Notes under the pieces: generated by a model
What the model was told of the DNA's origin: nothing
Database searches by the model: none
What the model saw: the letters and a program-made list of their open reading frames with translations, nothing else
Origin: Spirochaetia bacterium
Lineage (GTDB): Bacteria > Spirochaetota > Spirochaetia > SZUA-6 > Bin103
Direction: 5' to 3'
DNA length: 64,000 nt
NCBI GenBank assembly: GCA_965198005.1
Contig: CBDAOI010000003.1
Location: forward strand, 768,479-832,478
Program-made: the position numbers and the translations under genes
Shown here: in pieces, positions 1 through 64,000 of the stretch
Position numbering within the stretch: the first letter of the stretch is position 1
How the letters are laid out: every line of letters begins with the position of its first letter

Positions 1-1
1 C

Positions 2-1690
2 GCGGCTGACAAGCGGTATGTGACCGACCCCGCCACCGGCATGACGTGGACCGAGCCCCAGTATGGCGGGACACTCACGTGGGCCCATAAGCAGTTTCCT
101 AAGAGTGCTGACCCGTACTCGGCTGGTGGCTGGCCGCCTCACTTCATCAGTGGTGTTAATGAGAAGCTGGTCATCGCCGACTGGGCAATATCCAGGGAAA
201 AGACGGTTGACCTAAACTGGTTCTATACGGGCCCAGAGATGTACAGAGGGAATCTGGCTGAAAGCTGGTCAATGCCCGACGACACAACGTGGATCTGGAA
301 CATCCGGCAGGGCGTTTACTACCATGATAAGCCACCGATGAACGGTCGGGAGTTCGATGCTTATGACATCGAATGGAACTATCACCGCTATTTGGGTCTG
401 GGTGATTTCACCGAAGACGGACCTGGGGGCTATGTAGGTGGTCTAGAGTTCGAATCGGTTACCGCCACCGACAAATGGACGGTTGAGCTTAAGCTGAAGA
501 AGCCTAACTTCAATACGGTGCGGGGAATGCTCCACAACTCAGCTTGGATATTACCCCCCGAGGTAATCGAGAAATACGGCGACTATGTGGATTGGCGGAA
601 CGTGGTCGGCACCGGGCCCTATCGACTGACTGACCATGTGGAGGACACCTCTGCAACCTGGGAGAAGAATCCTGACTACTGGGGTGTTGACGAAAAATTC
701 GGGAACCGCATACCCTATATTGACGAGTTAAAGTCCCTCCTTATACCAGACATTTCAGCACGTCTGGCGGCAATGCGCACGGGTAAGATTGATATGCTGT
801 CTAACACCGGCGACGCTCATCTAGCCAATATCGACCATGTAGAGAGCCTCCAGAAGACCAACCCTGAAATCGATGTGTGGCCCGCTTATGTCTGGAATGC
901 AGGCACTTTCATGTTTAACCACTCTTTGCCGCTCACGCAGGACGTCAATGTGAAAAAGGCACTGCAGATGTCAGTGGACCGCGAGACACTTGCCGCTACC
1001 TTCTTTAAGGGTTGGGCAGATCCAGCACCTTCTGGGTTTATAAATCAAGCGGCTGAAGGGTTTGCCTGGCCATATGAAGACTGGCCCGATGAGGTCAAGG
1101 CAGGCTATAGGTATGACCCGGAAGGTGCCGAGAAGCTCCTCGATGAGGCTGGGTACCCGCGCGGCGCCGACGGCTACAGATTAACGCTCAAGATTGGCCA
1201 TCACGCGAGGAACGAACCGACCTATACAGAAATCCTCATGGGGTACTTCGACGCCATTGGCGTTAAAAGCGAGATGGTTGTGATTACTGACCCTGAGCTG
1301 CCACCTCTCGGAACGGCGGACACGCACGAGTTGCACTTACAGGGTTGGGTGGTATATGGGACTAAGCGCCCCATCCACTATATGTATGGTCTAACAGAAC
1401 TTCGTGGTTGGAAATATAGCAAAACGAAGGACCAGCGAATGCACGACCTGATTGCCGCCATGAAACGTGTTCCCACCTTGGAGGAGTGGCAGAGCTATAG
1501 TCGACAGGTCGATGAGATCACTGTAAGGGAGCACTGGGGCCTAGTCAAACCCCTATCCCCTCTGTTTAGCGTGAGCCAGCCGTGGGTCGAGGGTTATGCC
1601 GGTGAATTTGGTCTGGGATTCACTGAACGTCATACCCACTTTGCCCGCCTCTGGATTGATAGTGAGCTGAAGGAAGCAATGGGTCGTTAG
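2..1690 (+). CDS. ABC transporter substrate-binding protein, family 5 (peptide/opine/nickel type). It is 5'-partial: the frame is open to the window edge.
   Basis: Translation (…AADKRYVTDPATGMTWTEPQYGG…ESWSMPDDTTWIWNIRQGVYYHDK…) is collinear with three paralogues in this window (12688-14175, 30789-32558, 48707-50527). The upstream frame from position 2 continues the alignment, so the signal peptide lies off-window. Confidence 0.85.
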   Translation, partial: AADKRYVTDPATGMTWTEPQYGGTLTWAHKQFPKSADPYSAGGWPPHFISGVNEKLVIADWAISREKTVDLNWFYTGPEMYRGNLAESWSMPDDTTWIWNIRQGVYYHDKPPMNGREFDAYDIEWNYHRYLGLGDFTEDGPGGYVGGLEFESVTATDKWTVELKLKKPNFNTVRGMLHNSAWILPPEVIEKYGDYVDWRNVVGTGPYRLTDHVEDTSATWEKNPDYWGVDEKFGNRIPYIDELKSLLIPDISARLAAMRTGKIDMLSNTGDAHLANIDHVESLQKTNPEIDVWPAYVWNAGTFMFNHSLPLTQDVNVKKALQMSVDRETLAATFFKGWADPAPSGFINQAAEGFAWPYEDWPDEVKAGYRYDPEGAEKLLDEAGYPRGADGYRLTLKIGHHARNEPTYTEILMGYFDAIGVKSEMVVITDPELPPLGTADTHELHLQGWVVYGTKRPIHYMYGLTELRGWKYSKTKDQRMHDLIAAMKRVPTLEEWQSYSRQVDEITVREHWGLVKPLSPLFSVSQPWVEGYAGEFGLGFTERHTHFARLWIDSELKEAMGR

Positions 1691-1729
1691 GGGCTTCACC
1701 CCTTGTGGCTGACCTCAGGGCAAGAGGGA

Positions 1730-1753
1730 GCTGGGAAGCTTACGCTTCCCAGC
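1730..1753 (+). promoter_or_regulatory. Perfect 10-bp-stem hairpin (GCTGGGAAGC-TTAC-GCTTCCCAGC) 40 nt after the SBP stop. Candidate intra-operon attenuator or mRNA stabiliser.
   Basis: The hairpin is read directly. Equivalent hairpins follow the SBP stop at 32608-32637 and on the minus strand near 12660-12690. It has no T-run, so it is not a classic intrinsic terminator. Confidence 0.4.
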
Positions 1754-1766
1754 TCCCGCAGCCGTT

Positions 1767-2163
1767 GTCATTGCGAGGCGCGCTTTCTTACTGTCATCCC
1801 GGACTTGATCCGGGATCCAGGAGTTCTTGGCCTAGATTCCGGATCAAGCCCGGAATGACAAATCAACCTGATCACCACTCTTCGCAAACGTTACCGTCAT
1901 TCCGGCGAAAAGCCTGCCCCGCATTGGAATCGGGGCCGGAATCCAGTTGTAAGTCACGTGTGAATTGATAGCAGGGCGTAAGACCCCCCTCCTTAATCCT
2001 CCCCCAGTGGGGGAGGAGATAATTCCTCTCCCCCTCGCAGGGGGAGATTGAGAGGGGGGAGCAAGGCGCCCGCCCATGCGCTGGGGTTAAGGTTAGCCAG
2101 ACCCGAAGCAATCGGGAAGGCCGCGAGATTGCCACGCCCCGATAAATCGGGGCTCGCAATGAC
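1767..2163. repeat. MITE/REP-like palindromic repeat cluster (~397 bp) bounded by an 11-bp perfect inverted repeat, GTCATTGCGAG…CTCGCAATGAC.
   Basis: It contains several hairpins of the type (GTCAT)TCCCGG-loop-CCGGGA(ATGAC), including TCATCCCGGACTTGATCCGGGAT, ATTCCGGATCAAGCCCGGAATGAC and GTCATTCCGGCGAAAAGC…GCCGGAATCCAG. Two G/C hairpins are also present: CCTCCCCCAGTGGGGGAGG and TCTCCCCCTCGCAGGGGGAGA. A homologous cluster sits at 32648-33109. Confidence 0.6.
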
Positions 2164-2169
2164 AAGGAG

Positions 2170-3187
2170 GTGTGTCACATGAGAGCCTATCTCATCAGGC
2201 GGTTATTGCTGGTAATCCCCACCCTGTTCATATTGACCATCATAGTCTTTCTCGCGGTGCGCTTCATCCCCGGCGATTTAATAGACATTATGGTGGCTGA
2301 GATGGGAGGATGGTATGCCACGGGTGGCGATATAGACCGCGAAGCTCTTGAGCGTATGCTGGGTTTAGACGTGCCTGTGTACGTACAGTACGGACGCTGG
2401 ATAGGAGTGTTGCCTACCCCTGACTGGGTTACCAAGGAGTCCCACTTCAACGGTATCCTCCAGGGCACGCTTGGCGAACCACTGATTGGCGTTTTTTCTA
2501 CGATAGAGGAGCAGATAATAGGTAGATTGCCAGTAACCATTGAGCTTGGCGCCATGGCAATCGTAATCGGGCTAGTGATAGCCCTGCCCGTCGGCATCTA
2601 CTCGGCGATTCGCCAGGATACCGCCAGACTACGTGGGGCGCTCCATCGCCATCATCGGCCTGGCAACGCCTAACTTCTGGCTGGCAATTATGGTCATGCT
2701 CTACCCGGCAATCTGGTGGGGCTGGTCGCCGTCGATGGAGTATATCCCTCTTGTCGAAGACCCGCTGGGGAATCTCGGGATGTTCATCATTCCCAGCGTG
2801 ATTCTGGGGACGGCCTCGGCTGCAGCCACAATGCGGATGACGCGCACCATGATGCTGGAGGTGCTGAGGCAGGACTACATCAGGACGGCCTGGTCCAAGG
2901 GTCTCAAGGAGAGGGTAGTTATTATCAGACACGCCATCAAAAATGCACTCATCCCGGTAGTTACTCTGATAGGCCTGCAGTTGCCCCTCCTGGTAGGCGG
3001 CTCCGTTATCATAGAGGAAATATTTAACCTGCCGGGGATAGGTCGTATGTTTCTGGATGCACTCGAAGGGAGAGACTACCCGGTGGTCCAAGGAGTAAAC
3101 CTGTTTTTCGGCGGCGTAGTTCTGCTTACCATTCTACTTACCGACATGATCTACCCTTACCTGGACCCCAGGGTCCGCTACACGTAG
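2170..3187 (+). pseudogene. DppB-type ABC permease with a frameshift at about 2625-2640. It is carried as two ORFs, 2170-2673 and 2633-3187.
   Basis: The intact paralogue 33174-34175 reads through (…AIRQDTAADYAGRSAALIGLATPNFW…). Here the frame switches after AIRQDT and is 2 nt short relative to copy B. The likely start is MRAYLIRR at 2179. Confidence 0.75.
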
Positions 3188-3196
3188 AGGAGGCAT

Positions 3197-4099
3197 ATGA
3201 GCGACGCTGCAGGGATGCCATCGACAGAAATTGCGCCAAGGAGACGTTCCCGGCTGGCTGAATTCTTTATCAGGCTGGTCAAGGAGAAGCCACTGGGTGC
3301 TGCCAGCGGGATTATCATATTGATATGGATTCTGATCGCGATCTTTGCCGATGCTCTGACCCCTTATCCACCTTTTGAAATCCACCTGGCAGACCGGCTG
3401 CAGGGCTCATCCGCCCAGTATCTCCTGGGGACGGACCAGATAGGGCGAGACTTATTGAGCCGCCTGATCCTGGGGGGTCGTCTTTCCATACTGATCGGTC
3501 TGTCCATCACCGCTCTGAGTACTGTGATCAGTACCCTGATAGGCGGCACTTCCGGATTCCTTGGTGGTAAGTTTGACATTATAGTGCAGAGGGTTGTCGA
3601 TGCCTGGATAGTTTTCCCGGGACTGCTCCTGTTGCTAACCATAATGTCTATAGTGGGGCCGGGTATACCACAGATAATACTGGTCCTGGGGATATCAGGA
3701 GGTATTGGCGGCTCAAGAGTACTCAGAGGCACCGTTATCGGCATTAAAGAGAATGATTACTTTCTGGCGGCGCGGGCAATTGGGAGCCCCACCACCGCAA
3801 CACTGATGCGGCATGTCCTGCCCAATGTTATGCCTGTCGTCATCATCATATTCTCGATAACCGTAGGAGGCGTAATCCTGAGTATTGCTTCTCTGAGCTT
3901 CCTCGGATACGGTCTGCCCCCCACGAGTCCTGACTGGGGGTCTCTGCTCAGCCGGGAAGGACGTAAATACATGGAGCAGGCGCCATGGCTAGCTCTCTGG
4001 CCTGGTCTTTGCCTGACTATTACCGTTTACTGTCTAAACATGCTCGGCGACGCCCTCAGGGACCTCCTCGACCCCAGGCTCAGGGGCGGCGAGGGGTGA
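3197..4099 (+). CDS. DppC-type ABC transporter permease.
   Basis: It has a C-terminal-proximal transmembrane domain with the binding-protein-dependent signature (…GTDQIGRDLLSRLILGGRLSI…PNVMPVVIIIFSI…). Its start lies 10 nt after the stop of the upstream permease. It is collinear with 34194-35126 and 51579-52445. Confidence 0.85.
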   Translation: MSDAAGMPSTEIAPRRRSRLAEFFIRLVKEKPLGAASGIIILIWILIAIFADALTPYPPFEIHLADRLQGSSAQYLLGTDQIGRDLLSRLILGGRLSILIGLSITALSTVISTLIGGTSGFLGGKFDIIVQRVVDAWIVFPGLLLLLTIMSIVGPGIPQIILVLGISGGIGGSRVLRGTVIGIKENDYFLAARAIGSPTTATLMRHVLPNVMPVVIIIFSITVGGVILSIASLSFLGYGLPPTSPDWGSLLSREGRKYMEQAPWLALWPGLCLTITVYCLNMLGDALRDLLDPRLRGGEG

Positions 4100-4130
4100 A
4101 GGGGGGGGATGCCGTCAGCCGTCAGCCGTC

Positions 4131-4158
4131 AGCCCCGACGCGTCGGGGCGCCCCTACC
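4131..4158. repeat. REP-like palindrome AGCCCCGACGCGTCGGGGCGCCCCTACC, preceded by a (CGTCAGC)x3 tandem.
   Basis: The same 26-bp sequence recurs at 8105-8132 next to an IS200-like RAYT fragment. Confidence 0.6.
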
Positions 4159-4362
4159 GAAGGTGACGTGGGACGACAACGGCCGACCCTCTTTATCTGG
4201 CAAGTGCCTTCTGGCGTTCTTCCCACTCGCGCCGCAAAACCCATCCAACCGCACTGTTTCCAGACCAGCGGGCGGTGCCTTCATAACCTAGTATTGATGA
4301 TTAACTGACGAACAATCTGCCATGCACAACTTCAGCACTTCTTCGATTCTCAAGGAGACACT

Positions 4363-7074
4363 ATGAGTAGCACCCATGTCCTCCCCTTTGCAGTTCAAGA
4401 CAACGCACTTGCTGCCGATCTGGATACGGTAGGCGGCAAAGGCCAGTCGTTGGCAAGCATGACTGCTGCCGGATTTCCAGTCCCGGCAGGCTTTACGGTG
4501 ACGACAACCGCCTACCGGCAGTTCGTTTCTGACAACGACCTTCAGCAGGCCATCATCGATGGGGCAAAACCGGAGCTCGTGGGCACAGCGGTGTCTTTCG
4601 ATTCCGCCTCGCAACAAATCCAGGCGTTGTTTGCCGAAGCTGAGCTAACGGATGAACTGAAGGCGCAGATCGGTTCAGCTTATACCGCCTTCGGCGCAGG
4701 CGAGCCACCGGTTGCGGTGCGTTCATCGGCCAACGCGGAAGACCTGCCGGATCTGTCGTTCGCGGGGCAGCAGGACACCTATCTCAACATACGCGGTCGC
4801 GATGCAGTGTATGCGTCGGTGCGCGACTGTTGGGCGTCTCTGTGGACCGCACGGGCCATCAGTTATCGGCATGAACATGCCATCGCCCAGGAGGCGGTTG
4901 CCATGGCGGTGGTGGTGCAGAAAATGGTGCCGTCAGAAGTCTCGGGCATCCTGTTTACCGCCAACCCGGCGACGGGGGAGCGGTCCGAGATGATCGTCAA
5001 TGCCAGTTTCGGGTTGGGCGAGGCGATTGTCGGCGGCGAGATCACCCCCGATACCTACATCATCGACCGGGACACGTTGGCGGTCAGGGAGACCATTATC
5101 GGCAGCAAGGAGCACATGATGGTGTCCGCTGCAGGCCAGGGCACCGACACCCGGGAGTTGAGCGCGGCGGAACGGGAACAGTCGTCGCTGGCGGAGCCGG
5201 TGTTGCGGGAACTGGCCCAACTCGCCATCGCCGTGGAGCGGCACTTCGGCCAGCCCCAGGATATCGAGTGGGCAGTCGTCAACGGGACACTGTCGCTGCT
5301 GCAGTCGCGCCCGATTACCAACCTGCCTCCGGCACCGCTGAAGGATATTCGGTGGGAGAAGCCCGACATGCCGGATTGGTTCCCGGGATATCCACGAGGT
5401 GGACCTGGTGCACCATTGCTGCGAAAAAACCTGGTGGAGCATATCCCGGGGCCGGTCTCGCCACTGTTCGAAGATCTCTACCTGAAGGATGCGGTGGGCG
5501 GTCGAGCGACACATAGTGTTCATTACGCTGTCAATGGCTATGCGTACGTCACGTCGGGTACGCCCCCAGGTGTGGAACCCTATCCAACCACCCGTGTGTT
5601 TCCTGGGTCGGCGAACGAACAGACCCCTACTATCGCAAATATGCGGCTGTCCAAGAACCAGTCCACGAATACGGCGAGCCATATCTACGGCACTGGCAAA
5701 TGGGCCAAGGTCTACGCCGACTGGTTTAATTCGTGGGGCAAGGAAACGTTGCCCGCATACCTGGCGGTGATTGATGAGTGGCGGCAGGTGGACCCGCAGG
5801 CGGCGTCGGATGAGGCACTGCTGGATGGTATGTGTGCCCTGGCGAGAGCGGATGGCGAAACCTGGTACTCACCCACCATGAGACAAGACTCGATGATCAG
5901 CCATGTCGACACCAGGGCAGTCATGAATATGCTGCGGGGCGCCGAAATCACATTCCAGGATTTTCTGCAGAAAGCGGCCCCGGGGAAGGGGTTTAGCAGC
6001 GGCCAGTTCCTCAGCGGCCTGCGCTCGCTCTCCATGGAAGCCCAGGGCGAGATCTCCGATATTGCCGAACTCATCCGTGCCGATGAGGGACTCGTTGAGC
6101 TCGTGCTGACCACTCCCGCACAACGGCTGCTAGCCGCGTTGCGTGAGCGCTCAGAGGCAGCGCTGATCGTTCAGGCGATCGATCAGCATCTGCAGCGCTA
6201 CGGGCACCAGATCAGCACGCTCGACTTCGCCGAACCAACGCTTGCGGAAGACCCCTTGCCGGTGATGTTGAACCTGAAGGCAGTGGCCCGGGACACCAAC
6301 CACGACCCGGCCGCCACGCAGATCGACCTCGCCAGGCGACGTCAGGCGGCCCTGAGGGAGGCGAAGCAGGCCTTCAGCGATGAAGACTGGCGGGAATTGT
6401 GCGAGTTCCTCTGGGTCATGAAGCGCGTTTATCCTGACCGCGACCAGGCGCTGTTTTACCTGGGGGCCGGATGGCCGACGCTGCGGCGGCTCGCACTCGA
6501 ACTGGGCAGCCGTCTGGTCGAGGCCGGCACCCTAACCCAGGCGGACGACCTCTTCTACCTGTGGAGAGCACAGCTCGAAGAGGCCATGGCGGCGCGCCAG
6601 GCGGGCCAGGCGCTGCCGGAACTCAAGGAACGTGTCGCCGAGCAGCGCGAACTTCAGCAGGCGCGCATGCGGCTGGTGCCACCGAACACGGTACCACCGG
6701 AAGAAGGTGAGGGGCCTGGCTGGGGCAAGACCGCCAACGACGCGGACAGTGACAGCTTAAACGGCAACGCCTGCAGTCCCGGCCAGATCACCGCCCGCGC
6801 CAGCCTCGTCATGTCCCCGGCCGATTTCGCGAAGATGCAACCCGGCACCATCCTCGTGTGCCCGATGACCACTCCCGCCTGGACGCAGCTGTTCTCCCAG
6901 GCAAAGGGTCTGGTGACCGATATTGGCGGCATCCTGACGCATGGCTCGATTGTGGCCCGCGAGTACAACATCCCCGCAGTGCTCGGACTCGGGATTGCCA
7001 CCAAGAGGATCAAGCACGGGCAGATGATCCGTGTGGATGGCGACAACGGGGTGGTCGCTCTCCTCGACGAGTGA
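4363..7074 (+). CDS. PEP-utilising enzyme family protein: PPDK-N-type ATP-grasp plus a C-terminal phosphohistidine swivel domain. It has the PEP synthase / rifampin-phosphotransferase-like architecture.
   Basis: N-terminus: GGKGQSLASMTAAGFPVPAGFTVTT. C-terminus: GGILTHGSIVAREYNIPAVLGLG, with a conserved His. It is 903 aa long. The paralogue at 35223-37940 is ~90% identical. Confidence 0.8.
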   Translation: MSSTHVLPFAVQDNALAADLDTVGGKGQSLASMTAAGFPVPAGFTVTTTAYRQFVSDNDLQQAIIDGAKPELVGTAVSFDSASQQIQALFAEAELTDELKAQIGSAYTAFGAGEPPVAVRSSANAEDLPDLSFAGQQDTYLNIRGRDAVYASVRDCWASLWTARAISYRHEHAIAQEAVAMAVVVQKMVPSEVSGILFTANPATGERSEMIVNASFGLGEAIVGGEITPDTYIIDRDTLAVRETIIGSKEHMMVSAAGQGTDTRELSAAEREQSSLAEPVLRELAQLAIAVERHFGQPQDIEWAVVNGTLSLLQSRPITNLPPAPLKDIRWEKPDMPDWFPGYPRGGPGAPLLRKNLVEHIPGPVSPLFEDLYLKDAVGGRATHSVHYAVNGYAYVTSGTPPGVEPYPTTRVFPGSANEQTPTIANMRLSKNQSTNTASHIYGTGKWAKVYADWFNSWGKETLPAYLAVIDEWRQVDPQAASDEALLDGMCALARADGETWYSPTMRQDSMISHVDTRAVMNMLRGAEITFQDFLQKAAPGKGFSSGQFLSGLRSLSMEAQGEISDIAELIRADEGLVELVLTTPAQRLLAALRERSEAALIVQAIDQHLQRYGHQISTLDFAEPTLAEDPLPVMLNLKAVARDTNHDPAATQIDLARRRQAALREAKQAFSDEDWRELCEFLWVMKRVYPDRDQALFYLGAGWPTLRRLALELGSRLVEAGTLTQADDLFYLWRAQLEEAMAARQAGQALPELKERVAEQRELQQARMRLVPPNTVPPEEGEGPGWGKTANDADSDSLNGNACSPGQITARASLVMSPADFAKMQPGTILVCPMTTPAWTQLFSQAKGLVTDIGGILTHGSIVAREYNIPAVLGLGIATKRIKHGQMIRVDGDNGVVALLDE

Positions 7075-7087
7075 CGGTGTGCGAATT

Positions 7088-7894
7088 ATGAAGATTCTGG
7101 TCACGAACGACGATGGTATTGATTCGCCAGGCATCCGGGCTCTCGCCGACGCGATGAGCCGGGTCGGGGAGGTGCTCATTGTTGCCCCGGACCAAGAGCA
7201 GAGTGGCATTGGCACCGCAGTATCCCTTCATAACGGCATTGCTGTTGCGGAACGAGACACTGCCATCGAAGGGGCGCGTGCCTATGCCGTCAGTGGCACA
7301 CCAAGTGATTGTGTGTTCCTGGGCTTAGGGCCATTGGCTGAAGGCAAGATTGACCTCGTCGTCTCCGGCATCAACACGGGTCCCAACCTCGGTAATGAAG
7401 TCCTGCAATCGGGTACCACCATGGCGACCCGGGTGGCTCATACCCGCAGTCCCAGGATCCCGTCAATTGCCGTCTCGCTGAGCCTATATGGGTCGCAAGA
7501 CCAGCGAGAGCCGCATTTTCCCCTTGCCGCCACGGTTTCCGAATTGTTGGCACGCAAAATAACGGAGGGCGAAATGCCGCCGGGCCTCACACTCAATGTG
7601 AACGTCCCCAGTGTCCCCCGCGGAGAAATCCGGGGTATTGCCGTCACAAGACCCTCGCCTGTTGGTTATTGGATGTGGAGAACGGAACAGGACGGCGATG
7701 GACTCTACTACAACAAGCTTTCCGCAATCGCAGCGGACCATCCCGACATCGAAGAGGGGACGGATGTCTGGGCTCTCAATCGGGGGCTCATATCCATCAC
7801 CCCGTTACGCCTCGAGGTCACCGACGATAAACTCATACCAGCGCTGAGTGAGCATACTCGTCGCTTAGAATCCGGTCTCAAGCAGATGATGTAA
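7088..7894 (+). CDS. surE: SurE 5'/3'-nucleotidase.
   Basis: MKILVTNDDGIDSPGIRALA… is a canonical SurE N-terminus. The ATG at 7088 lies 14 nt after the kinase stop, and an in-frame upstream ORF start at 7031 is unlikely. Confidence 0.85.
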   Translation: MKILVTNDDGIDSPGIRALADAMSRVGEVLIVAPDQEQSGIGTAVSLHNGIAVAERDTAIEGARAYAVSGTPSDCVFLGLGPLAEGKIDLVVSGINTGPNLGNEVLQSGTTMATRVAHTRSPRIPSIAVSLSLYGSQDQREPHFPLAATVSELLARKITEGEMPPGLTLNVNVPSVPRGEIRGIAVTRPSPVGYWMWRTEQDGDGLYYNKLSAIAADHPDIEEGTDVWALNRGLISITPLRLEVTDDKLIPALSEHTRRLESGLKQMM

Positions 7895-7974
7895 GCTAAC
7901 TAGAATTTACCAGGTTTATCTGCCATCCCTTATAGCGCCGAGGATACAGATGACTGCTATACACGTACTGCCTC

Positions 7975-8160
7975 TTGCCACTGCAGATGCCTGCCTGGAA
8001 ATGGTTGGGCGTACCGAATCATTATCCCCATGCGGCGTTGGATGCCTTCGTGATCATGCCCAGTCATGTTCATGCGATCATCGTGATCGCGGATATCGTA
8101 GGGGCGACCCCGACGCGTCGGGGCGCCCCTACCCAAGGCGCCCCCCGGGTGGACCGCGCG
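7975..8160 (+). pseudogene. Fragment of an IS200/IS605-like REP-associated tyrosine transposase (RAYT).
   Basis: …FVIMPSHVHAIIVIADIV… carries the HxH motif typical of the IS200 fold. It is short, has no proper start and runs into the REP copy at 8105-8132. Confidence 0.5.
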
Positions 8161-8232
8161 GGCCATCAGTTACCGGCATGAACATGCGATAGCGCAGGAG
8201 GCCGCTGCCATGGCGGTGGTAGTGCAGGTCTT
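8160..8232 (+). other. ~70-bp orphan fragment of the PEP-utilising enzyme gene.
   Basis: GGCCATCAGTTACCGGCATGAACATGCGATAGCGCAGGAGGCCGCTGCCATGGCGGTGGTAGTGCAG matches 4858-4925 and 35711-35780 (…AISYRHEHAIAQEAVAMAVVVQ…). Confidence 0.7.
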
Positions 8233-8277
8233 GGTAGAGTTGTTCCCACGAGTTGAATCCAAGGAAGGAAGAAAACA

Positions 8278-9117
8278 GTGACAGAGAAAAAGGGAAGACT
8301 TGCAGGCAAAGTGGCGGTTGTCACCGGCGGCAACAGTGGAATGGGGGCTGGAACGGTGGAACTATTCGTGGCCGAAGGGGCCCGGGTGGTGATCGCGGCC
8401 CGCGGCGAGGAAGCAGGACAGGCACTGGCCGATCGCTTGGGCGAAAATGCGATTTTCAAACGCACCGATGTCTCCGTGGAAGCCGATGTGCAAGCCCTGG
8501 TCGATGCCACAATCGAGAAGTGGGGGCGAGTGGATGTGTTGTTCAACAATGCCGGCATCGGGCAAGGCTTTGTCCCTCCTGAAAGGTTTACTCTGGAGGA
8601 TTTCAACCGAGTGATGATGACGAATCTCGGCTCCTGTTTCCTTGGTCTCAAATATGTGACCCCGATCATGAAAAAGCAGGGCGGCGGCAGCATCATCAAC
8701 AACGGCAGCACAGCCGGAGTGACGACCGATGGCGCCGGTCCGCTCTATTCCGCGAGCAAAGCGGGAGTCATCCATATCACCAAGGTCTGGGCTGTCGAGC
8801 TTGCCGAGCACGGGATTCGTGTTAACTGCATCTCTCCAGGAGCAATCGTGACCCCCATCTTCTGGGGCGGCTACCATACTCAATCGGCAGAGGAAAACGA
8901 ACGCCGGACCCAACGGCTGACAGAAACCTTTGCAAAAGAGTTACCGCTCAATCGCGCGGGGACCCCCGAAGACATTGCCTATGCTGCGTTGTATTTGGCG
9001 AGTGACGAAAGCCTCCACACTACAGGGCTCAATATGATGGTTGACGCCGGGCTGACCTGTCGTAATCGACCCTGGAAGAAGAGCGAAAGAAGGGCCGAAT
9101 CAATTGCTGGGGAGTGA
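8278..9117 (+). CDS. SDR-family oxidoreductase.
   Basis: It has a GKVAVVTGGNSGMG Rossmann motif, an NNAG motif and a YSASKAG catalytic motif. Confidence 0.85.
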   Translation: MTEKKGRLAGKVAVVTGGNSGMGAGTVELFVAEGARVVIAARGEEAGQALADRLGENAIFKRTDVSVEADVQALVDATIEKWGRVDVLFNNAGIGQGFVPPERFTLEDFNRVMMTNLGSCFLGLKYVTPIMKKQGGGSIINNGSTAGVTTDGAGPLYSASKAGVIHITKVWAVELAEHGIRVNCISPGAIVTPIFWGGYHTQSAEENERRTQRLTETFAKELPLNRAGTPEDIAYAALYLASDESLHTTGLNMMVDAGLTCRNRPWKKSERRAESIAGE

Positions 9118-9299
9118 AACGCCAGAGGAGGATGGATGGAAAAACCTCCATTTTCTTAAGCGATGCTATAATAGGCCAGGGCTATGTCCGGATTTGTCAT
9201 TGACGAAACTTAACCGCGAAGAATACGAGTAGAAGGACCCAAATCAAGTACCTAGTTCGCTGACTACTTTGACACCCATATTCGAATGGAGGAATTGAC

Positions 9300-9866
9300 G
9301 TGAACTCATCTAGTGAACAAGCTATTTTTGAAGACCGCTTCGATGGGGCGCTAGCCGAAGGCTGGTCATGGCTGAGGGAGAACCCGGACCGTTGGCGTAT
9401 TCGAGACAGCGGGCTGGAGATTTGCGTCGAGCCCGGTGACGCGGCTACGGTCAGGAACGCGTTGCTCAGGCCCGCGCCAGACCGCAGCGCTGGCACATTT
9501 GCCATCGAAGTGACCGTTACCAACCACACCTATCCAACCCAGCCATATGAGCAAGCGGGGATCACCTGGTACAATGACGGCAAGCCGGTATTCAAGGAGG
9601 TGAAGGAGCTCCTCGACGGTGAGCTTTACATCATTCCCGGGCGGCAGCCGATGGCGGCGAAGAGCGTCCGACTGCGCTTGCTGGTTACCGCGGATTCTTG
9701 GGAAGCACAATATCGCCCCGAAGATGCGACAGAATTCCAAACGGCGGCAACAGGCGACCTTCCCCCGCCGGGCGACGACCAGGTGAGTATCCAGTGCTAT
9801 AACGGCCCGGCAGATGCGGCGCATTGGATTCGGTTCGAGCACTTCAGCATTACGTCATTAACCTAA
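9300..9866 (+). CDS. Hypothetical protein, DUF1349-like (concanavalin-type beta-sandwich).
   Basis: The pattern FEDRFDG…EGWSWLRENPDRWRIRDSGLEI…QAGITWYNDG resembles the DUF1349/YesU fold family. There is no catalytic signature. Confidence 0.45.
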   Translation: MNSSSEQAIFEDRFDGALAEGWSWLRENPDRWRIRDSGLEICVEPGDAATVRNALLRPAPDRSAGTFAIEVTVTNHTYPTQPYEQAGITWYNDGKPVFKEVKELLDGELYIIPGRQPMAAKSVRLRLLVTADSWEAQYRPEDATEFQTAATGDLPPPGDDQVSIQCYNGPADAAHWIRFEHFSITSLT

Positions 9867-9945
9867 CTTTTCTATGACAGGGACACATCGTCGGCTCTGC
9901 GCGCATGCGCTCTGCACGCCTGGGGACGTCAGCAGGAGGTGAGTA

Positions 9946-10383
9946 GTGTTTAAGAAGCTTGATCATATCGGCGTTGTAACTACGGATATGAAGAGACTCA
10001 TCGATTTCTATGAAGGAATCCTGGGTTTCAGAGTTCGAGAGAGATTTGAGGCCGAGGCTGGTAAGGGCTCGGCTCAGCTGAAAGAGGTGGCCAATCTCAC
10101 CCTTGAAGAGGGTGCAGTGATAGAACTGTTTTCGATCGACGCAGGCGCTCCACCTGATCCTGAATACAACGCACCACCATTCGAAGCGGGCTTTCGATTG
10201 ATGGCGATCGAAGTGGAGGATATGGATCAGGCTGTGGAATATCTCACCAGCAAGGGAATAGAAGTCCATAGAGCGCACCAGGCTAATCCAGCCAGGTGGA
10301 TCAAAGACCCGGACGGCAATATGCTCATCTTATTTCCCTCGATCGTGTATGAGAATTACAGGAAACTAGACAAGAAAGCGTGA
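9946..10383 (+). CDS. VOC (glyoxalase/bleomycin-resistance/dioxygenase) family protein.
   Basis: LDHIGVVTTDMKRLIDFYEGILGF is the typical N-terminus of the VOC fold. The protein is 145 aa. Confidence 0.75.
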   Translation: MFKKLDHIGVVTTDMKRLIDFYEGILGFRVRERFEAEAGKGSAQLKEVANLTLEEGAVIELFSIDAGAPPDPEYNAPPFEAGFRLMAIEVEDMDQAVEYLTSKGIEVHRAHQANPARWIKDPDGNMLILFPSIVYENYRKLDKKA

Positions 10384-10439
10384 TGGCCGGTTACCCACAC
10401 GAAACCCTGAAGAGCCTCAAACTCAAATGGTAAGTGGAT

Positions 10440-10887
10440 CAGCCAGGGTGAGTCGCAGCGCATTGTCGGCGAGGGGCTCGAGGGGACGAGCCGTTACGGT
10501 AAGATCGTCAACATCGCCTCGGATGCCGGCAGGCAGGGCAGCCCCGGAAACCCACCATACCACGTCTCCAAGGCCGGCGCGACCAGTCTGACACAGGCAT
10601 CCGCTCGTGGACTCGCCCCGTTCAACATCAATGTGAATGCCATCTGCCCGGGTAATCTGTGGACGCCCATGCAGGAGCGGATACTGGCTCGCCGGACGGT
10701 GCTGGAGGGGTCTCTCGGCGGCCTAACACCGCGGCAAGTCTTCGAGGCGTCTTCGCAGCGCATGCCGCTGGGACGCAGGCAGACGCCGGAAGACGTGGCC
10801 TATCTTGCAGTGTTCCTGGCTTCCGAATACGCCAAGAACATCACCGGGCAGGCCATAAACGTCAACGGGGGCATGCGCATGGACTAG
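10440..10887 (+). pseudogene. C-terminal fragment of an SDR (3-oxoacyl-ACP reductase-like). The N-terminal Rossmann half is missing.
   Basis: …GKIVNIASDAGRQGSPGNPPYHVSKAGATSLTQA…NVNAICPG…GQAINVNGGM carries the YxxxK and C-terminal motifs only. The open frame starts abruptly after the VOC gene. Confidence 0.6.
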
Positions 10888-11000
10888 GCGCACTCTTGTG
10901 CGTCCCGTCCGGCCCGGCGAGTATCCTCACGATGTCGTGGTAACGTTCCACCGGAATCACTGGAAAGGTTCACCGGAATACGCAGGACGGGGTTGTCATG

Positions 11001-11699
11001 TCAACGGCCGGCGCCCCTGAGCCGCGGGTCGAGCAGGTCCCGCACGGCGTCACCGAACATGTTCAGGCTGTAAACAACGATGGTCAGCGCGACGCCTGGC
11101 CATAAAGCCAACCATGGCGCGTGCTCCATGTACCTACGCCCTTCCCGGCTGAGCATACCTCCCCAGCTAGGAATGTTCGGTGGCAGACCGAATCCGAGGA
11201 AGCTCAGAGAGGCCTCAGATATAATCACCCCCCCGATGTTGATGCTGAAGATGATGATGAGGGGCGCCACAATATTGGGCAGGACATGCCGCAACAGGAT
11301 TTGGGTCGTGGGGGTGCCCACGGCCTCGGCTGCCAGAAAATAGTCATTCTCCTTAATATCGATAACGGCGCCTCGGAGTACTCTCGAGCCGCCGATGCCC
11401 CCTGTTATCCCCAAGACCAAGATGATCTGGGGCAGACCCCGCCCCGCTATGGACATGATGGTCAATAACAGAAGCAGGCCCGGAAAAGCCATCCAAGCAT
11501 CGACAAATCTTTGTACACCCAGGTCCAGTTTACCACCAAAGAATCCTGAAATGCCGCCTATCAGGACAGCCACCCCAACATTGAGAGTGGTCGCGGCCAG
11601 ACCGACGGTCAACGAAAGACGAGCCCCGTAGACAAGGCGGCTCAGGAGGTCTCGCCCCAAAATTGTCAGCAACACCCGCCTGATGATATAGGCTCTCAT
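11001..11699 (-). pseudogene. Chimeric permease relic: the first ~13 codons of a DppB-type permease joined in-frame to the C-terminal two-thirds of a DppC-type permease.
   Basis: MRAYIIRRVLLTI is the DppB start (compare 33174). The continuation …LGRDLLSRLVYGARLSLTVGLAATTLNVGVAVLIGG… aligns with the DppC-type protein 34194-35126 from residue ~75. This implies an internal deletion of ~1.2 kb. Confidence 0.7.
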
Positions 11700-11744
11700 G
11701 TCACAGCTTATTGAGCGTCCGCAGCAAAACCCGGTGCAGGGGCA

Positions 11745-12535
11745 TCAAAAAATAACCTCTACTCCTCTTTCTCGGAGCCCAGGGATATAGACTTCCTTCG
11801 ACGTCTCGCTCAAGGGGTTACCAGACAAACTTACAGTGTCCCCCTCAGAAAGCCCGCCGTTCTCCACCAGTGGTGAGATGTCGCTTATTTGGTTAAACAT
11901 AAGGTCGAGCTCGGTGAGATTAGTCAGGGAAGCTAGCGGTGCAATGTCGCTTATCTGGTTCAACGCAAGGTCGAGCTCAGTGAGGTTAGTCAGAGAAGCC
12001 AGTGGTGAGATGTCGCTTATCCGGTTCTTCCTAAGGGCGAGATTGGTGAGATTAGTCAGGGAAGCTAGCGGCGAGATGTCGCTTATCCGGTTGTCGTAAA
12101 GGCTGAGCGAGGTGAAGTTGGCGAGCGAAGCCAGTGGTGAGAGGTCGCTTATCCGTCCATAGTGGAAAACCAGCTCGGTAAGGTTACTCAAATACTCCAA
12201 TCCGGCGAGGTCGGTGATCTTGACTCTCGCATATCCCCTGCCTGATTCACGAAGCGAGGTGATGGTTTCCAGCTCCGAAACATGGATGGGACCTTGATGC
12301 TTCTGGATAGCTGCCCTTATGACTCTCTCAAGAGCTTCGTCGGGGATGGTGACCCCTTCGCCCACTTCTTCTGTAGCACTAACAGGTTCTTCTGCAGTAC
12401 ACTAACAGGTTCTTCTGCAGTACTTGCAGGTTCTTGTTCTTCTGCAGTATTTACAGGTTCTTCCGCAGGGCCACAGCCGGAAAGAGTGAATATCATTACG
12501 AAGACAACGAACAAAGGCAAGCATTTCCTATCCAT
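11745..12535 (-). CDS. Leucine-rich-repeat lipoprotein. An apparent frameshift or overlap falls in the N-terminal repeat region.
   Basis: The N-terminus is MDRKCLPLFVVFVMIFTLSGC (a lipobox). Four or more 22-aa LRR units follow (LASLTNLTxLxLxxNxISDISP). ORFs 12317-12535 and 11745-12365 overlap across a tandem DNA repeat (ACAGGTTCTTCTGCAGTA)n at 12370-12475. Confidence 0.6.
11860..12140. repeat. 66-bp coding tandem repeats (LRR units), four or more copies.
   Basis: The unit GGTGAGATGTCGCTTATC(C/T)GGTT…AGGTCGAGCTC(G/A)GTGAG(A/G)TTAGTCAG(G/A)GAAGC(T/C)AG(C/T)GG is reiterated. Confidence 0.8.
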
Positions 12536-12687
12536 CTGCGTCCACCTCCTGTTGCTTACCGCCCAAATTATACGCTGGCGCTCTATCCCGTTGCCCTGAG
12601 CAGAGGAACTGGGAAGCGCGCTTGCATTTCCTATCCATCTGCGTCCACTTCCTGTTGCAAGCGACAGCCTCCCAGCTCCCTTTTTCC

Positions 12688-14175
12688 CTAACGACCCATG
12701 GCGTTCTTCAGCTCACTATCGATCCAGATCCGGGCTTGGACGGTATTACGTTCACCCCATCCCATTCCTGCTTCACCGAAATAACCCTCGACCCACGGCT
12801 GGCTCACGGAAAACTGAGGGGACTTGGATTTGACTAGGCCCCAGTGCTCCCTCACAGTGATCTCATCGGCCTGTCTCAAAAGACTCCTATACTCCTCCAA
12901 GTCGGTAGTTTCTTGGGAGGCAAGATACAGGGCGTCCATACGCGGGTCCTTCGCTTTGTTGTAGCTCCAGCCAAAGTTTTGGCTAATCCCCTTCATGGGA
13001 TTCCAAAAGGTGACGCTGCTGCCGCCATTATATCCCCCTTGCACTAGCGCCCACTCGTGCGTGTCCGCGCTATTGTCAGCGTTATGCTCAGCGATAGTCT
13101 GCGGGACAAGCTCGCCTTCAACGCCAATGGCGTCGAAGTACCCCATGATGAGTTCTGCATAGTCTGTGGTGTACCTCTCAAAGGCCCTTACCTTGAGCTT
13201 GAATCTATAGCCGTCGGCGCCGCGGGGATACCCGGCCTCATCAAGGAGCTCCTCGGCCCTTTCGGGGTTATAGGTATATTCTTGCTTGACCTCCTCGGGC
13301 CACTCTTCATATGGCCAGGCCCACCCTTCTTCAAGATCTTGTCTCATTAACCCGGCAGGCGCTGGATCTCCATAACCCTTAAAGAAGCTGGCGGAATTTG
13401 CCTCGCGGTCCACTGACATCTGCAGTGCCTTGCGCACAATGGGGTCGGCAGTGGGCGGCAAAGCCCAGTTGAAAACGAAAACGCCGGCCGGTGCCCCAAG
13501 AAAGGGCCACACCTCGATTTCAGGGTTGGTCCGCTCGAGGGTCTCCAAATCGTCGACATTGTATATCCAAGAGTCGCCGAAGTTACCCATCACATCAATC
13601 TTACCCGTGCGGAATGCTGCCAGACGTGCTGACATCTCTTTCATCATCAGGGACCTTAACTCGTCAATATAGGGTAGGCGGTTCTCCGGGAATTTTTCGT
13701 CGTAGCCCCAGTAGTTAGGATTCTTCTCCCAGGTTACAGAGCTGCCGTCCACGTACTCAGTCAGTCTCCAGGGCCCGGTGCCGACCAGGTTCCTCCAGTC
13801 CTTAGCGTCTCCGTACTTCTCGATTACCTCGGGAGCGTACGCAACCCAGTAGGGGTTGAGCAGTTTCCCCAGCACATCGAGGGTAGGCTCCGTCAGCTTC
13901 ATAACTACCGTCCATTTGTCGGTGGCCGTTACCGATTCGAGACCTACACCCCAGGTGGTAGCAAATGTATGGGCGCTAGGTCCGGCCTCGGTGAAATCGC
14001 CCAGACCGAAATAGCGGTGATAGTTGTGTTCGACGTCATAGGCATCGAACTCCCGACCGTTCACCGGCTCCTTATCGTCCCAGTAAACGCCCTTGCGGAT
14101 GTTCCAGATGAACGTTGTGTCGTCGGGCATCGACCAGCTTTCAGCCAGAGCCCCTGTAGTCATCTCTGGGGTCAC
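12688..14175 (-). pseudogene. N-terminally truncated family-5 SBP (no signal peptide, ~100 N-terminal residues missing).
   Basis: It begins at …ALAESWSMPDDTTFIWNIRKGVYWDDKEPVNGREFDAYD…, which is residue ~75 of copy A. There is no upstream coding continuation. The post-stop hairpin region is conserved. Confidence 0.7.
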
Positions 14176-14978
14176 AATGGCGTAGTCTCTACCGTTCTGA
14201 AGCGCGCGGCGTGTGACTCACCGGGTTCACGCCGCGCGTGCGTGCGGTTCTTTGAGTATCACTTTGCACCTCCTTTCTTGAGCTATGCGGTGCCCTGACG
14301 GATGCCTGACGGAAGCTGTGTGTCTCGGGCCGGCGCTAGACGTAAGATGGGGTGCGCCGCGCGCAGCGCGTGTGCGCCCCATTAGGCAAACACCGACCGC
14401 TCGGCCAACGTCGGCACCTGCGTCGCGCCGCCTCGGGGGGCGGTGGTCGGCGGAGCAACGAATGTGATTGACCGGCAACGCCGGCGGTGGCTTTTGTCGG
14501 CAGTAAGTCGCGGGCGGGGATCCGGGACGGTTGCGGTGGTCAGTGAACGAAGGTGGACTCAGCCGGCACCACACGTAGCCGGCCGCTACCCCCTTGCTCA
14601 CGGCGCAGGCGCCCACCTCGGCGCGTACGGGGCGGTCAGCCGGAGGGGGGGGGGTAGGCGAGGATAGGACGCGCCGGTTGCGTTGCCGCTAGGAGCGTGT
14701 CGGCTGCCGCCGACGAGGTCCGAGCGGATCGGCGGAATAGACCGCCCCGACGCCTCGGGCGTCGGTTTATGGGGCGCCAACCGGTGGCTGCGCTGAGTAG
14801 TGTCATCAGGCATCGTTCGCATCCGTTCGTTACCCGAGACACTACCCTCGCACACCTGCGGCAACCACGTCAAGCGGCAATTGAAGGTTTTTTTCGATTT
14901 TTTGGATTTTTTGGTATCTTATGTGCCAGCCAGGCCAACGACCCACCACAATTGAGTGTCGTCCTAAAGTGTGCAAGC

Positions 14979-15734
14979 ATGGCCCCTATGCCGTTTTTTC
15001 AGCGAGGCGACGTCCGCATCCGTTACGAGGAGGCCGGCTCCGGCTTCCCCCTCCTGGTCACCCCCGGCGGTGGCCTAAACTCACGCGTCGACGGTTGGCC
15101 GGGAGCCGTTTTCAATGCCATGGATGCGTTTCAAGACGAGTTTCGCTGCATCACCATGGACCAACGCAACGCCATCGGTGGTGAGTCCACCGGGCCAGTC
15201 CCGGTCGACGATCCGTGGGGCGCGTTCGCCGGCGACCAACTGGATCTCATGGACCACCTCGGTATCGAGCAGTTTCTCTACATGGGCTACTGCATCGGCG
15301 GCCCCTTTGCCTTCAAACTCATGCAGCAGGCACCCGACCGCGTCGTGGCCAGCGTGCTGTGCCAGCCAGTCGGGCACCGGCCGGAGGACCGGGATGTCAT
15401 GTACAACTCCGGTCGCGATGCCTGGGCCCCCGAGCTGCGTGCGCAGCGCCCCGAGATCACCGCCCGCACGATCGAATCGTACCTCCACAACCTCTATCGT
15501 GCGCAGCCTGACTTCGTCTACAGCGTGTCCCGCGACTTCGCGCGATCGTGCCCCACGCCGATCCTGGTCATGCCCGATGACGCACCAGCGCACCCCTACC
15601 AGACATCCATGGACGTTGTCGCGCTGGCGCCACACGCCGAAGTTACTCCGTTCCCCTGGGCAGACCAACCCGAAACGCTAGCCCAGACCATCCAACAGGT
15701 GCGCGATTTCCTGCACGCCCACGAACCCACGTGA
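14979..15734 (+). CDS. Alpha/beta hydrolase fold protein.
   Basis: MAPMPFFQRGDVRIRYEEAGSGFPLLVTPGGG…MGYCIGG carries a GxCxG nucleophile-elbow variant. The longer ORF from 14697 is probably spurious GC-rich upstream frame. Confidence 0.6.
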   Translation: MAPMPFFQRGDVRIRYEEAGSGFPLLVTPGGGLNSRVDGWPGAVFNAMDAFQDEFRCITMDQRNAIGGESTGPVPVDDPWGAFAGDQLDLMDHLGIEQFLYMGYCIGGPFAFKLMQQAPDRVVASVLCQPVGHRPEDRDVMYNSGRDAWAPELRAQRPEITARTIESYLHNLYRAQPDFVYSVSRDFARSCPTPILVMPDDAPAHPYQTSMDVVALAPHAEVTPFPWADQPETLAQTIQQVRDFLHAHEPT

Positions 15735-15881
15735 GAGATTTGGGCATGTTCTTGGAGTCTCCGGGGGCGTAACCGAGGTGCGCCAGCGGCTAGCCGAAGG
15801 CTACGCGCGGGCCGGCTTCGTCCTGGCGTTTCATGGCTCGCCTGTGGCATCATGGCGCACAGAGGATCCACACGCACACAT

Positions 15882-16200
15882 ATGAGCAAGCACATGATAA
15901 CCGTCGCGGTGACCGGCTCGGTGCCGACGCGCGACCAACATCCCGGCCTCCCCCACACCCCCGCGGAGATCGCCGACGCCACCTACGACTGCTACCGAGC
16001 AGGCGCCGCCATCGTCCATATCCATGTGCGCGATCCCGAGACCGGGGTCCCCACCTACCGCCTCAAGCTATTTCGCGAGTGCGTCGAGAGGATCCGCGAC
16101 AAGTGCGACATCCTCATCAACCTGACGACCAGCGGCAACAACATCCCCCGTAAGAACGTCATTGAGGAACGGCTGGTGTTGCGTTGCGCGCCCCGAGCCG
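15882..16200 (+). pseudogene. N-terminal ~105-aa fragment of a BKACE-family enzyme (3-keto-5-aminohexanoate cleavage enzyme, DUF849).
   Basis: MITVAVTGSVPTRDQHPGLPHTPAEIADATYDCYRAGAAIVHIHVRDPETG…ILINLTTSGNN matches the BKACE N-terminal TIM-barrel signature. Homology stops at ~16200 where the putative transposon end begins. Full-length enzymes are ~280-310 aa. Confidence 0.65.
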
Positions 16201-16204
16201 AGGT

Positions 16205-16331
16205 TAGTTGCATGATAGATGGCGCGGAGTGTGGGCGGTGGTCGTTCCGTTCCGAGTGCGTCCCTGGTGCGGAACAAGGGAACAGCGGAACAGTGGTCGG
16301 ATGAGAGCGAGCAGGCAGGCGACGGGCGGGG
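16205..16331. repeat. Putative transposon terminal region with reiterated GTTCCG/CGGAAC motifs.
   Basis: CGTTCCGTTCCGAGTGCGTCCCTGGTGCGGAACAAGGGAACAGCGGAACAG lies between the truncated BKACE gene and the AAA_25/tniB/tniA module. No matching opposite end was identified in the window. Confidence 0.35.
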
Positions 16332-17273
16332 TCAGGCCGGCAGGTGCCAGCCGGCGGGGCTGCGGACGGCGAGGCCGCGCTGTTCAAGGGTTTGGAGGGC
16401 GAGACCGAGACGGGCGTTGTTGACGCGCAAGCGTTGGCGGAGGGCGGTCCTGGAGAGCGGCTGGCCGGCGCTGCGGAGAGCGGCGCGCACCGCCTCGGCG
16501 AGCGGGGGCGGCGGGGCGGCAGCACTGTCGACGAGCAGGGAGAGGGGCTGGTCAGCGCCGCCTGAGAGGCGCAGCAGGAGGGGATCGGGAGCGGGAGCGG
16601 CGCGGTGCTCGACGGTGAGTTGGAGACGGTCGTCGGGGCGCCGCACCAGATAGCAGGCGGAGTCGGTCCAGGCGTGCAGGTCGGAGGAGCCGCGCAGAGA
16701 CTGGCCGAGATTGCGGCGCGAGCGCTTGGCCATGTGGTGGACGAGGACCAGAGCGAGTTGATAGCGGCGGTTGAGGGCGCGCAGAAAGCCGAGCAGAGAA
16801 GAGATGTCTGAGGCGCTGTTCTCGTCGAGACAATGAAGTCGGACCAGAGGGTCCAACAGCAGGAGTATGGGACGGATCTGAGCCACGGTCTGGTCGAGCG
16901 CGAGCTGGTCGCGCTCGGTATCGAGGCGCAGCCGGTCGGAGGTGACGACGTGCAGGTCGAGGCGGGTTAGGTCCAGGCCGCGGTGGCGGCACAAGTGGGC
17001 GACACGGTCGCGGACGCGGGGCAGAGCATCCTCGGCGAGATAGACCAGGGCGGGACCGGTGGCCTCGACCGGGAACCGCCCGAGGGCTGGGGTGCCGGAC
17101 GCGACCGAGACCGCGAGATCAAGTCCTAGCCAAGACTTACCAACTTTGGGCTGACCCCCGATTGCCCCCACGGCGGCGGCGGTCCAGAGGTCGTGCACCA
17201 ACCACTGGGGGGTGTCGGATTGGGGATCGATGGCATGGACGGGAACGGTGGGCAGCGGTTTGGTCATGGCCAC
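16332..17273 (-). CDS. AAA_25 / RepA-like RecA-fold ATPase associated with the tni module.
   Basis: …GAIGGQPKVGKSWLGLDLAVSVASGTP… is a Walker A loop in the AAA_25 context. Its start overlaps the tniB stop by 10 nt (17264-17273). Confidence 0.6.
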   Translation of the reverse strand: MAMTKPLPTVPVHAIDPQSDTPQWLVHDLWTAAAVGAIGGQPKVGKSWLGLDLAVSVASGTPALGRFPVEATGPALVYLAEDALPRVRDRVAHLCRHRGLDLTRLDLHVVTSDRLRLDTERDQLALDQTVAQIRPILLLLDPLVRLHCLDENSASDISSLLGFLRALNRRYQLALVLVHHMAKRSRRNLGQSLRGSSDLHAWTDSACYLVRRPDDRLQLTVEHRAAPAPDPLLLRLSGGADQPLSLLVDSAAAPPPPLAEAVRAALRSAGQPLSRTALRQRLRVNNARLGLALQTLEQRGLAVRSPAGWHLPA

Positions 17274-18067
17274 AGGTACCTGCGAGCGGCGATCACGTCA
17301 CCGGCACTGACGGTGGTGGCGGGGGTCTTGGCGGCGTGCTGCAGCGCCGCCAAGGCCAAGCGGTCGATGGCCCGCAGGTTGCCGTGGCTCATTTCGAAGA
17401 TGGTTTCCTGAGCGTCGCCGTCGAAGGGATTGGTGCGAGCGCCGGCGAGGGTGCAGCGATGTTCGACGTAGGCGCAGGTCTCATCCCGGGAGAGCAGACG
17501 CAGTTCGGCGTAATGCGCCAGACGGTGCGCGATGCCGGTTTGTTCGGGGCGTCGGAGGAGCAGTTTCAGGTGTGGCTGGCCGGCGAGCACGAGGGACACG
17601 ACGAGGCGACTGTCCATTTCGAAGTTCGTGAGGACCCTCAACATGGCCAACGCTTCGGGGCGCAGATCATGGGCCTCGTCGAACAGGATGACCGGGCGCA
17701 GACCGTCGCTGGCGGTGTGTTCGAAAGCCTCCTGCAGCTTGCGCACCAGAGCGGGATAAATGCCGGTGGGAGAGAGGCCGCAGGCGACGGCGATTTCCTT
17801 GCACAGGTCACGCTTGGAGAGGCCGGTCACCTTGACGTAATGGACCTGGAAGCGCGCCTCCGGCAGAGCGGCGAAGAGCATGCGCAAGGCGACGGTCTTA
17901 CCGGTGCCGGCGGGAGCGATGAGGGCGGCGCTCATGCGCTCCTGCACCGCCTCGGTGAGTGCGGTGGCGACCTGTGCTTGAGGTTCGAGAGGGAACCGCT
18001 CGCGCACGGTCAACTCGCGGGTAAAGGGGGTCTTGCGGAAGCCCAGTGGGCTGAGGTCATGGCTCAT
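17264..18067 (-). CDS. tniB: TniB-type transposition ATPase (AAA_22 / ExeA-like).
   Basis: Motifs: LIAPAGTGKTVAL (Walker A), ILFDEAHDL (Walker B), LVLAGQPHL. Its start overlaps the tniA stop by 4 nt (18064-18067). Confidence 0.75.
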   Translation of the reverse strand: MSHDLSPLGFRKTPFTRELTVRERFPLEPQAQVATALTEAVQERMSAALIAPAGTGKTVALRMLFAALPEARFQVHYVKVTGLSKRDLCKEIAVACGLSPTGIYPALVRKLQEAFEHTASDGLRPVILFDEAHDLRPEALAMLRVLTNFEMDSRLVVSLVLAGQPHLKLLLRRPEQTGIAHRLAHYAELRLLSRDETCAYVEHRCTLAGARTNPFDGDAQETIFEMSHGNLRAIDRLALAALQHAAKTPATTVSAGDVIAARRYLWP

Positions 18068-18735
18068 GGGTGCTGCTCCTGGTCGTGTTGGTCGTCCTGT
18101 GGATCGCTATAGCCGCCCTCGGGGTCGACCAGCGGGCGCAGGTCGTTGGCGTAGGCGATGCCGGCCGCAGTGGCAGGCAGTTCCTCGCCGTCCTCGTCGG
18201 CGGTCGGTTGCGGCGCGCGACCGGAGCCGCGCGGCGCGGTCGCGTTGGCGTGGGGGTCCACCTCAGCCAGCTCGATCATGCGCCCCTGGTGCTGAACCCA
18301 CAGCCGACCGTCGAGCACGTGGCGTGCCACCTCGACCCAACTGGCAGCGCTGCGGCGCGGCGCTTCCCACAACCGACCGTCGGCCTTGATGACGTGATCG
18401 TTGGAGACCTTGTGCATGGCGCGCACCACGAAGCGGCGGTACAGATCGGCGTCGTCTGTGGGGAAGCGTAGGGGACGCCCTTGCTCCCAGCGCTGACGCG
18501 GGGTGGTATCCTTGCCCAGAGTCTCGTGTGGGGTGTCGTTGTAGCGGTCGAGGAAGTGGCGCAGGCGGAGCGTGAGTGCCTCGCAAGCGGGGTCCACGTC
18601 GGCGGCGCCGTCGAGGGACCGCAGCACCTGATCGTACGCGGTGCGGTTGAAGCGCTCGATGGCGCCGTGGCCCTCGGGATACCTGGTGGCGCCGTGGATC
18701 AGCAAGGCGCCCAGTCCGCCCTGGATCACGCTCAA
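18064..18735 (-). pseudogene. tniA: C-terminal part of a Mu/TniA-type DDE transposase (tniA) separated from its N-terminal part by the RIT insertion.
   Basis: …HGAIERFNRTAYDQVLRSL… is the rve catalytic-core C-terminus. The upstream sequence (18766 onward) is a RIT inverted repeat, not tniA. Confidence 0.7.
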
Positions 18736-18891
18736 CGTGTCGAGGGAGATGAATCCCGGGCCTTTATCAAGGAAATGCCGAATTCGGCATTACCTTGATT
18801 ATCCCGAAAAAAATGAAATGCCGAAGTTTGTCGGTAACTTGTTTCCACACAAACAGATAGCGTTGCAAACTTCGGCATAACATTGGGGCTC

Positions 18892-19920
18892 TTAGAGGCC
18901 GCACAGCCGCCTCAGACTCTCCTCATCCTTCCAGGCGGGCGTTTCGTCCGCCAGCCCGGGATCTGCTCGCTCGATGGCTTTGCGCAGCATCTCGGTATCC
19001 GCGGAAGCATAGATCTCAGTGGTAGTCACGCTTGCATGTCCCAGGAATTCCGCAATATAAGGAAGCGGCATCCCGGACTGATAGAGATGCATCGCACGGC
19101 TATGTCGAAACAGATGAGGGTGCACTCTCGGCGGCACCTCAGCACATGTCGTGCGCGCACCTTCGCCGTAGTTCTTGACCAATACGCTGATCGCATCGGT
19201 GGATAGCATGTGCGGCCTACCCGCGTGCAGGGAATAGAACAGCGGCACTTCGTGACGGTCGGCGGGGCCAGCATGGAATTGCCGTAGATATTCCTTCAGA
19301 TGGGCAACGGTCTTGTCCATGAGAGGAACACTTCTGGTTTTGTTGCCTTTGCCGGTCACCAGTACGAATGGAGTTCTTGCCTCCAGATGGAAGTCGGTGA
19401 CGCGCAAGTCGACCAGCTCTTGAACCCTGGCTCCTGTGTCGTATAGCAGAATCATGATCATCCTGTTCCGTCTCCCCTTTACGGTTGTCTTATCAGGTTG
19501 AGCGAGCACCGTCCTCAGGGCCGTCTGCGACAGGTAACCGACCGGCGTCCGGGCCATCTTCAGTAATGGAATCTTTTTCACCTCCTGGAACACACTATAG
19601 AGGCTGACGTCTTCATCCGCACAGTATCTGAGGAATGCCTTGAGAGCGGATAGTCTGAGATTGCAGGTTGCGACTCCGCACGGCCTCTGGCGCAGCCACT
19701 GAATGTACTTGATCACCGAGTCTCGCGTGAAGTGATCCCATGATACATTCGCGAACTTGATCCGATGTTGTGCTTCGAGGAAGTCGCAGTACATGCCTAT
19801 CGATCGTCTGTAGGAGTCAACGGTGTGCGCACTGCAACAGCGTATTTTCGGCAGGTGCACCGTGAGGTACTCACGTACACACTTCCAGAATTGTTGTCCC
19901 GATGTGCTATCCCTGGTCAT
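18892..19920 (-). CDS. ritC: RIT tyrosine recombinase C (third gene of the trio).
   Basis: C-terminal catalytic motifs: …HPHLFRHSRAMHLYQSGMPLPYIAEFLGHASVTTTEIYA (R…HxxR…Y). The start is probably MTRDSTSGQQFWK, overlapping the ritB stop by ~14 nt. The longer ORF from 20076 is spurious. Confidence 0.75.
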   Translation of the reverse strand: MTRDSTSGQQFWKCVREYLTVHLPKIRCCSAHTVDSYRRSIGMYCDFLEAQHRIKFANVSWDHFTRDSVIKYIQWLRQRPCGVATCNLRLSALKAFLRYCADEDVSLYSVFQEVKKIPLLKMARTPVGYLSQTALRTVLAQPDKTTVKGRRNRMIMILLYDTGARVQELVDLRVTDFHLEARTPFVLVTGKGNKTRSVPLMDKTVAHLKEYLRQFHAGPADRHEVPLFYSLHAGRPHMLSTDAISVLVKNYGEGARTTCAEVPPRVHPHLFRHSRAMHLYQSGMPLPYIAEFLGHASVTTTEIYASADTEMLRKAIERADPGLADETPAWKDEESLRRLCGL

Positions 19921-20875
19921 GGTCCACCTCCGGAAGAATGGCCTCAGTGGCGCGCACCTTGGCCGCGAATGTAGCGAAGAACTCGGGAACCAGGTGAAGG
20001 TAGTAATCGGTACTTGCCAGGCTGGCGTGTCCCATGTACCTGCTGAGATAGGGGAGCATGGCGTTGACCTCAACACCGGTCGCGATCCACCGGTTCAGAT
20101 TGCTGAGCGCAAAGTGGTGCCTGAAGTCATACGCACGCGGTCGGTTGCCGCATCCCGCTCCCAGGCCCGCCGCCTTCCAGATGCGGTTGAATACTGCTGC
20201 TACGCTGCCGCCGCTGTAGCAATCCGATCTCGTTGTCGGGAAAAAGTAGATTCTCCCGGGATATATCACGGACACTCGTGCGGCATATCGACGGAGCAGA
20301 CCCAGAACGTCGGCCGGCACCGGAAGTCTGCGACTTCTGCAACCCTTCGAACGCATGATGTCGATGTGGCTGGCTTCCAGATCAACCTGCTCAACGCGCA
20401 GCGTTCTTGCCTCACCGGTCCTCAGACCACAGCAATACAGGAGGCGGAAGAATACCGGCAGGACCAGATGTCGCGCCTGCGCCGTCCCATGGGACTGGAG
20501 CTTGTCGCAGGCGCCGAAGAATGCCGTAATCTCCTGGTGAGTAAAGAAATGAGGCACGTACCTAGCGGCGGCACGGATGCCGGCTGAGGGAAGCACGAAG
20601 GCATCTGCAACGCCGATCGACTGCATATACTTGCCAAGTTCACGGATCGGCGATATCCGGATACGATGCCCTGCCAGATTTTCTCCGTCCTTGGCTTTCG
20701 CCCAACCGTGGACCAACTCTCTGCCGAGGGATTGGAATGCGGGATGCCGGGCTGCGTATCTGTCGAAATCATGGAGATAGAACTCAGCGCTCTCATAGGA
20801 GTAGCCAACGGCGCGCTTGGTCGCGACCAGTCCCGAGATAAAGGGTGCAAACAGGCTTGAGTATGCAGTATTCAT
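19907..20875 (-). CDS. ritB: RIT tyrosine recombinase B.
   Basis: …YDFRHHFALSNLNRWIATGVEVNAMLPYLSRYMGHASLASTDYYLH is a catalytic C-terminus. The likely start MNTAYSSLF gives an ATGA overlap with the ritA stop. Confidence 0.75.
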   Translation of the reverse strand: MNTAYSSLFAPFISGLVATKRAVGYSYESAEFYLHDFDRYAARHPAFQSLGRELVHGWAKAKDGENLAGHRIRISPIRELGKYMQSIGVADAFVLPSAGIRAAARYVPHFFTHQEITAFFGACDKLQSHGTAQARHLVLPVFFRLLYCCGLRTGEARTLRVEQVDLEASHIDIMRSKGCRSRRLPVPADVLGLLRRYAARVSVIYPGRIYFFPTTRSDCYSGGSVAAVFNRIWKAAGLGAGCGNRPRAYDFRHHFALSNLNRWIATGVEVNAMLPYLSRYMGHASLASTDYYLHLVPEFFATFAAKVRATEAILPEVDHDQG

Positions 20876-22107
20876 GACAGGCCTGCGCAGTTCACGGGAA
20901 TCTTGGCGAGGTCCAACGCACACTCCCTCATGCGCTGTTGGTCGGTCGCCAAGTAGACGTCGGTCGACTCTTTGTGGGCGTGTCCAAGCATGGTCGAAAT
21001 GGTAGTGACCGGGACCCCCTTGGAGAGCATCCTGGAGGCCGCAGAGTGACGCAGCACATGGAGCCCTTTGCGTTCGCTACCAACCCTTATCCCGGCTTGG
21101 AGGAAGGCTCGCCGAAGCACTGCATAACAGGCCGCATGGCCTGACAGAACGGTGAATGGGGCTAGACAACGAAGGAATACATATGAAGTAGCCGTTGTTG
21201 GACGCTCATTGAGCAGGTAAGCGGAGAGCGCATTGCCAACATCCGCGATCAGCGGGATCTTGAAGGCGATTCCGGTCTTTGACTGGGCGATTGTGATGGT
21301 GTCATTGATCCAGTCGATATCTGTGAGTTTGATCCTCAGGATGTCTACGGAACGCAATCCGGTTCGCAAGGCCAACAGGATGATGGCCTTATCCCGAAGC
21401 CGGAGTTGGCCGTTCTGCAGCACCTTTTCCAGTGCATCGTTTTCGTGGTCCAAAAGGATCGGTATGATTGGCCTGTTTCTGACACAGCGTGAAGGGACTG
21501 CCAATAGCAGCCGTTCTTCGGTTTCTGCGAATCTGAGAAACGAGCGGATGTTCGAGGCAACGGTACGAATACTGGTGGGCCGGTATGTGGCGAGCAGATG
21601 CTGGAAGAAAGCCGGTACCATAGCGGCGCTGGCGAGCGCCAGCGAAGTGCAGTCGTGGTCCTCCAGGAACAACAGGAATTGGCGGACTGCGCTGGCACAT
21701 GATTGTATCGTATTCGCGCTTTTGTTTGTGGCTGCAAGCTCGTCCATGAACCTCTCATGCAGGAGCAGCAATTCTCTCGACTTGGGCATCGGCTGGCAGT
21801 CGAATGTGTACGTGGTCCACCTGATTGCTCCGTTGGCGACGTATTCTTGCAGTATCAACGATGCTCGTCTGAGATGGTTTCGTCTGCCACGTCCGATTGC
21901 GCCCGCCTTGTGCTGTTCCTCTAGGTCATGCAGGAAACTTTGGATCAGACTGTCGCAGAAACGTTCGACGTTGCGCGCGGCTGCGTACTGCTTGAGCCGC
22001 CTATATGTTTGTCGATAGTGGTTGATCGTTATCGGGTCAAGGCCGAACTTTCCGATCTCCTGAAGAACGCTCTCGACAAGATCGTCCAACAATAGGTTGT
22101 CGTGCAT
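20872..22107 (-). CDS. ritA: RIT tyrosine recombinase A (largest, 411 aa).
   Basis: …LHVLRHSAASRMLSKGVPVTTISTMLGHAHKESTDVYLA is a catalytic C-terminus. It is first in the trio and lies directly inside IR-R. Confidence 0.75.
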   Translation of the reverse strand: MHDNLLLDDLVESVLQEIGKFGLDPITINHYRQTYRRLKQYAAARNVERFCDSLIQSFLHDLEEQHKAGAIGRGRRNHLRRASLILQEYVANGAIRWTTYTFDCQPMPKSRELLLLHERFMDELAATNKSANTIQSCASAVRQFLLFLEDHDCTSLALASAAMVPAFFQHLLATYRPTSIRTVASNIRSFLRFAETEERLLLAVPSRCVRNRPIIPILLDHENDALEKVLQNGQLRLRDKAIILLALRTGLRSVDILRIKLTDIDWINDTITIAQSKTGIAFKIPLIADVGNALSAYLLNERPTTATSYVFLRCLAPFTVLSGHAACYAVLRRAFLQAGIRVGSERKGLHVLRHSAASRMLSKGVPVTTISTMLGHAHKESTDVYLATDQQRMRECALDLAKIPVNCAGLS

Positions 22108-22183
22108 TGTGCACCTCCCTGATGATGTCCAGATGGATGTCTGGCGCTCTCATCATAGAAGGGGCCTTGCCCATCGGCCAATA

Positions 22184-22960
22184 TTATGCCGAAGTTTGCA
22201 ACGCTATCTGTTTGTGTGGAAACAAGTTACCATCAAACTTCGGCATTTCATTTTTTTCGGGATAATCAAGGAAGAACAAATCAGCCAAGCCGTGCCGTAT
22301 GACCAGCGCCCAGAGAGCGCGCAGGAACAGCTCGCTGGACTCCGCGGTGCCCACCAGCACTCCCAGGCCGTAGCGCGTGGCATCGTCAATCAGGAACAAG
22401 GCGACCCGGCGCAGACGTGCGGCGCCGGCGCGGAAATGCTTGCCGTCAGCGAGCACGCACTGCATGCGCTGCGCATAGCGCCAGCGCCGCATGTCCCCCT
22501 CACGCTTGTGCGGTCGTTGGCGCGTCGGCAGCCCCATCCGCCGGCAGGCGCGCCACACGGTGGTGCGATCGATCTTGGCGTCGACCGGGATGATGCCGAG
22601 CTCCCGCGCGCGGCGCACCAGTTCCGGCACCGAGGCGCGCGCATCACGCTGCTTCTCGGTGCGCAGAAAGGTGACCAGTTTGGGACTCAGCGCCAGTGAG
22701 GTCGCGATGCGGGTGCGGCTCTGCGGCGTCAGGGCAGCGAGGCTGCCGGCGGCCCAGGCAGCGCGCCAGCGTTGCAAGCTGCGTACGCTGACCCGCACCG
22801 GGCGCCCGTCCAGGTCCACGCGGTCGGTGCCGGCAACGCGGCGTACGGCGGCGCCTGCGGGCCAGCCGCGCACCACCAGGGCCTCGACCTCGGCGACCAC
22901 CAGGTAGCGCTGCAGCGCGGTGGTCGAGACCGGTAGCGGGGGACGATCTGAATCATTCAT
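22184..22960 (-). pseudogene. tniA: N-terminal part (HTH plus start of the DDE core) of the tniA transposase interrupted by the RIT element.
   Basis: …RVALFLIDDATRYGLGVLVGT… is the first catalytic-D region. The frame then reads into RIT IR-R (…DYPEKNEMPKF…). The start ATG overlaps the stop of orf312 (ATGA at 22957-22960). Confidence 0.7.
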
Positions 22961-23895
22961 GAGCGTACCGTAGCGCCTCCGGGGGCGCCTCGATCAAGCA
23001 ATTTCGTAGTGGGTGGAGCGCGCTCCCGAGGGCTCCCGGCACCCCCCTGTTCCCGCGCTGCGGAAGCCTCGGTCGGGGCCACGATCCAGCTCTTGCCGGC
23101 CTGCTCCCAGCGCGCCACCAGCCGCGGGCGCGGCGGCCCCCACAGGTCGCTCACCGCCCCGGCCGCCGCCATGCGGTCCCCCAGCGTGGCGGCGGCCGTG
23201 ATCGCCCGCAGCACGGCCACGATCGCTGCGCCGCGGCTCTGCCAACTGCGCCCCCAGCGCGCGGCGCCGTCCCGCACGGTCATGGTCGCTACGCCCAACC
23301 GCGTCGCGATCCGTTCGCGGGCGCCCTCGTCCAACCCCGGACTCACCCCGGTCAGGCGTCCGGCCACCTCCAGGCGGCGTCCTTGGGTGCGCCGCCGGCG
23401 CCGCTCCGGAGAGCGGTGCCACCAGTGCACCTCGGCTGGCCAGTGCTCCCCCCGCGCCGCATCCTGCGCCGCCGCAAACAGCGTCGCCTGCCACTGCGGT
23501 CGTCTGCCGGCTGCGTCCAACAGCAGGTCCCCACTTGCGCTACAGGGTGTCGCCGCAACGCGGCCATACGGGTAGTGTCCGGGCGGATACAGGGTGTAGC
23601 GCCGGCCTCCATGGACCCGGCACCCCACCACCGCTACCGCGTGGCAGGGCCCGCTCTTGCGCTTTCGGTAATGATCGACGAAGATGGCACACGTCTGCTC
23701 CCCTGTGGCGTAGACGCACCGCGACGGCAGCACGGCGCGCAAGGTCCCGTCCTGATCCGCTTGGTAGTTCGTCGTCGCCAACGGGAGCGCGTGTGCCTCG
23801 GTTGCACCCTCGGACACTCGCTGCCTCTCGTGAGCCTTGGCGGGCGGTTGTCTCCCGCCCGCCAAGGCCGCCTGAAAAAGTGAAGCCCGCAGCAT
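22957..23895 (-). CDS. Hypothetical 312-aa protein translationally coupled upstream of tniA.
   Basis: Its stop overlaps the tniA start (ATGA). It is Arg/Ala-rich with a Cys/His-containing segment, QTCAIFVDHYRKRKSGPCHAVAVVGCRVHGGRRY. No recognisable domain was found. It could in part be a GC-rich artefact. Confidence 0.4.
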   Translation of the reverse strand: MLRASLFQAALAGGRQPPAKAHERQRVSEGATEAHALPLATTNYQADQDGTLRAVLPSRCVYATGEQTCAIFVDHYRKRKSGPCHAVAVVGCRVHGGRRYTLYPPGHYPYGRVAATPCSASGDLLLDAAGRRPQWQATLFAAAQDAARGEHWPAEVHWWHRSPERRRRRTQGRRLEVAGRLTGVSPGLDEGARERIATRLGVATMTVRDGAARWGRSWQSRGAAIVAVLRAITAAATLGDRMAAAGAVSDLWGPPRPRLVARWEQAGKSWIVAPTEASAAREQGGAGSPRERAPPTTKLLDRGAPGGATVRS

Positions 23896-23995
23896 TCACC
23901 TGCTGCGGGCTCCTCACTTTATACCCCTATCGCTTCTCCGCCTACGCCATCATCACCGCAACCGGTACCCCCTCACCGCGCCCTTGGGCGCGCAA

Positions 23996-25684
23996 CGAAG
24001 AACTCAGGCACGTGCGTACGTCATATACCGGGACCTGGGAGGTCTTCGGGTCGTCCCGGCGAGTCGTCGCCGGGACCGCGGAGGGAAGGCGTGAGGCTGG
24101 ACCAAAGATGAACGACCCGAAGGAGTCGGACATGGGCATAGTAGCGGCGAAGCCGGCGAACAAGGGAGCGCAAGCGACTGCGGAGACGGTGGAGCGAAGG
24201 CCCATGACCAACGGGAATTCGCAAGGTCAAAGCACGGGCCGGACGCAGAGTCGGGCAACCGTGACACAGGCGGCCGAGCGGATACGGCAATTCGTAAAGA
24301 GAGAACCGCAGGAGAAACTCACTGCGCTGCTGCACCACGTGACGCCGGAAGCGCTGCGGGTGGCCTATTACGCGCTGAAGCGTGAAGCGGCCCCGGGGGT
24401 GGACGGGATGACGTGGCGGGAGTACGAGACGGGGTTGGAAGTGCGTTTGCACGACCTGCACCGGCGAGTACACACAGGAGCGTACCGAGCGACCCCGGTA
24501 CGGCGGGTCAACATCGACAAGCCGGACGGAGGCACACGACCGCTGGGGGTGGCCGCGCTGGAGGACAAGATCGTCCAGAAGGCCGTGGTGGATGTGATCC
24601 TGACACCGATCTATGAGGAGGAATTTCTCGGGATCAGCTATGGGTTTCGACCGGGGCGAGGGGCACACGATGCGTTGGACGCACTGGCCTACGCCATCGA
24701 ACGGCGCGAAGTGAACTGGATATTGGACGCGGACATTCGCGCCTACTTCGACACGATCTCGCGGGACTGGTTGATCAGATTCCTGGAGCATCGGATTGGA
24801 GATCGGCGGGTGCTGCGGCTGATAAAGAAGTGGCTGCGCGCTGGGGTACTGGAAGAAGGCCGACAGATCGACGCGGGGCGGGGTACAGCGCAAGGGTCGG
24901 TGATTTCACCGATGCTCGCGAATATATACTTGCACTACGTGTTGGACCTGTGGGTCACCAAGAAGTGGCGGCCGCAGGAGGCGCGCGGAGACATGATCAT
25001 AGTGCGCTACGCAGATGACTATGTCGCCGGGTTCGAGCATCGTGACGATGCGGAACGCTTCCTGCGGGAACTGAAGGAGCGATTCAGAGGCTTCGAGCTG
25101 GAACTGAACGCCGACAAGACCCGACTCCTCGAGTTTGGACGGTATGCCGAAAGGAACCGCCGAGCACGTGGGGAAGGGCGACCGGAGACGTTCGACTTTC
25201 TGGGTTTCACGCATTATTGCAGGAAGGACAGGAAAGGACGCTTCGGGCTGGGGCGGAAGCCAATTCGGAAGCGGATGAATCGTACGCTGAAGAGGATCAA
25301 GATCGAACTCCGCAGACGCATGCATGATGACGTGATGGAAACCGGGCGCTGGCTGGGACGGGTACTGCGCGGATGGCTCAACTACTACGCGGTATGCGCG
25401 GATGGCTCAACTACTACGCGGTACCCACCAGCTACCGCTACCTGCACCGATTCGTGTGGCGTCTGCGAGGAATCTGGGTAAAGATTCTACGCCGGAGGTC
25501 CCAGAAGGACCGATTCTCCTGGGCTTGGATGCTGGCGATCAGCATCGAGCTGTGGCCCCAACCCCGAATCGTACACCCATGGCCGGACCGGCGATTTGCC
25601 GTCAACCACCGAAGGTAGGAGCCGGATGGTTTAACGACCACGTCCGGATCTGTGCGGGGGGCGCCGGGTAACCGGCGTTCCTAC
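23996..25684 (+). mobile_element. Group II intron copy 1: a 5'-truncated fragment comprising the domain IV ORF plus domains V and VI.
   Basis: It is co-linear, apart from the 31-bp insertion below, with 45568-47226 of copy 2. It lacks the ~250 nt that precede that point in copy 2. A domain-V-like hairpin GAGCCGGATGGTTTAACGACCACGTCCGGATC lies at 25623-25655. Confidence 0.7.
24204..25620 (+). pseudogene. Group II intron reverse transcriptase/maturase (IEP) disrupted by a 31-bp tandem duplication.
   Basis: RT motifs include …PGVDGMTWREYE… and YADDYV, with a maturase X domain. The direct duplication GCGGATGGCTCAACTACTACGCGGTA at 25367-25428 shifts the frame within …RGWLNYYAV…. Confidence 0.75.
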
Positions 25685-26948
25685 CGCGAACCGCTGCCGC
25701 CAGGGGGGTTTAGGAGAGCCATCATGCGGCTCCGCACCCGGTGTCACGCCGGAGGCACGGTGACCTCCTCCCGTGGCGCCCTCCCTGCCGCCACGGGTGG
25801 CATGTAGCTCCCGGCCCGCGACAGGGACGTCGTGGGCTGGGAGCGGTTGTTGCTATTCCGGAGGCGCGCCCGGAACGCGCCCGACCAGGTCGACCAGCGC
25901 CGGGCTGGGGATGAGCGTGACTTGGCCGGTCAGCGCGAAGCGGCGCCTGGCATCATGTTGTTGGCGCATCATCGGGCGCCGCAGACCGAGTCGGCGAACT
26001 GCACAAGTAGCCCATCACACGACTGACGCGTCGTCCGTTCGTGGCCCCTTCCGACGCGTCCACCGCGCATCCGGAGGGAGCTGCATTCGGAGAGAAGTGG
26101 CGGTCGCGGCCGAGCGACGCTAACTGAGAACGTCAGTCGGCGTCGTGCTCTGGCGCGACTGCGGAGAGCAGGCCGAGGTTGGTCTGCACTCCTCTCAGAA
26201 GGGGCCTTGGGACACAGTTCGCGTCGCCCACCGGGCCCAACGGATTGCATGGAGGATCTACGAAACACGCAAATGGCCGGTCACGGTGTGACTGACCGGG
26301 AGGAACTATCCACTTCGCCCGTGGGCTCTTCCATGCGCCCACGGCCGAGACCGGCAACCAGCCCGAGACCGGACGTCTCGGGCTGGTTGCCTCTTAGGTC
26401 ATTTTTCCGGGCGCGCGCCCAGATAGCGACGCAGCGGGTCGACCAGCGCCGGGCTCCGGAAACCGCTTCCCGGGACCAGCGCACCCAGGATGGTCTCCTG
26501 GAAGTGCACGGCGAAGATGGATCGCGCTCAGAGGGCTGCGTATGTCTACATCGCGTGTTTTCAAACCCGCTTTGCGATGGTGATGATCTCGGCGCTCGTG
26601 TCGGTCAGAGGATCACCGCTCAGGGCTGGTGTTGAGCCCGAGATGTGATAGGGGTGGGGAGCACTGCGAGAAACTGCACGCGAAGCGGCGTTCGCCGCTA
26701 CTCGAATCGCCAATGGGCGGGTGGTGAGGGGGCCGGGAGCGGGCAATGTGCGGTCCGAGGGCCGTAGAGAGTGCGTCACGGGTTGAAACTGTCGACCCTC
26801 TCGTTGTCGGCATCGTGGAGGAAGGCGGAGTCTCCGCCGTTGTTGCAGACGTTCTGTCGAGTTGGGGAGAGGCTGGCCGGTGGATCGTGAATACCGCCGC
26901 TGGCGCTGTAGATGGTGACGGTGCCAGTCGGAGGAACGACCACTCCTG

Positions 26949-27665
26949 ATGGGATGCTTATGTGTATACTCGATCAGCTCTGTCAGCGGGAGGTCAATCG
27001 TGAACAAATACCGTTGGGAACAGATCGGAGCGGCCGGGGGCATTCTCTACATACTCCTCGGGTACGGCTACCTGTTGCTCGTTCAGCTACCAGGTCCGCA
27101 GCCTGCCCTCATCGGCGCCTCTGCAGCGACGATCACGGAGTTTTTCAACACCAGGAATTCTACGCTCTTTCACGTGGGCATCTACTTCTCGGTCCTCTTG
27201 ATCGTCCCGTTCACCTGGTATCTGGGCAGCCTTTGGGCGGCACTGCGTCGGGAAGAAGAGGAGCCGCGTTTTCTGTCGACAGTGGTCCTATTGGCCGGAC
27301 TAACGACCACGATCATATACGCGGTGCCCCACTTGGCCCTGGCTGAGCTGAGAGTCGATGACGGCCTCGATCCAAATGTTGCCCAGCTGGTTTATGACTT
27401 AGCCAATCAGGGGTTGTTTAATGTCGCGATCCTGTTCGGCGGCTTCCTGTTGGCCGTTGGAGTAGCCGTCATCCGCACCCGCGCGCTGCCTCTGTGGATC
27501 GGCTGGGCAGCGGTGGTGATCGCAGCCGGGCTCTTTGGGACGAGAGCGGCACCGATGGAATCGCTCGCGATAGTTGTGCCGTCCCTTCTCTACTATATCT
27601 GGCTGATCGTTACGAGCGTAATGTTGATCCGCCGTGCCGGGAAGGCAGCTCAAGCCGCGCAGTGA
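26949..27665 (+). CDS. Hypothetical integral membrane protein (~6 predicted TM helices).
   Basis: It has hydrophobic segments spaced ~20-25 aa apart (ILYILLGYGYLLLV, VGIYFSVLLIVPF, VVLLAGLTTTIIYAV, …). The start is uncertain and could be a GTG near 26999. Confidence 0.45.
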   Translation: MGCLCVYSISSVSGRSIVNKYRWEQIGAAGGILYILLGYGYLLLVQLPGPQPALIGASAATITEFFNTRNSTLFHVGIYFSVLLIVPFTWYLGSLWAALRREEEEPRFLSTVVLLAGLTTTIIYAVPHLALAELRVDDGLDPNVAQLVYDLANQGLFNVAILFGGFLLAVGVAVIRTRALPLWIGWAAVVIAAGLFGTRAAPMESLAIVVPSLLYYIWLIVTSVMLIRRAGKAAQAAQ

Positions 27666-27695
27666 TGGGCCTGTACGGCATCACGATACACCACC

Positions 27696-28004
27696 TCATC
27701 GACGTGCCCGATGTAATGCCAGGTCGAATCGGTCTCGGCGACGGAAGTCGAACGCCAGGTAGATGGGATCGGCGCCGATTCTGCTCTGCAGGTAGCTCAA
27801 CGCCTCCGTCGACAGAGGCTCACCTCGGCGGAGCTCGGGCGTGTCGACGCCCAGGAGCCGCACTGTCTCGGTCGTCTCAGGTCCCGGTGGCGGCGAGTCG
27901 ATGTGGACCACGAAGGTGTCGCCGTCGATGTGCCGGGTCACGGTCGCCGGTGTCATTCGAGCGATGTCCGCGTCCTGGAAGCGCCGTACTCCGGTAATCG
28001 TCAC
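27696..28004 (-). CDS. Thermonuclease (SNase-like) domain protein, short and possibly truncated.
   Basis: TVTRHIDGDTFVVHID…VRLLGVDTPE matches the staphylococcal-nuclease Ca-site motif. At 102 aa it is shorter than the typical domain. Confidence 0.45.
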   Translation of the reverse strand: MTITGVRRFQDADIARMTPATVTRHIDGDTFVVHIDSPPPGPETTETVRLLGVDTPELRRGEPLSTEALSYLQSRIGADPIYLAFDFRRRDRFDLALHRARR

Positions 28005-28115
28005 GTCGTAGACTCAGCAATTCTCGGTGAACAAAAATTGAGAGGGTCGGCGTGGGGGGCAATGGCGGGCGGGACGGCACGTAAGTGGTCGTATAGGTCA
28101 TGAGTATGTAATAAG

Positions 28116-29513
28116 TTGCCTACCGGCTGGACACTCGATCCCAGGGTTGTCATGCTCTCTCCTATGGCAAGAGGTCGCCACAGAGGTCCATTTTTACTTC
28201 GTTTTCGTGCGCTCCTGATCTCCTTGAACCTGCACGCCGCCAAGGTCGTCGATACCCGCCAAGCCAGCAAGGTCCGGTACTCCCTGCAGGATTGCTACGT
28301 GTGTGGTTTCGCCTTGTTTTACCTCCAAGACCCTTCCGTGCTGGAGTTCCAACGCCGCTTCCAGGACCAACTCCGCACCAACAACCTCAACTCTACGTTT
28401 GGCGTCGCTCAGATCCCTGCCGACTCCCAGTTCCGCGATCTGCTCGACAGCCATGACTATGAACCGCTGCTCGACTGCTTCGGCGACTGGATAGGGCGCA
28501 TGCAGTACACCAAATGGCTGCAGCACTACCAGTTCCTCGACGGTCGCTATCTCATCACCATGGACGGCTCCCAGTACTTCAGCTCGTACCAGGTGAACTG
28601 TGAGTGCTGTCTGACCGCCACCAACAACGGCACCGTACGCTACCACCACGACATCCTGCAGACCGCCATCGTCCACCCCGACAAGCGGCAGGTGCTGCCG
28701 TTGGCTCCCGTGTTCATTCACAACGCCGATGACTCTGGCGCCAAGAGCGCCAAACGCCGCAAGCAGGACTGTGAAATAAAAGCCGGCTACCGTGCCGTGC
28801 AGCGCATCCGTAACGACCATCCCCGGCTGGCTGCGGTGATCGTCGCCGATAGTCTGTACTCCAAGCAACCGTTCATCGAACAGGTGCGCGCCGCCCGCTT
28901 CTCGTTTCTGCTGGTGGCCAAGCCGGAGGATCACACCAGCCTGTACCAGGATATCGACGGGCTGCGCCGCGGTCGGCTGCTGGCCACCGCTGCACCATCG
29001 ACGCGACCGGGGACCGGCATGAATACGAGTGGGTTACCGGGGTACCGCTGAACGGCAAGCCCCGCAGTCCCCAGATCAACTTCGTGCACTACCGCATCGT
29101 ACGTGCCGGCACGCCCACCTATCAAAACGCCTGGGTGACCGACTTGGTGCCGACCGCTGGCAGCGTCGCGCGGATCGTGCGTGCGGGACGGGCACGCTGG
29201 AAGATCGAGAACGAGGGGTTCAATACGCTGAAGCGCTGAAGCGCTGAAGAACCAGGGCTATCACCTGGAGCACAACTTCGGCCATGGTGACAAGTACCTG
29301 TCGGAGGCGTTCTTCGTGCCGGGCCTGCTGGCCTATTTCATGCACCAGATATTCGAGCTGGTGGACGGTCTGTATCAGCAGGTGCGGGCTGGGTTCGGGT
29401 CGCGCCGGGAGTTCTGGGGCGCGATCCGTGCCACGTTTCGGCTATTCCTGTTCCCGTCGTGGGACCAGGTGCTGGTGCGGATGAACTCGCCGCCGCAGCC
29501 GCTGTCCGGGTAG
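28116..29513 (+). mobile_element. IS4/ISNCY-like DDE transposase gene with two or more frameshifts (degenerate IS).
   Basis: Frame 1 (28116-29051) carries …YLITMDGSQY… and …AAVIVADSLYS…. Another frame carries …RARWKIENEGFNTLK…. A third carries NQGYHLEHNFGHG…. An 8-bp unit CGCTGAAG is triplicated at 29228-29251 at one frame switch. Confidence 0.65.
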
Positions 29514-29989
29514 CCGCTCCCTGGGGAACTGAACCTGCTCCCTGAACGATCCCTGACTGGGGCTGCGGCGCAGGTGTGCCGGCGGCGCGCGGGCAACCGG
29601 CCCCGAAGGGCCGATCGCCGCACCGCGCCAGCCCGCGGCATCGGCCGAGCGGCGGTGGCTGACGGTGGTCAGGTCATCGCACGCGGCTGCATGACGGTGG
29701 CTAAATACTTCACCTGCAATCAGTTACAGAATTTCTGCCGGGTCGGACCGTGCGTGCATTCACTCGGTGGGCCAACAGGTGGGCATGGTCGCGTTTCACA
29801 CACTCGGAGGGCTTGAGCTTATGACAGGGCTTGCGATCTCGCCCTCAAGACTTTTTCTGTAACCTTTCGCCCGCAATGTTGTGTTACTGTTAATGATGTT
29901 TTGCCGTTCCCCGAGAATTGCTGAAGGCCGGAGTCCGCGCTTGACATGGTCAGGCGAGCCTGTGACGATAGGGAGTTCGGGGATCGAAC

Positions 29990-30215
29990 GGATGCCGATG
30001 ACGGGCCATGATGACAGCCAGCGCAGTGGCCGGTTGGCGATGACTTTCGGTGACCTCCGAGTCGTTGACAGGTTTCCGGCCGCGTGCGACGGTTCACCGC
30101 TCGGGGTTGGATGGATGAGCATGATGCGCCACGACGACAGTCAGCGCAGTGACCGGCTGGCGGTGACGCAGCTGTCGGCGGGTTCACTCACTCACTCACT
30201 CACTCACTCGCTCGC
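29990..30215. repeat. Two ~50-bp direct repeats plus a (TCAC)6 microsatellite upstream of SBP B.
   Basis: ATGACGGGCCATGATGACAGCCAGCGCAGTGGCCGGTTGGCGATGAC (29995-30045) is ~80% identical to ATGATGCGCCACGACGACAGTCAGCGCAGTGACCGGCTGGCGGTGAC (30120-30170). TCACTCACTCACTCACTCACTCGCTCGC follows at 30184-30215. Confidence 0.7.
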
Positions 30216-30788
30216 TAGTCGCCCAGCCAACCGCGCGACAGCCGTTCGCTCGGCGCCGGTGCTGAGCGCGGCACCATCGATCGGTGTGGCGCACAGCCGC
30301 CACGCGTCCGCGCGTCTAGCGGCCGACCGGGTCGGCCGCAGCCTCCACCAGTCCACTGAGCGAGCGTTGCCGGCAACCCAGCTTCGAGTATCCAGCTCAC
30401 CTCCCAGCTCCATTCATCATCGGCGAGCGTGCTTTGGCTTGCCGACGACACGGCCTGCAGCGCCATCCGCACGCACCCCGGTCAACGCTTCACCCTCGCT
30501 CTTGCGAGCGGCAGCGCATGACTCGGCGCCGCCGCCGTGGGCCGCCAGCCCTTCGACGTATGACTCTTCCATTCACCACACCCTGCCGGTTTTTGCCGGT
30601 GCACAGGAGGCCCGAATGATACTCAAAGAGCCGTAGGCGCGCGCGGCGTGAGCCGGGGCGAACCCGGGTGAGTCACACGCCGCGCGCTTTTGGTGAACTT
30701 GACTCAGACTGGCCGCCTGCGTTGCGCGTGGCCAGGGAGCGGCAAGTCGCTCCGAAATACTCTCGAGACAACATTCAAGGAGACAAGG

Positions 30789-32558
30789 ATGAAGATACTA
30801 TTTGCAAGGACCTTCGCGATTGCGTTGGTCCTAGTTCTGACCGCAACCGGCCTCTGGGCCGCCGGCGCAGAAGAGGCACCGGCAGCCGCTGCCGAAAAGA
30901 AATATGTGACAGACCCCACCACCGGTAAGGTGGTGGTGGCGCCAGAGTATGGCGGGACATTCACCTTCGCTCACCAAACGCTCTCTGGCATTTTTGACAG
31001 CGTGGTCCAAGGTAGGTGGGCGTCCGGCTATCACGGTCTCGTTCTAGATAAGCCGGCTCTCGCGGACTGGGGAAGAGATAGGGATGAATTTGCCTTGAAT
31101 TTGCCGTGGCCAACTCTACCTTACTTAAGAGGGGCACTGGTGGAAAGCTGGGAGCAAACTGACGACCTAACCATTATCTTCCACATCCGCAAGGGCGTTC
31201 ACTGGCATGATAAGGAGCCGATGAGCGGTCGGGAGTTTACTGCTGATGACATTGTATTTAACTATCACCGGATACTGGGTCTGGGCAGCGGCTTCACCGA
31301 ACCTACCCCCCAGAGGACGGCTCAACTCCTTCCTATAAAAGTCGAATCGGTAAGGGCTACCGACAAATACACGGTTGTCTTTAAGCTGAAGGAGCCAAAC
31401 ATCAAGGCGCTGCAGGGTATCGTCGACGACGAAGTAGCTTATATACATCCCCCCGAGGTAATCAAGGAACACGGCGACACCACGGATTGGAGGAACCTGG
31501 TCGGCACCGGGCCCTATGAGCTGACTGACTACGTCGAGGGCAGCTCTATAACCTATACCAAGAATCCTGACTACTGGGGCTACGACGAAAAATACCCGGA
31601 GAACCGCTTGCCCTATTTCGACCAGATAAAGGGCCTTGCGTTGCCAGAAGTGGCAACAATGCTGTCGGCACTGCGCACCCGTAAGATTGATTTTCTTTCT
31701 TATGCCATAAGGAGTATCGACCAGGTAGAGAGTCTCCAGCGGACCAACCCCGAAATCCAGATGTTTACGCATTACACCCGGTCGAATGAAACGTTTGGTA
31801 TGAACGTTCAAAAGCCGCCCTTTGGCGACATCAGAGTGCGTAAGGCAATGCAGATGGCGCTGGACCTTGAGACAGCCAACACTACCTTCTTTAAGGGTTG
31901 GGCAGAAATGACACCTTATGGGCAGAACCGGGGACCGGGTCTTCACGTTCCATTTAAAGAGTGGCCCGAAGAGGTCAAGAAAGTCTTTACCTATGACCCG
32001 GAAGGTGCAGAGGCGTTGCTTGATGAAGCCGGATTACCTCGCGGCTCGGATGGCATTAGATTCAAGACCGTGATGACATTCAACCAAAGTTACAATGTGG
32101 CTTATGGAGAATTATGCGCTGCATACTGGCGTGACATTGGCGTCGAGGTAGAGCTTGACGTATTACCGGGCGCTGTCCAAAACCAAAGAAGAGGAGATAG
32201 GGATTACGAAATGATGACTACGGAAGCGGCCTTCCTCAACCCTCCCTTGTCACAACGCTTTTACTCGGGATTCCACCACAACACCGCCAACCCACAAGAC
32301 CCGTGGTATGATGCCGCGTATGAAGCCCTCGCAAAGGCTAAATCCTTCGCGGAGTTTGAGGAAATGGAGCGAGAGATGGATATGTATGCGATAGAGAAGT
32401 TCTGGCACATATGGGGTGGTATGGCCCCACAGATTCTCACGTCTCAGCCTTGGGTCATAGGTTATAACGGTGAACTGGCCTTGGGTGCCGGTCAATATAG
32501 GCTGTCATGGTCCCGCATGTGGTTTGACTCAGCGCTGAAGGAAGCAATGGGTTATTAG
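30789..32558 (+). CDS. ABC transporter substrate-binding protein, family 5, with signal peptide (copy B).
   Basis: MKILFARTFAIALVLVLTATGLWAAGAEEAP is a signal peptide. The mature protein is collinear with copy A, though only ~45-50% identical. Confidence 0.85.
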   Translation: MKILFARTFAIALVLVLTATGLWAAGAEEAPAAAAEKKYVTDPTTGKVVVAPEYGGTFTFAHQTLSGIFDSVVQGRWASGYHGLVLDKPALADWGRDRDEFALNLPWPTLPYLRGALVESWEQTDDLTIIFHIRKGVHWHDKEPMSGREFTADDIVFNYHRILGLGSGFTEPTPQRTAQLLPIKVESVRATDKYTVVFKLKEPNIKALQGIVDDEVAYIHPPEVIKEHGDTTDWRNLVGTGPYELTDYVEGSSITYTKNPDYWGYDEKYPENRLPYFDQIKGLALPEVATMLSALRTRKIDFLSYAIRSIDQVESLQRTNPEIQMFTHYTRSNETFGMNVQKPPFGDIRVRKAMQMALDLETANTTFFKGWAEMTPYGQNRGPGLHVPFKEWPEEVKKVFTYDPEGAEALLDEAGLPRGSDGIRFKTVMTFNQSYNVAYGELCAAYWRDIGVEVELDVLPGAVQNQRRGDRDYEMMTTEAAFLNPPLSQRFYSGFHHNTANPQDPWYDAAYEALAKAKSFAEFEEMEREMDMYAIEKFWHIWGGMAPQILTSQPWVIGYNGELALGAGQYRLSWSRMWFDSALKEAMGY

Positions 32559-32607
32559 GGGTTTTGAGCAGCCGCGGCCACCCATTGTGGCTGAGCTCAG
32601 GGAAAAA

Positions 32608-32637
32608 GGGAACTGGGAGGCTCAAGCCTCCCGTTCC
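32608..32637 (+). promoter_or_regulatory. Conserved hairpin 3' of the SBP stop (GGGAACTGGGAGGC-TCAA-GCCTCCCGTTCCC).
   Basis: It occupies the same position as the hairpin at 1730-1753. Confidence 0.4.
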
Positions 32638-32647
32638 CCCACACGAT

Positions 32648-33109
32648 GTCATTGCGAGGAGCGCTTTCTTACTGTCATTCCGGGCGGAGACCCGGAATCC
32701 AGAAAACGCAACCATTTGAAATTACTCTGGATTCCGCCTTTCGGCGGAATGACGGGAAAGGGGGATACAGGCCTGCCCGCTTGCCTTCGCTGAAGCTTTA
32801 GCGCAAGCAGGCCGCACAAGGCTTTGGCAGGCGGGGGGATGGGGCCTTCACCAACGATGGGCTACAGGTGTTCTATCGAGTGATCCTTGAACCCTGGACA
32901 GGGGAATCAAGGGGGACACCCCCTTGAACCCCCGTTTCAAAGGGGTTTCACCCCTCCGAACTCCCCAAAACGGTGAGAGGCGAGTTTCTTGGCAGGGGTC
33001 ATTCGCACCTTAGAGAGTGCCGCGCCCTTCAACTTCGTTCAGGACAAGCCCTTCAGTGGACGGGGCCGGAAAGACGTGGCAGGTGGATTGCGGTTTTCAC
33101 CGCAATGAC
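32648..33109. repeat. MITE/REP-like palindromic repeat cluster (~460 bp) bounded by GTCATTGCG…CGCAATGAC.
   Basis: It contains GTCATTCCGGGCGGAGACCCGGAATCCAG and CTGGATTCCGCCTTTCGGCGGAATGACGG hairpins. It is homologous in position and motif content to 1767-2163. Confidence 0.6.
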
Positions 33110-33173
33110 GGGGGAAATGGGAATGACAAAAGAGGGTGGCAATAACGGGGGAAAGTGAAATGAGGTGTGTTAC

Positions 33174-34175
33174 ATGAGAGCCTATATCATCAGGCGGTTA
33201 TTGCTGATAATCCCCACCTTGTTTATATTGAGCATGCTGGTCTTTCTCTCGGTGCGCTTCATCCCGGGCGATATAATAGACGTTATGTTAGATGACATAC
33301 AATGGACGGCTGGCGATATTGACCGTGAAGCTCTTGAGCGGATGCTGGGATTAGACGTGCCTGTGCACGTGCAGTATGGACGCTGGATAGGAGTGTTGCC
33401 GACCCCTGACTGGTTTACCGGTGAATCCCACTTTAGAGGTCTCCTCCAGGGCACCTTTGGCAATTCGCTGTTTGGTGGCGCTTGGGCGGTAGAGGAGTTG
33501 ATAATAGGTAGATTGCCGGTAACCATTGAGCTTGGTGTCATGGCAATCGTAATCGGGCTAGCGATAGCCCTGCCGGTCGGCATATACTCGGCGATTCGCC
33601 AGGATACGGCCGCCGACTACGCTGGGCGCTCCGCCGCCCTCATCGGCCTAGCAACGCCTAACTTCTGGCTGGGAATTATGGTCATGATATACCCGGCAAT
33701 CTGGTGGGGCTGGTCGCCACCGATGGAGTGGGTTCCTTTCACCGAAGACCCGCTGGGGAATCTGGGGATTCTCATCATTCCCAGCCTGATTATGGGGACG
33801 GCCATGGCTGCAGCCACAATGCGGATGACGCGCACCATGATGCTGGAGGTGCTACGGCAGGACTATGTCAGGACTGCCTGGTCCAAGGGTCTGAAGGAGA
33901 GGGTGGTTATTATGAGACACGCCATCAAAAATGCCCTCATCCCGGTAGTGACTATGATAGGCATGCAGTTGCCTATCCTGGTAGGTGGCTCCGTTATCAT
34001 AGAGAACATATTTGCCCTGCCGGGGCTAGGTCGTCTCTTTGTGGTTGCCCTCAATCGCAGAGACTACCCGGTGGTCTCTGGAGTGAACCTGTTTTTCGCC
34101 ACCGTAGTTATGTTGAACATTCTACTTACCGACCTGATCTATCCTTATTTAGACCCCAGGGTCCGTTATAAATAA
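33174..34175 (+). CDS. DppB-type ABC transporter permease (intact copy).
   Basis: It is 333 aa, MRAYIIRRLLLIIPTLFIL…, with a conserved EAA-like loop region. It serves as the reference for the frameshift in copy A. Confidence 0.85.
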   Translation: MRAYIIRRLLLIIPTLFILSMLVFLSVRFIPGDIIDVMLDDIQWTAGDIDREALERMLGLDVPVHVQYGRWIGVLPTPDWFTGESHFRGLLQGTFGNSLFGGAWAVEELIIGRLPVTIELGVMAIVIGLAIALPVGIYSAIRQDTAADYAGRSAALIGLATPNFWLGIMVMIYPAIWWGWSPPMEWVPFTEDPLGNLGILIIPSLIMGTAMAAATMRMTRTMMLEVLRQDYVRTAWSKGLKERVVIMRHAIKNALIPVVTMIGMQLPILVGGSVIIENIFALPGLGRLFVVALNRRDYPVVSGVNLFFATVVMLNILLTDLIYPYLDPRVRYK

Positions 34176-34193
34176 AGGGGGGAAACCGGAAAT

Positions 34194-35126
34194 ATGAGTG
34201 ATTCCATAGGGATACCACCAGCAGTAAGTGAGCCAAAGAGACGAACCGGGCCGACCTATTTCTTTATCAGGCTGTGGAGGGAGAAGCCACTGGGTACTGT
34301 CAGCGGGATTATCATATTGATATTGATTCTGGTGGCTATCTTCGCCGATGTTCTGGCTCCTTATGGCTTTCTTGAAATACACCTGGCAGACCGGCTGCAG
34401 GGCTCATCAGCCCGGTATCTGCTGGGTACCGACTACTTGGGGCGAGACTTCTTGAGCCGCCTTATCTACGGGGCTCGCATTTCGTTACTGGTCGGTCTGG
34501 CAGCGACCGCTCTCAATGTTGTGGTCGCTACCCTGATAGGCGGCACTTCAGGATTCCTTGGTGGTAAACTGGACCTGGCTGTGCAGAGATTTGTCGATGC
34601 CTGGATGTGTTTCCCGGGACTGCTCCTGTTGTTAACCATAATGTCCATAGTGGGGCGGGGTGTGCCACAGATAATAGTGGTCCTGGGGATATCAGGAGGC
34701 ATTGGCGGCTCAAGAGTAATCCGAGGCGCCGTTATCGGCATTAAAGAGAATGTGTATTTTCAGGCGGCGGAGTCGTTTGGCTCTTCAAAATGGAGAACAC
34801 TTGCCCGACATGTCGTGCCCAATATTATGCCTGTCGTAATCATCATATTCTCGATAAGCATAGGAGGCGTAATCCTGAGTATTGCTTCTCTGAGCTTCCT
34901 CGGACACGGTCTGCCTTTCGAGATTCCTGAGTGGGGAGGCCTGCTCAGCAGAGAAGGGCGTCAGTACATGGAGATGGCACCACACCTGGGTCTCTGGCCT
35001 GGTCTTTGCCTGACTATTACCGTTTACAGTCTAAACATGTTCGGCGACGCGGTGAGGGACCTGCTCGACCCGCGGCTGCGGGGTGGTGGGGGACGCCTGG
35101 GAGCCGATGCCGCCAGGTCGGTCTAA
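34194..35126 (+). CDS. DppC-type ABC transporter permease.
   Basis: It is collinear with 3197-4099. Confidence 0.85.
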   Translation: MSDSIGIPPAVSEPKRRTGPTYFFIRLWREKPLGTVSGIIILILILVAIFADVLAPYGFLEIHLADRLQGSSARYLLGTDYLGRDFLSRLIYGARISLLVGLAATALNVVVATLIGGTSGFLGGKLDLAVQRFVDAWMCFPGLLLLLTIMSIVGRGVPQIIVVLGISGGIGGSRVIRGAVIGIKENVYFQAAESFGSSKWRTLARHVVPNIMPVVIIIFSISIGGVILSIASLSFLGHGLPFEIPEWGGLLSREGRQYMEMAPHLGLWPGLCLTITVYSLNMFGDAVRDLLDPRLRGGGGRLGADAARSV

Positions 35127-35222
35127 TCGGGTCTAATCGCGCCCGAGCGGGATGCGCGGCCGCCGTCGGAGCAGGTCGCCAAACTACAATCGAAGTGTCG
35201 AAGTGAATGACCCTAAGGAGAC

Positions 35223-37940
35223 ATGGTGACCCATGCCCACGTACTACCCTTCGATGCCCCTGCTGACGCGGCCTCTGCCGACCTCGATTCCGTCGGCGGC
35301 AAGGGGCTGTCGTTAGCACGACTGACGGCCGCGGGATTCGCAGTCCCGGCAGGCTTTACAGTCACGACCGCCGCGTACCGGCAGTTCGTTTCTGACGACG
35401 ACCTTCAGCAGGCCATCATCGATCTGGCAAAACCGGAACTGGTGGGCACAGCGGTGTCTTTCGATTCCGCCTCGCAACGTATCCAGTCGTTGTTTGCCAA
35501 AACCGATCTGAGTGATGCGCTGCAGGGGCAGATCGCGGCGGCCTATGCCGCCCTGGGCGACGGCGAACCACCGGTTGCGGTGCGCTCCTCGGCCAACGCG
35601 GAAGACCTGCCGGATCTGTCGTTCGCGGGGCAGCAGGACACCTATCTCAACATACGCGGTAGCGATGCGGTGTTCGAGGCGGTACGCGACTGTTGGGCGT
35701 CTCTGTGGACCGCACGGGCCATCAGTTACCGGCACGAGCATGCCATCGCCCAGGAGGCAGTTGCCATGGCGGTGGTGGTGCAGATGATGGTGCCCTCGGA
35801 AGTCTCCGGCATCCTCTTTACTGCCAACCCCGCCACCGGGGAGCGGTCCGAGATCATCGTCAATGCCAGCTTTGGGCTGGGCGAGGCGATTGTCGGCGGC
35901 GAGATTACCCCCGATACCTACATCATCGATCGGGACACGTTGGCAGTCCGGGAGACCATCCTCGGCAGCAAGGAGCACATGCTGGTGTCCGCTGCAGGCC
36001 AGGGTACCGACACCCGGGAGTTGAGCGCAGCGGAGCGGGACCAGTCGTCGCTGGCGGAGCCGGTGTTGCGGGAACTGGCCCAACTCGCCATCGCCGTGGA
36101 GCGGCACTTCGGCCAGCCCCAGGATATCGAGTGGGCAGTCGTCAACCGGACACTGTCGCTGCTGCAGTCGCGCCCGATTACCAACCTGCCTACGGCACCG
36201 CTGAAGGAGGTCCGCTGGGAGAAGCCCGACATGCCGGATTGGGTCCCGGAAAATCCACTGCTGCGAAAAAACCTGGTGGAGCATATCCCGGGTCCGGTCT
36301 CGCCGCTGTTCGAAGATCTCTACCTGAAGGATGCGGTGGGCGGTCGAGCGGCCAACGGTAATCATTACGCTGTCAATGGTTATGCGTACTGGACGCTGGG
36401 TACGCCCCCAGGTGTGGAACCGATAACTTTCGGCGTGAGCCCCGGGTCTGCGACCGAACTGACCTCTACTATCGCGAATATGAAGCTCTATATCTATAAG
36501 ACGCCGCCGGTAAACGCAGTAAGGGCTACGCCTCCTGTGGGCAACCATATCTACAGTACTAGCAAATGGGCCAAGGTTTACGCCGAGCGGTATGATTCGT
36601 GGCGCAAGGAAACGTTGCCCGCGTACCTGGCCGTGATTGATGAGTGGCAGCAGGTGGACCCGCAGGCAGCATCGGATGTGGCACTGCTGGATGGCATGTG
36701 TGCCCTGGCAAGAGCGGATGGTGAGACCTGGTGGTCGCCCTCAATGAGACTGGAATCGATGGTCAGCCGTGTCGGCACGGTGTGGGTCATGAATATGCTG
36801 CGGCGTGCCGAAATCATATTCCATGATTTTCTGCAGAAAGCGGCCCCGGGGAAGGGGTTTAGCAGCGGCCAGTTCCTCAGTGGCCTGCGCTCGATCTCCA
36901 TGGAAGCCCAGGACGAGATCTCCGATATTGCCGAACTCATCCGGGCAGATGAGGGACTCCTTGAGCTCGTGCTGACGACTCCCGCACAACGGCTGCTACC
37001 CGCGTTGCGTGAGCGCTCAGAGGCAGAGTTGACCGTTCAGGCGATCGATCAGCATCTGGAGCGCTACGGGCATCAGATCACTACGCTCGACTTCGCCGAA
37101 CCAACGCTTGCGGAAGACCCCTTGCCGGTGATGTTGAACCTGAAGGCAGTGGTCCAGGACACCGACCACGACCCGGCCGCCACGCAGATCGACCTCGCCA
37201 GGCGACGTCAGGCGGCCCTGAGGGAGGCGAAGCAGGCCTTCAGCGACGAAGACTGGCGGGAATTGTGCGAGTTCCTCTGGGTCATGAAGCGCGCCTATCC
37301 TGATCGCGAACAGGCGCTGTTTTACCTGGGGGCCGGATGGCCGACGCTGCGGCGGCTCGCACTCGAACTGGGGCGCCGTCTGGTCGAGGCCGGCACCCTC
37401 ACCCAGCCGGACGATCTCTTCTACCTGTGGAGAGCAGAGCTGGAAGAGGCCATCGCGGCGCGCCAGGCGGGTCAGGCGCTGCCGGAACTCAAGGAACGTG
37501 TCGCCGAACAGCGCGAACTGCAGCAGGCGCGCCTGCGGCTGGTGCCACCGAACGCGGTGCCACCGGAAGAAGGTGTCGGGCCTGGCTGGGGCAAGACCGC
37601 CAACGACGCGGACAGCGACAGCTTAAACGGCAACGCCTGCAGTCCCGGCCAGATCACCGCACGCGCCAGCCTCGTCATGTCCCCGGCCGATTTTGCGAAG
37701 ATGCAACCCGGCACCATCCTGGTGTGCCCGATGACCACTCCCGCCTGGACGCAGCTGTTCTCCCAGGCCAGGGGTCTGGTGACCGATATCGGCAGCATCC
37801 TCACCCATGGCTCGATCGTGGCCCGTGAGTACAACATCCCCGCCGTGCTCGGACTCGGGATTGCCACCAAGAGGATCAAGCACGGGCAGATGATCCGTGT
37901 GGATGGCGACAACGGGGTGGTCGCTCTCCTCGACGAGTGA
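35223..37940 (+). CDS. PEP-utilising enzyme family (Rph/PEP-synthase-like) protein, copy B.
   Basis: It is 905 aa and ~90% identical to 4363-7074. It carries the same N-terminal and C-terminal motifs. Confidence 0.8.
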   Translation: MVTHAHVLPFDAPADAASADLDSVGGKGLSLARLTAAGFAVPAGFTVTTAAYRQFVSDDDLQQAIIDLAKPELVGTAVSFDSASQRIQSLFAKTDLSDALQGQIAAAYAALGDGEPPVAVRSSANAEDLPDLSFAGQQDTYLNIRGSDAVFEAVRDCWASLWTARAISYRHEHAIAQEAVAMAVVVQMMVPSEVSGILFTANPATGERSEIIVNASFGLGEAIVGGEITPDTYIIDRDTLAVRETILGSKEHMLVSAAGQGTDTRELSAAERDQSSLAEPVLRELAQLAIAVERHFGQPQDIEWAVVNRTLSLLQSRPITNLPTAPLKEVRWEKPDMPDWVPENPLLRKNLVEHIPGPVSPLFEDLYLKDAVGGRAANGNHYAVNGYAYWTLGTPPGVEPITFGVSPGSATELTSTIANMKLYIYKTPPVNAVRATPPVGNHIYSTSKWAKVYAERYDSWRKETLPAYLAVIDEWQQVDPQAASDVALLDGMCALARADGETWWSPSMRLESMVSRVGTVWVMNMLRRAEIIFHDFLQKAAPGKGFSSGQFLSGLRSISMEAQDEISDIAELIRADEGLLELVLTTPAQRLLPALRERSEAELTVQAIDQHLERYGHQITTLDFAEPTLAEDPLPVMLNLKAVVQDTDHDPAATQIDLARRRQAALREAKQAFSDEDWRELCEFLWVMKRAYPDREQALFYLGAGWPTLRRLALELGRRLVEAGTLTQPDDLFYLWRAELEEAIAARQAGQALPELKERVAEQRELQQARLRLVPPNAVPPEEGVGPGWGKTANDADSDSLNGNACSPGQITARASLVMSPADFAKMQPGTILVCPMTTPAWTQLFSQARGLVTDIGSILTHGSIVAREYNIPAVLGLGIATKRIKHGQMIRVDGDNGVVALLDE

Positions 37941-37953
37941 CGGTGGGCCATTA

Positions 37954-38532
37954 ATGAAGATTCTGGTCAAGAACGACGATGGTATTGATTCGCCCGGCAT
38001 CCGGGCTCTCGCCGAAGCGATGAGCCGGGTCGAGGAGGTGCTCATCGTGGCACCGGACCAGGAGCAGAGTGGCGTTGGCACCGCCATATCCTTTCATAAC
38101 GGCCTTGCTGCTGCGAAACGAGACACTGCCATCGAGGGGGGGCGCGCATATGCGGTCAGTGGCACACCGAGCGATTGTGTGATCCTTGGCCTCGGGCCAC
38201 TGGCCGACGGGACTATCGATCTGGTCGTGTCCGGCATCAACGCGGGTTGCAACGTCGGCAACGGTGTCCTGGGATCGGGGACCACCATGGCCACCCGAGT
38301 GGCTCACGCCGGCGGTGCCAGGATCCCGTCAATTGCCATCTCGCTGAGCCTACATGGGCCAAAGGATCACCGAGAGCCGCTCTTCCACCTTGCTACCACG
38401 GTCTCGGAGTTGCTGGCGCGCAGTATGGCAGAGGGAGAAATACCGGCCGGCACTACGCTCAACGTGAACGTCCCCAGTGTCCCCAGCGGAGAGATCCGCG
38501 GCGTCGCCGTCACCAGAGTTACTGGCGATTGA
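37954..38532 (+). pseudogene. surE: surE copy B, frameshifted and truncated after residue ~190.
   Basis: It is identical in layout to surE A up to …IRGVAVTR. A deletion relative to copy A then shifts the frame (A reads …PSPVGYWMWRTEQDGDGLYYNKL; B reads …VTGD*). The downstream out-of-frame ORF still encodes …RTEQDGDGLYHNKLSAIAADHPDI. Confidence 0.7.
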
Positions 38533-38764
38533 GAACCGAACAGGACGGCGATGGTCTTTACCACAACAAGCTCTCCGCAATCGCAGCGGACCATCCCGAC
38601 ATCGTAGAGGGGACCGATGTCTGGGCTCTGAATAGGGGGCTCATCTGTTTCCAGCCAGTCGCTGTTTCCAAACCGTGCCAAGCAGGATTGCCAGCGCGTG
38701 CCAGCGTGTGATGCTGGTGTCCGCCAGCGGCGAACGCCAGCGGTGCCGGCTGTCGCGGTTTAGT

Positions 38765-39561
38765 TTAGTCGTGGAGTTCATCGGTAACGATGTTGGTGGA
38801 GTCGATGATGCTGATGTCGTTGACGACGGCGTGGAGGATGGAACGATAGCAGACGGCGTTGACCAAGCGCGGCACGCCGCCGGCGTGGCGGTGAATGTCA
38901 GCTTTGGCATCATCGGCGAAGATCGAGGCAGGGCGGCCACAGCGGACGGTGTGGTGGTCGATGTAGCGACAGGTCTCCTCCAGAGCCATGGCCGGCATGT
39001 GATAGGAGATACGGATGCGCTGGCGCAAGGAAGCGAAGGAAACATATCTGAGCAACTCGCGCAGCTCGGGTTGGCCGGCGAGGACGAAGGTGATGGAGTT
39101 TTTGGTGTCGAAGGCAAAGTTGACCATGTTCTTGATGGCCGCCAGGGCGGTGGGGGCGAGGTCCTGGGCATCGTCGAGGATAATCAGTGGTTTCTTGGTC
39201 TGCTCGGGGATGGTCTTGAAGAACAGCTGCCTGGCCTGGCCGGCGAAGAAGGGCGGGTCGATCTTCATCTCATTGAGGATTGCCTTGTAGAGCTGGGCTT
39301 CCGAGAGGCCGGCGCCGCGGACATAGAGGGGGCGGTAGCGGTTGCCGTCGAGTTCGCTAACGAAAGCGGCGAGGGCGACCGACTTGCCGGAGCCGATGGG
39401 GCCGGTGAGGAGCAGGAGATCCTCGTCAGCAACCCCGAAGGAAAGGCGGGAGAGCGCCTCCTGATGGGCGGCGGAGGGGAAGGTATCGGCAGGGCCGAGG
39501 TGTTTGCCGAACGGCAGCCGAGAAAAGCCGAAGAAGGCGAGGACTTGATCATGCATCTGCA
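38765..39561 (-). CDS. Second, divergent TniB/ExeA-like AAA_22 ATPase.
   Basis: Motifs: LLLLTGPIGSGKSVAL (Walker A), LIILDDAQDL (Walker B), VLAGQPEL. The likely start is MQMHDQVLAFFG. The long N-terminal extension of the ORF track is GC-rich run-on. Confidence 0.65.
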
Positions 39562-40310
39562 TCGTGGTGCTCCTGGTCGTTGGTACGGAACTGAGCGAAC
39601 GAAGTCTGGTTGCGGTCGCGGAGCTGGGCGTGGTGCTGCTCGCGCAGGCGGGTGAAGTAGTCACGCGCGGCGGCCGACACCTCAGGCGGCTTGGCGGGGG
39701 ACTCCTCGGGGACCGCCGGCACTTGTGTGGAGACCTGTTTGGAAGCGCTGGTGGTCTCCAGCCGGCCGCCGCCGGGGACGTAGATGGCCAGCTGGGCGAG
39801 GTCGTAGGGGTCGAAGCGGACCTCGACGACGCTGCCATGAGGAACGGCGGTGACAGGGTATTGGTTGCCGTGCAGCTTGATCCTGCCGTACTTGCTGACG
39901 GTGCGCCGTTCGCGCCACAGGAACAGGGCGTTGAAGGTCTCCAGATCGGTGATGCGGCGGTGGTCGGCGGGCAGCCCGTCGCGGAAACGTGCATCGGGAC
40001 TCTGGCCGGTGGCTGAGTGGACGCGGACGTTGTATTCGAGATCCATCCAGGCCCAGAAGGCGGAGTTCAGTTCATCGAGAGTACGCATCCCGGCGACTTG
40101 AGCCTCGCGTTGGAACTGGTTCTTGATGATCTTGTTGGCGGCCTCGACCTTGCCCTTGCAATAACTTTGATAGGGCGGGTGGCGCACTCGTTTGACCTGT
40201 AACTCGACCAGGATGGCGAGCATGTGGCGTGAGATGTAAACTTTTCCGTTGTCGACATAGCACCGAGCCGGCACGCCGTAGCGCAGAACGCAATAGCGGA
40301 AGCTGTCCAT
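39549..40310 (-). pseudogene. C-terminal fragment of a second Mu/TniA-like DDE transposase. The N-terminus is absent.
   Basis: …YVDNGKVYISRHM…HPPYQSYCKGKVEAANK is the rve-core C-terminus. There is no upstream coding continuation beyond 40310. Confidence 0.6.
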
Positions 40311-40789
40311 CAGGGCGGGCAGCTTCTCGTCGAAATAGTACTTGCCGAACAGGATTTTGCGGGAGAAGTCGTTGTCAGCGCCCGCGCTCTGGTAGTGGAA
40401 ACTGGATAGAATTCTCGCTTTGCTGTAGGTGAGACTGAGCAGAGAGAAGAAGGGAGACCGGGAATCAGTGGTTGGACCCCACCCGGTCTCCCCTCAACCA
40501 GTACGATACTCATACTTGATATAGCCCAGGAAAGCTACCACTTCGCTGAGCTCCGAGATAGCTGGCAGCGCGTACTCCAGGGGCTGGGGTGTCCGGCGTG
40601 CGGCAGCACCCGATTGGGGCATCACAGCAGCTACGAGAAGTACCTGTACGAGCAGCCGCTAGCGATTCTGCGGCTGCGCTGCTGGGGGTGTGGGCGCACC
40701 CATGCCGTGATCCCCTCCTGGTCGCTGCCGGACACCTCGGTGGGTACCGCAGAGGTAGAGCGCTACCTGATAGATCGCGAGCGCGGCGC

Positions 40790-40914
40790 CAGCCGCCCCC
40801 GATGAGGCCGACAGCTTGAGCGGACCAGAGGTCGCGCACCAACCACTGGGGGGCGTCGCGCTGGGGATCGATAGCATGGACGGGAACGGTGGGCAGCGCA
40901 GTGGTCATGGCCAT
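40790..40914 (-). pseudogene. N-terminal ~40-aa relic of the AAA_25 ATPase.
   Basis: MAMTTALPTVPVHAIDPQRDAPQWLVRDLWSAQAVGLIGG matches MAMTKPLPTVPVHAIDPQSDTPQWLVHDLWTAAAVGAIGG at 16332-17273 and then diverges. Confidence 0.7.
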
Positions 40915-41291
40915 AACGACTTGCGGGCCGCGATCACGTCACCGGTACTGACGGTGGTGGCGGAGGTCTTGGCGGCGTACTGCAGCGCCGCCAGGGCCAA
41001 GCGGTCGATGGCGCGCAGGTTGCCGCGGCTCATTTCGAAGATGGTTTCCTGTGCATCGCCGTCGAAGGGATTGGTGCGAGCGCCGGCGAGGGTGCAGCGA
41101 TGCTCGACGTAGGCGCGGGTCTCATCCCGGGAGAGCAGGCGCAACTCGGCGTAATGCGCCAAGCGGTGCGCGATGGCGGCTTGGTCAGGACGCCGCAGGA
41201 GCTGTCTGAGGGGTGGCTGACCGGCCAGCACCAGGGACACGACCAGGCGACTGTCCATTTCGAAGTTCGTGAGATATGCCGCTAGCGGCAT
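40905..41291 (-). pseudogene. tniB: C-terminal 128-aa fragment of tniB (paralogue of 17264-18067).
   Basis: …LTNFEMDSRLVVSLVLAGQP…AHRLAHYAELRLLSRDET…AARKSLWP is collinear with the first tniB C-terminus. The Walker A and B region is missing. Confidence 0.7.
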
Positions 41292-41401
41292 ATTGACCCT
41301 ATGCCGACCGCCCGATTATGCCGCGTGGTGGAGCACGGGCGGGTATTCCGTGTGTTCCAGCAGGTGCAACGGCGGTGAACGCGCCGTGAGGGTCGGCATA
41401 A

Positions 41402-42392
41402 TTACAGGGCTTCCAGGAAGGCGAGGAGCGCGTCGGGGGGACGATAGCGCCCGGGAGTGGTGTGAGCCGGAGCAGTTTTCGCCAGGGCGCGTTCCTTGAG
41501 TCCGAGGTGGGCATGGAGATAGACCTGTGTCGTCTGGACGCTCTCGTGGCCGAGCCACAGTGCGATCACGGAAGTGTCAATGCCCGCCTCCAGGAGCCGC
41601 ATCGCCGCAGTGTGGCGCAGTACATGTGGTGAGACCCTTTTGGCGCCCAGGGACGGGCACGCGAGCGCGGCGACGCGGGTGTGCTTGGCCAGCAGACGCT
41701 CGACCGCATCACGGCTGAGTGGTCGACTGAGCTGGCTGGGAAACAGCGCGGCGTGCGGGTCACCAGCGAGTTCGCGGAGCCACACTTGGAGCACTGCTAC
41801 AGTCTGGACGGTGAGCGGGGTGACGCGATCTTTGCGTCCTTTGCCGTGGCAGCGTACGTGAGCGCCACGGTCCAGACGGACGTCACAGCCGCGCAGGCCG
41901 ACCAGTTCGGAAACGCGCAGGCCGGTCTGCACAGCCAGGACAAGCAACGCATGGTCGCGCCGACCGATGCGCGTAGTACGATCGGGGGCTGCGAGCAACG
42001 CATCGACCTCAGTTGGGGTCAGAAAGCTCACTTCGGTGCGATGCTGTCGCTTCGCCGGGATCGCGAGCACCCGCTGGATCATGTGGGCGTGATCGGGGTG
42101 ACGCAGCTCGGCGAAGCGAAACAGGGAATGAATCGCGACCAGACGGGCGTTCCTGGTGCGCGCGCTGTTGCCACGGTCATGTTCGAGATGATTGAGGAAC
42201 GCGTCGATGACGGCCACGTCCAGATCGATGAGAAGCAACTGCGACGGCGGCTTGCCGAGCCGCGCAGTAGTGAACGCGAGCAGCAGCCGAAAGGTGTCAC
42301 GGTAGGCAGCTACCGTGTGCGGGCTGGCCTGACGTTCGCCGAGCAAGCGCTGGGTGAAGAACGTCTGGAGAGTAGGTGCCAGGGTGCTCATG
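41402..42392 (-). CDS. Tyrosine recombinase, RitC-like.
   Basis: …VSPHVLRHTAAMRLLEAGIDTSVIALWLGHESVQTTQVYLHA is a catalytic C-terminus. Its architecture matches ritC at 18892-19920. The probable start is MSTLAPTLQ. The flanking region 41283-41401 carries TATGCCGA repeats and the palindrome ATATGCCGCTAGCGGCATAT. Confidence 0.7.
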
Positions 42393-42867
42393 TCATTTCT
42401 CCCCAGGCCTGTTCGACACCGAGTCGCTGGGCGGCCACCGTCAGCAACTCGGGAACGGCCTGCAGATACCAATAGGTGGAAGCCGGATGGCTATGGCCGA
42501 GATACGCCGCCAGCGCTGGCAGCTTGGCAGCCACGTCGACGCCATCGCGATACCAGCCGAGCAGCGTGTTGATGGCGAAGCTGTGACGTAACCCATGCAG
42601 CCGGGGACGACATGATAGCGAGCGTGGTTGGATGCCGACCTCGTTCGCCAAGTCCACAAACACCTTGCGGACGACGGGATAGAGCAGCGGGGTTCCAGCG
42701 GCTGAGACAAAGAAGCTTGCTGCCTTGGGCTTCGGACAGAGCCGATCTCGCTCCTGCGTGTAGGTAGCCAGAGCGTCGCTGGTCGAAGGATGCAACGGCA
42801 GGAGACGGGACTTGTTGAACTTGCTCTGACGTACGTTCAGCAGGCGGTGACCGCTCCAGCCTTGCAT
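42388..42867 (-). pseudogene. C-terminal catalytic fragment of a RitB-like tyrosine recombinase.
   Basis: …LHGLRHSFAINTLLGWYRDGVDVAAKLPALAAYLGHSHPASTYWYLQAVPE parallels the ritB C-terminus. The N-terminal half is absent. Confidence 0.65.
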
Positions 42868-43277
42868 CGCACCAGGCTTCGGCGCTAACGTACTCCTCGC
42901 TGGTGTGCCCCGATTGGTATCGAAGTTGCACCGGCCACGGCCCGGCGGGCCTGAGACCCGCGCGGGCCACTTTTCTCCTCGCTGGTTATGGATTATGCTC
43001 CCAAAGAGATAACCCGGTCAGGAGGGGTATCGGGAACCGTCCGCTGAGCCGTGTATTCTGCGGCCCCGGCACCTGTGAGAGTGCCCCTGCGTTTGTCGCT
43101 GCTGGTCGGCTGTACGCTGCCCGCGCAGAAGTCGTAGGCCGACAAATGATGGACCATGGTCATAATCCATGGCCGGCATCCGGGTACACCGGGCCACGCA
43201 CATGAGCCGATCCGCCGCCGCGTTAATCACGATGACCTCTGATCGCCTGAGGAACTGCTGGCGCGAACCCGACCGCG

Positions 43278-44921
43278 CTACGCGGCCGGAGCAGAGCGGT
43301 AGCTGGCACAGCGCGGGTCGCGCCGTCGGTTATGGACGGTGCAGCGCAAACGCAAATTGACCATGTCGTTATTGCCGCCCTGCGCCACCGGCACGATGTG
43401 GTCGATCTGCACCAGGTGGGTCGACCCGCAGGTCACGCCGGTGAGCGGGTCCTGGTAGCAGCAAGCCCCACCGTCCCTTCGCCACACCGCACGTCGCACC
43501 GCCTCTGGAATGTGCCGCCTCCCCCGGCGCGCGCGGGCGGATTCGGGTGCTGGCGGGCGCGACGCCGTGCGATCTCCGGACAGCCGCGCTCGCACACCGG
43601 AGTGCAACTCGGCGGCCGTCCGGGAAGGCCCCTTCCCTGCCCGCGGCGCCTGCTGGTTCTGCGCCGAACTCGGAGTGCCGCGGCGAACCTGCTCGCTTCC
43701 CGGGGTCGCTACTGTCTGCGCTTGCCGGTTCGGCGCCGAACCGCGGGCAGGTGCGACGCTGGAGTCGGCCGCAACAGGACCGGGCGCAGGAGAGCTGGCA
43801 GCGACCGAGCCGGCGTGGCGCGGAGTCCGAGCACCACTCCGATCCGCTGCCCGCGGCGCTTGTTGGTCCTGCGCCGAACTGCCACCGCGTGCGCCCGCGG
43901 TGCCGGCGGCGACCGGACCGCGTGTGGGAAAGCCGCCATCAACCGAGCCGGCGTGGCGCGAAGTCCGATCGCCACTCCGGTCCGGGACCCGCGGCGCCTG
44001 TTGGTTCTGCGCCGAACTGCCGGCAAGTGCGACGCCGGGGCCGGCGGCGACCGGAGCGGGTGCGGGGCTGCCAGCAACCGGACCCGCGGCAACCGAACTG
44101 CGGGCAGCCGCGGTCGCGGGCACCCCCTCGCCAGGCACACTAGTGGCGCAGGTCGACGAGCCGGCCTCGGGCGTAGCCGCGCCCACCGCACCTCCGGCGA
44201 CCCGGCGTTTGCCGGTGCCGCCGCGTTCCTGCTCGCACGTTTCGGCGGGCCGCGTCGGCACCGCCGCCCCCCGCTTGGCCCGGCCCCGCTCCCGCATCGG
44301 GTCGTACTTCCGCTCCGCCTGCTGCAGCAGGTAGGCGAGCAGTTGCCCGGTGGTGAAGCGCGGGTTCACGTGCGACAGCCAGCCCTTCAGCTTGGCGATG
44401 GTGTCTATACTGCTCTGGTCCAGGATCACCCGCACCGCGTAGCGGCCGCCGCCGAGGGCGCGCTGCTGCTCTCGCGGCAGGCCCAGCTCGGGCTCCAGTT
44501 CCGCCAGCAGCTTCTCGGTCTCACGGGCCGACTTGTTGGCGACCAGATCGACCAGTTCGACCTTCTGGTCCCGGGTCCATGCCGGTGGTGGTTCCGTCGC
44601 GGGCGGCGGCGGCGCAGACTCGCGGGCCGCACCCGGGGGCGGCGACGCAGCGGCCGACGCCAACGCCGCCGGGGATGCGGCCGCGGCCTTCCCGGCTGCG
44701 GCCGCGGTTTCCGCCTCCGGCGACGTCGCCGGCCCTGGCGCCAGCGCTGCGGCAGGCGCGACTTCCTGGGTTCCCGCGACTTCCGTCTGCGCCGGGTGCA
44801 CCCCTCCAGCCGACGACTCCCCGGCGCCCACACTTACAGCGCCCGTCGCCGACACGCTCGCCGACTCACGGACGGCCTTACGGGCCGCTTTCCGCGCACG
44901 CTTTTCAATCGCGTTCTGCAA
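43278..44921 (-). CDS. HNH endonuclease domain protein with an internal low-complexity tandem-repeat linker.
   Basis: C-terminus: …CCYQDPLTGVTCGSTHLVQIDHIVPVAQGGNNDMVNLRLRCTVHN is an HNH motif. The middle carries ~3 copies of a ~50-aa unit (SSAQNQQAPRxxDRSGxRTxRHAGSV…). A structured N-terminal region sits around KLKGWLSHVNPRFTTGQLLAYLLQ. Confidence 0.6.
   Translation of the reverse strand: MQNAIEKRARKAARKAVRESASVSATGAVSVGAGESSAGGVHPAQTEVAGTQEVAPAAALAPGPATSPEAETAAAAGKAAAASPAALASAAASPPPGAARESAPPPPATEPPPAWTRDQKVELVDLVANKSARETEKLLAELEPELGLPREQQRALGGGRYAVRVILDQSSIDTIAKLKGWLSHVNPRFTTGQLLAYLLQQAERKYDPMRERGRAKRGAAVPTRPAETCEQERGGTGKRRVAGGAVGAATPEAGSSTCATSVPGEGVPATAAARSSVAAGPVAGSPAPAPVAAGPGVALAGSSAQNQQAPRVPDRSGDRTSRHAGSVDGGFPTRGPVAAGTAGARGGSSAQDQQAPRAADRSGARTPRHAGSVAASSPAPGPVAADSSVAPARGSAPNRQAQTVATPGSEQVRRGTPSSAQNQQAPRAGKGPSRTAAELHSGVRARLSGDRTASRPPAPESARARRGRRHIPEAVRRAVWRRDGGACCYQDPLTGVTCGSTHLVQIDHIVPVAQGGNNDMVNLRLRCTVHNRRRDPRCASYRSAPAA
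43590..44060. repeat. ~150-bp coding tandem repeats (about 3 copies) within the HNH gene.
   Basis: Units such as CTGTTGGTTCTGCGCCGAACT…GCCGGCGTGGCGCG…CACTCCG recur in register on the DNA. Confidence 0.6.
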
Positions 44922-45059
44922 CTGACTCGCGGTGACACCGCGTCAGCACCGCTCCTCCCGCTCGCGTCCGGTGAGGGCTGGCGGCGTGGCGCCGTCGTCG
45001 GGAGTGAAAGCCGGTGTTACCGGCGCAAGCAAGAAACGGGCCACGGGTCGCAGACCCGA

Positions 45060-45320
45060 GATCCGATCATTGGCCTGTTGATCGCGCTGGCGGTCGGCAT
45101 CTACTCGGCGGTGCGCCAGGACACGTTGGGCGATTACGCTGGCCGCAGCGTCGCCATCTTCGGGTTGGCCACGCCCAACTTCTGGCTGGCCCTCATGGTC
45201 CTGATCTTTCCCGGCATCTGGTGGGGCTGGGCGCCCCCGCTGCGATTGTTTGACTTCAGCGAGGATCCGCTGGCCCACATCGGCGCGTTCCTCATCCCCG
45301 GGCGGATCCTGGGTACGAGC
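45060..45320 (+). pseudogene. Internal fragment (~90 aa) of a DppB-type permease truncated at the group II intron boundary.
   Basis: …IGLLIALAVGIYSAVRQDTLGDYAGRSVAIFGLATPNFWLALMVLIFPGIWWGWAPPLRLFDFSEDPLAHIGAFLIPGRILGT matches residues ~125-215 of 50617-51579 and then breaks off. Confidence 0.75.
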
Positions 45321-47226
45321 GCCAGGCTAACTGGCATATGACAGAGGGTGAAAGTCCCTCGGAACGAAGGAGCAGCCAATCCACGTTTCTCCGCGAGCCG
45401 TGCGTTGGCACCTGCGAGGGTGCAGGCGAAGCGTCGGCAGCGGTGCGTGCGGGCAGAGTTATGGAGCGCCGCAAAATACGACATCTGGAGTGCCGAGACT
45501 CTGTACTCGGTCGAAGGCAACACCGGTCGAGCCAGTATGGTGAGGATCGACCGGGCTCCACGGCGTCGAAGAACTCAGGCACGTGCGTACGTCATATACC
45601 GGGACCTGGGAGGTCTTCGGGTCGTCCCGGCGAGTCGTCGCCGGGACCGCGGAGGGAAGGCGTGAGGCTGGACCAAAGATGAACGACCCGAAGGAGTCGG
45701 ACATGGGCATAGTAGCGGCGAAGCCGGCGAACAAGGGAGCGCAAGCGACTGCGGAGACGGTGGAGCGAAGGCCCATGACCAACGGGAATTCGCAAGGTCA
45801 AAGCACGGGCCGGACGCAGAGTCGGGCAACCGTGACACAGGCGGCCGAGCGGATACGGCAATTCGTAAAGAGAGAACCGCAGGAGAAACTCACTGCGCTG
45901 CTGCACCACGTGACGCCGGAAGCGCTGCGGGTGGCCTATTACGCGCTGAAGCGTGAAGCGGCCCCGGGGGTGGACGGGATGACGTGGCGGGAGTACGAGA
46001 CGGGGTTGGAAGTGCGCTTGCACGACCTGCACCGGAGAGTACACACAGGAGCGTACCGAGCGACCCCGGTACGGCGGGTCAACATCGACAAGCCGGACGG
46101 AGGCACACGACCGCTGGGGGTGGCCGCGCTGGAGGACAAGATCGTCCAGAAGGCCGTGGTGGATGTGATCCTGACACCGATCTATGAGGAGGAATTTCTC
46201 GGGATCAGCTATGGGTTTCGACCGGGGCGAGGGGCACACGATGCGTTGGACGCACTGGCCTACGCCATCGAACGGCGCAAAGTGAACTGGATATTGGACG
46301 CGGACATTCGCGGCTACTTCGATTCGATCTCGCGGGACTGGTTGATCAGATTCCTGGAGCATCGGATTGGAGATCGGCGGGTGCTGCGGCTGATAAAGAA
46401 GTGGCTGCGCGCTGGGGTACTGGAAGAAGGCCGACAGATCGACGCGGGGCGGGGTACAGCGCAAGGGTCGGTGATTTCACCGATGCTCGCGAATATATAC
46501 TTGCACTACGTGTTGGACCTGTGGGTCACCAAGAAGTGGCGGCCGCAGGAGGCGCGCGGAGACATGATCATAGTGCGCTACGCAGATGACTATGTCGCCG
46601 GGTTCGAGCATCGTGACGATGCGGAACGCTTCCTGCGGGAACTGAAGGAGCGATTCAGAGACTTCGAGCTGGAACTGAACGCCGACAAGACCCGACTCCT
46701 CGAGTTTGGACGGTATGCCGAAAGGAACCGCCGAGCACGTGGGGAAGGGCGACCGGAGACGTTCGACTTTCTGGGTTTCACGCATTATTGCAGGAAGGAC
46801 AGGAAAGGACGCTTCGGGCTGGGGCGGAAGCCAATTCGGAAGCGGATGAATCGTACGCTGAAGAGGATCAAGATCGAGCTCCGCAGACGAATGCATGATG
46901 ACGTGATGGAAACCGGGCGCTGGCTGGGACGGGTACTGCGCGGATGGCTCAACTACTACGCGGTACCCACCAGCTACCGCTACCTGCATCGATTCGTGTG
47001 GCGTCTGCGAGGAATCTGGGTAAAGATTCTACGCCGGAGGTCCCAGAAGGACCGATTCTCCTGGGCTTGGATGCTGGCAATCAGCATCGAGCTGTGGCCC
47101 CAACCCCGAATCGTACACCCATGGCCGGACCGGCGATTTGCCGTCAACCACCGAAGGTAGGAGCCGGATGGTTTAACGACCACGTCCGGATCTGTGCGGG
47201 GGGCGTCGGGTAACCGGCGTTCCTAC
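45320..47226 (+). mobile_element. Group II intron copy 2 (~1.9 kb, apparently full length) inserted in the permease relic.
   Basis: The same IEP as copy 1, domain V and a domain-VI-like region at 47163-47226, preceded by ~250 nt not shared with copy 1. Permease homology stops at ~45318. The exact 5' boundary is unresolved. No canonical GUGCG was seen at the junction. Confidence 0.6.
45775..47160 (+). CDS. Group II intron-encoded reverse transcriptase/maturase (intact).
   Basis: It has RT domains 0-7 (…LTALLHHVTPEALRVAYYALKREAAPGVDGMTWREYE…, YADDYV) plus a maturase X domain (…LRGWLNYYAVPTSYRYLHRFVW…). No endonuclease domain is present. The ORF can open upstream at a GTG (45583), but RT homology begins near MTNGNSQ. 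Confidence 0.8.
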   Translation: MTNGNSQGQSTGRTQSRATVTQAAERIRQFVKREPQEKLTALLHHVTPEALRVAYYALKREAAPGVDGMTWREYETGLEVRLHDLHRRVHTGAYRATPVRRVNIDKPDGGTRPLGVAALEDKIVQKAVVDVILTPIYEEEFLGISYGFRPGRGAHDALDALAYAIERRKVNWILDADIRGYFDSISRDWLIRFLEHRIGDRRVLRLIKKWLRAGVLEEGRQIDAGRGTAQGSVISPMLANIYLHYVLDLWVTKKWRPQEARGDMIIVRYADDYVAGFEHRDDAERFLRELKERFRDFELELNADKTRLLEFGRYAERNRRARGEGRPETFDFLGFTHYCRKDRKGRFGLGRKPIRKRMNRTLKRIKIELRRRMHDDVMETGRWLGRVLRGWLNYYAVPTSYRYLHRFVWRLRGIWVKILRRRSQKDRFSWAWMLAISIELWPQPRIVHPWPDRRFAVNHRR

Positions 47227-48281
47227 CGCGCCCTCCCTGGGTTTGGAAGGCCGTCAGGGGGCCGCTATGAGGCCGACTCGGACGCCGAGCGGCCCGCTGC
47301 CGGCCAATCGGCCGTGAATGCCGGCCCTGGAGGGGTCCGAGTGCCGAGATCGTCGCCGCGGCGGCGCTCGTGCTGCCGCTCCTGTCCGAGCAGCCTCGAG
47401 CGCCGCGATGGCCGCAGCAACGGCCCATTCCCCCCGCGCGCGGCGACTGACGGAGCGGCGGCTTGACGCCCGAGGAGGTCTGCCGTCGCTAGTAGCTGGT
47501 CCTGGAGGTGGCTGCGACCCGACCAGGCTGGGCTGCGGGCGGTGGCGGCGCGGTCAATACGGAGCCAGCGGTTGCCGGGAATCGGCGTTGACGGGTGTTG
47601 CAGGGGGTACCCCAGGCTTACCCCCGAGGGGCTGGAAGGCCCTCAGCGGGCCGCTGTGAGGCCGACGTGGACGGTGAACGGCCTGCGGACGGCCACATCG
47701 CCGGCGAATGACGGCTCCGGAGGGGCGATGCGCCCGAGTCGGCGCCGCGAGGGGCTCTCGGCTGCCGCGGCTGCCCGAACGAAATCTCAAGAAACCTTCA
47801 ATTCGCCAGTTTTTTCCTGTTGATTTGTGCCGCAGGGGTGGCATACTGAAAGTCTCAGGTTTGAACGGATGCAAAAGATGGCTGAAAACACTACTCAGAG
47901 CTGCCACCGGTTAGGGGCAGCGCAACCGGCGCGTCCTACCCTTGCCCATCCCCCCCTCCCCGGAAATCCTTTCGCGGCGGGGGTTGGCAAATGGTGGGGC
48001 CCCCTCCAGACTGTCTCTTCAGGCCATCGACTGCCGTTCACCGAGAATTGCTGGGCCGATTCGTGGTTGGCGTCCACCGGAGCGGAGGTTATGATAGGGT
48101 GGGATGCAGTCAATCGCGACATCGCGACTACATCTGGGTCTGGGTATAGCTGTGCCTCACCTGCGGAGGGCTTGAGTGACCTATAACACGTCAACGCTTA
48201 TGACACTCTGTTCCCCTGACAGCCGCTCGCCGAGATTTGCTGAAAATCAGCTCGCGGCGGGCTTGCTTAATGGTGAGGAGT

Positions 48282-48300
48282 CCCCCCCCCCCCCCCCCCC
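48282..48300. repeat. Homopolymeric tract, C x19.
   Basis: The run is read directly. It lies ~400 bp upstream of SBP C in a GC-rich non-coding region (47230-48700). Confidence 0.9.
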
Positions 48301-48706
48301 GCCAGCTGTTCAGATAGCCGAGAACCGCTGACCGCAGGGGCCGCGCGCCCTCTCCTTCGCCCACGATCGCGACCGTCCCGGACCCCCGTCCGGGGGCAAC
48401 TCGTTCCGAAACACACCCATCGCCGGCGTCGCCGGCCCAGCACACTCCCTGCGCACCGCCCCGCATCCCATGGTGTCACCCCGGACGGGCGGCGTTCGCA
48501 GTCGTACCAGGAGGAGCCCGCACTCGGATGCAGATCCTGACCGTATACGGATAGAGCGGATCCAGCCCGAGCGGCCCCCCGCCGACCTCGGCGCTCCCGC
48601 CTGCCGCCCTTCGCTTTCGGGTCGCCTGCAATGCAAGCCAGACCTCGGGAGTAGGCGAAGGACCGGCAGTGGCCCGAGTACTCCCAAACAACAGGAGATC
48701 TACACT

Positions 48707-50527
48707 ATGAGTAGCGGAATGACCAAAACGTGCCTCGCGGTGCTGTTTGGGGTCGTCCTGACCGCAACCGGCCTGTGGGCCAGCGCGGCCGCCGAAGAGG
48801 AGCCGGCCGCGGCGATGGAGAAGGAGATGGTGATGGACCCGGCCACCGGCAAGCAGGTGACCGCCCCCGAATATGGCGGCACCCTCACCGTCCCCATCCC
48901 CGATGACCCGCCGACGGTCGACACCTACTACGGCACGGGGGGCGTTATCGCCGGCCTCGTGGTGGAGAAGCTCGGCATCGGTGACTGGGGCGTCGATCGC
49001 GACACGTTCGACTTCCGCACCACCTACCTGCCCGACCACGTCATCGTCGGCCGCCTGGCCGAGCGCTGGGAGCAACCCGACCCGACCACCATCATCTTTC
49101 ACATCCGTGAGGGCGTGAACTGGCACGACAAGGCGCCGATGAACGGTCGCGCGCTAACCGCCAAGGACGTGGAATTCAACTTCCACCGCTACGTCGGAAT
49201 CGGTAGCGGCTTCACCGAGGTGCCGGAAGCCGTCGCCCGCTCGTCGACCCTGGACGATCTCGGTATCACTTCGGTAACGGCCCAAGGCAACACCGTCGTC
49301 TTCAAGCTGGCCGAGGTGAACCTTGATGCGCTAAAGAACATTCTGACGGTGAACGTCGCGTTCATCTATCCGCCAGAGGTAATTCGGGCCGGGACCGGCA
49401 TCGACATCGGCGATTGGCAGAACCTGGTAGGCACCGGCCCCTACGAACTTACCGACTGGGTGGAAGGCAGCTCCGTCAACTGGGAGAAGGCTCCTGACTA
49501 CTGGGGCTTCGACGAGAAGTTCCCGCAGAACCGACTGCCCTACATCGATAGCATCAACATGCTGGTGATGCCGGAGTCGCAAACGCGTCTGGCGGCCTTG
49601 CGCTCAGGGAAGCTCGATTTCGTCGGCTTCCAAACCAATGCGCAGGTTACGTCGATCGACCAGCTGGAGAGCCTGCAACGCACCAACCCCGACATCGTGG
49701 GGGAGGGCTACAATTACCGATCTGAGACCTCGCCCGTCATTAATATGAGCAGGCCGCCCTTCGACGATGTCCGCGTACGCCACGCCCTGCAGATGGCACT
49801 CGACGTGGAGGGCGCCGGGGGTACCTATTTCAAGGGTTACGCAGTCACTCAGCCGCAGGGCTGGCTGGGGCGCAACCTGTACCCCTACATGAATCGCTAC
49901 GAGGACTGGCCGGCGGACCTGAAGCGGTTTTATTCGTATGACCCGGCCGGCGCGGAAGAGCTCCTCGACGAGGCAGGCTTGCCGCGTGGCGCGGACGGCA
50001 CCCGTTTCGAGCTCGAGTTGACGGCTCTGCCAACACTTGGGGACGCTGGTTGGAATGAGATCATAGCGGACAGCTGGCGGCAGATCGGCATTGATGTAAC
50101 GCTCACGGTCCAAGAGGGCCCAGTGTTTACTGCGAAGCGCAACGAGTGTGACTTCGACGTTCAGATGCTGATTGGTGGATACGAATGGAATCCAACCGGC
50201 CAGCTCTTGCATCACGTCACCGACGGCGGATTCAACCCGGGCTGCCAGGGATCTGCCGGCAATAGTGACCCGGTCTACGATGCGATGGTCGAACGCGTGC
50301 AGGCGGCGACCAGCTTGGAAGAGCGCCAGGCGCTCTCGAGGGACGCCTCGGATTATCTCAACCGTCAGCACTTTGCGCTCTGGGGCGCGCGGGTGCCCTC
50401 ATTCAACGTGTTCTGGCCGTGGGTGAAGGGCTACAACGGCGAGGCCGACCCCGGCGACGCGGACCGAATCCTGATCTACTCGCGCGTCTGGATCGATCAG
50501 GATCTGAAGCGCGAGATGGGATTCTGA
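48707..50527 (+). CDS. ABC transporter substrate-binding protein, family 5, with signal peptide (locus C).
   Basis: MSSGMTKTCLAVLFGVVLTATGLWASAAA is a signal peptide. The mature protein is collinear with the other SBPs. The long upstream extension of the ORF track (48470) is GC-rich run-on. Confidence 0.8.
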   Translation: MSSGMTKTCLAVLFGVVLTATGLWASAAAEEEPAAAMEKEMVMDPATGKQVTAPEYGGTLTVPIPDDPPTVDTYYGTGGVIAGLVVEKLGIGDWGVDRDTFDFRTTYLPDHVIVGRLAERWEQPDPTTIIFHIREGVNWHDKAPMNGRALTAKDVEFNFHRYVGIGSGFTEVPEAVARSSTLDDLGITSVTAQGNTVVFKLAEVNLDALKNILTVNVAFIYPPEVIRAGTGIDIGDWQNLVGTGPYELTDWVEGSSVNWEKAPDYWGFDEKFPQNRLPYIDSINMLVMPESQTRLAALRSGKLDFVGFQTNAQVTSIDQLESLQRTNPDIVGEGYNYRSETSPVINMSRPPFDDVRVRHALQMALDVEGAGGTYFKGYAVTQPQGWLGRNLYPYMNRYEDWPADLKRFYSYDPAGAEELLDEAGLPRGADGTRFELELTALPTLGDAGWNEIIADSWRQIGIDVTLTVQEGPVFTAKRNECDFDVQMLIGGYEWNPTGQLLHHVTDGGFNPGCQGSAGNSDPVYDAMVERVQAATSLEERQALSRDASDYLNRQHFALWGARVPSFNVFWPWVKGYNGEADPGDADRILIYSRVWIDQDLKREMGF

Positions 50528-50616
50528 GCACGGCGGCAGCGCTCCACGCGGCTGCTGAGTAATGCGAACCGTGGGGTGGCGGGTCGAGTCCGCCATCCCA
50601 TTTTCAACCGGGTGAG

Positions 50617-51579
50617 ATGAGAGCCTATGTGATCCGGCGTCTGCTGCTGACGATTCCGACCCTCATCATCCTGTCGATGCTGGTCTTCCTGTCGGTCCGC
50701 TTTATTCCTGGCGACATCGTCGACGTGATGATGCAGGAGATGATGCTCACAGGCAGCATTCAGGACGTGGATCGCGAAGCGGTCGAGCGCAGGCTGGGGC
50801 TGGACCAGCCGATCTACGTGCAGTATGGGCGCTGGGTGGGCGAGATCCTGCTGCGCGGCAGTCTGGGGCGATCCCTGCTGCACAACTGGGAAGTGGGCGA
50901 GCGGATTCTCGGACGCATGCCGGTGACCTTCGAGCTGGGGTTTCTCGCCATCGTCATCGGCCTGGTTATCGCCATACCGGTGGGCATCTACTCCGCGATC
51001 CGGCAGGACCACGTCGGCGACTACGTGGGCCGTTCTGCCGCCATCATCGGCCTGGCGACGCCCAACTTCTGGCTGGGCGTGATGGTGATGATCTACCCGG
51101 CGATCTGGTGGGGCTGGACGCCCCCGCTCAAGCTGGTCCCCTTCTTCGAGGACCCTATCCGGAATCTGGGGGGCTTCCTCGTCCCCGCACTCATTCTGGG
51201 CACCGCCGGCGCGGCCGCCGTCATGCGGATGACCCGCACCATGATGCTGGAGGTGCTTCGGCAGGACTACATCCGCACCGCTTGGTCGAAAGGAGTGCGC
51301 GAGCGCGTCGTGGTGGTGAGGCACGCCCTCAAGAACGCGCTGATCCCCGTCGTTACGTTGGTTGGTCTGCAGCTGCCGATTCTCGTCGGTGGCGCGGTGA
51401 TTATGGAGAACATCTTCAACCTGCCCGGGCTCGGCCGGCTGATGCTGCTCGCCCTGAAGGATCGTGATTACACGGTGGTGTCGGGAGTGAATCTGCTGTT
51501 CGGCACCGTTGTCCTGTTGAACAACCTGTTCATCGATGTGGTCTACGGCCTATTGGACCCGAGGATCCGGTACCGGTAA
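50617..51579 (+). CDS. DppB-type ABC transporter permease (locus C).
   Basis: MRAYVIRRLLLTIPTLIIL… is 320 aa and collinear with 33174-34175. Confidence 0.85.
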   Translation: MRAYVIRRLLLTIPTLIILSMLVFLSVRFIPGDIVDVMMQEMMLTGSIQDVDREAVERRLGLDQPIYVQYGRWVGEILLRGSLGRSLLHNWEVGERILGRMPVTFELGFLAIVIGLVIAIPVGIYSAIRQDHVGDYVGRSAAIIGLATPNFWLGVMVMIYPAIWWGWTPPLKLVPFFEDPIRNLGGFLVPALILGTAGAAAVMRMTRTMMLEVLRQDYIRTAWSKGVRERVVVVRHALKNALIPVVTLVGLQLPILVGGAVIMENIFNLPGLGRLMLLALKDRDYTVVSGVNLLFGTVVLLNNLFIDVVYGLLDPRIRYR

Positions 51580-52445
51580 TGGGCGGACGGCGCACCGGTG
51601 TTGCCGATTTCGTACGCAGGCTGGTCAAGACCAAACCGCTGGGAGCCGCGAGTGCCGCCGTCATCGTGATCCTGATCGTGGTGGCCATCTTCTCCGACCT
51701 CATCGCCCCCTACCCGCACACCGAGCTCCACATCATCGATAGACTACAGGGCGCTTCGGCCAAGTACCTGCTGGGCACCGACCAGGTGGGGCGGGATCTG
51801 TTGAGCCGCCTCATCAACGGCGCTCGCATCTCACTGTTGGTCGGCTTCGCTGCCACCTCGCTCAACATCGTGGTGGCCATGGTCGTGGGGGGCACGTCGG
51901 GTTTCCTCGGCGGCAAGTTCGACCTGACAGTACAGCGGTTCGTGGACGCATGGATGGCGTTTCCCTCCCTGCTGTTGCTGCTCACGATCATGTCGCTGCT
52001 GGGGCCCGGCGTGCTGCAGATCATCCTGGTGCTCGGCGTGTCGGGCGGCATCGGCGGCTCGCGCGTGCCGCGCGGCGCGGTCGTCGCCATCAAGGAGAAC
52101 GACTACTTCCAGGCGGCGCAGGCGATTGGCACGCCGGTGTGGAAGACGCTGTTGCGTCATGTCCTGCCCAACGTCACCGCGCCAATGCTCATCGTCTTCT
52201 CGGTAAGCATCGGCGGCAACATCCTGGCGGCCGCGTCGTTGGGTTTCCTCGGCTACGGCCTCCCACCCAGCACCCCGGACTGGGGCAGCATGCTCAGCCG
52301 GGAGGGGCTGCAGTACATGGAGTCGGCGCCGTGGCTGGCGCTGTGGCCGGGGCTGTGCCTGACGCTCGTCGTCTACTGCCTCAACATGTTCGGCGACGCC
52401 CTGCGCGACCTGCTCGACCCTCGGCTCCGCGTCGGCGGCCGCTAG
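51579..52445 (+). CDS. DppC-type ABC transporter permease (locus C).
   Basis: Its start overlaps the permease stop. …GTDQVGRDLLSRLINGARISLLVG… is collinear with 3197-4099. Confidence 0.85.
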   Translation: MGGRRTGVADFVRRLVKTKPLGAASAAVIVILIVVAIFSDLIAPYPHTELHIIDRLQGASAKYLLGTDQVGRDLLSRLINGARISLLVGFAATSLNIVVAMVVGGTSGFLGGKFDLTVQRFVDAWMAFPSLLLLLTIMSLLGPGVLQIILVLGVSGGIGGSRVPRGAVVAIKENDYFQAAQAIGTPVWKTLLRHVLPNVTAPMLIVFSVSIGGNILAAASLGFLGYGLPPSTPDWGSMLSREGLQYMESAPWLALWPGLCLTLVVYCLNMFGDALRDLLDPRLRVGGR

Positions 52446-52450
52446 CTCGG

Positions 52451-53316
52451 ATGCTCGGAGCGCGCCGCCGCCGTCGGGCCGGTGCCGGTGCGCTGGTCGC
52501 CGCGTGCTGCGCGCTGCTGGTGCCGGTGCCACTGGTCGCCCAGGTCGGCATGTCGGCGACCGCCTTCACCGTTTCTGACACCTGCAGTGGACGCTTCGTC
52601 CGCCACCCCCTGCTCCACACGACGGCTGCGGCGGACAGCCCGGCTCGCTTCTTCGACAGCAACGGTGCCGGCGTGGCGCTTGCCGACCTCGACGACGACG
52701 GTCGCATCGACATCGCCCTGGCCGGCTTGCGCGCCCCGGCGACGCTGCTCTGGAACCGGGGTGGGCTCGCCTTCAAGCGCACCGTGCTAGTAGAGGAGAC
52801 GGACACCCGTGCCGTCGCTGTGGTCGATGTCGACGGCGACGATGCCGTTGACCTGGTGTTCACCCGCGCGCGAATGCCGCTCCATCCTGGTGGCGCGGCG
52901 CTGGCGCCCGCCGCTTCGCCCGCGACGACGAGCAAGCGTTCGCCGGACCCTTTCCCATCTACGCCATGGACTGGGCCGACCTGGACGGCGACCAAGACAA
53001 CCTCGCCGCTGCCGCCGTGCTGTTCGAGAATCAGCTGTGCAGCGAGGGCACGGCGGTTGAGATCGACCTGCACTGGTCGGGCTCGGCCAACACCCGTGCG
53101 CTCGGGGCGCGCGTCAAACTGGCAACGAGTGCCGGCCGCTACGCGCGGACGGTGCGCGCCAGTAGCGGCTACCTGTCCAGTAACCCAGCCCGCGTGCACG
53201 TTGGCTTGCCGCCGGCTGCTGCGGCGCTTGCACTCACGGTCCGCTGGCCGGACGGTGTCACGAGCCACCTCGGGGATGTTGCAGCGGGCCGGCTCATAAA
53301 GGTAACCCGACGTTAG
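52451..53316 (+). pseudogene. CRTAC1/ASPIC-UnbV-like protein: signal peptide, FG-GAP-like repeats and a UnbV_ASPIC C-terminus. It is frameshifted and shortened.
   Basis: Frame 1: MLGARRRRRAGAGALVAACCALLVPVPLVAQ…ADLDDDGRIDIALAG…VVDVDGDDAVDLVF. A second frame from ~52900: …AMDWADLDGDQDNL…ASSGYLSSNPARVHVGLPPAA…VRWPDGVTSH…. The two segments are in different frames. Total length is about half that of typical family members. Confidence 0.55.
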
Positions 53317-53430
53317 TACATGCCGCGACCGGTCGCCTCGGTCACCCGGGGGCAGGCGCAGGTGGTGTCGTAGGGTGGGGGCTGTGCGGGCGAGCGCGCT
53401 TTGTCAGCAAGGAGCGAGCTCTTCGGTAGT

Positions 53431-53733
53431 TCAGCGTTGGTGGTACGACGCTTGCCGACTACGTAGGTCCGTGACGATAACCACGGTCTCCCGCTCATCG
53501 ATCATATAGAACAACCGGTACCCGCCCAATCGGTATCGATAGAAGTCGCTGAACTCGCCTTTCAGTCGCTTGATATTCGGCCCGAAGTGGGGCTCCCGGC
53601 GGAGAAGCGGATACACCACCTCCTCGAGCCGCGGGTGCAGCGCAGCAAGGGCTTTGTTCTTATGCAGTGATTTGCGAAACGACTCGGTTTCCGCGACGAC
53701 GCAGCTAGTCGACAACCTGGTATTTGTTGCCAC
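53431..53733 (-). CDS. RelE/ParE-family type II toxin.
   Basis: …FSDFYRYRLGGYRLFYMIDERETVVIVTDLRSRQ is a RelE-fold signature. It overlaps the upstream antitoxin stop. Confidence 0.7.
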   Translation of the reverse strand: MATNTRLSTSCVVAETESFRKSLHKNKALAALHPRLEEVVYPLLRREPHFGPNIKRLKGEFSDFYRYRLGGYRLFYMIDERETVVIVTDLRSRQASYHQR

Positions 53734-53947
53734 TCACTTCGGAGCGCGCACGCTTTAGGGAGGAGACGAGCTCCGCGTCTGAGAGGATCTCCGCCATCTC
53801 CTCATCAGAAACAGAAGCCTCTTCTGTGAGATACGAGATGGTGGCGTATTCGATGAAGTTGGCGATGCTGCGCATCTGCCCCTGGGCGGCGTGGCGAATC
53901 AATTGATAGGTATCTTCATCGAGACGAATCGTTACGGTTTTTGACAT
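53705..53947 (-). CDS. Ribbon-helix-helix (CopG/ParD-like) antitoxin.
   Basis: MSKTVTIRLDEDTYQLIRHAAQGQ… is 80 aa and lies immediately upstream of the toxin, overlapping it. Confidence 0.65.
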   Translation of the reverse strand: MSKTVTIRLDEDTYQLIRHAAQGQMRSIANFIEYATISYLTEEASVSDEEMAEILSDAELVSSLKRARSEVSGNKYQVVD

Positions 53948-54214
53948 GGACGTCTGCCTTCTAATGTATTCGTTTGCATTCACATCGTCAACACACTCTC
54001 TTTCGCGGGCTCCGACTACCTCGTTTACGTCAGTGCGGAAACCGTCGACATCCTCATGCCGAAGCGCTGCTGGCCGTCGCTGCCGCCGCATACCAGGGTG
54101 GCATCGCTCGCCGGTATGTCGGCCTGCTTACACTCTACGCTCGAGCGCTTGGCTCATCTGGTCTGGTCGGATCTGGACTCGGCAGCGCAGACATGGTGTG
54201 GTACAGTGCCATCC

Positions 54215-54600
54215 GCCATGGTCGTGAACACCGTTACCGAGGCGAAGGCGCGGCTATCTGAGCTCATCGCGCGCGTACAGGCTGGCGAGGAAGTGGTCAT
54301 CAACAAGGCGGGCAAGCCCGCTGCAGGCTTGACTGGGGAGCATGAACTGACCCCGAGGCGACGATCGGCAACGCCGGCGCCTTCACCGAAGCGTTCGTCG
54401 GGCAAGAGCTGCTGGCGTACGGCCGACCTCGGGCCAGACCCGAGCTGTTCTACTGGCATCGCGAGGCGCGCTCGAGCAACGCCGAGGTGGACTATCTGCT
54501 GGCGGGCGACGAGGGGGTGGTGCCTGTGGAAATGAAGAGCGGCACCACCGGACGGTTGCGTTCCCTGCAGCTGTCTGTCGACGCTCTCGCCCACGGCAAC
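54215..54600 (+). pseudogene. Gene relics: the N-terminal ~37 aa of a Phd/YefM antitoxin abutting a C-terminal fragment of a DUF4143-containing AAA ATPase in another frame.
   Basis: Phd/YefM-like: MVVNTVTEAKARLSELIARVQAGEEVVINKAGKPAA. DUF4143-type C-terminus: …FVGQELLAYGRPRARPELFYWHREARSSNAEVDYLLAGDEGVVPVEMKSGTTGRLRSL…. Confidence 0.5.
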
Positions 54601-54850
54601 GTTCCATTTGACTATACGGGGTCTCTTCGGCGGCAATCAATCGCCAGCCCGCCCAGCCCGCCGGCGTCGGCAACCTCGACGGGCCTCTCAGCCGGCTGGG
54701 TAACGGCGCGAGCACGCCGTCTGGTCCAGCCCAGCCAGCGCCCGTGCCCCAGCTAGGTGGGGCGCACGTTGGGCGGGGCCGCCAAAAGAGTTTTGCGGTG
54801 AGGGGGTGGCTGTTCTTGGCCGCATACCGTACGCTGCCGTCGAAGAGATG

Positions 54851-55867
54851 AGTGACAGCAACAGCCAGATTATCCTGCGGCGAACGTCGAGCGGCATGCC
54901 GGTCCCGGAGGACTTCGAATTGGTGGAGTCGCCGATTCCGCAACCGGGTGACGGCGAGGTCCTGGTACGCACCATTTACGTCTCCCTGGACCCCTATATG
55001 CGGGGCTCCATGAGCAAAACCGAGACCGTCGGCCAGGTGCTGGTTGGCGGCGTGGTCGGCGAAGTGGTCGAGTCGCGCCACCCGGACTTCCACGCCGGCC
55101 AATTCGTGTGCCAGTACGTCGGCGGCTACGGCTGGCAGAGCTACGGCGCGGTTCCGGGGGCTGAGCTGCGGGTGCTGGATCCCGGTTTGGTGCCGATATC
55201 CACGGCGCTGGGCGTAGTCGGCATGCCGGGGGTAACTGCCTATTTCGGACTGTTGGCAGTGGGGCAGCCGGTCGCCGGCGAGACGGTTGTGGTTTCGGCG
55301 GCAGCTGGTGCGGTCGGCGCGGTGGTCGGACAGATCGCCAAGATCAAGAACTGTCGCGCGGTGGGCATCGCCGGCAGCGACGAGAAATGCAACTACGTCG
55401 TCGAGGAGCTTGGCTTCGACGCCGCCGTCAACTACCGGGCGGGCGACCTGGACGGGGCGCTGGCCAGCGCCTGCCCCAACGGCGTTGATGTGTATTTCGA
55501 CAACGTCGGTGGGCCCGTCCTCGACGCGGTGCTGGCGCAGATCAACCGCGGCGCGCGCATTCCGCTGTGCGGTTCTATCGCCGAGTACAACGACCCGCTC
55601 GGATCGCTGCAGGGCACCCGCATCAACCGTTACGTGCAGGGGAGCCTGGCCCATATGGTGGGGATGAACCAGGGACAGTACCAGGATCGCCACGAGGAGG
55701 CACTGGCCCTGCTGGCTTGGTGGGTGCGTGGCGGCAGAATCGCCTACCGGGAAGACATCGTCGCCGGGCTGGAGAAGGCGCCCGAGGCATTCATCGGCAT
55801 GATGCAGGGCAAGAACTTCGGCAAGCTGCTGGTGCGAGTCAGCCCCGATCCGACCCGCGACGCCTAG
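54851..55867 (+). CDS. NADP-dependent oxidoreductase, MDR superfamily (PTGR/YncB-like).
   Basis: MSDSNSQIILRRTSSGMPVPEDFELVESPIPQPGDGEVLVRTIYVSLDPYMRG… with an AAGAVGAVVGQIAK Rossmann motif. Confidence 0.8.
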   Translation, partial: SDSNSQIILRRTSSGMPVPEDFELVESPIPQPGDGEVLVRTIYVSLDPYMRGSMSKTETVGQVLVGGVVGEVVESRHPDFHAGQFVCQYVGGYGWQSYGAVPGAELRVLDPGLVPISTALGVVGMPGVTAYFGLLAVGQPVAGETVVVSAAAGAVGAVVGQIAKIKNCRAVGIAGSDEKCNYVVEELGFDAAVNYRAGDLDGALASACPNGVDVYFDNVGGPVLDAVLAQINRGARIPLCGSIAEYNDPLGSLQGTRINRYVQGSLAHMVGMNQGQYQDRHEEALALLAWWVRGGRIAYREDIVAGLEKAPEAFIGMMQGKNFGKLLVRVSPDPTRDA

Positions 55868-56514
55868 GCGCGCAGGGGCGCGGCGCGCGGCGCCGTCGCG
55901 ACCAACATCGCCCGGTCGGGGCGCAACCGGCCGGAGGCGCGCAAAGATCAGCAATCGGCCGAGCGCCAGGCGCTGCTGGCCGCGCAGAGCATGTCGTTCT
56001 CAGGGGATGTTTCGCTTCTCGAGGATCCGTTCCGCGCGGTCGCTTGATACTTCGAGTAGGTATTCCTACATTGCCGGCGCGCGGCCGTGGCCGGTTGCCA
56101 AGAGGGGAGAGCGTAGACACCTACCTGGCGCGCATTCGCGGGTGACCACCGCCGTCGATACGTCGGTCATCTTGATCACCGACGACGTGCTGCATGCCGC
56201 CGCTTCCGTCGAGGCACTGCGGCGCGAAGGGCGCATCATCGCCTGCGAGTGCGTCATCGCCGAGGTGAGGCCCGCTCTCGCCACCGATGCCGAGCTTCAG
56301 GAGATGCTGCAGGCGCTGGCCATCGAGTTTGTGCCGGGATCCCAGGCATCAGCGGTACTCGCCGGCGGACACTTCGCCCGCTATCTCGAGCGGGGCGGCG
56401 CCGCCGGGCGCGTGCTGCCCGACGACCCGTTCCACCGCCACGTGATCATCGCTGGCGCGCCGGGTATACTGTGCGAGCGATACGCAAGACCTGCAACACC
56501 GGGAGGATTCCGCA

Positions 56515-57527
56515 TGGCTGACATGAATCGCGCCTGGACCATGGCCGCCTACCCGCACGGCGAGCCCAAGCTGTCCGACTTCGCGCTGACCGAAACCCCG
56601 ATCCCCACGCCGGGGCCGCGTGAGGTGTTGATCGCCACCCACTACCACTCGCTCGATCCCTACATGCGCGGGCGGATGAACCGGCCCAATCCGGCCGCCT
56701 ACGCCGCTCCGGTGGGAATCGGCGGCGTGATGGAGGCGGACGCGGTGGGGGAGGTGATCGCCTCCAATTCCGAGGGGTTCGCGGTCGGCGACTTCGCCAT
56801 GGGCAAGATCGGGTGGCAGGAGTACGGGGTGATGAACGAGCGCGACGTGCGCAAGGTCGACCCCGAGGCGGCGCCGATCTCGACCTCGGTGGGGGTGCTG
56901 GGCATGCCGGGATTGACCGCGTACTTCGGGTTCTTCGAGGTCGGCAAGCCGGTGGCCGGCGACACGGTGGTGGTGACCGCGGCCTCGGGGGCGGTCGGCG
57001 CCGTGGTGGGCCAGCTCGGCAAGATCAACGGCTGCCGCGTCATCGGCGTGGCGGGAAGCGCGGAGAAAGTGGCGTACGTGGAGCACGAGCTGGGCTTCGA
57101 CGCCTGCATCAACTACAAGACCGATGACGTGCCGGCGCGGCTGGACGAGCTGTGCCCCAACGGCATCGACGTGTACTGGGACAACGTGGGCGGACCGGTG
57201 ACGGACGCCGCGATCGATCGGATCGCGCTGTTCGGGCGGGCGGTGATCTGCGGTCAGATCGCGTTCTACAATGCCACCTCACCGCCGCAGGGGCCGCGCA
57301 ACATCCCGCGCATGCTGCTGACGCGCCGCGCCCGCATGGAAGGGTTTCTCGTGTTCCAGTTCCAGGACCGCTACCAGGAGGGGCTGGCCCGGCTCGCGGC
57401 CTGGATCAACGACGGCTCGTTGCAGTACCGGGAGGACGTGGTCGAGGGAATCGAGCATTCCCCCGAGGCGTTCATCGGACTGCTGCGCGGCCGTAACTAC
57501 GGCAAGCTGGTGGTGCGCGTCCGGTAG
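56515..57527 (+). CDS. NADP-dependent oxidoreductase, MDR superfamily. It is a paralogue of 54851-55867.
   Basis: MADMNRAWTMAAYPHGEPKLSDFALTETPIPTPGPREVLIATHYHSLDPYMRG… The open frame upstream of the ATG (56007-56514) does not belong to this protein. Confidence 0.8.
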
Positions 57528-57531
57528 CGCG

Positions 57532-58638
57532 CTAGTCGAAGGTCAGCACGCCCCGTTTGTGGCCGCCGGCGAGCAGGTCGGCGTAGGCCTCGTTGATCCG
57601 ACTCAGCGGGTAAGTGGCGGAGACCAATTCGTCCAGCAGCAACCGGCCCGACCGGTAGAAGTCCAGCAGGCGCGGGAACTCGACGTGCGGGTTGCAGGTG
57701 CCGAAGAACGAACCGAGTATCCGCTTCGCGTTGACGTGCAGGTCCAGGGCGGAATAGCAGGTCGTGGAGCCGCCCGGCGCCACGCCGACCACCACCTCGG
57801 TACCGCCGCGGCGGGTGGCCCGGTAGGCAGTCTCCTGCAACGCGGGTATGCCCACCGCCTCGAACGCAAAGTCGGCGCCGCGGCCGCCGGTCAGGTCGCG
57901 GACCTGCTCCAGAACGTCCGCTTCCTCGCCGCTGCCCGCGATCCAATGGGTCGCCCCGAACTGGTACGCGATCGGTTCCTTGGCCGGGTCGGTGTCGACC
58001 GCGATGATCGGTCCGGCGGCGCTGAGCCGCGCCCCCTGGAGAATGTTCAGTCCCACGCCGCCGCAGCCGAATACGACCACGCTCTCGCCGGGACGGATGT
58101 CGACCGTGTTGAGCGCGGCGCCGACGCCGGTGGTTACGGCGCATCCGACCAGCGCCGCCACCGTGAACGGGACGTCGTCGTCAATCGGGACGCAGCTCTC
58201 CGCCGGGGCAATCGTCTCCTCGGCGAAGGTCGACAGCACGCTGAACTGGCGCACCACCTCGCCGTTCAGCCGCAGCCGGGTGGAGCCGTCGGGCATGGTG
58301 CCGTTGTGCCAGTCCCAGTTGGTCTCGCACAGGCCGGACTGGCCGCGCAGGCAGTAGAAGCAGTTGCCGCAGGACGGCGCCCAGTTGAGGATTACGCGCT
58401 GGCCCGGGCGCAGATTGGCAACCGCCGAGCCCACTTCCTCGACCACGCCCGCACCCTCGTGCCCCAGCACCAGCGGCAGCGGGCGGCGCAACTTGCCGGT
58501 GACGAAGTGCCAATCGCTGTGGCAGGTGCCGGCGGCGGCCAGCCGCACCCGCACCTCGTGCGGCTCCGGCGGCAGCAACTCCACCTCTTCGACTACGAAC
58601 GGCCCACCAATCTGGTGCAGCACGGCTGCTTTCATGTA
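57532..58638 (-). CDS. Zinc-dependent alcohol dehydrogenase (class III / formaldehyde-dehydrogenase-like).
   Basis: MKAAVLHQIGGPFVVEEVELLPPEPHEVRVRLAAAGTCHSDWH…GHEGAGVVEEVG carries catalytic and structural Zn ligands, with CGNCFYC. Confidence 0.8.
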   Translation of the reverse strand, partial: YMKAAVLHQIGGPFVVEEVELLPPEPHEVRVRLAAAGTCHSDWHFVTGKLRRPLPLVLGHEGAGVVEEVGSAVANLRPGQRVILNWAPSCGNCFYCLRGQSGLCETNWDWHNGTMPDGSTRLRLNGEVVRQFSVLSTFAEETIAPAESCVPIDDDVPFTVAALVGCAVTTGVGAALNTVDIRPGESVVVFGCGGVGLNILQGARLSAAGPIIAVDTDPAKEPIAYQFGATHWIAGSGEEADVLEQVRDLTGGRGADFAFEAVGIPALQETAYRATRRGGTEVVVGVAPGGSTTCYSALDLHVNAKRILGSFFGTCNPHVEFPRLLDFYRSGRLLLDELVSATYPLSRINEAYADLLAGGHKRGVLTFD

Positions 58639-58877
58639 CGTCCCTCCCAAGCCGGACAAACCGGCGATTCGGTGAGCGTCACCCTACGACGTTCCGCAAC
58701 AAGAGTCCAGCCCCCGCGCCGTAGCGCCGTAGCGGTGGCTGCGGGCCGAGCTGCTCGACGATAAGCGGGAGTCTGTCGGACTGCTTGATGAGTGGGTCCG
58801 GCGTAACAATGAAGTCAGTCAATTGCCTCTCGCGTGTCGGAAGCGATAGAGTCAGTGCTCAGGCTACGGTAGTGAGC

Positions 58878-60629
58878 ATGCCCCCCGCCTACCCCCGCAT
58901 TCCCTACGGCGAGGCCGACTTCAGGCGCATCCGCCTGAACCGCTGGCTGTACGTCGACAAGACCCGCTTCCTGCGGCGGCTGGAGGAGGAGCGCTACGCC
59001 TTTCTGATCCGTCCGCGCCGCTTCGGCAAGTCGCTGTGGGTCTCCCTGCTGGAGAACTACTACGACCGTTTCTGGGCCGGCGACTTCGACGCCACCTTCG
59101 CCGGTACCGACGTCGGGCAGGACCCGACCGGGGAACAGAGCCGCTACGTCACCCTGCGCTTCAACTTCTCGATGGTCAACGACAAGCTCGAAACGCTGGA
59201 GCGGGAGTTCGAGACCTACTGCCTGATAGAGCTCCGGGGGACGCTGCGGCGGCATCCCGACCTGTTTCCCGAAGCGGCGGTGCGGGACATCCTGGCGCCG
59301 CCCTCCATCGCCACCAAGCTTTCCGAGCTGTTCCGGTACGCGGGTGACCACGACATCCCGCTGTACGTGCTGATCGACGAGTACGACAACTTCGCCAACA
59401 CCGTGCTGGCATACCACGGCGCGGAGGCGTACCACTCCTTCACCCACGGCGGCGGCTTCTACCGCAACTTCTTCGCCACCCTCAAGGGCGGCGCGGGCCG
59501 CAGCGGCGGCGGTCTGGAGCGGCTGTTCATCACCGGCGTGTCGCCGATCACGATGGACGACGTGACCAGCGGCTTCAACATCGGCAAGAACATCAGCCTG
59601 CACCCGGACTTCAACGAGATGGTCGGCTTCACCGAGCCGGAGGTGGGGCACCTGGTCGAGACCTACCGGGACTTGGGCGTGTTCAACCAGGAGGTCGGAA
59701 CCGCCATGGGCATCATGGGCCAGTGGTACAACGGCTACCGGTTCTCCGAGGAAGCTGAAACCGATCTGTACAACACCGACATGGTGCTCTACTACCTGGA
59801 CAACTCGATTCCCAACCGAGACGTCCCGACGTACCTGATCGACACCAACGTGCGCATCGACTACGGCAAGCTGCGCCACCTGCTGGTGACCGGGCGGCAG
59901 CTCAACGGCAACTTCGACCTGCTGCGGGACGTGATCGGCGAGGAGCAGGTGGACACCCGCATCCAGCCCGGCTTTCCGCTGAAGGACCTCACCAAGCCGG
60001 AGAACTTCCTGTCGCTGCTGCACTACTTCGGGCTGTTGAGCATCCGCGACGTGGTGGAGCGGGTGCCGCGGCTGGCGATTCCGAACCAGACGGTGAAGCG
60101 GTTGATGTACGGCTTCCTGCGCGATGGCTACCGCGACGTGGAGGTGTTTTCAGTAAACCTGTTCCGGTTCGAGCAACTGATGATGCGGATGGCCACCGAG
60201 GGCGAGTGGCGGCCGGCGTTCGAGTTCCTGAGCGAGGCGATCGCGCGGCAGACGGGGATCCGTGACTACATCAGCGGGGAGAAAGTGATTCAGGGGTTCC
60301 TGGCCGCCTATCTGAGTGTGGCCGATCACTACGTGTTCCGCTCGGAGGCGGAGTTGGGCAAAGGCCACGCGGACATCTGCCTGGAACCGCTGGTGGCGCG
60401 CTACCCGAACCTGCAGCGCGGTTATCTGATCGAGCTGAAGTACCTGAAGCGCAGCGAGTCGGTGGACGAGGCCGCCGTGGCGGCGGCGGCCTCCGAGGCA
60501 ACGGCGCAGCTTGAGCGGTACCTGGCGGAGGAGCGGCTGGCGCGGCAGTTTCCGGGGGTGCGCTTCATCGGCCTGATCGTGGTGTTCCACGGCTGGGAGA
60601 TGGTGTTCTGCGATGCTGTGCGGCGGTGA
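58878..60629 (+). CDS. AAA-ATPase-like N-domain plus PD-(D/E)XK nuclease-like C-domain protein (DUF1703 / PDDEXK_9 architecture).
   Basis: N-terminus: YGEADFRRIRLNRWLYVDKTRFLRRLEE…FLIRPRRFGKSLWVSLLENYY (a degenerate P-loop, AAA-ATPase_like). C-terminus: …GKGHADICLEP…GYLIELKYLK (PD-(D/E)XK-like). Confidence 0.65.
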   Translation: MPPAYPRIPYGEADFRRIRLNRWLYVDKTRFLRRLEEERYAFLIRPRRFGKSLWVSLLENYYDRFWAGDFDATFAGTDVGQDPTGEQSRYVTLRFNFSMVNDKLETLEREFETYCLIELRGTLRRHPDLFPEAAVRDILAPPSIATKLSELFRYAGDHDIPLYVLIDEYDNFANTVLAYHGAEAYHSFTHGGGFYRNFFATLKGGAGRSGGGLERLFITGVSPITMDDVTSGFNIGKNISLHPDFNEMVGFTEPEVGHLVETYRDLGVFNQEVGTAMGIMGQWYNGYRFSEEAETDLYNTDMVLYYLDNSIPNRDVPTYLIDTNVRIDYGKLRHLLVTGRQLNGNFDLLRDVIGEEQVDTRIQPGFPLKDLTKPENFLSLLHYFGLLSIRDVVERVPRLAIPNQTVKRLMYGFLRDGYRDVEVFSVNLFRFEQLMMRMATEGEWRPAFEFLSEAIARQTGIRDYISGEKVIQGFLAAYLSVADHYVFRSEAELGKGHADICLEPLVARYPNLQRGYLIELKYLKRSESVDEAAVAAAASEATAQLERYLAEERLARQFPGVRFIGLIVVFHGWEMVFCDAVRR

Positions 60630-60702
60630 CCCGGACCCATCGCACGACGCGTATCTCGTTGGTCGTTGGCCTGGCGGCGACGACGCTGAACGTGGCGGTC
60701 GC

Positions 60703-61821
60703 TCAATGCCAGCCGTCGCGTGCGAACCGCTCCAGCGCGTCCTCGTCCAGGACGATGCCGAGCCCCGGCTCCTGCGGCAGCACCAGGCTGCCGTCGCGGG
60801 TCTCCAGCCGCGTTCGGAACACCTCCATCAGATTGAGCACCTCGGTGTCGGTGAAGAACTCGACCCAGGTGGCGTTCGGGGTGGCCGCCACCAGGTGGAC
60901 GTGGAGGTCGGCGAACCAGTGGGGGGCGACCGTGATGCCGTGGGCGGCGGCCAGTGCCGCGATCCGGCGAAATTCGGTCACGCCGCCGCACACCGCAGCG
61001 TCGGGCTGCAGAATCGCGGCGGCGCCGTGATTGAGGATCTCCTGGAAGTCCCAGCGGGTCTGATGGATCTCGCCGGTGGCGACCGGCGGCTCCACCGCGG
61101 CCGCCACCGCGGCGTGCGCGGCCAGCTCGTCGGGCGGGTTGGGCTCCTCGATCCAGCCGAGGTCGTACTCCTCCCAGCAGCGCACCGCGCGGATTGCGGA
61201 GGCGGCGTCGGGCCAGGCATTGTTGGCGTCGGCGAACAGGTCGACGTCGTCGCCGATCGCCCGCCGCACCGCCGCGATGCGCGCGGCATCCTCGCGCGTG
61301 CCGACCCGGCCCACCTTGATCTTGACCGCGCGGAAGCCGGCGTCGACGTAGCGCGCGCACTCGGCCGCCAGGTCGTCTGGGGTCTTGCCTGCCAGGTAAT
61401 AGCCGCCGCTGGCGTACGCGGGCACCAGGTCGCGGTACGCCGCGCCCAGGTAGCGGTACAGCGGCAGCCCGGCGGCCCGCGCGTTGGCGTCCCACAGGGC
61501 GACGTCCAGCGCGCTCATGGCGCGCACCACCGCCCCGCGCCGCCCCATCAGCAGCGCGTCCTGGTACGTGGCGGCCCAGATCGCCTCGGTCTCGTGCGCG
61601 TCGCGGCCGACCACGTGCGGCGCCAGCAGGTCGCGCACCGCCGCGGTGACGATCCAGCCGGCGGCGTTGCCGCAGTAGCAGTACCCCAGCCCCTCGATCC
61701 CGGTCTCGGTCCTGACCCGGACCAGGGTGTAGTGCCGCTCCGCCATGGTCCGCGTGGACAATGCGGTGACCACCCGCAGCGGAATCACCAGGGTGGCCGC
61801 GGCGACCTCGGTAACCTTCAC
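60703..61821 (-). CDS. Enolase-superfamily enzyme (mandelate racemase / muconate lactonising enzyme family).
   Basis: …KIKVGR…, …DANNAW…, …IEEP… carry metal ligands at the canonical spacing, in a 373-aa barrel. The likely start is a GTG at 61821 (VKVTEV). The long upstream ORF is GC-rich run-on. Confidence 0.7.
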   Translation of the reverse strand: MKVTEVAAATLVIPLRVVTALSTRTMAERHYTLVRVRTETGIEGLGYCYCGNAAGWIVTAAVRDLLAPHVVGRDAHETEAIWAATYQDALLMGRRGAVVRAMSALDVALWDANARAAGLPLYRYLGAAYRDLVPAYASGGYYLAGKTPDDLAAECARYVDAGFRAVKIKVGRVGTREDAARIAAVRRAIGDDVDLFADANNAWPDAASAIRAVRCWEEYDLGWIEEPNPPDELAAHAAVAAAVEPPVATGEIHQTRWDFQEILNHGAAAILQPDAAVCGGVTEFRRIAALAAAHGITVAPHWFADLHVHLVAATPNATWVEFFTDTEVLNLMEVFRTRLETRDGSLVLPQEPGLGIVLDEDALERFARDGWH

Positions 61822-62534
61822 TTCTTGACGTACTGGTGGCCGCCCATGATCGCGCGCACCTCTTCCAGCCCCTTGGCCTGCATCAGGTTGCCGACCCGTT
61901 CCTCCTCCTCGGCGAGCAGCTTCTTGGCGTTGGTCACCACCTCTTCCAGCCGGTCCCCCGGAAACTTGACCGCGCCGTTCTCGTCCAGGTGCACGATCTC
62001 GCCCGGGGCGACGTCCATCCCGCACATGCTCACCGGCACCTGCACCGCCTGCAGCGCCTGATTGCCGTGGCCGGCGCAGATGCCCCGCGTCAGATACTGG
62101 AACTTCATCGGACGGATCTCGTGGATGTCGCGCGACGGGCCGTTGGTGATGGCGCCGACGGCGCCGCAGGCGCGCATCGCGGAGGTCATGTTGCCGCCCG
62201 ACAGTCCTACCTTGTCGGCGATCTCCGGCGGGAAGGCTTGGTTGAGGCAGCAGATCGAGGGCTTGCCGACCCGGTCCACTGCTTCCAGCAGGTCCATCAG
62301 GCTCAGCCCCCGGTAGCCGGGGTCGGCGAGGCCGAAACTGCAGGTTACCGCGTACCCCGCCATCGGCCCCAGCTCCGGATACCAGCAGCGCAGGCGGTTG
62401 TCGGTGTACCAGTTCGCTTCCCAGGGGTGGTACAGGTCCAGGCTCAACTCGTGGCCCGGGTAGGTGGCGACCACGTTGGTCACCGTGGGCGTGTCGATCT
62501 GCTTCAACTCTTCCAGCAGCTCGAGGTCGGTCAT
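61818..62534 (-). CDS. RraA-family protein (RraA / HMG-CHA aldolase-like).
   Basis: …IDTPTVTNVVATYPGHE…LDENGAVKFPG… is a 238-aa RraA-like fold. Its stop overlaps the start of the downstream enolase-family gene. Confidence 0.6.
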   Translation of the reverse strand: MTDLELLEELKQIDTPTVTNVVATYPGHELSLDLYHPWEANWYTDNRLRCWYPELGPMAGYAVTCSFGLADPGYRGLSLMDLLEAVDRVGKPSICCLNQAFPPEIADKVGLSGGNMTSAMRACGAVGAITNGPSRDIHEIRPMKFQYLTRGICAGHGNQALQAVQVPVSMCGMDVAPGEIVHLDENGAVKFPGDRLEEVVTNAKKLLAEEEERVGNLMQAKGLEEVRAIMGGHQYVKK

Positions 62535-62658
62535 GATTGGTGCTCCTTGCGGATGGATTGGGTTGCGGGGATTCTCGGGTTTATCGCCGCGTTAGTCGAG
62601 GGGGCGGGGGGATAAGGAATGTGGGGAGGGGGTGCGCGATTCGGGGTAGGATGGCGCC

Positions 62659-63906
62659 GTGCTCGGCATCCTGAAGATGGACAACCCGATCCAGCGCTAC
62701 GCCTGGGGGTCGACGGCGACGCTGGCGCGCCTGTGCGGGCGGCCGCCGGCGGCGGAGCCGGAGGCGGAGCTGTGGATGGGGGCGCATCCGCAGGCGCCGT
62801 CGGCGGTGACGGTGGCGGGGCGGCGGGTCGGCCTCGACCGGCTGCTGGCCGAGCGCCCGCGCGCGGCGCTGGGGGCGGTGGCGGACCGGTTCGGGGCGCG
62901 GCTGCCGTTCCTGCTGAAGGTGCTGGCGGTGGCGCGGCCGCTGTCGATCCAGGCGCACCCCTCGCGGGCGCAGGCGGAGGTCGGCTACGCGCGCGAGGAG
63001 GCGGCCGGCATCGCGCGCGCCGCGGCGCACCGCAACTACCGCGACCGCAACCACAAGCCGGAGGTGGTGGTGGCGCTGGAGCCGTACTGGCTGCTGAGCG
63101 GGTTCCGTTCGTGCGCGGAAATCGGCGCGCGGCTGCGCGATCTGGGCGGCGCCGCGCTGCAGCCCGCGGTGGGGAGGCTGCTGGCGCAGCCGGGGCCGGC
63201 CGCGCTGCGCGCCCTGGTTGCGACCCTGCTGGGCCTGGCCGAGCCGCAGCGGGCGGAGCTGGTGGCGCGCGCCGCGGCGGGGGCGGAGCAGGCGGAGCGG
63301 GCGGCGGCGGACGATCCGGCGGCGCGCTGGGTGCGGCGCCTGGCCGCGGAGTACCCGGCCGACGCGGGCGTGCTTGCCCCCTACCTGCTGAACCTGGTGC
63401 GGCTGGCGCCGGGCGAGGGGCTCCATACCGCGGCCGGGGTGCTGCACACCTCGCTGCAGGGCAGCGGCGTCGAGCTGCAGGCCAACTCCGACAACGTGCT
63501 GCGCTGCGGCCTCACGCCCAAGCACGTCGACGTACCCGAGCTGCTGCGGATCGGCCGCTTCGAGCCGGGCGCCGCGCAGGTCATCCGCGGCTCCGTGCGG
63601 CGCGCGCCGGCCACGGCGGCCGCCGCCGAGGAGCGGCACTACGCCACGCCGGCGGCGGAGTTCGCGTTGTCCGAGATCCGCCTGGCCGGCGGCCCGGCGG
63701 CGGCCGCCACCGGCGGCCGGCCGGAGGTGCTGCTGGTCCTGGACGGGCCGTGCGCGGTGACCGATGACGCCGGGCGCGGTACGCCGTGCCGGCCGGGCGA
63801 TGCGCTGTTCGTGCCGGCCTGCGTGGCCGGCTGGAACGCGCGCGGCGCGGGGCGGCTGTTCCGCGCGCGTGTGCCGCACGTGAACAGCACCGCCACCAGC
63901 GCGTAG
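62659..63906 (+). CDS. manA: Mannose-6-phosphate isomerase, class I.
   Basis: NPIQRYAWGS, ELWMGAHP and PFLLKVLAVARPLSIQAHP are type-I PMI signatures. The start is either the GTG at 62659 or the ATG at 62683. Confidence 0.8.
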   Translation: MLGILKMDNPIQRYAWGSTATLARLCGRPPAAEPEAELWMGAHPQAPSAVTVAGRRVGLDRLLAERPRAALGAVADRFGARLPFLLKVLAVARPLSIQAHPSRAQAEVGYAREEAAGIARAAAHRNYRDRNHKPEVVVALEPYWLLSGFRSCAEIGARLRDLGGAALQPAVGRLLAQPGPAALRALVATLLGLAEPQRAELVARAAAGAEQAERAAADDPAARWVRRLAAEYPADAGVLAPYLLNLVRLAPGEGLHTAAGVLHTSLQGSGVELQANSDNVLRCGLTPKHVDVPELLRIGRFEPGAAQVIRGSVRRAPATAAAAEERHYATPAAEFALSEIRLAGGPAAAATGGRPEVLLVLDGPCAVTDDAGRGTPCRPGDALFVPACVAGWNARGAGRLFRARVPHVNSTATSA

Positions 63907-64000
63907 CCGCCCGCGGCGAGCAGATGAACGGGCGAGACCGGCCCGGTGATCATGATCGCCGGCGTGCCGTGTTGCGGTATCAGGCGTCCCCGGCGGCCGG

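Follow-up and report, generated by a model that had tools for sequence, protein, structure and literature searches.

A 34-bp palindrome beside a RIT element joins 20 bp of element sequence to two inverted copies of a 6-bp exchange sequence

RIT elements, known since 2009, are spread over the bacterial phyla (Van Houdt et al. 2009, 2012, PMC3414803; Nielsen et al. 2017, PMC5737581). The earlier RIT literature called their terminal repeats unconvincing as binding sites, and in 2023 their target specificity and movement were listed as not tested (PMC10214605, Table 1); RITs were enriched in exonuclease-resistant DNA, with circular junction reads undetected (Nielsen et al. 2017, PMC5737581). Like these elements, the one described here has overlapping ritA-ritB-ritC tyrosine-recombinase genes in about 3.5 kb bounded by terminal inverted repeats (IRs), and like them it disrupts a gene of another mobile element, as has been seen for a Tn6049-like transposase, IS66 tnpA and radC.

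The Xer dif, Cre loxP and Flp FRT sites consist of two inverted half-sites of ~10-13 bp around an overlap of 6-8 bp in which exchange takes place, and the overlap used by IntDOT of CTnDOT is 7 bp, made up of a conserved GC dinucleotide and 5 heterologous bp. In the fim switch and the shufflons, tyrosine recombinases drive the inversion of segments lying between inverted sites.

The window, by which we mean the whole stretch of 64,000 nucleotides of Spirochaetia DNA that was analysed, carries a RIT within a transposon:

18892..19920, minus strand: ritC, 342 aa from the ATG at 19920, with a 14-nt overlap with ritB
19907..20875, minus strand: ritB, 322 aa, with an ATGA (4-nt) overlap with ritA
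20872..22107, minus strand: ritA, 411 aa
16177..23997, no strand assigned: host transposon carrying the RIT, with a transposase gene and AAA_22 and AAA_25 ATPase genes

These three same-strand tyrosine-recombinase genes, with their short overlaps and the order ritA, ritB, ritC that defines a RIT, all match Xer/integrase models. A tblastn search with RitC returned the trio of pHG1 (NC_005241), at 38% identity and 95% coverage, together with trios on 40 further plasmids, and about 40 loci hold a counterpart of each of RitA, RitB and RitC with the gene order unchanged; the PLSDB plasmids gave no megablast match to the element. Similarity of the host transposon to the loci L016, L011 and L017 ends at 16177 and 23997. 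A Pfam search with its reconstructed transposase (the window-type transposase) gave no match; the predicted identity of this protein comes from the IS481-like NCBIfam matches of both halves, its alignment with the L012-type transposase and the neighbouring AAA_22/AAA_25 genes. The reconstructed protein aligns gap-free over the junction with the L012-type rve/Mu-transpos_C transposase (FLDKG vs YVDNG).

A sequence-only reading of the window had drawn attention to a 34-bp palindrome at the left end of the RIT, and the palindrome is indeed there: ATCAAGGAAATGCCGAATTCGGCATTACCTTGAT lies at 18766-18799, its two reported mismatches are a single mismatched pair (A18773/A18792), and its core, said to be perfect, has no mismatch over the innermost 18 bp. 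Chance is far exceeded as its source. Its single-stranded folding amounts to -13.4 kcal/mol (z = -6.7, equalled by 0/200 shuffles), and of loop-less perfect palindromes whose arms reach 9 nt or more the 64-kb window holds just 4, the 2 RIT palindromes among them. The heptamer ATGCCGA occurs 29 times in the window as against 12.2 +/- 3.5 expected (0/100 shuffles reach 29); it recurs in both ends of this first RIT (RIT1), as had been proposed, in six copies (18775+, 18784-, 18818+, 18872-, 22186+, 22240-), and the quoted strings AAATGCCGAAGTTTG, CAAACTTCGGCATAA and ATTATGCCGAAGTTTG are all found. Most of the palindrome lies outside the IR, since the tool-reported terminal inverted repeat (18793-18886 / 22178-22271, 94 nt, 97%) overlaps just its last 7 nt.

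Using E for the IR-bounded segment, ov for a 6-bp exchange sequence, pal20 for a 20-bp palindrome and tL and tR for the left and right target flanks, the insertion in target orientation reads tL-ov-(E: IR..ritABC..IR)-ov'-pal20-ov-tR. Its parts in window coordinates, without strand unless given, are:

18064..18766, minus strand: tR, C-terminal portion of the interrupted gene for the host transposase (DDE / TniA-like)
18767..18772: ov3, the 6-bp exchange (overlap/coupling) sequence of site 3 (attR-like); plus strand TCAAGG, which is CCTTGA in target orientation
18773..18792: pal20, the element-borne palindrome, AAATGCCGAA followed by TTCGGCATTA, read as two back-to-back 10-bp half-sites at 18773-18782 and 18783-18792
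18793..18798: ov2, CCTTGA, running opposite to ov3; it is the 6-bp exchange sequence of site 2, the core site that consists wholly of element DNA
18799..18886: ritC-proximal terminal inverted repeat of E, with the tip half-site TTATCCCGAA at 18799-18808 and, from IR comparison and footprint alignment, the inner sites AATGAAATGCCGAAGTTTG (18812-18830) and CAAACTTCGGCATAACATT (18866-18884)
22178..22265: ritA-proximal terminal inverted repeat, with inner sites at 22179-22198 and 22234-22252 and the tip half-site TTCGGGATAA at 22256-22265
22266..22271: ov1, the 6-bp exchange sequence of site 1 (attL-like); plus strand TCAAGG
22272..22960, minus strand: tL, N-terminal portion of the interrupted gene for the host transposase (...G L A D L F F / L D)

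The terminal IRs that bound E (18799-18886 / 22178-22265) are 88 nt long, or 94 nt including ov, at 97%, and E measures 3467 bp. Beyond the palindrome, tR resumes with ...(GA)T AAA GGC CCG GGA TTC (D-K-G-P-G-F), in frame with the upstream half of the gene, and ov3 occupies the position where the host transposase's own Leu-Asp codons belong.

The 34-bp palindrome is a composite, made up of 20 bp of the RIT element and two inverted copies of the 6-bp exchange sequence, and the element-borne 20 bp are probably two back-to-back recombinase-binding sites. The sequence-only reading had treated the palindrome as part of the element, conceding that it might turn out to belong to the tniA target. That concession was half borne out, because the outer arms differ among insertions of the same element (CCTTGA, CCTCGA, CGTCGA, TGTCGA, TACCGA) and the outermost copy is in frame as codons of the host transposase; the outer 6-7 bp arms are not element sequence, but the inner 20 bp are, being missing from an uninterrupted paralogous copy of the target in the same window:

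40252..40257, minus strand: empty target site in an uninterrupted paralogous transposase gene, ...GGTGCTA-TGTCGA-CAACGGAAAAG (C-Y-V-D-N-G-K)

This anatomy, and the division between element and target, are directly observed. The empty site has one ov, no pal20 and no E, and the 6 bp equivalent to ov3, single there, vary by insertion site elsewhere. The joined flanks of the L012 insertion match it at 95.6%, and the gene to which it belongs holds a full insertion in L012, L014 and L018. Among the compared sequences there was no empty copy of the window-type target gene, the empty site coming from the paralogous L012-type gene.

For comparison we used 8 contigs with an identical RitC, about 40 related insertions and the one uninterrupted target copy in the window; the sequences are mostly metagenome contigs, in which misassembly at the 88-bp IRs could in principle account for E lying in opposite orientation at one and the same locus. 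On the 8 metagenome contigs with identical RitC, E is at least 98.5% identical and three different transposase genes have been hit, and the tL-ov-E-ov'-pal20-ov-tR layout is constant in all 8. Footprint alignment of 11 relatives revealed invariant half-sites, 4 free nucleotides and an invariant TC/GA; the suggestion that diverged elements share ATGCCGA-type half-sites holds in this alignment, where these stand as conserved islands and the intervening sequence drifts. Conservation of pal20 extends over the 11 relatives and also over several RIT subfamilies that the pattern AATSCCGAATTCGGSATT brought to light. Among distant RITs the arms of the palindrome vary in step with the internal IR sites, being CAGCACATTT/CTGCACATAAA in pHG1, TTCGGGATAA in L003 and GATGAGGAT in L005/L009, and this co-variation is the behaviour expected of candidate recombinase-binding sites. 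The finished plasmid pHG1 has the same architecture, TAGCGC-AAATGTGCTG.CAGCACATTT-GCGCTA-(TTACCGG..CCGGTAA)-TAGCGC, as do the Firmicute RITs L003, L005 and L009 with other half-site sequences; simple scans found no palindrome in the Agrobacterium pTi RIT (L142) or the Clostridia RITs L007 and L008.

The position of pal20 relative to the genes is free: 15 contigs have it on the ritC side and 21 on the ritA side, while 4 carry it at both ends and 2 at neither, so the fixed ritC-proximal terminus that had been supposed is not upheld. Both-end forms with inverted tR flanks are L013, L110 and L089, L074 also has pal20 at both ends, and L140 and L006 have no pal20 and inverted flanks; both-end and no-pal20 forms are what inverted copies should yield by RIT x RIT recombination. 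Mini elements of 369-464 bp contain the IRs and pal20 and nothing else, which suggests that these are cis-acting sites.

Site 2 reads TTCGGGATAA-TCAAGG-(T/A)AATGCCGAA and site 3 TTCGGCATTT-CCTTGA-target, so that each shows the inverted half-sites around a 6-bp spacer of a core-type site, and the element/target joints, as well as the chimeric overlaps in L014, L012 and L016, fall within those 6 bp. The ov triplets are CCTTGA three times in the window, CCTCGA/CCTTGA/CCTTGA in L016, CGTCGA/TGTCGA/CGTCGA in L012 and TGTCGA/CGTCGA/CCTTGA in L014; site 1 of L014 combines the target N4 with the element's T, and site 3 a window-type N4 with the target's C. Among 20 complete insertions from several subfamilies, all three ov are equal in 5, only ov2 and ov3 in 6, only ov1 and ov2 in 3 and only ov1 and ov3 in 2, and all differ in 4, so that the overlaps are heterologous in 15/20, as in coupling sequences, with site 3 of L014 carrying the window-type ov. 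We thus observe directly that ov varies by insertion site and keeps a "memory" of earlier sites, and most of the classes are as predicted by a symmetric incoming junction with segregation of heteroduplex overlaps.

The sequence-only reading had also placed a palindrome in a second, degraded RIT (RIT2), and ATATGCCGCTAGCGGCATAT is real and perfect, although it lies at 41274-41293 and not at 41283-41302, a 9-nt shift that arose from giving the centre as the start. The features at this end, again without strand, are:

41268..41400: RIT2 end, a truncated second RIT
41274-41293: pal20 of RIT2, ATATGCCGCT followed by AGCGGCATAT
41268-41273 and 41294-41299: ov-like sequences, CGTGAG and TGACCC respectively
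41300-41309 to 41391-41400: IR of RIT2, from the tip TATGCCGACC to GGTCGGCATA

RIT2 entered a TniB-like ATPase gene, between L-T and N-F-E-M-D. Its far end is missing from the window (searched with the IR tip at up to 8 mismatches, plus short motifs), and RIT2 is therefore a remnant, comprising ritC and a ritB fragment.

The explanation that we favour, and consider rather probable, is a composite junction, formed by a RIT in a transposase gene, in which the pal20 half-sites act together with the IR tips and crossover falls in ov. The pal20 (AAATGCCGAA.TTCGGCATTT) would represent two 10-bp half-sites set back to back and alike in kind to the half-sites of the IRs, and a core-type tyrosine-recombinase site would be made by each of them with a 6-bp spacer (the ov, CCTTGA in this insertion) and, on the far side, an IR-tip half-site (TTCGGGATAA) or target. 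Pairing of the pal20 half-sites with the IR tips would give two mirror-image core sites, and the insertion would have three sites in all: site 1, tL-ov-tip (attL-like); site 2, tip-ov'-pal arm (all element); and site 3, pal arm-ov-tR (attR-like). Recombination between sites 1 and 3, as direct repeats, would excise a circle and restore the target. The circle junction, tip-ov'-pal20-ov-tip, would be a long perfect palindrome with two mirror-image attP-like sites, and integration by either of these, or in-place inversion through sites 1 and 2, would leave E in either orientation with pal20 ending beside tR. Strand exchange would occur in the 6-bp ov (4 free nucleotides plus the conserved GA), and because it would tolerate heterology there, overlaps would be carried from donor to target and sorted by replication. 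In this scheme we infer that proteins bind, where they cleave, that a circle is the intermediate and that heteroduplexes segregate; none of 120 metagenome stretches contained the circle junction, with IR tips on both sides of pal20.

The model alone does not explain why all three ov match the target in 5/20 insertions when the same element has a different N4 elsewhere; equality of all three would require either that matching targets are preferred or that exchange takes place more than once. The ov2 of L014 also differs from the value predicted in a single step from a window-type donor.

Other readings assign the palindrome a different role. The sequence-only reading took ATGCCG-N4-CGGCAT itself for the binding and crossover site, which would put the crossover at the AATT, at a fixed ritC-proximal terminus, and the conservation and co-variation of the half-sites do fit its proposal of recombinase binding. 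With a short spacer between inverted half-sites it does look like a core site in minimal form, and pal20 is on the ritC side in both RITs of the window; yet pal20 is never split between the insertion ends, remaining whole on one side of the junction in every case, the element/target joints fall in the spacers 6 bp outside it, and the contigs with pal20 on the ritA side include pHG1. A 4-bp spacer is, moreover, shorter than the 6-8 bp overlap of known tyrosine recombinases, which counts against crossover at the AATT, and we regard this reading as very improbable. That the palindrome might be a transcription terminator or regulatory hairpin for ritC or the host gene, with no part in recombination, seems scarcely credible: a stable hairpin does stand 93 nt downstream of the ritC stop codon in the window, but it has neither the T-run after a GC-rich stem nor the fixed downstream position of an intrinsic terminator, lying upstream of ritA in 21 contigs, and from one distant RIT to another its arms change together with the IR half-sites, with the outer arms following the insertion site. 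An attC-like folded site of the integron kind was considered too; such sites are imperfect palindromes in which conserved extrahelical bases mark the strand that recombines, but the single mismatched pair of the window is missing in the relatives, which have perfect palindromes. Terminator, attC-like and AATT-crossover readings were rejected on the evidence of position, sequence and junctions.

Alternatively, the three ov copies might be a templated target-site duplication, produced at each insertion by a staggered cut with fill-in or by foldback. Three identical copies that fit the target frame, as in the window, L001, L132, L129, L056 and L003, would be expected of such a process, but the copies are not identical in the 15 heterologous insertions although E differs by <1.5% among the closest elements, ov variants known from other sites of the same element appear (e.g., CCTTGA at site 3 of L014), and the inverted middle copy would need further steps; we think a duplication of this kind quite unlikely. 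Unlikely as well, in our estimation, is a hairpin resembling those made by telomere resolvases, by which the 32-34-bp palindrome (ov'-pal20-ov) would be a replicated or fused closed hairpin end made by the Rit recombinases and the element would move as a hairpin-capped linear molecule instead of a circle. Telomere-resolvase sites are dyad-symmetric and are cleaved 6 bp apart about the axis, which leaves covalently closed hairpins. Hairpins have been proposed for RITs, whose DNA is exonuclease-resistant without detectable circle junctions (Nielsen et al. 2017, PMC5737581). The dyad symmetry is perfect in 11/20 insertions, target-derived nucleotides included, the palindrome folds strongly when single-stranded, near-identical IRs make head-to-head and circle junctions indistinguishable, and L051 has a lone pal20 with 14-nt arms outside any RIT. 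Replication of a hairpin, on the other hand, would produce strict symmetry, whereas ov2 is unlike ov3 in 9/20 insertions, near-identical elements included; the inverted target extends over just 6 nt, with no longer stretch, the chimeric ov in L014 resembles reciprocal exchange of two duplex sites, and NCBIfam places the Rit proteins near Xer and integron integrases and not near telomere resolvases.

Under the composite-junction model, sites 2 and 3 of RITs have the form of dif, loxP and FRT (10 + 6 + 10), with the difference that the RIT cores would share a back-to-back half-site pair without a spacer and that one arm of each functional att would be target DNA. The likeness to the coupling sequences of Tn916/CTnDOT lies in a tyrosine recombinase whose short overlap need not match, RITs having GA/TC at the edge beside free positions, and in donor overlap bases that are brought into the new site and sorted by replication; those elements, however, possess a single attP core with arm-type sites and a single integrase with Xis, and they lack a palindromic double core, in contrast to the three recombinases and the symmetric junction with two mirror-image cores of RITs. 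Sites 1 and 2 flank E in inverted orientation and E is seen both ways, as in fim and the shufflons, although here the whole recombinase operon of a mobile element would be inverted and no regulatory output is evident. Tn554 and the SEs (PMC10214605) are likewise multi-recombinase tyrosine transposons in which 6 bp of donor flank travel along to the new junction, but their ends are asymmetric, without long IRs or a palindrome, and they use a single dedicated att site, whereas RIT ends are symmetric and insert in either orientation.

The RIT subfamily of the window selects NNNNGA/YAAYGG, a sequence that in DDE transposases encodes the second catalytic Asp (D-N/K-G); target motif and polarity are both directly observed, pal20 being always on the same side of the target and adjoining the GAYAAYGG side in 13/13 Group-A insertions. 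The target right arm bears no convincing likeness to the element half-sites, except for GATAA, shared with the IR tip in direct orientation. Related subfamilies hit conserved motifs in genes of other mobile elements: besides the TniB-like ATPase, an rve/Mu-transpos_C_2 (IstA-like) transposase is entered at KPKD/KPRVE, tyrosine recombinases at HD-LRH and R-x-GK, serine recombinases at AE-YER, ParA at D-N-D-P-Q and a group II intron reverse transcriptase at GG(I/V)ISP. This leads us to suggest, tentatively and as a possibility rather than an expectation, that RITs are sequence-specific parasites of other mobile elements, each subfamily homing to the codons of a conserved motif, catalytic or structural, by way of a symmetric double-core junction whose 20-bp palindrome allows the recombinase operon to integrate or flip in either orientation. 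In the most radical variant of this suggestion, pal20 would be the footprint of a hairpin-ended intermediate generated by tyrosine recombinases, an undescribed transposition chemistry.

The ov/E/ov'/pal20/ov layout, the target polarity, the free orientation of E, the memory-bearing ov and the codon-level motifs were not found in the accessible RIT literature, outside which stands the RIT study of Ricker et al. 2013, and part of the junction anatomy may already have been published. The anatomy offers a testable model of how RITs enter and leave genes: it points to the IR tips, the inner sites and pal20 as probable cis-acting sites, would put the crossover in a 6-bp spacer of 4 free nucleotides and a conserved dinucleotide, and predicts the structure of the excised junction as well as rearranged forms, which were found. 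RIT ends and insertion sites can thereby be annotated at single-base precision. Our findings further indicate that catalytic codons in the genes of transposases and recombinases and in partition genes are disrupted by RIT subfamilies; if this is true, RITs would be natural inactivators of mobile elements and drivers of inversions between RIT copies.

RIT1, the complete recombinase-in-trio element of the window, is an ordinary member of the RIT family, with three genes that overlap (ritA, ritB and ritC) and a GC content of 55-57% as compared to 65-77% in its surroundings. It splits a minus-strand DDE transposase gene whose halves read in frame as ..L-A-D-L-F-F-L-D | K-G-P-G-F.., and the rebuilt host protein aligns gap-free at the junction with an rve/Mu-transpos_C transposase (FLDKG against YVDNG); by this alignment the insertion falls at the second catalytic Asp. 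Each insertion holds three copies of a 6-bp sequence, ov, the middle one inverted (ov'), together with a 20-bp palindrome, pal20 (AAATGCCGAA.TTCGGCATTT), and E, the ritABC segment bounded by the inverted repeat (IR).

RIT1 and its host transposon
16177-23997, host transposon carrying RIT1
18767-18772, ov3
18773-18792, pal20
18793-18798, ov2
18799-22265, E (3467 bp in the window)
22266-22271, ov1
18793-18886 and 22178-22271, inverted repeat bounding the rit genes (94 nt, 97%)
22107..20872, minus strand, ritA, tyrosine-recombinase gene
20875..19907, minus strand, ritB, tyrosine-recombinase gene
19920..18892, minus strand, ritC, tyrosine-recombinase gene

The sequence-only reading had noticed a 34-bp near-perfect palindrome at the left RIT end, and it is real (ATCAAGGAAATGCCGAATTCGGCATTACCTTGAT, 18766-18799), with one mismatched pair and a perfect inner 18 bp. 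Only its last 7 nt overlap the inverted repeat, and its first 7 nt, ATCAAGG, recur in direct orientation at the opposite end of RIT1 (22265-22271). The single-stranded fold of the region reaches -13.4 kcal/mol (z = -6.7); of perfect palindromes without a loop and with 9 nt or more per arm, the whole window holds only four, two of them the RIT palindromes. ATGCCGA is enriched in the window (29 observed against 12.2 +/- 3.5 expected), with six copies in both RIT1 ends together. The palindrome reported for the truncated copy, RIT2, is likewise real and perfect (ATATGCCGCTAGCGGCATAT), but it lies at 41274-41293, 9 nt leftward of the 41283-41302 first assigned to it.

Whether such a palindrome belongs to the element or to the tniA-like target can be read from an unoccupied paralogue within the window:

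38765-40372, minus strand, TniA-like transposase (Mu-transpos_C), 5'-truncated but otherwise uninterrupted, then a TniB-like AAA_22 ATPase gene

This gene is 95.6% identical to a paralogue occupied by the same RIT in three contigs (L012, L014 and L018) and presents the empty target ..TGTCGA|CAACGG at about 40252-40257, as ..GGTGCTA-TGTCGA-CAACGGAAAAG (C-Y-V-D-N-G-K), with a single ov. Since it lacks both pal20 and E, these are the inserted DNA. The 34-bp palindrome's outermost 6-7 nt stand where the target's own codons would be, so the palindrome is divided: its 20-bp core belongs to the element, but its outer arms are exchange or target sequence. An identical RitC protein is encoded by eight metagenome contigs (L011-L018), and remoter relatives have nucleotide identities of 84% (L001) and 76% (L002). 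Every copy compared has, in target orientation, the layout tL-ov-[E]-ov'-pal20-ov-tR, where tL and tR are the target flanks. We call the IR-end half-site the tip, and distinguish site 1 (tL-ov-tip, attL-like), site 2 (tip-ov'-pal arm) and site 3 (pal arm-ov-tR, attR-like). In L015 (7121-8275) the RIT is otherwise identical to that of the window, but an IS1595-family insertion sequence lies precisely in its site-2 spacer, duplicating ATCAAGG and parting the IR tip from pal20.

Where elements are at least 98.5% identical, the three ov copies compare as follows.

ov1 / ov2 / ov3 by insertion
window, CCTTGA / CCTTGA / CCTTGA
L016, CCTCGA / CCTTGA / CCTTGA
L017, CCTCGA / CCTCGA / CCTTGA
L011, CCTTGA / CCTCGA / CCTTGA
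L012, CGTCGA / TGTCGA / CGTCGA
L014, TGTCGA / CGTCGA / CCTTGA
L013, TACCGA throughout

Templated duplication would yield identical copies, and the copies differ; mutation is rejected as the source of the differences because divergence between these elements is too low. In L014, site 1 combines the target's own N4 with the element's T, and site 3 a window-type N4 with the target's C, which is the pattern that reciprocal exchange within the 6 bp would leave, with an overlap brought from an earlier site. We infer that ov is the exchange sequence and not a fixed end. For 20 complete single-palindrome insertions of several subfamilies, all copies are equal in 5, only ov2 and ov3 match in 6, only ov1 and ov2 in 3, only ov1 and ov3 in 2, and all differ in 4; the first three classes are those predicted by a symmetric incoming junction and a heteroduplex overlap that would segregate at replication. 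L018, otherwise identical to L012, has five extra bases (CTCCA) between pal20 and the target's CGTCGAC (7149-7165), which may stem from an exchange that was aberrant or from an overlap brought in from a different site.

The GAYAAYGG side of the target adjoins pal20 in 13/13 insertions of RIT1's subfamily. Relative to the genes, 15 contigs have pal20 on the ritC side and 21 on the ritA side, so the palindrome is not the fixed ritC-proximal terminus that had been proposed. Within the same host transposon E occurs in both orientations (window and L016 versus L011 and L017), as read from metagenome contigs in which the 88-nt IR could mislead an assembler; the variable side of pal20 is also present in the finished plasmid pHG1. 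Between the two orientations, sites 1 and 2 have swapped their ov values or come to share one. Inversion between these inverted sites would have precisely this outcome; separate insertions through one or other mirror site are just as possible.

The half-sites are probably the binding sites of the recombinases, as first suggested for the palindrome, but crossover is predicted in the flanking 6-bp spacers and not at its centre. Alignment of 11 diverged ends leaves invariant islands (ATGCCGAAGT; ACTTCGGCATTT; TTCGG(G/C)ATAATC; pal20; GA(Y)AACGG) separated by drifting sequence, with four free nucleotides on each side of pal20. With different half-sites, the same architecture is found in Cupriavidus necator pHG1 (TAGCGC-AAATGTGCTG.CAGCACATTT-GCGCTA-[TTACCGGCCG..CGGCCGGTAA]-TAGCGC), whose pal arms resemble its inner IR sites (CTGCACATAAA), in an Erysipelotrichaceae RIT, L003 (GTGGTG-TTATCCCGAA.TTCGGGATAA-CACCAC, with CACCAC at the opposite end), and in the Clostridia-type RITs L005 and L009 (GCTGCG-AAATCCTCAT.ATGAGGATTT-CGCAGC-[TTATCCTCATC..GATGAGGATAA]-GCTGCG). 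Such co-variation of pal arms with IR sites would be expected of shared protein-binding sites. Natural MITE-like mini elements of 369-464 bp (L056, L113, L133 and L074) hold the IRs and pal20 only, without rit genes, in the same ov triplet layout (L074 with pal20 at both ends), which suggests that IRs and pal20 suffice in cis.

Halfway between the inner pair of half-sites in each IR (18831-18865 and 22199-22233) lies a partly conserved GC(T/C)AT(C/T)T(G/C)TTT, kept across relatives at 54-76% RitA identity, which could be an accessory-protein site (e.g., IHF-like) or part of a promoter. In contig L051 (1500-1560), with neither RIT nor transposase in the neighbourhood, a pal20 stands alone shortly downstream of a gene for a ROK-family regulator and has 14-nt inverted arms (TAACGTTATCCATC / GATGGATAACGGA). 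A footprint, a minimal mobile unit and a chance match are all possible readings of it.

RIT1's subfamily is inserted in nine or more different DDE transposase genes, at their D-N/K-G codons. In a metagenome scan (L019-L138) the core AATGCCGAATTCGGCATT, many of whose other matches are unrelated hairpins, is common to at least five RIT subfamilies, which differ in tip half-site and target.

Conserved target motifs of other subfamilies with the pal20 core
tyrosine-recombinase genes at HD-LRH (L064, L088, L133)
tyrosine-recombinase genes at R-x-GK (L025, L113)
large serine recombinase at AE-YER (L095)
ParA-type ATPases at L-I-D-N-D-P (DNDPQ) (L061; L093 for the target-side half)
rve/Mu-transpos_C_2 (IstA-like) transposase at KPKD|KPRVE (L129)
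group II intron reverse transcriptase at GG(I/V)ISP (L140)
TniB-like ATPase gene at L-T|N-F-E-M-D (RIT2 in the window)

The targets reported earlier (Tn6049-like transposase, IS66 tnpA and radC) fit this picture of mobile-element genes.

RIT2 is a remnant whose far end was not found within the window. Its two 6-bp spacers mismatch each other (TGACCC / CTCACG), and the spacing from its tip CGGCAT to the palindrome is 1 nt shorter than in RIT1.

RIT2 and its neighbours
41268-42867, RIT2 remnant (ritC, 42472..41402, and a C-terminal fragment of ritB)
43278-44921, minus strand, 547-aa ORF with a C-terminal HNH domain
45583-47160, plus strand, reverse transcriptase ORF (RVT_1)

The segment 43278-47160 may represent an insertion, of group II intron or retron-like type, by which RIT2 was truncated. 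Beyond the remnant, a further perfect 18-bp palindrome with TTCGGC-like arms (CGGTTCGGCGCCGAACCG, 43726-43743) may be coincidental in GC-rich DNA.

The sequence comparison leads to predictions on where the Rit proteins bind and cleave, on a circle and on a heteroduplex. Sites 1 and 3 are direct repeats, and each has one strong arm that comes from the element; their recombination would restore the target and release a circle whose junction, tip-ov'-pal20-ov-tip, would be a long palindrome with two mirror-image attP-like cores. Recombination of either core with a target NNNNGA|YAAYGG would always leave pal20 beside tR, with E in either orientation. The RIT overlap, a free N4 plus a conserved GA, resembles that of CTnDOT, which consists of a conserved GC and 5 heterologous bp. 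Alternatively, RITs may move by a hairpin-based route, since none of 120 metagenome stretches held a circle junction and Nielsen et al. 2017 (PMC5737581) described exonuclease-resistant RIT DNA without circle junctions.

The site-specific exchange proposed here further predicts that recombination between RIT copies in inverted genes would yield two reciprocal chimeras, and both types were found. The first, with pal20 at both ends and inverted tR flanks, occurs in L013 (where flank identity falls from 99.7% through 92% to 66% within about 650 bp), L110 and L089; the second, with inverted flanks and no pal20, occurs in a Bacillus plasmid (L140) and in L006. Each of the five has as its two flanks the same half of a target gene, in inverted homologous copies. 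As such chimeras are expected from recombination of inverted RIT copies, inversions between RIT-occupied genes are probably driven by the RITs.

Van Houdt et al. 2012 (PMC3414803) noted the inverted repeat and an "overlapping palindromic sequence" and judged the binding-site search unconvincing, Nielsen et al. noted palindromic repeats of 47 and 51 bp, and Idola et al. 2023 (PMC10214605) listed RIT target specificity and movement as not tested. The ov/pal20 site model was not found in the RIT literature searched, which did not cover Ricker et al. 2013. The resolved junction architecture and target rules appear to represent a new form of organisation of tyrosine-recombinase sites, and they open RIT mobility to direct tests.

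Follow-up and report, generated by a model that had tools for sequence, protein, structure and literature searches.

The window analysed here, 64,000 nucleotides of a Spirochaetia bacterium, contains two loci at which genes of RIT elements adjoin transposition genes. RIT (recombinase in trio) elements comprise three adjacent tyrosine recombinase genes, ritA-ritB-ritC, with short overlaps of 4-8 bp (PMC3414803). In what follows RIT1 denotes the RIT in tniA at locus 1, RIT2 the second RIT element, at locus 2, and Tn1 the tniA-tniB-AAA_25 transposon type of locus 1, of which locus 2 holds a fragment of a second, ~10% diverged copy. RIT2 retains an intact ritC (41402-42391, minus strand) whose 329-aa product has Phage_int_SAM_1 and Phage_integrase domains (Pfam, E 6e-37), all of the R..K..HxxR..H..Y residues, and more than 8000 homologues, the closest 94% identical. 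Its start overlaps, in a 4-bp ATGA, the stop of ritB' (42388-42849, minus strand), the C-terminal 153 codons of ritB (RitB residues 158-310; 78% amino acid identity to residues 158-308 of RitB from the related locus L092). The open reading frame to which ritB' belongs (42388-42867, minus strand) encodes the catalytic C-terminal half of a second tyrosine recombinase (Pfam E 7e-12), and its homology to RitB begins at 42849, residue 158. In reciprocal BLAST against the locus-1 proteins, the RIT2 intC product finds ritC at E 3e-38, ritA at 3e-12 and ritB at 2e-5, and the intB product finds ritB at 2.5e-14, against 1.5e-4 (BLASTP); RitA, RitB and RitC of L092 match RitA, RitB and RitC, respectively. 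These comparisons place the locus-2 recombinases, closest to ritB and ritC of the locus-1 trio, in the RitB and RitC subfamilies. Pfam and NCBIfam hold no RIT-specific models, and every rit protein scores under the cut-offs of the Xer-type models. With the C-terminal half of ritB and ritC alone in place of a complete ritA-ritB-ritC trio, locus 2 is the remnant of a RIT and not a complete element, and it is presumably immobile now.

The ritC side of the remnant ends in a complete terminus. The right inverted repeat, IR_R (41299-41402, minus strand), aligns to the inverted repeats of intact relatives, has the tip CTATGCCGACC on the plus strand and contains additional ATGCCG motifs; the left repeat, IR_L, has been deleted and IR_R alone is left. 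The adjoining junction (41268-41298, minus strand) is made up of the spacer GGTCA (minus strand, 41294-41298), the 20-bp palindrome ATATGCCGCTAGCGGCATAT (41274-41293) and the target-side overlap CTCACG (41268-41273). From the IR outward the terminus reads GGTCGGCATAG / GGTCA / ATATGCCGCTAGCGGCATAT / CTCACG / AACTTCGAAATGGAC, and locus-1 tniB reads GGGTC CTCACG AACTTCGAAATGGAC. The same palindrome follows the IR in L004, L005, L006 and L010, where RitC is 94% identical, and the same junction architecture is found in these four loci, in RIT1 and in ~40 other RIT loci. In the commonest form of this junction the inner spacer is the reverse complement of the overlap, a relation that GGTCA and CTCACG do not show; recombination between two RIT2 copies could therefore have supplied the right half. 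The spacer, read as GGTCA(A), is the reverse complement of TTGACC, also Leu-Thr, and a search of all retrieved loci for a tniB site TTGACC/AAC or a reciprocal junction returned nothing relevant. That GGTC was copied directly from the four bases which precede CTCACG in tniB1 is conceivable (chance ~1/256), but the agreement is treated as coincidence, as it fits no recurrent junction type. Comparison of the palindrome with JGI metagenomes yielded four unrelated AT-rich palindromes and no informative match.

Directly beyond the overlap begins the C-terminus of a Tn1-type tniB, tniB1 (40905-41273, minus strand), whose 122 codons start at LTNFEMD, codon 146 of 267, and share 89% amino acid and 89.6% nucleotide identity with locus-1 tniB. 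It is followed by the first ~32 codons of an AAA_25 gene (40820-40914, minus strand; 89.6% DNA match to 17179-17273; 77.5% amino acid identity over 40 aa), with the 4-codon tniB/AAA_25 overlap retained. The two loci align without gaps and in the same orientation (40820-41273 against 17179-17632; 89.6% identity over 454 bp), which bears out the initial annotation in treating this fragment as a collinear, diverged paralogue of the locus-1 genes. The extents assigned there (40790-41291) need adjustment: both features are present, but tniB contributes 122 codons rather than 128, because the called 128-aa frame takes its start, MPLAAY, from the RIT2 palindrome, and AAA_25 contributes ~32 codons rather than ~40. 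For the tniB C-terminal pair dS is 0.31 and dN/dS 0.16, values that speak against plain decay after duplication.

DNA homology to the Tn1 copy stops at 40820, at about codon 32 of AAA_25, where a separate break would have cut the gene against a fragment of another. The latter is the N-terminal part of a zinc-ribbon gene (40542-40808, plus strand) with a sub-threshold Pfam DUF6431 match (E 5e-5, 23.4 bits; cut-off 26.6 bits), and a GC-rich hairpin lies upstream of it at ~40455-40500. Next to it stands part of a different transposon, Tn2 (38646-40372, minus strand; 92-97% DNA identity to L098, L100 and L104, 81-84% to L003 and L007), consisting of tniB2 (38765-39562, minus strand; 265 aa, AAA_22 ATPase by Pfam) and the 5'-truncated tniA2 (39549 to ~40372, minus strand; open reading frame to 40310), a C-terminal transposase part with Mu-transpos_C whose homology to full-length relatives stops at 40372. 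That a distinct TniB-like and 5'-truncated TniA-like pair adjoins the Tn1 fragment had been noted before and holds. Both of its genes are known RIT targets in related loci, as tniA2 of L098, L100 and L104 holds RIT1 and tniB2 of L003 and L007 holds RIT2. In the window both sites are empty: the RIT1 site CYVD/NGK at ~40252-40256 and the RIT2 site ATGGTC at 39122-39127. The RIT2 site is vacant likewise in tniB1 of locus 1.

On its other side the remnant is truncated. The 138 bp adjoining ritB' (42850-42987, minus strand) comprise the upstream region and first ~29 codons of an orf207-like first gene of another tni-type transposon, and match L092 at 2444-2579 (79.7% DNA identity; 62% amino acid identity to L092 orf207 over 29 aa). 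The junction between this fragment and ritB' carries GT(G) microhomology. A microhomology deletion may therefore be proposed that would have removed IR_L, ritA, ritB codons 1-157 and whatever lay upstream, leaving ritB' fused with the other transposon's first gene at codon ~29. Because the ritA-side junction has been lost, we can only infer the integration of RIT2 into this particular tniB copy. The fused fragment resembles the first gene of a different, L092-like transposon type and not orf312 of locus 1, which calls for one or more additional rearrangements or for an element that lay next door. A Pfam scan assigned neither L092 orf207 nor locus-1 orf312 to a family, and orf207 is therefore not identified as DUF6431; the sub-threshold match is confined to the plus-strand fragment at 40542-40808.

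Intact relatives provide the context in which the remnant can be read. Over 41299-42849 the remnant shares 91% identity with the RIT of L003-L010 and 86% with that of L092. Intact members carry ritA (401 aa), ritB (310 aa) and ritC (329 aa; 92-94% identical) in that order, with 4-bp gene overlaps in L003-L010 and L091/L092, and inverted repeats of ~108 bp enclose the trio. This lineage, marked by the 329-aa RitC, is very widespread and unrelated in sequence to RIT1. Relatives with 86-94% identity occupy the homologous codon of two further tniB families, with flanks ..KSMV/NFHFD and ..LRLLT/, and are found in IS21 istA as well, where the right flank is similar (AACTWC.A..T.GA); the resulting target motif is based on four sites only. 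In L003 the element separates an N-terminal tniB2 part of 156 aa from a C-terminal part of 120 aa and is flanked by the direct repeat ATGGTC. L007 shares the tniB2-N junction of L003, and in L091 and L092 the RIT follows ..DDLRLLT of tniB3. RIT1 (18793-22271, minus strand; ritA-ritB-ritC with 94-bp IRs) has a different target, being inserted in locus-1 tniA directly after the codon for the second catalytic Asp (FFLD/KGPGF), with an 18-bp palindrome, AATGCCGAATTCGGCATT, on the tniA-C side. Copies 98.6-99.2% identical occur in tniA1 and in the unalignable tniA2 family, in each at the codon after the catalytic Asp and in both orientations, with the donor-type overlap CTTGAC at one tniA2 site. As copies move between tniA families, the overlap can differ from the target's own. 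The presence of RIT2-type copies in tniB1, tniB2, tniB3 and istA, and of RIT1 copies in tniA1 and tniA2, together with the empty sites of the window, constitutes comparative evidence for mobility.

Taken together, the mismatch in divergence between the RITs and tniB, the intact terminus and the sites occupied in relatives lead to two independent, site-specific RIT insertions. We consider it probable, at roughly 85% and from sequence comparison, that locus 2 holds the stranded remains of a separate RIT2 that inserted on its own into tniB and then decayed. Integration of RIT2 at tniB1 codon 146 would have proceeded through tyrosine-recombinase strand exchange over a 6-bp overlap adjoining a recognised flank. 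Identity with the donor's overlap would not be required, and the inner spacer GGTCA(A) would derive from a previous site (TTGACC). The similar gene order of the two loci would be convergent, each of two different RITs having struck a transposition gene, tniA or tniB, of one transposon type. The history of locus 2 accordingly changes from a single duplicated composite to two independent hits of different RITs.

The alternative that survives best, although we regard it as unlikely, supposes that RIT2 never integrated into this tniB copy. Instead, recombination at the palindromic core sites would have taken place between two RIT2 copies of one genome, the first in an L092-like orf207-tniA-tniB3 transposon and the second in a Tn1-like tniB1. 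It would have connected the body of the former with the tniB1-C flank of the latter, and a separate deletion would have fused orf207' to ritB'. Such an exchange would accommodate the L092-like upstream fragment, and GGTCA(A) could then derive from the Leu-Thr of a tniB3-type site and the outer overlap CTCACG from tniB1. Rearrangements mediated by RITs are common among the relatives, as seen in bodies inverted between L008 and L004 and between L097/L103 and the window or L102, in exchanged flanks in L007, L008 and L010, and in inverted flank duplications in L091, L092 and L099. However, spacers that differ from the present target are seen as well in insertions that look simple (L067/L068, L097 and L100), so that the mismatch needs no recombination to explain it, and a tniB3-type gene with TTGACC was not found in the retrieved loci. 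Separately, the Tn1 fragment may be part of a large segmental duplication, given the similar dS of the tniB C-termini (0.31) and of a PPDK-like pair (0.24), but no homology exists in the flanking DNA that separates the fragment from the duplicated block.

Far less probable is the origin given in the initial annotation, an old duplicate of the tniA::RIT-tniB-AAA_25 composite from which deletions took ritA, the C-terminal part of tniA and the N-terminal part of tniB, the insertion predating the duplication and being propagated as a unit. The order ritB, ritC, tniB, AAA_25 is indeed common to both loci, tniB and AAA_25 are collinear at 89.6%, and the loci keep the same relative order in a collinear duplication (2164-7791 against 33159-38644). 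A composite propagated as a unit is contradicted, however, by the recombinases, which are only 32.6% (RitC) and 30% (RitB) identical between loci, against 89% for TniB, and by the DNA alignment of the two loci, which reveals no similarity between RIT1 and RIT2 or their IRs. Nor is locus 2 a RIT within tniA: RIT1 interrupts tniA, but the RIT2 terminus abuts tniB codon 146, where intact members of the lineage also sit. Since this ritC-side end is complete, there was no deletion of tniA-C and tniB-N between ritC and tniB; the actual deletion lies on the ritA side. An assembly chimera from collapsed repeats in the metagenome is the least credible explanation of all, for although the region is rich in repeated elements and the sample holds many RIT copies, the same arrangement recurs in the L002 contig, which stems from another sample, at 99.88% identity across a 19.8-kb stretch that takes in locus 2, and the window's contig spans 2.07 Mb at 14x.

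Several of these features have precedents. Intact relatives resemble the RIT elements described by Van Houdt et al. (2009/2012, PMC3414803) in trio order, 4-bp overlaps, inverted repeats and near-identical copies per genome. Locus 2 differs in having only the C-terminal half of ritB, ritC and one IR left, and the IRs of its lineage measure ~80-108 bp as against the 34 bp quoted for the archetype (PMC10214605). No RIT has been experimentally shown to transpose (PMC10214605). The Tn6049-like transposon of Acidithiobacillus ferrooxidans has a RIT in its transposase gene (PMC3414803), where it breaks a module of a Mu-like DDE transposase and an ExeA/GspA-like ATPase, a direct precedent for tniA::RIT1. 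Those RIT copies are near-identical and share one genomic location, and their mobility is uncertain (PMC3414803), whereas here one RIT, in copies 98.6-99.2% identical, occupies two unrelated tniA families and a second lineage three tniB families; that study reports no RIT within the ATPase gene (PMC3414803). The host elements here resemble Tn5053/Tn402-type tni modules (TniA, TniB, TniQ) and IS21 (IstA, IstB) in that an AAA+ ATPase gene lies directly downstream of a DDE transposase gene (rve, Mu-transposase C-terminal). They differ from Tn5053/Tn402 in that their ATPases match AAA_22 rather than Pfam TniB (PF05621; no match for tniB1 or tniB2 of the window at E<=0.01, and E 0.048 for one relative) and that the third Tn1 gene is AAA_25, with no TniQ. 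Neither a terminal palindrome with an inverted spacer nor a preference for the genes of other elements was found described in the accessible RIT literature.

Locus 2 itself is ordinary mobile-element debris; the point of interest is the targeting pattern of RITs, which rank with the most poorly understood mobile elements of bacteria. The RIT2 case suggests that RITs seek the transposition genes of other mobile DNA. In eighty related loci from many phyla, RITs are lodged in the genes of transposases, recombinases and introns, and a palindrome usually marks the junction. We put forward, at somewhat less than even odds, that RITs are site-specific hunters of other mobile elements that use lineage-specific short sites in conserved, often catalytic motifs, integrate by strand exchange across a mismatch-tolerant 5-7-bp overlap, take donor overlap sequences along and possess at one end an extra core site that drives inversion of the body; the proposed targets are transposase, transposition ATPase, recombinase and group II intron RT/HNH genes. 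If this is true, the occurrence of RITs in two different genes of the same transposon in this window reflects two hits of such a system and not an inherited composite. If the bias reflects targeting and not survivorship, RITs would inactivate, and hitch-hike on, transposons and introns. The comparative set offers testable substrates in the filled and empty sites of two RIT lineages in tniA and tniB and in their common junction, and it also gives evidence of body inversion and overlap carry-over and shows a strong bias to the genes of other elements. The 5-7-bp sequences at RIT ends can mismatch the target and match a previous site, as with CTTGAC (tniA2), AAYCAC (IS66) and GGTCA (the window). 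Besides long IRs and three recombinases, RITs appear to carry beside one end an extra complete core-like site composed of IR tip, spacer and palindrome half.

All the elements that the initial annotation listed at locus 2 were recovered in the ORF map and Pfam scans. On the minus strand these are a 265-aa AAA_22 ATPase (38765-39562), the C-terminal part of a transposase with a Mu-transpos_C domain (39549-40310), a short ORF running to 40914 whose first 40 residues are AAA_25-like, the 128-aa ORF (40905-41291), and two tyrosine recombinases, one complete (41402-42391, counted from its ATG) and one reduced to its catalytic half (42388-42867). The arrangement is real, since 19.8 kb including locus 2 is 99.88% identical in a contig from a different sample. 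Gene callers differ between the two samples on the strand of a 547-aa Ala/Pro/Arg-rich ORF (43278-44921, minus) with a C-terminal HNH motif and internal tandem repeats of about 138 bp (43637-44088).

Locus 1 has the order tniA-N / ritA, ritB, ritC / tniA-C, tniB (AAA_22), AAA_25, and the proposal that locus 2 is a duplicated, decayed copy of this composite is contradicted by a mismatch in divergence and by unrelated terminal repeats. In self-comparison the sole gap-free DNA match between the loci pairs 17179-17632 with 40820-41273 (89.6% over 454 bp), and neither the recombinase regions nor their terminal repeats showed detectable DNA similarity from one locus to the other. At the protein level the C-terminal part of TniB is 89% identical and the N-terminal part of AAA_25 77.5%, versus 32.6% for RitC and 30% for RitB. 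The subfamily calls nevertheless hold, the complete gene being nearest RitC and the half gene nearest RitB, and the two share an ATGA overlap of the kind seen in RIT genes (PMC3414803). For these reasons locus 2 holds a RIT different from that of locus 1 (RIT1), here named RIT2. The initial annotation is thus confirmed in what it observed and largely refuted in its interpretation: locus 2 consists of the debris of truncated mobile elements nested in one another, where a second RIT, unrelated to RIT1, inserted into tniB. In the locus-1 transposon, the third gene (16332-17273, minus) overlaps tniB by 10 bp and encodes an AAA_25 (RecA-like) ATPase where Tn5053-type elements have tniQ; the same tniA-tniB-AAA_25 trio occurs in L097, L102 and L103, which are among the related loci (L-numbers) used for comparison.

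The ritC-side end of RIT2 is intact. Beyond the stop codon of ritC, the minus-strand sequence runs through a repeat of about 100 bp with ATGCCG motifs, terminating in GGTCGGCATAG, then GGTCA, a perfect 20-bp palindrome ATATGCCGCTAGCGGCATAT, and CTCACG AAC TTC GAA ATG GAC; the corresponding stretch of locus-1 tniB is AGG GTC CTC ACG AAC TTC GAA ATG GAC. The RIT terminus is therefore complete and directly meets tniB codon 146 with no sequence lost between, and the tniA C-terminus and tniB N-terminus once thought deleted from this interval were never there. The palindrome supplies an ATG and codes for MPLAAY, the first six residues of the 128-aa ORF (40905-41291; likewise L004, a RIT in istA, 9101-9673), and gene callers therefore annotate the C-terminal pieces of split genes as independent ORFs starting with MPLAAY.

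Truncation has affected the other boundaries. RitB homology starts at 42849, corresponding to residue 158. Next to it, 138 bp (42850-42987) give an 80% match to orf207, the first gene of the L092 transposon (orf207-tniA-tniB3::RIT), covering its first 29 codons and the region upstream of them, with GT(G) microhomology at the junction. These features point to one illegitimate deletion that removed IR_L, ritA, the N-terminal half of ritB and everything upstream. On the opposite side AAA_25 ends at 40820 against a plus-strand fragment of a zinc-ribbon gene (N-terminal, 3′-truncated, with a sub-threshold Pfam match to DUF6431), beyond which lies Tn2 (38646-40372), 92-97% identical to elements in L098, L100 and L104 and 5′-truncated at 40372. 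In L092 itself, tniA (3179-4271) is in two parts of 256 aa (N) and 96 aa (C), broken directly after RRGVP, the expected place of the DDE second-Asp motif that is the RIT1-type target; the break may mark a place once occupied by a RIT, as a footprint or a deletion.

The two copies of the tniA1-tniB1-AAA_25 transposon are old and have diverged under constraint, because the tniB-C pair gives a dS of 0.31 (dN/dS 0.16) and the flanking PPDK-like paralogues a dS of 0.24 (dN/dS 0.29). A large collinear segmental duplication pairs 2164-7791 with 33159-38644 at 83-88% DNA identity. The duplicated block carries two ABC-transporter permeases, a PPDK-like PEP-utilising enzyme and SurE, and the transporter genes have further, more diverged copies at other places in the window. 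Group II intron copies are found at 45351-47230 (+), 23996-25688 (+) and 30451-30567 (-): one retains the 5′ domains (Rfam group-II-D1D4-6, 169 bits), another, 97.6% identical, is 5′-truncated and lies at a distance of 100 bp from locus-1 orf312, and the third is a short fragment.

RitC of RIT2 has more than 8000 homologues, mostly of 329 aa, and on contigs whose RitC is 94% identical all three genes are present (401, 310 and 329 aa, each overlapping the next by 4 bp), enclosed by inverted repeats of about 108 bp beginning CTATGCCGACC. In L003 the element splits a tniB2-type AAA_22 gene into 156 and 120 aa at KSMV|NFHFD, with a 6-bp direct repeat ATGGTC; L007 has the same tniB2-N/RIT junction and a rearranged istA piece as its ritC-side flank. 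A third AAA_22 family is split after DDLRLLT in L091/L092 (RitC 92%), and in L004, L005, L006 and L010 the same RIT lies in IS21 istA at KVQF|NYHIE, its ritC-side junction reading IR, GAACTG, the palindrome of RIT2, CAGTTC and target. The insertion codons in tniB2 and tniB3 are homologous to LRVLT|NFEMD of the window, with only 27-30% identity among the three tniB families and 86-94% among the RITs. The right flanks of the tniB and istA sites are alike (AACTTCGAAATGGAC, AACTTCCACTTCGAT, AACTTTGCCTTCGAC, AACTACCACATCGAG), which suggests, from only four sites, that the RIT2 target is recognized at the DNA level. Within the window, tniB1 of locus 1 and tniB2 (39122-39127) are unoccupied RIT2 sites.

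RIT1 behaves like RIT2 in its insertion. Locus-1 RitC was found on eight further contigs, with RIT1 elements 98.6-99.2% identical, hosted either by tniA1 (orf286/312-tniA-tniB-AAA_25) or by an unalignable tniA2 family laid out as HTH_32 part / RIT1 / Mu-transpos_C part followed by AAA_22. Insertion is always directly 3′ of the second catalytic Asp codon (FFLD|KGPGF and CYVD|NGKVY), removal of RIT1 restores the tniA reading frame, and tniA2 of the window is an empty RIT1 site. There is a published precedent in a Tn6049-like transposon whose transposase gene carries a RIT (PMC3414803).

An alignment of 14 RitC sequences was used to collect 80 loci from GTDB genomes (59-93% identity), spanning many phyla including Actinomycetota, Chloroflexota, Acidobacteriota and Proteobacteria. 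The elements in these loci lie overwhelmingly within genes of other mobile elements, often at conserved motifs; hosts include IS256, IS66, IS21, IS630, IS4-like, rve/TniA and TniB-like genes, serine and tyrosine recombinases, and group II intron RT/maturase/HNH. Among 20 flank peptides picked by eye, and so not a random sample, Pfam identified AAA_22 (TniB-like), Transposase_mut (IS256), DDE_Tnp_IS66 (two), rve/Mu-transpos_C, rve_3, DDE_3, DDE_Tnp_1, serine Recombinase (two), Phage_integrase (two), RVT_1/GIIM (three), Intron_maturas2/HNH and HNH, the remainder being one C5 DNA methylase, one GNAT and one without a match. By eye, IS256 insertions fall at VQRC|..HK.RN in at least eight loci, and others at the DDE second Asp, the RT YADD motif and the recombinase HxLRH motif. 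Survivorship could contribute to this bias; the presence of identical RITs in unrelated homologues argues for real targeting. Locus 2 itself is of modest interest, and it is the targeting together with the junction pattern that merits dedicated study.

RIT1 (18793-22271), RIT2 (junction region 41268-41402) and, of 58 loci surveyed, about 40 share the layout target-O1 / IR..IR / spacer / palindrome / O2-target, where O1 and O2 are the target-side overlaps, the palindrome is 18-20 bp with halves resembling the IR tips (TTATGCC-6 bp-GGCATAA), and the 5-7-bp spacer usually reads as O1 or O2 in reverse complement. A minority of copies (L003, for example) show simple 6-bp direct repeats in place of this junction. 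Exonuclease-protected, possibly hairpin, RIT intermediates were suggested by a mobilome study (PMC5737581), and the palindromic junction is compatible with such putative hairpins. In the four tniA1 copies the palindrome is always on the tniA-C side regardless of rit gene direction. L008 equals L004 with the body flipped, and the window and L102 stand in the same relation to L097 and L103, with the same flanks in either orientation. These relationships imply that the whole RIT body undergoes site-specific inversion between its two IR-borne sites.

O1, the spacer and O2 are not always the same: tniA1 shows each of the four possible combinations of CTTGAT and CTCGAT, a tniA1-type CTTGAC stands at a tniA2 site (L100), and a foreign AAYCAC is found in IS66 (L067/L068). 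Such differences point to a strand exchange in which the 5-7-bp overlaps are not identical and sequence from the donor is brought along, like that described for Tn554 and SEs (PMC10214605). The GGTCA(A) of the window would then be the trace of a former TTGACC site; alternatively, it may stem from two RIT2 copies having recombined. In some RIT copies (L091/L092, L099, L007/L008) the near-side and far-side flanks are reverse complements of each other over at least 50 bp, and in L099 a palindrome is present on either side; these inverted flank duplications fall outside what a simple insertion model explains.
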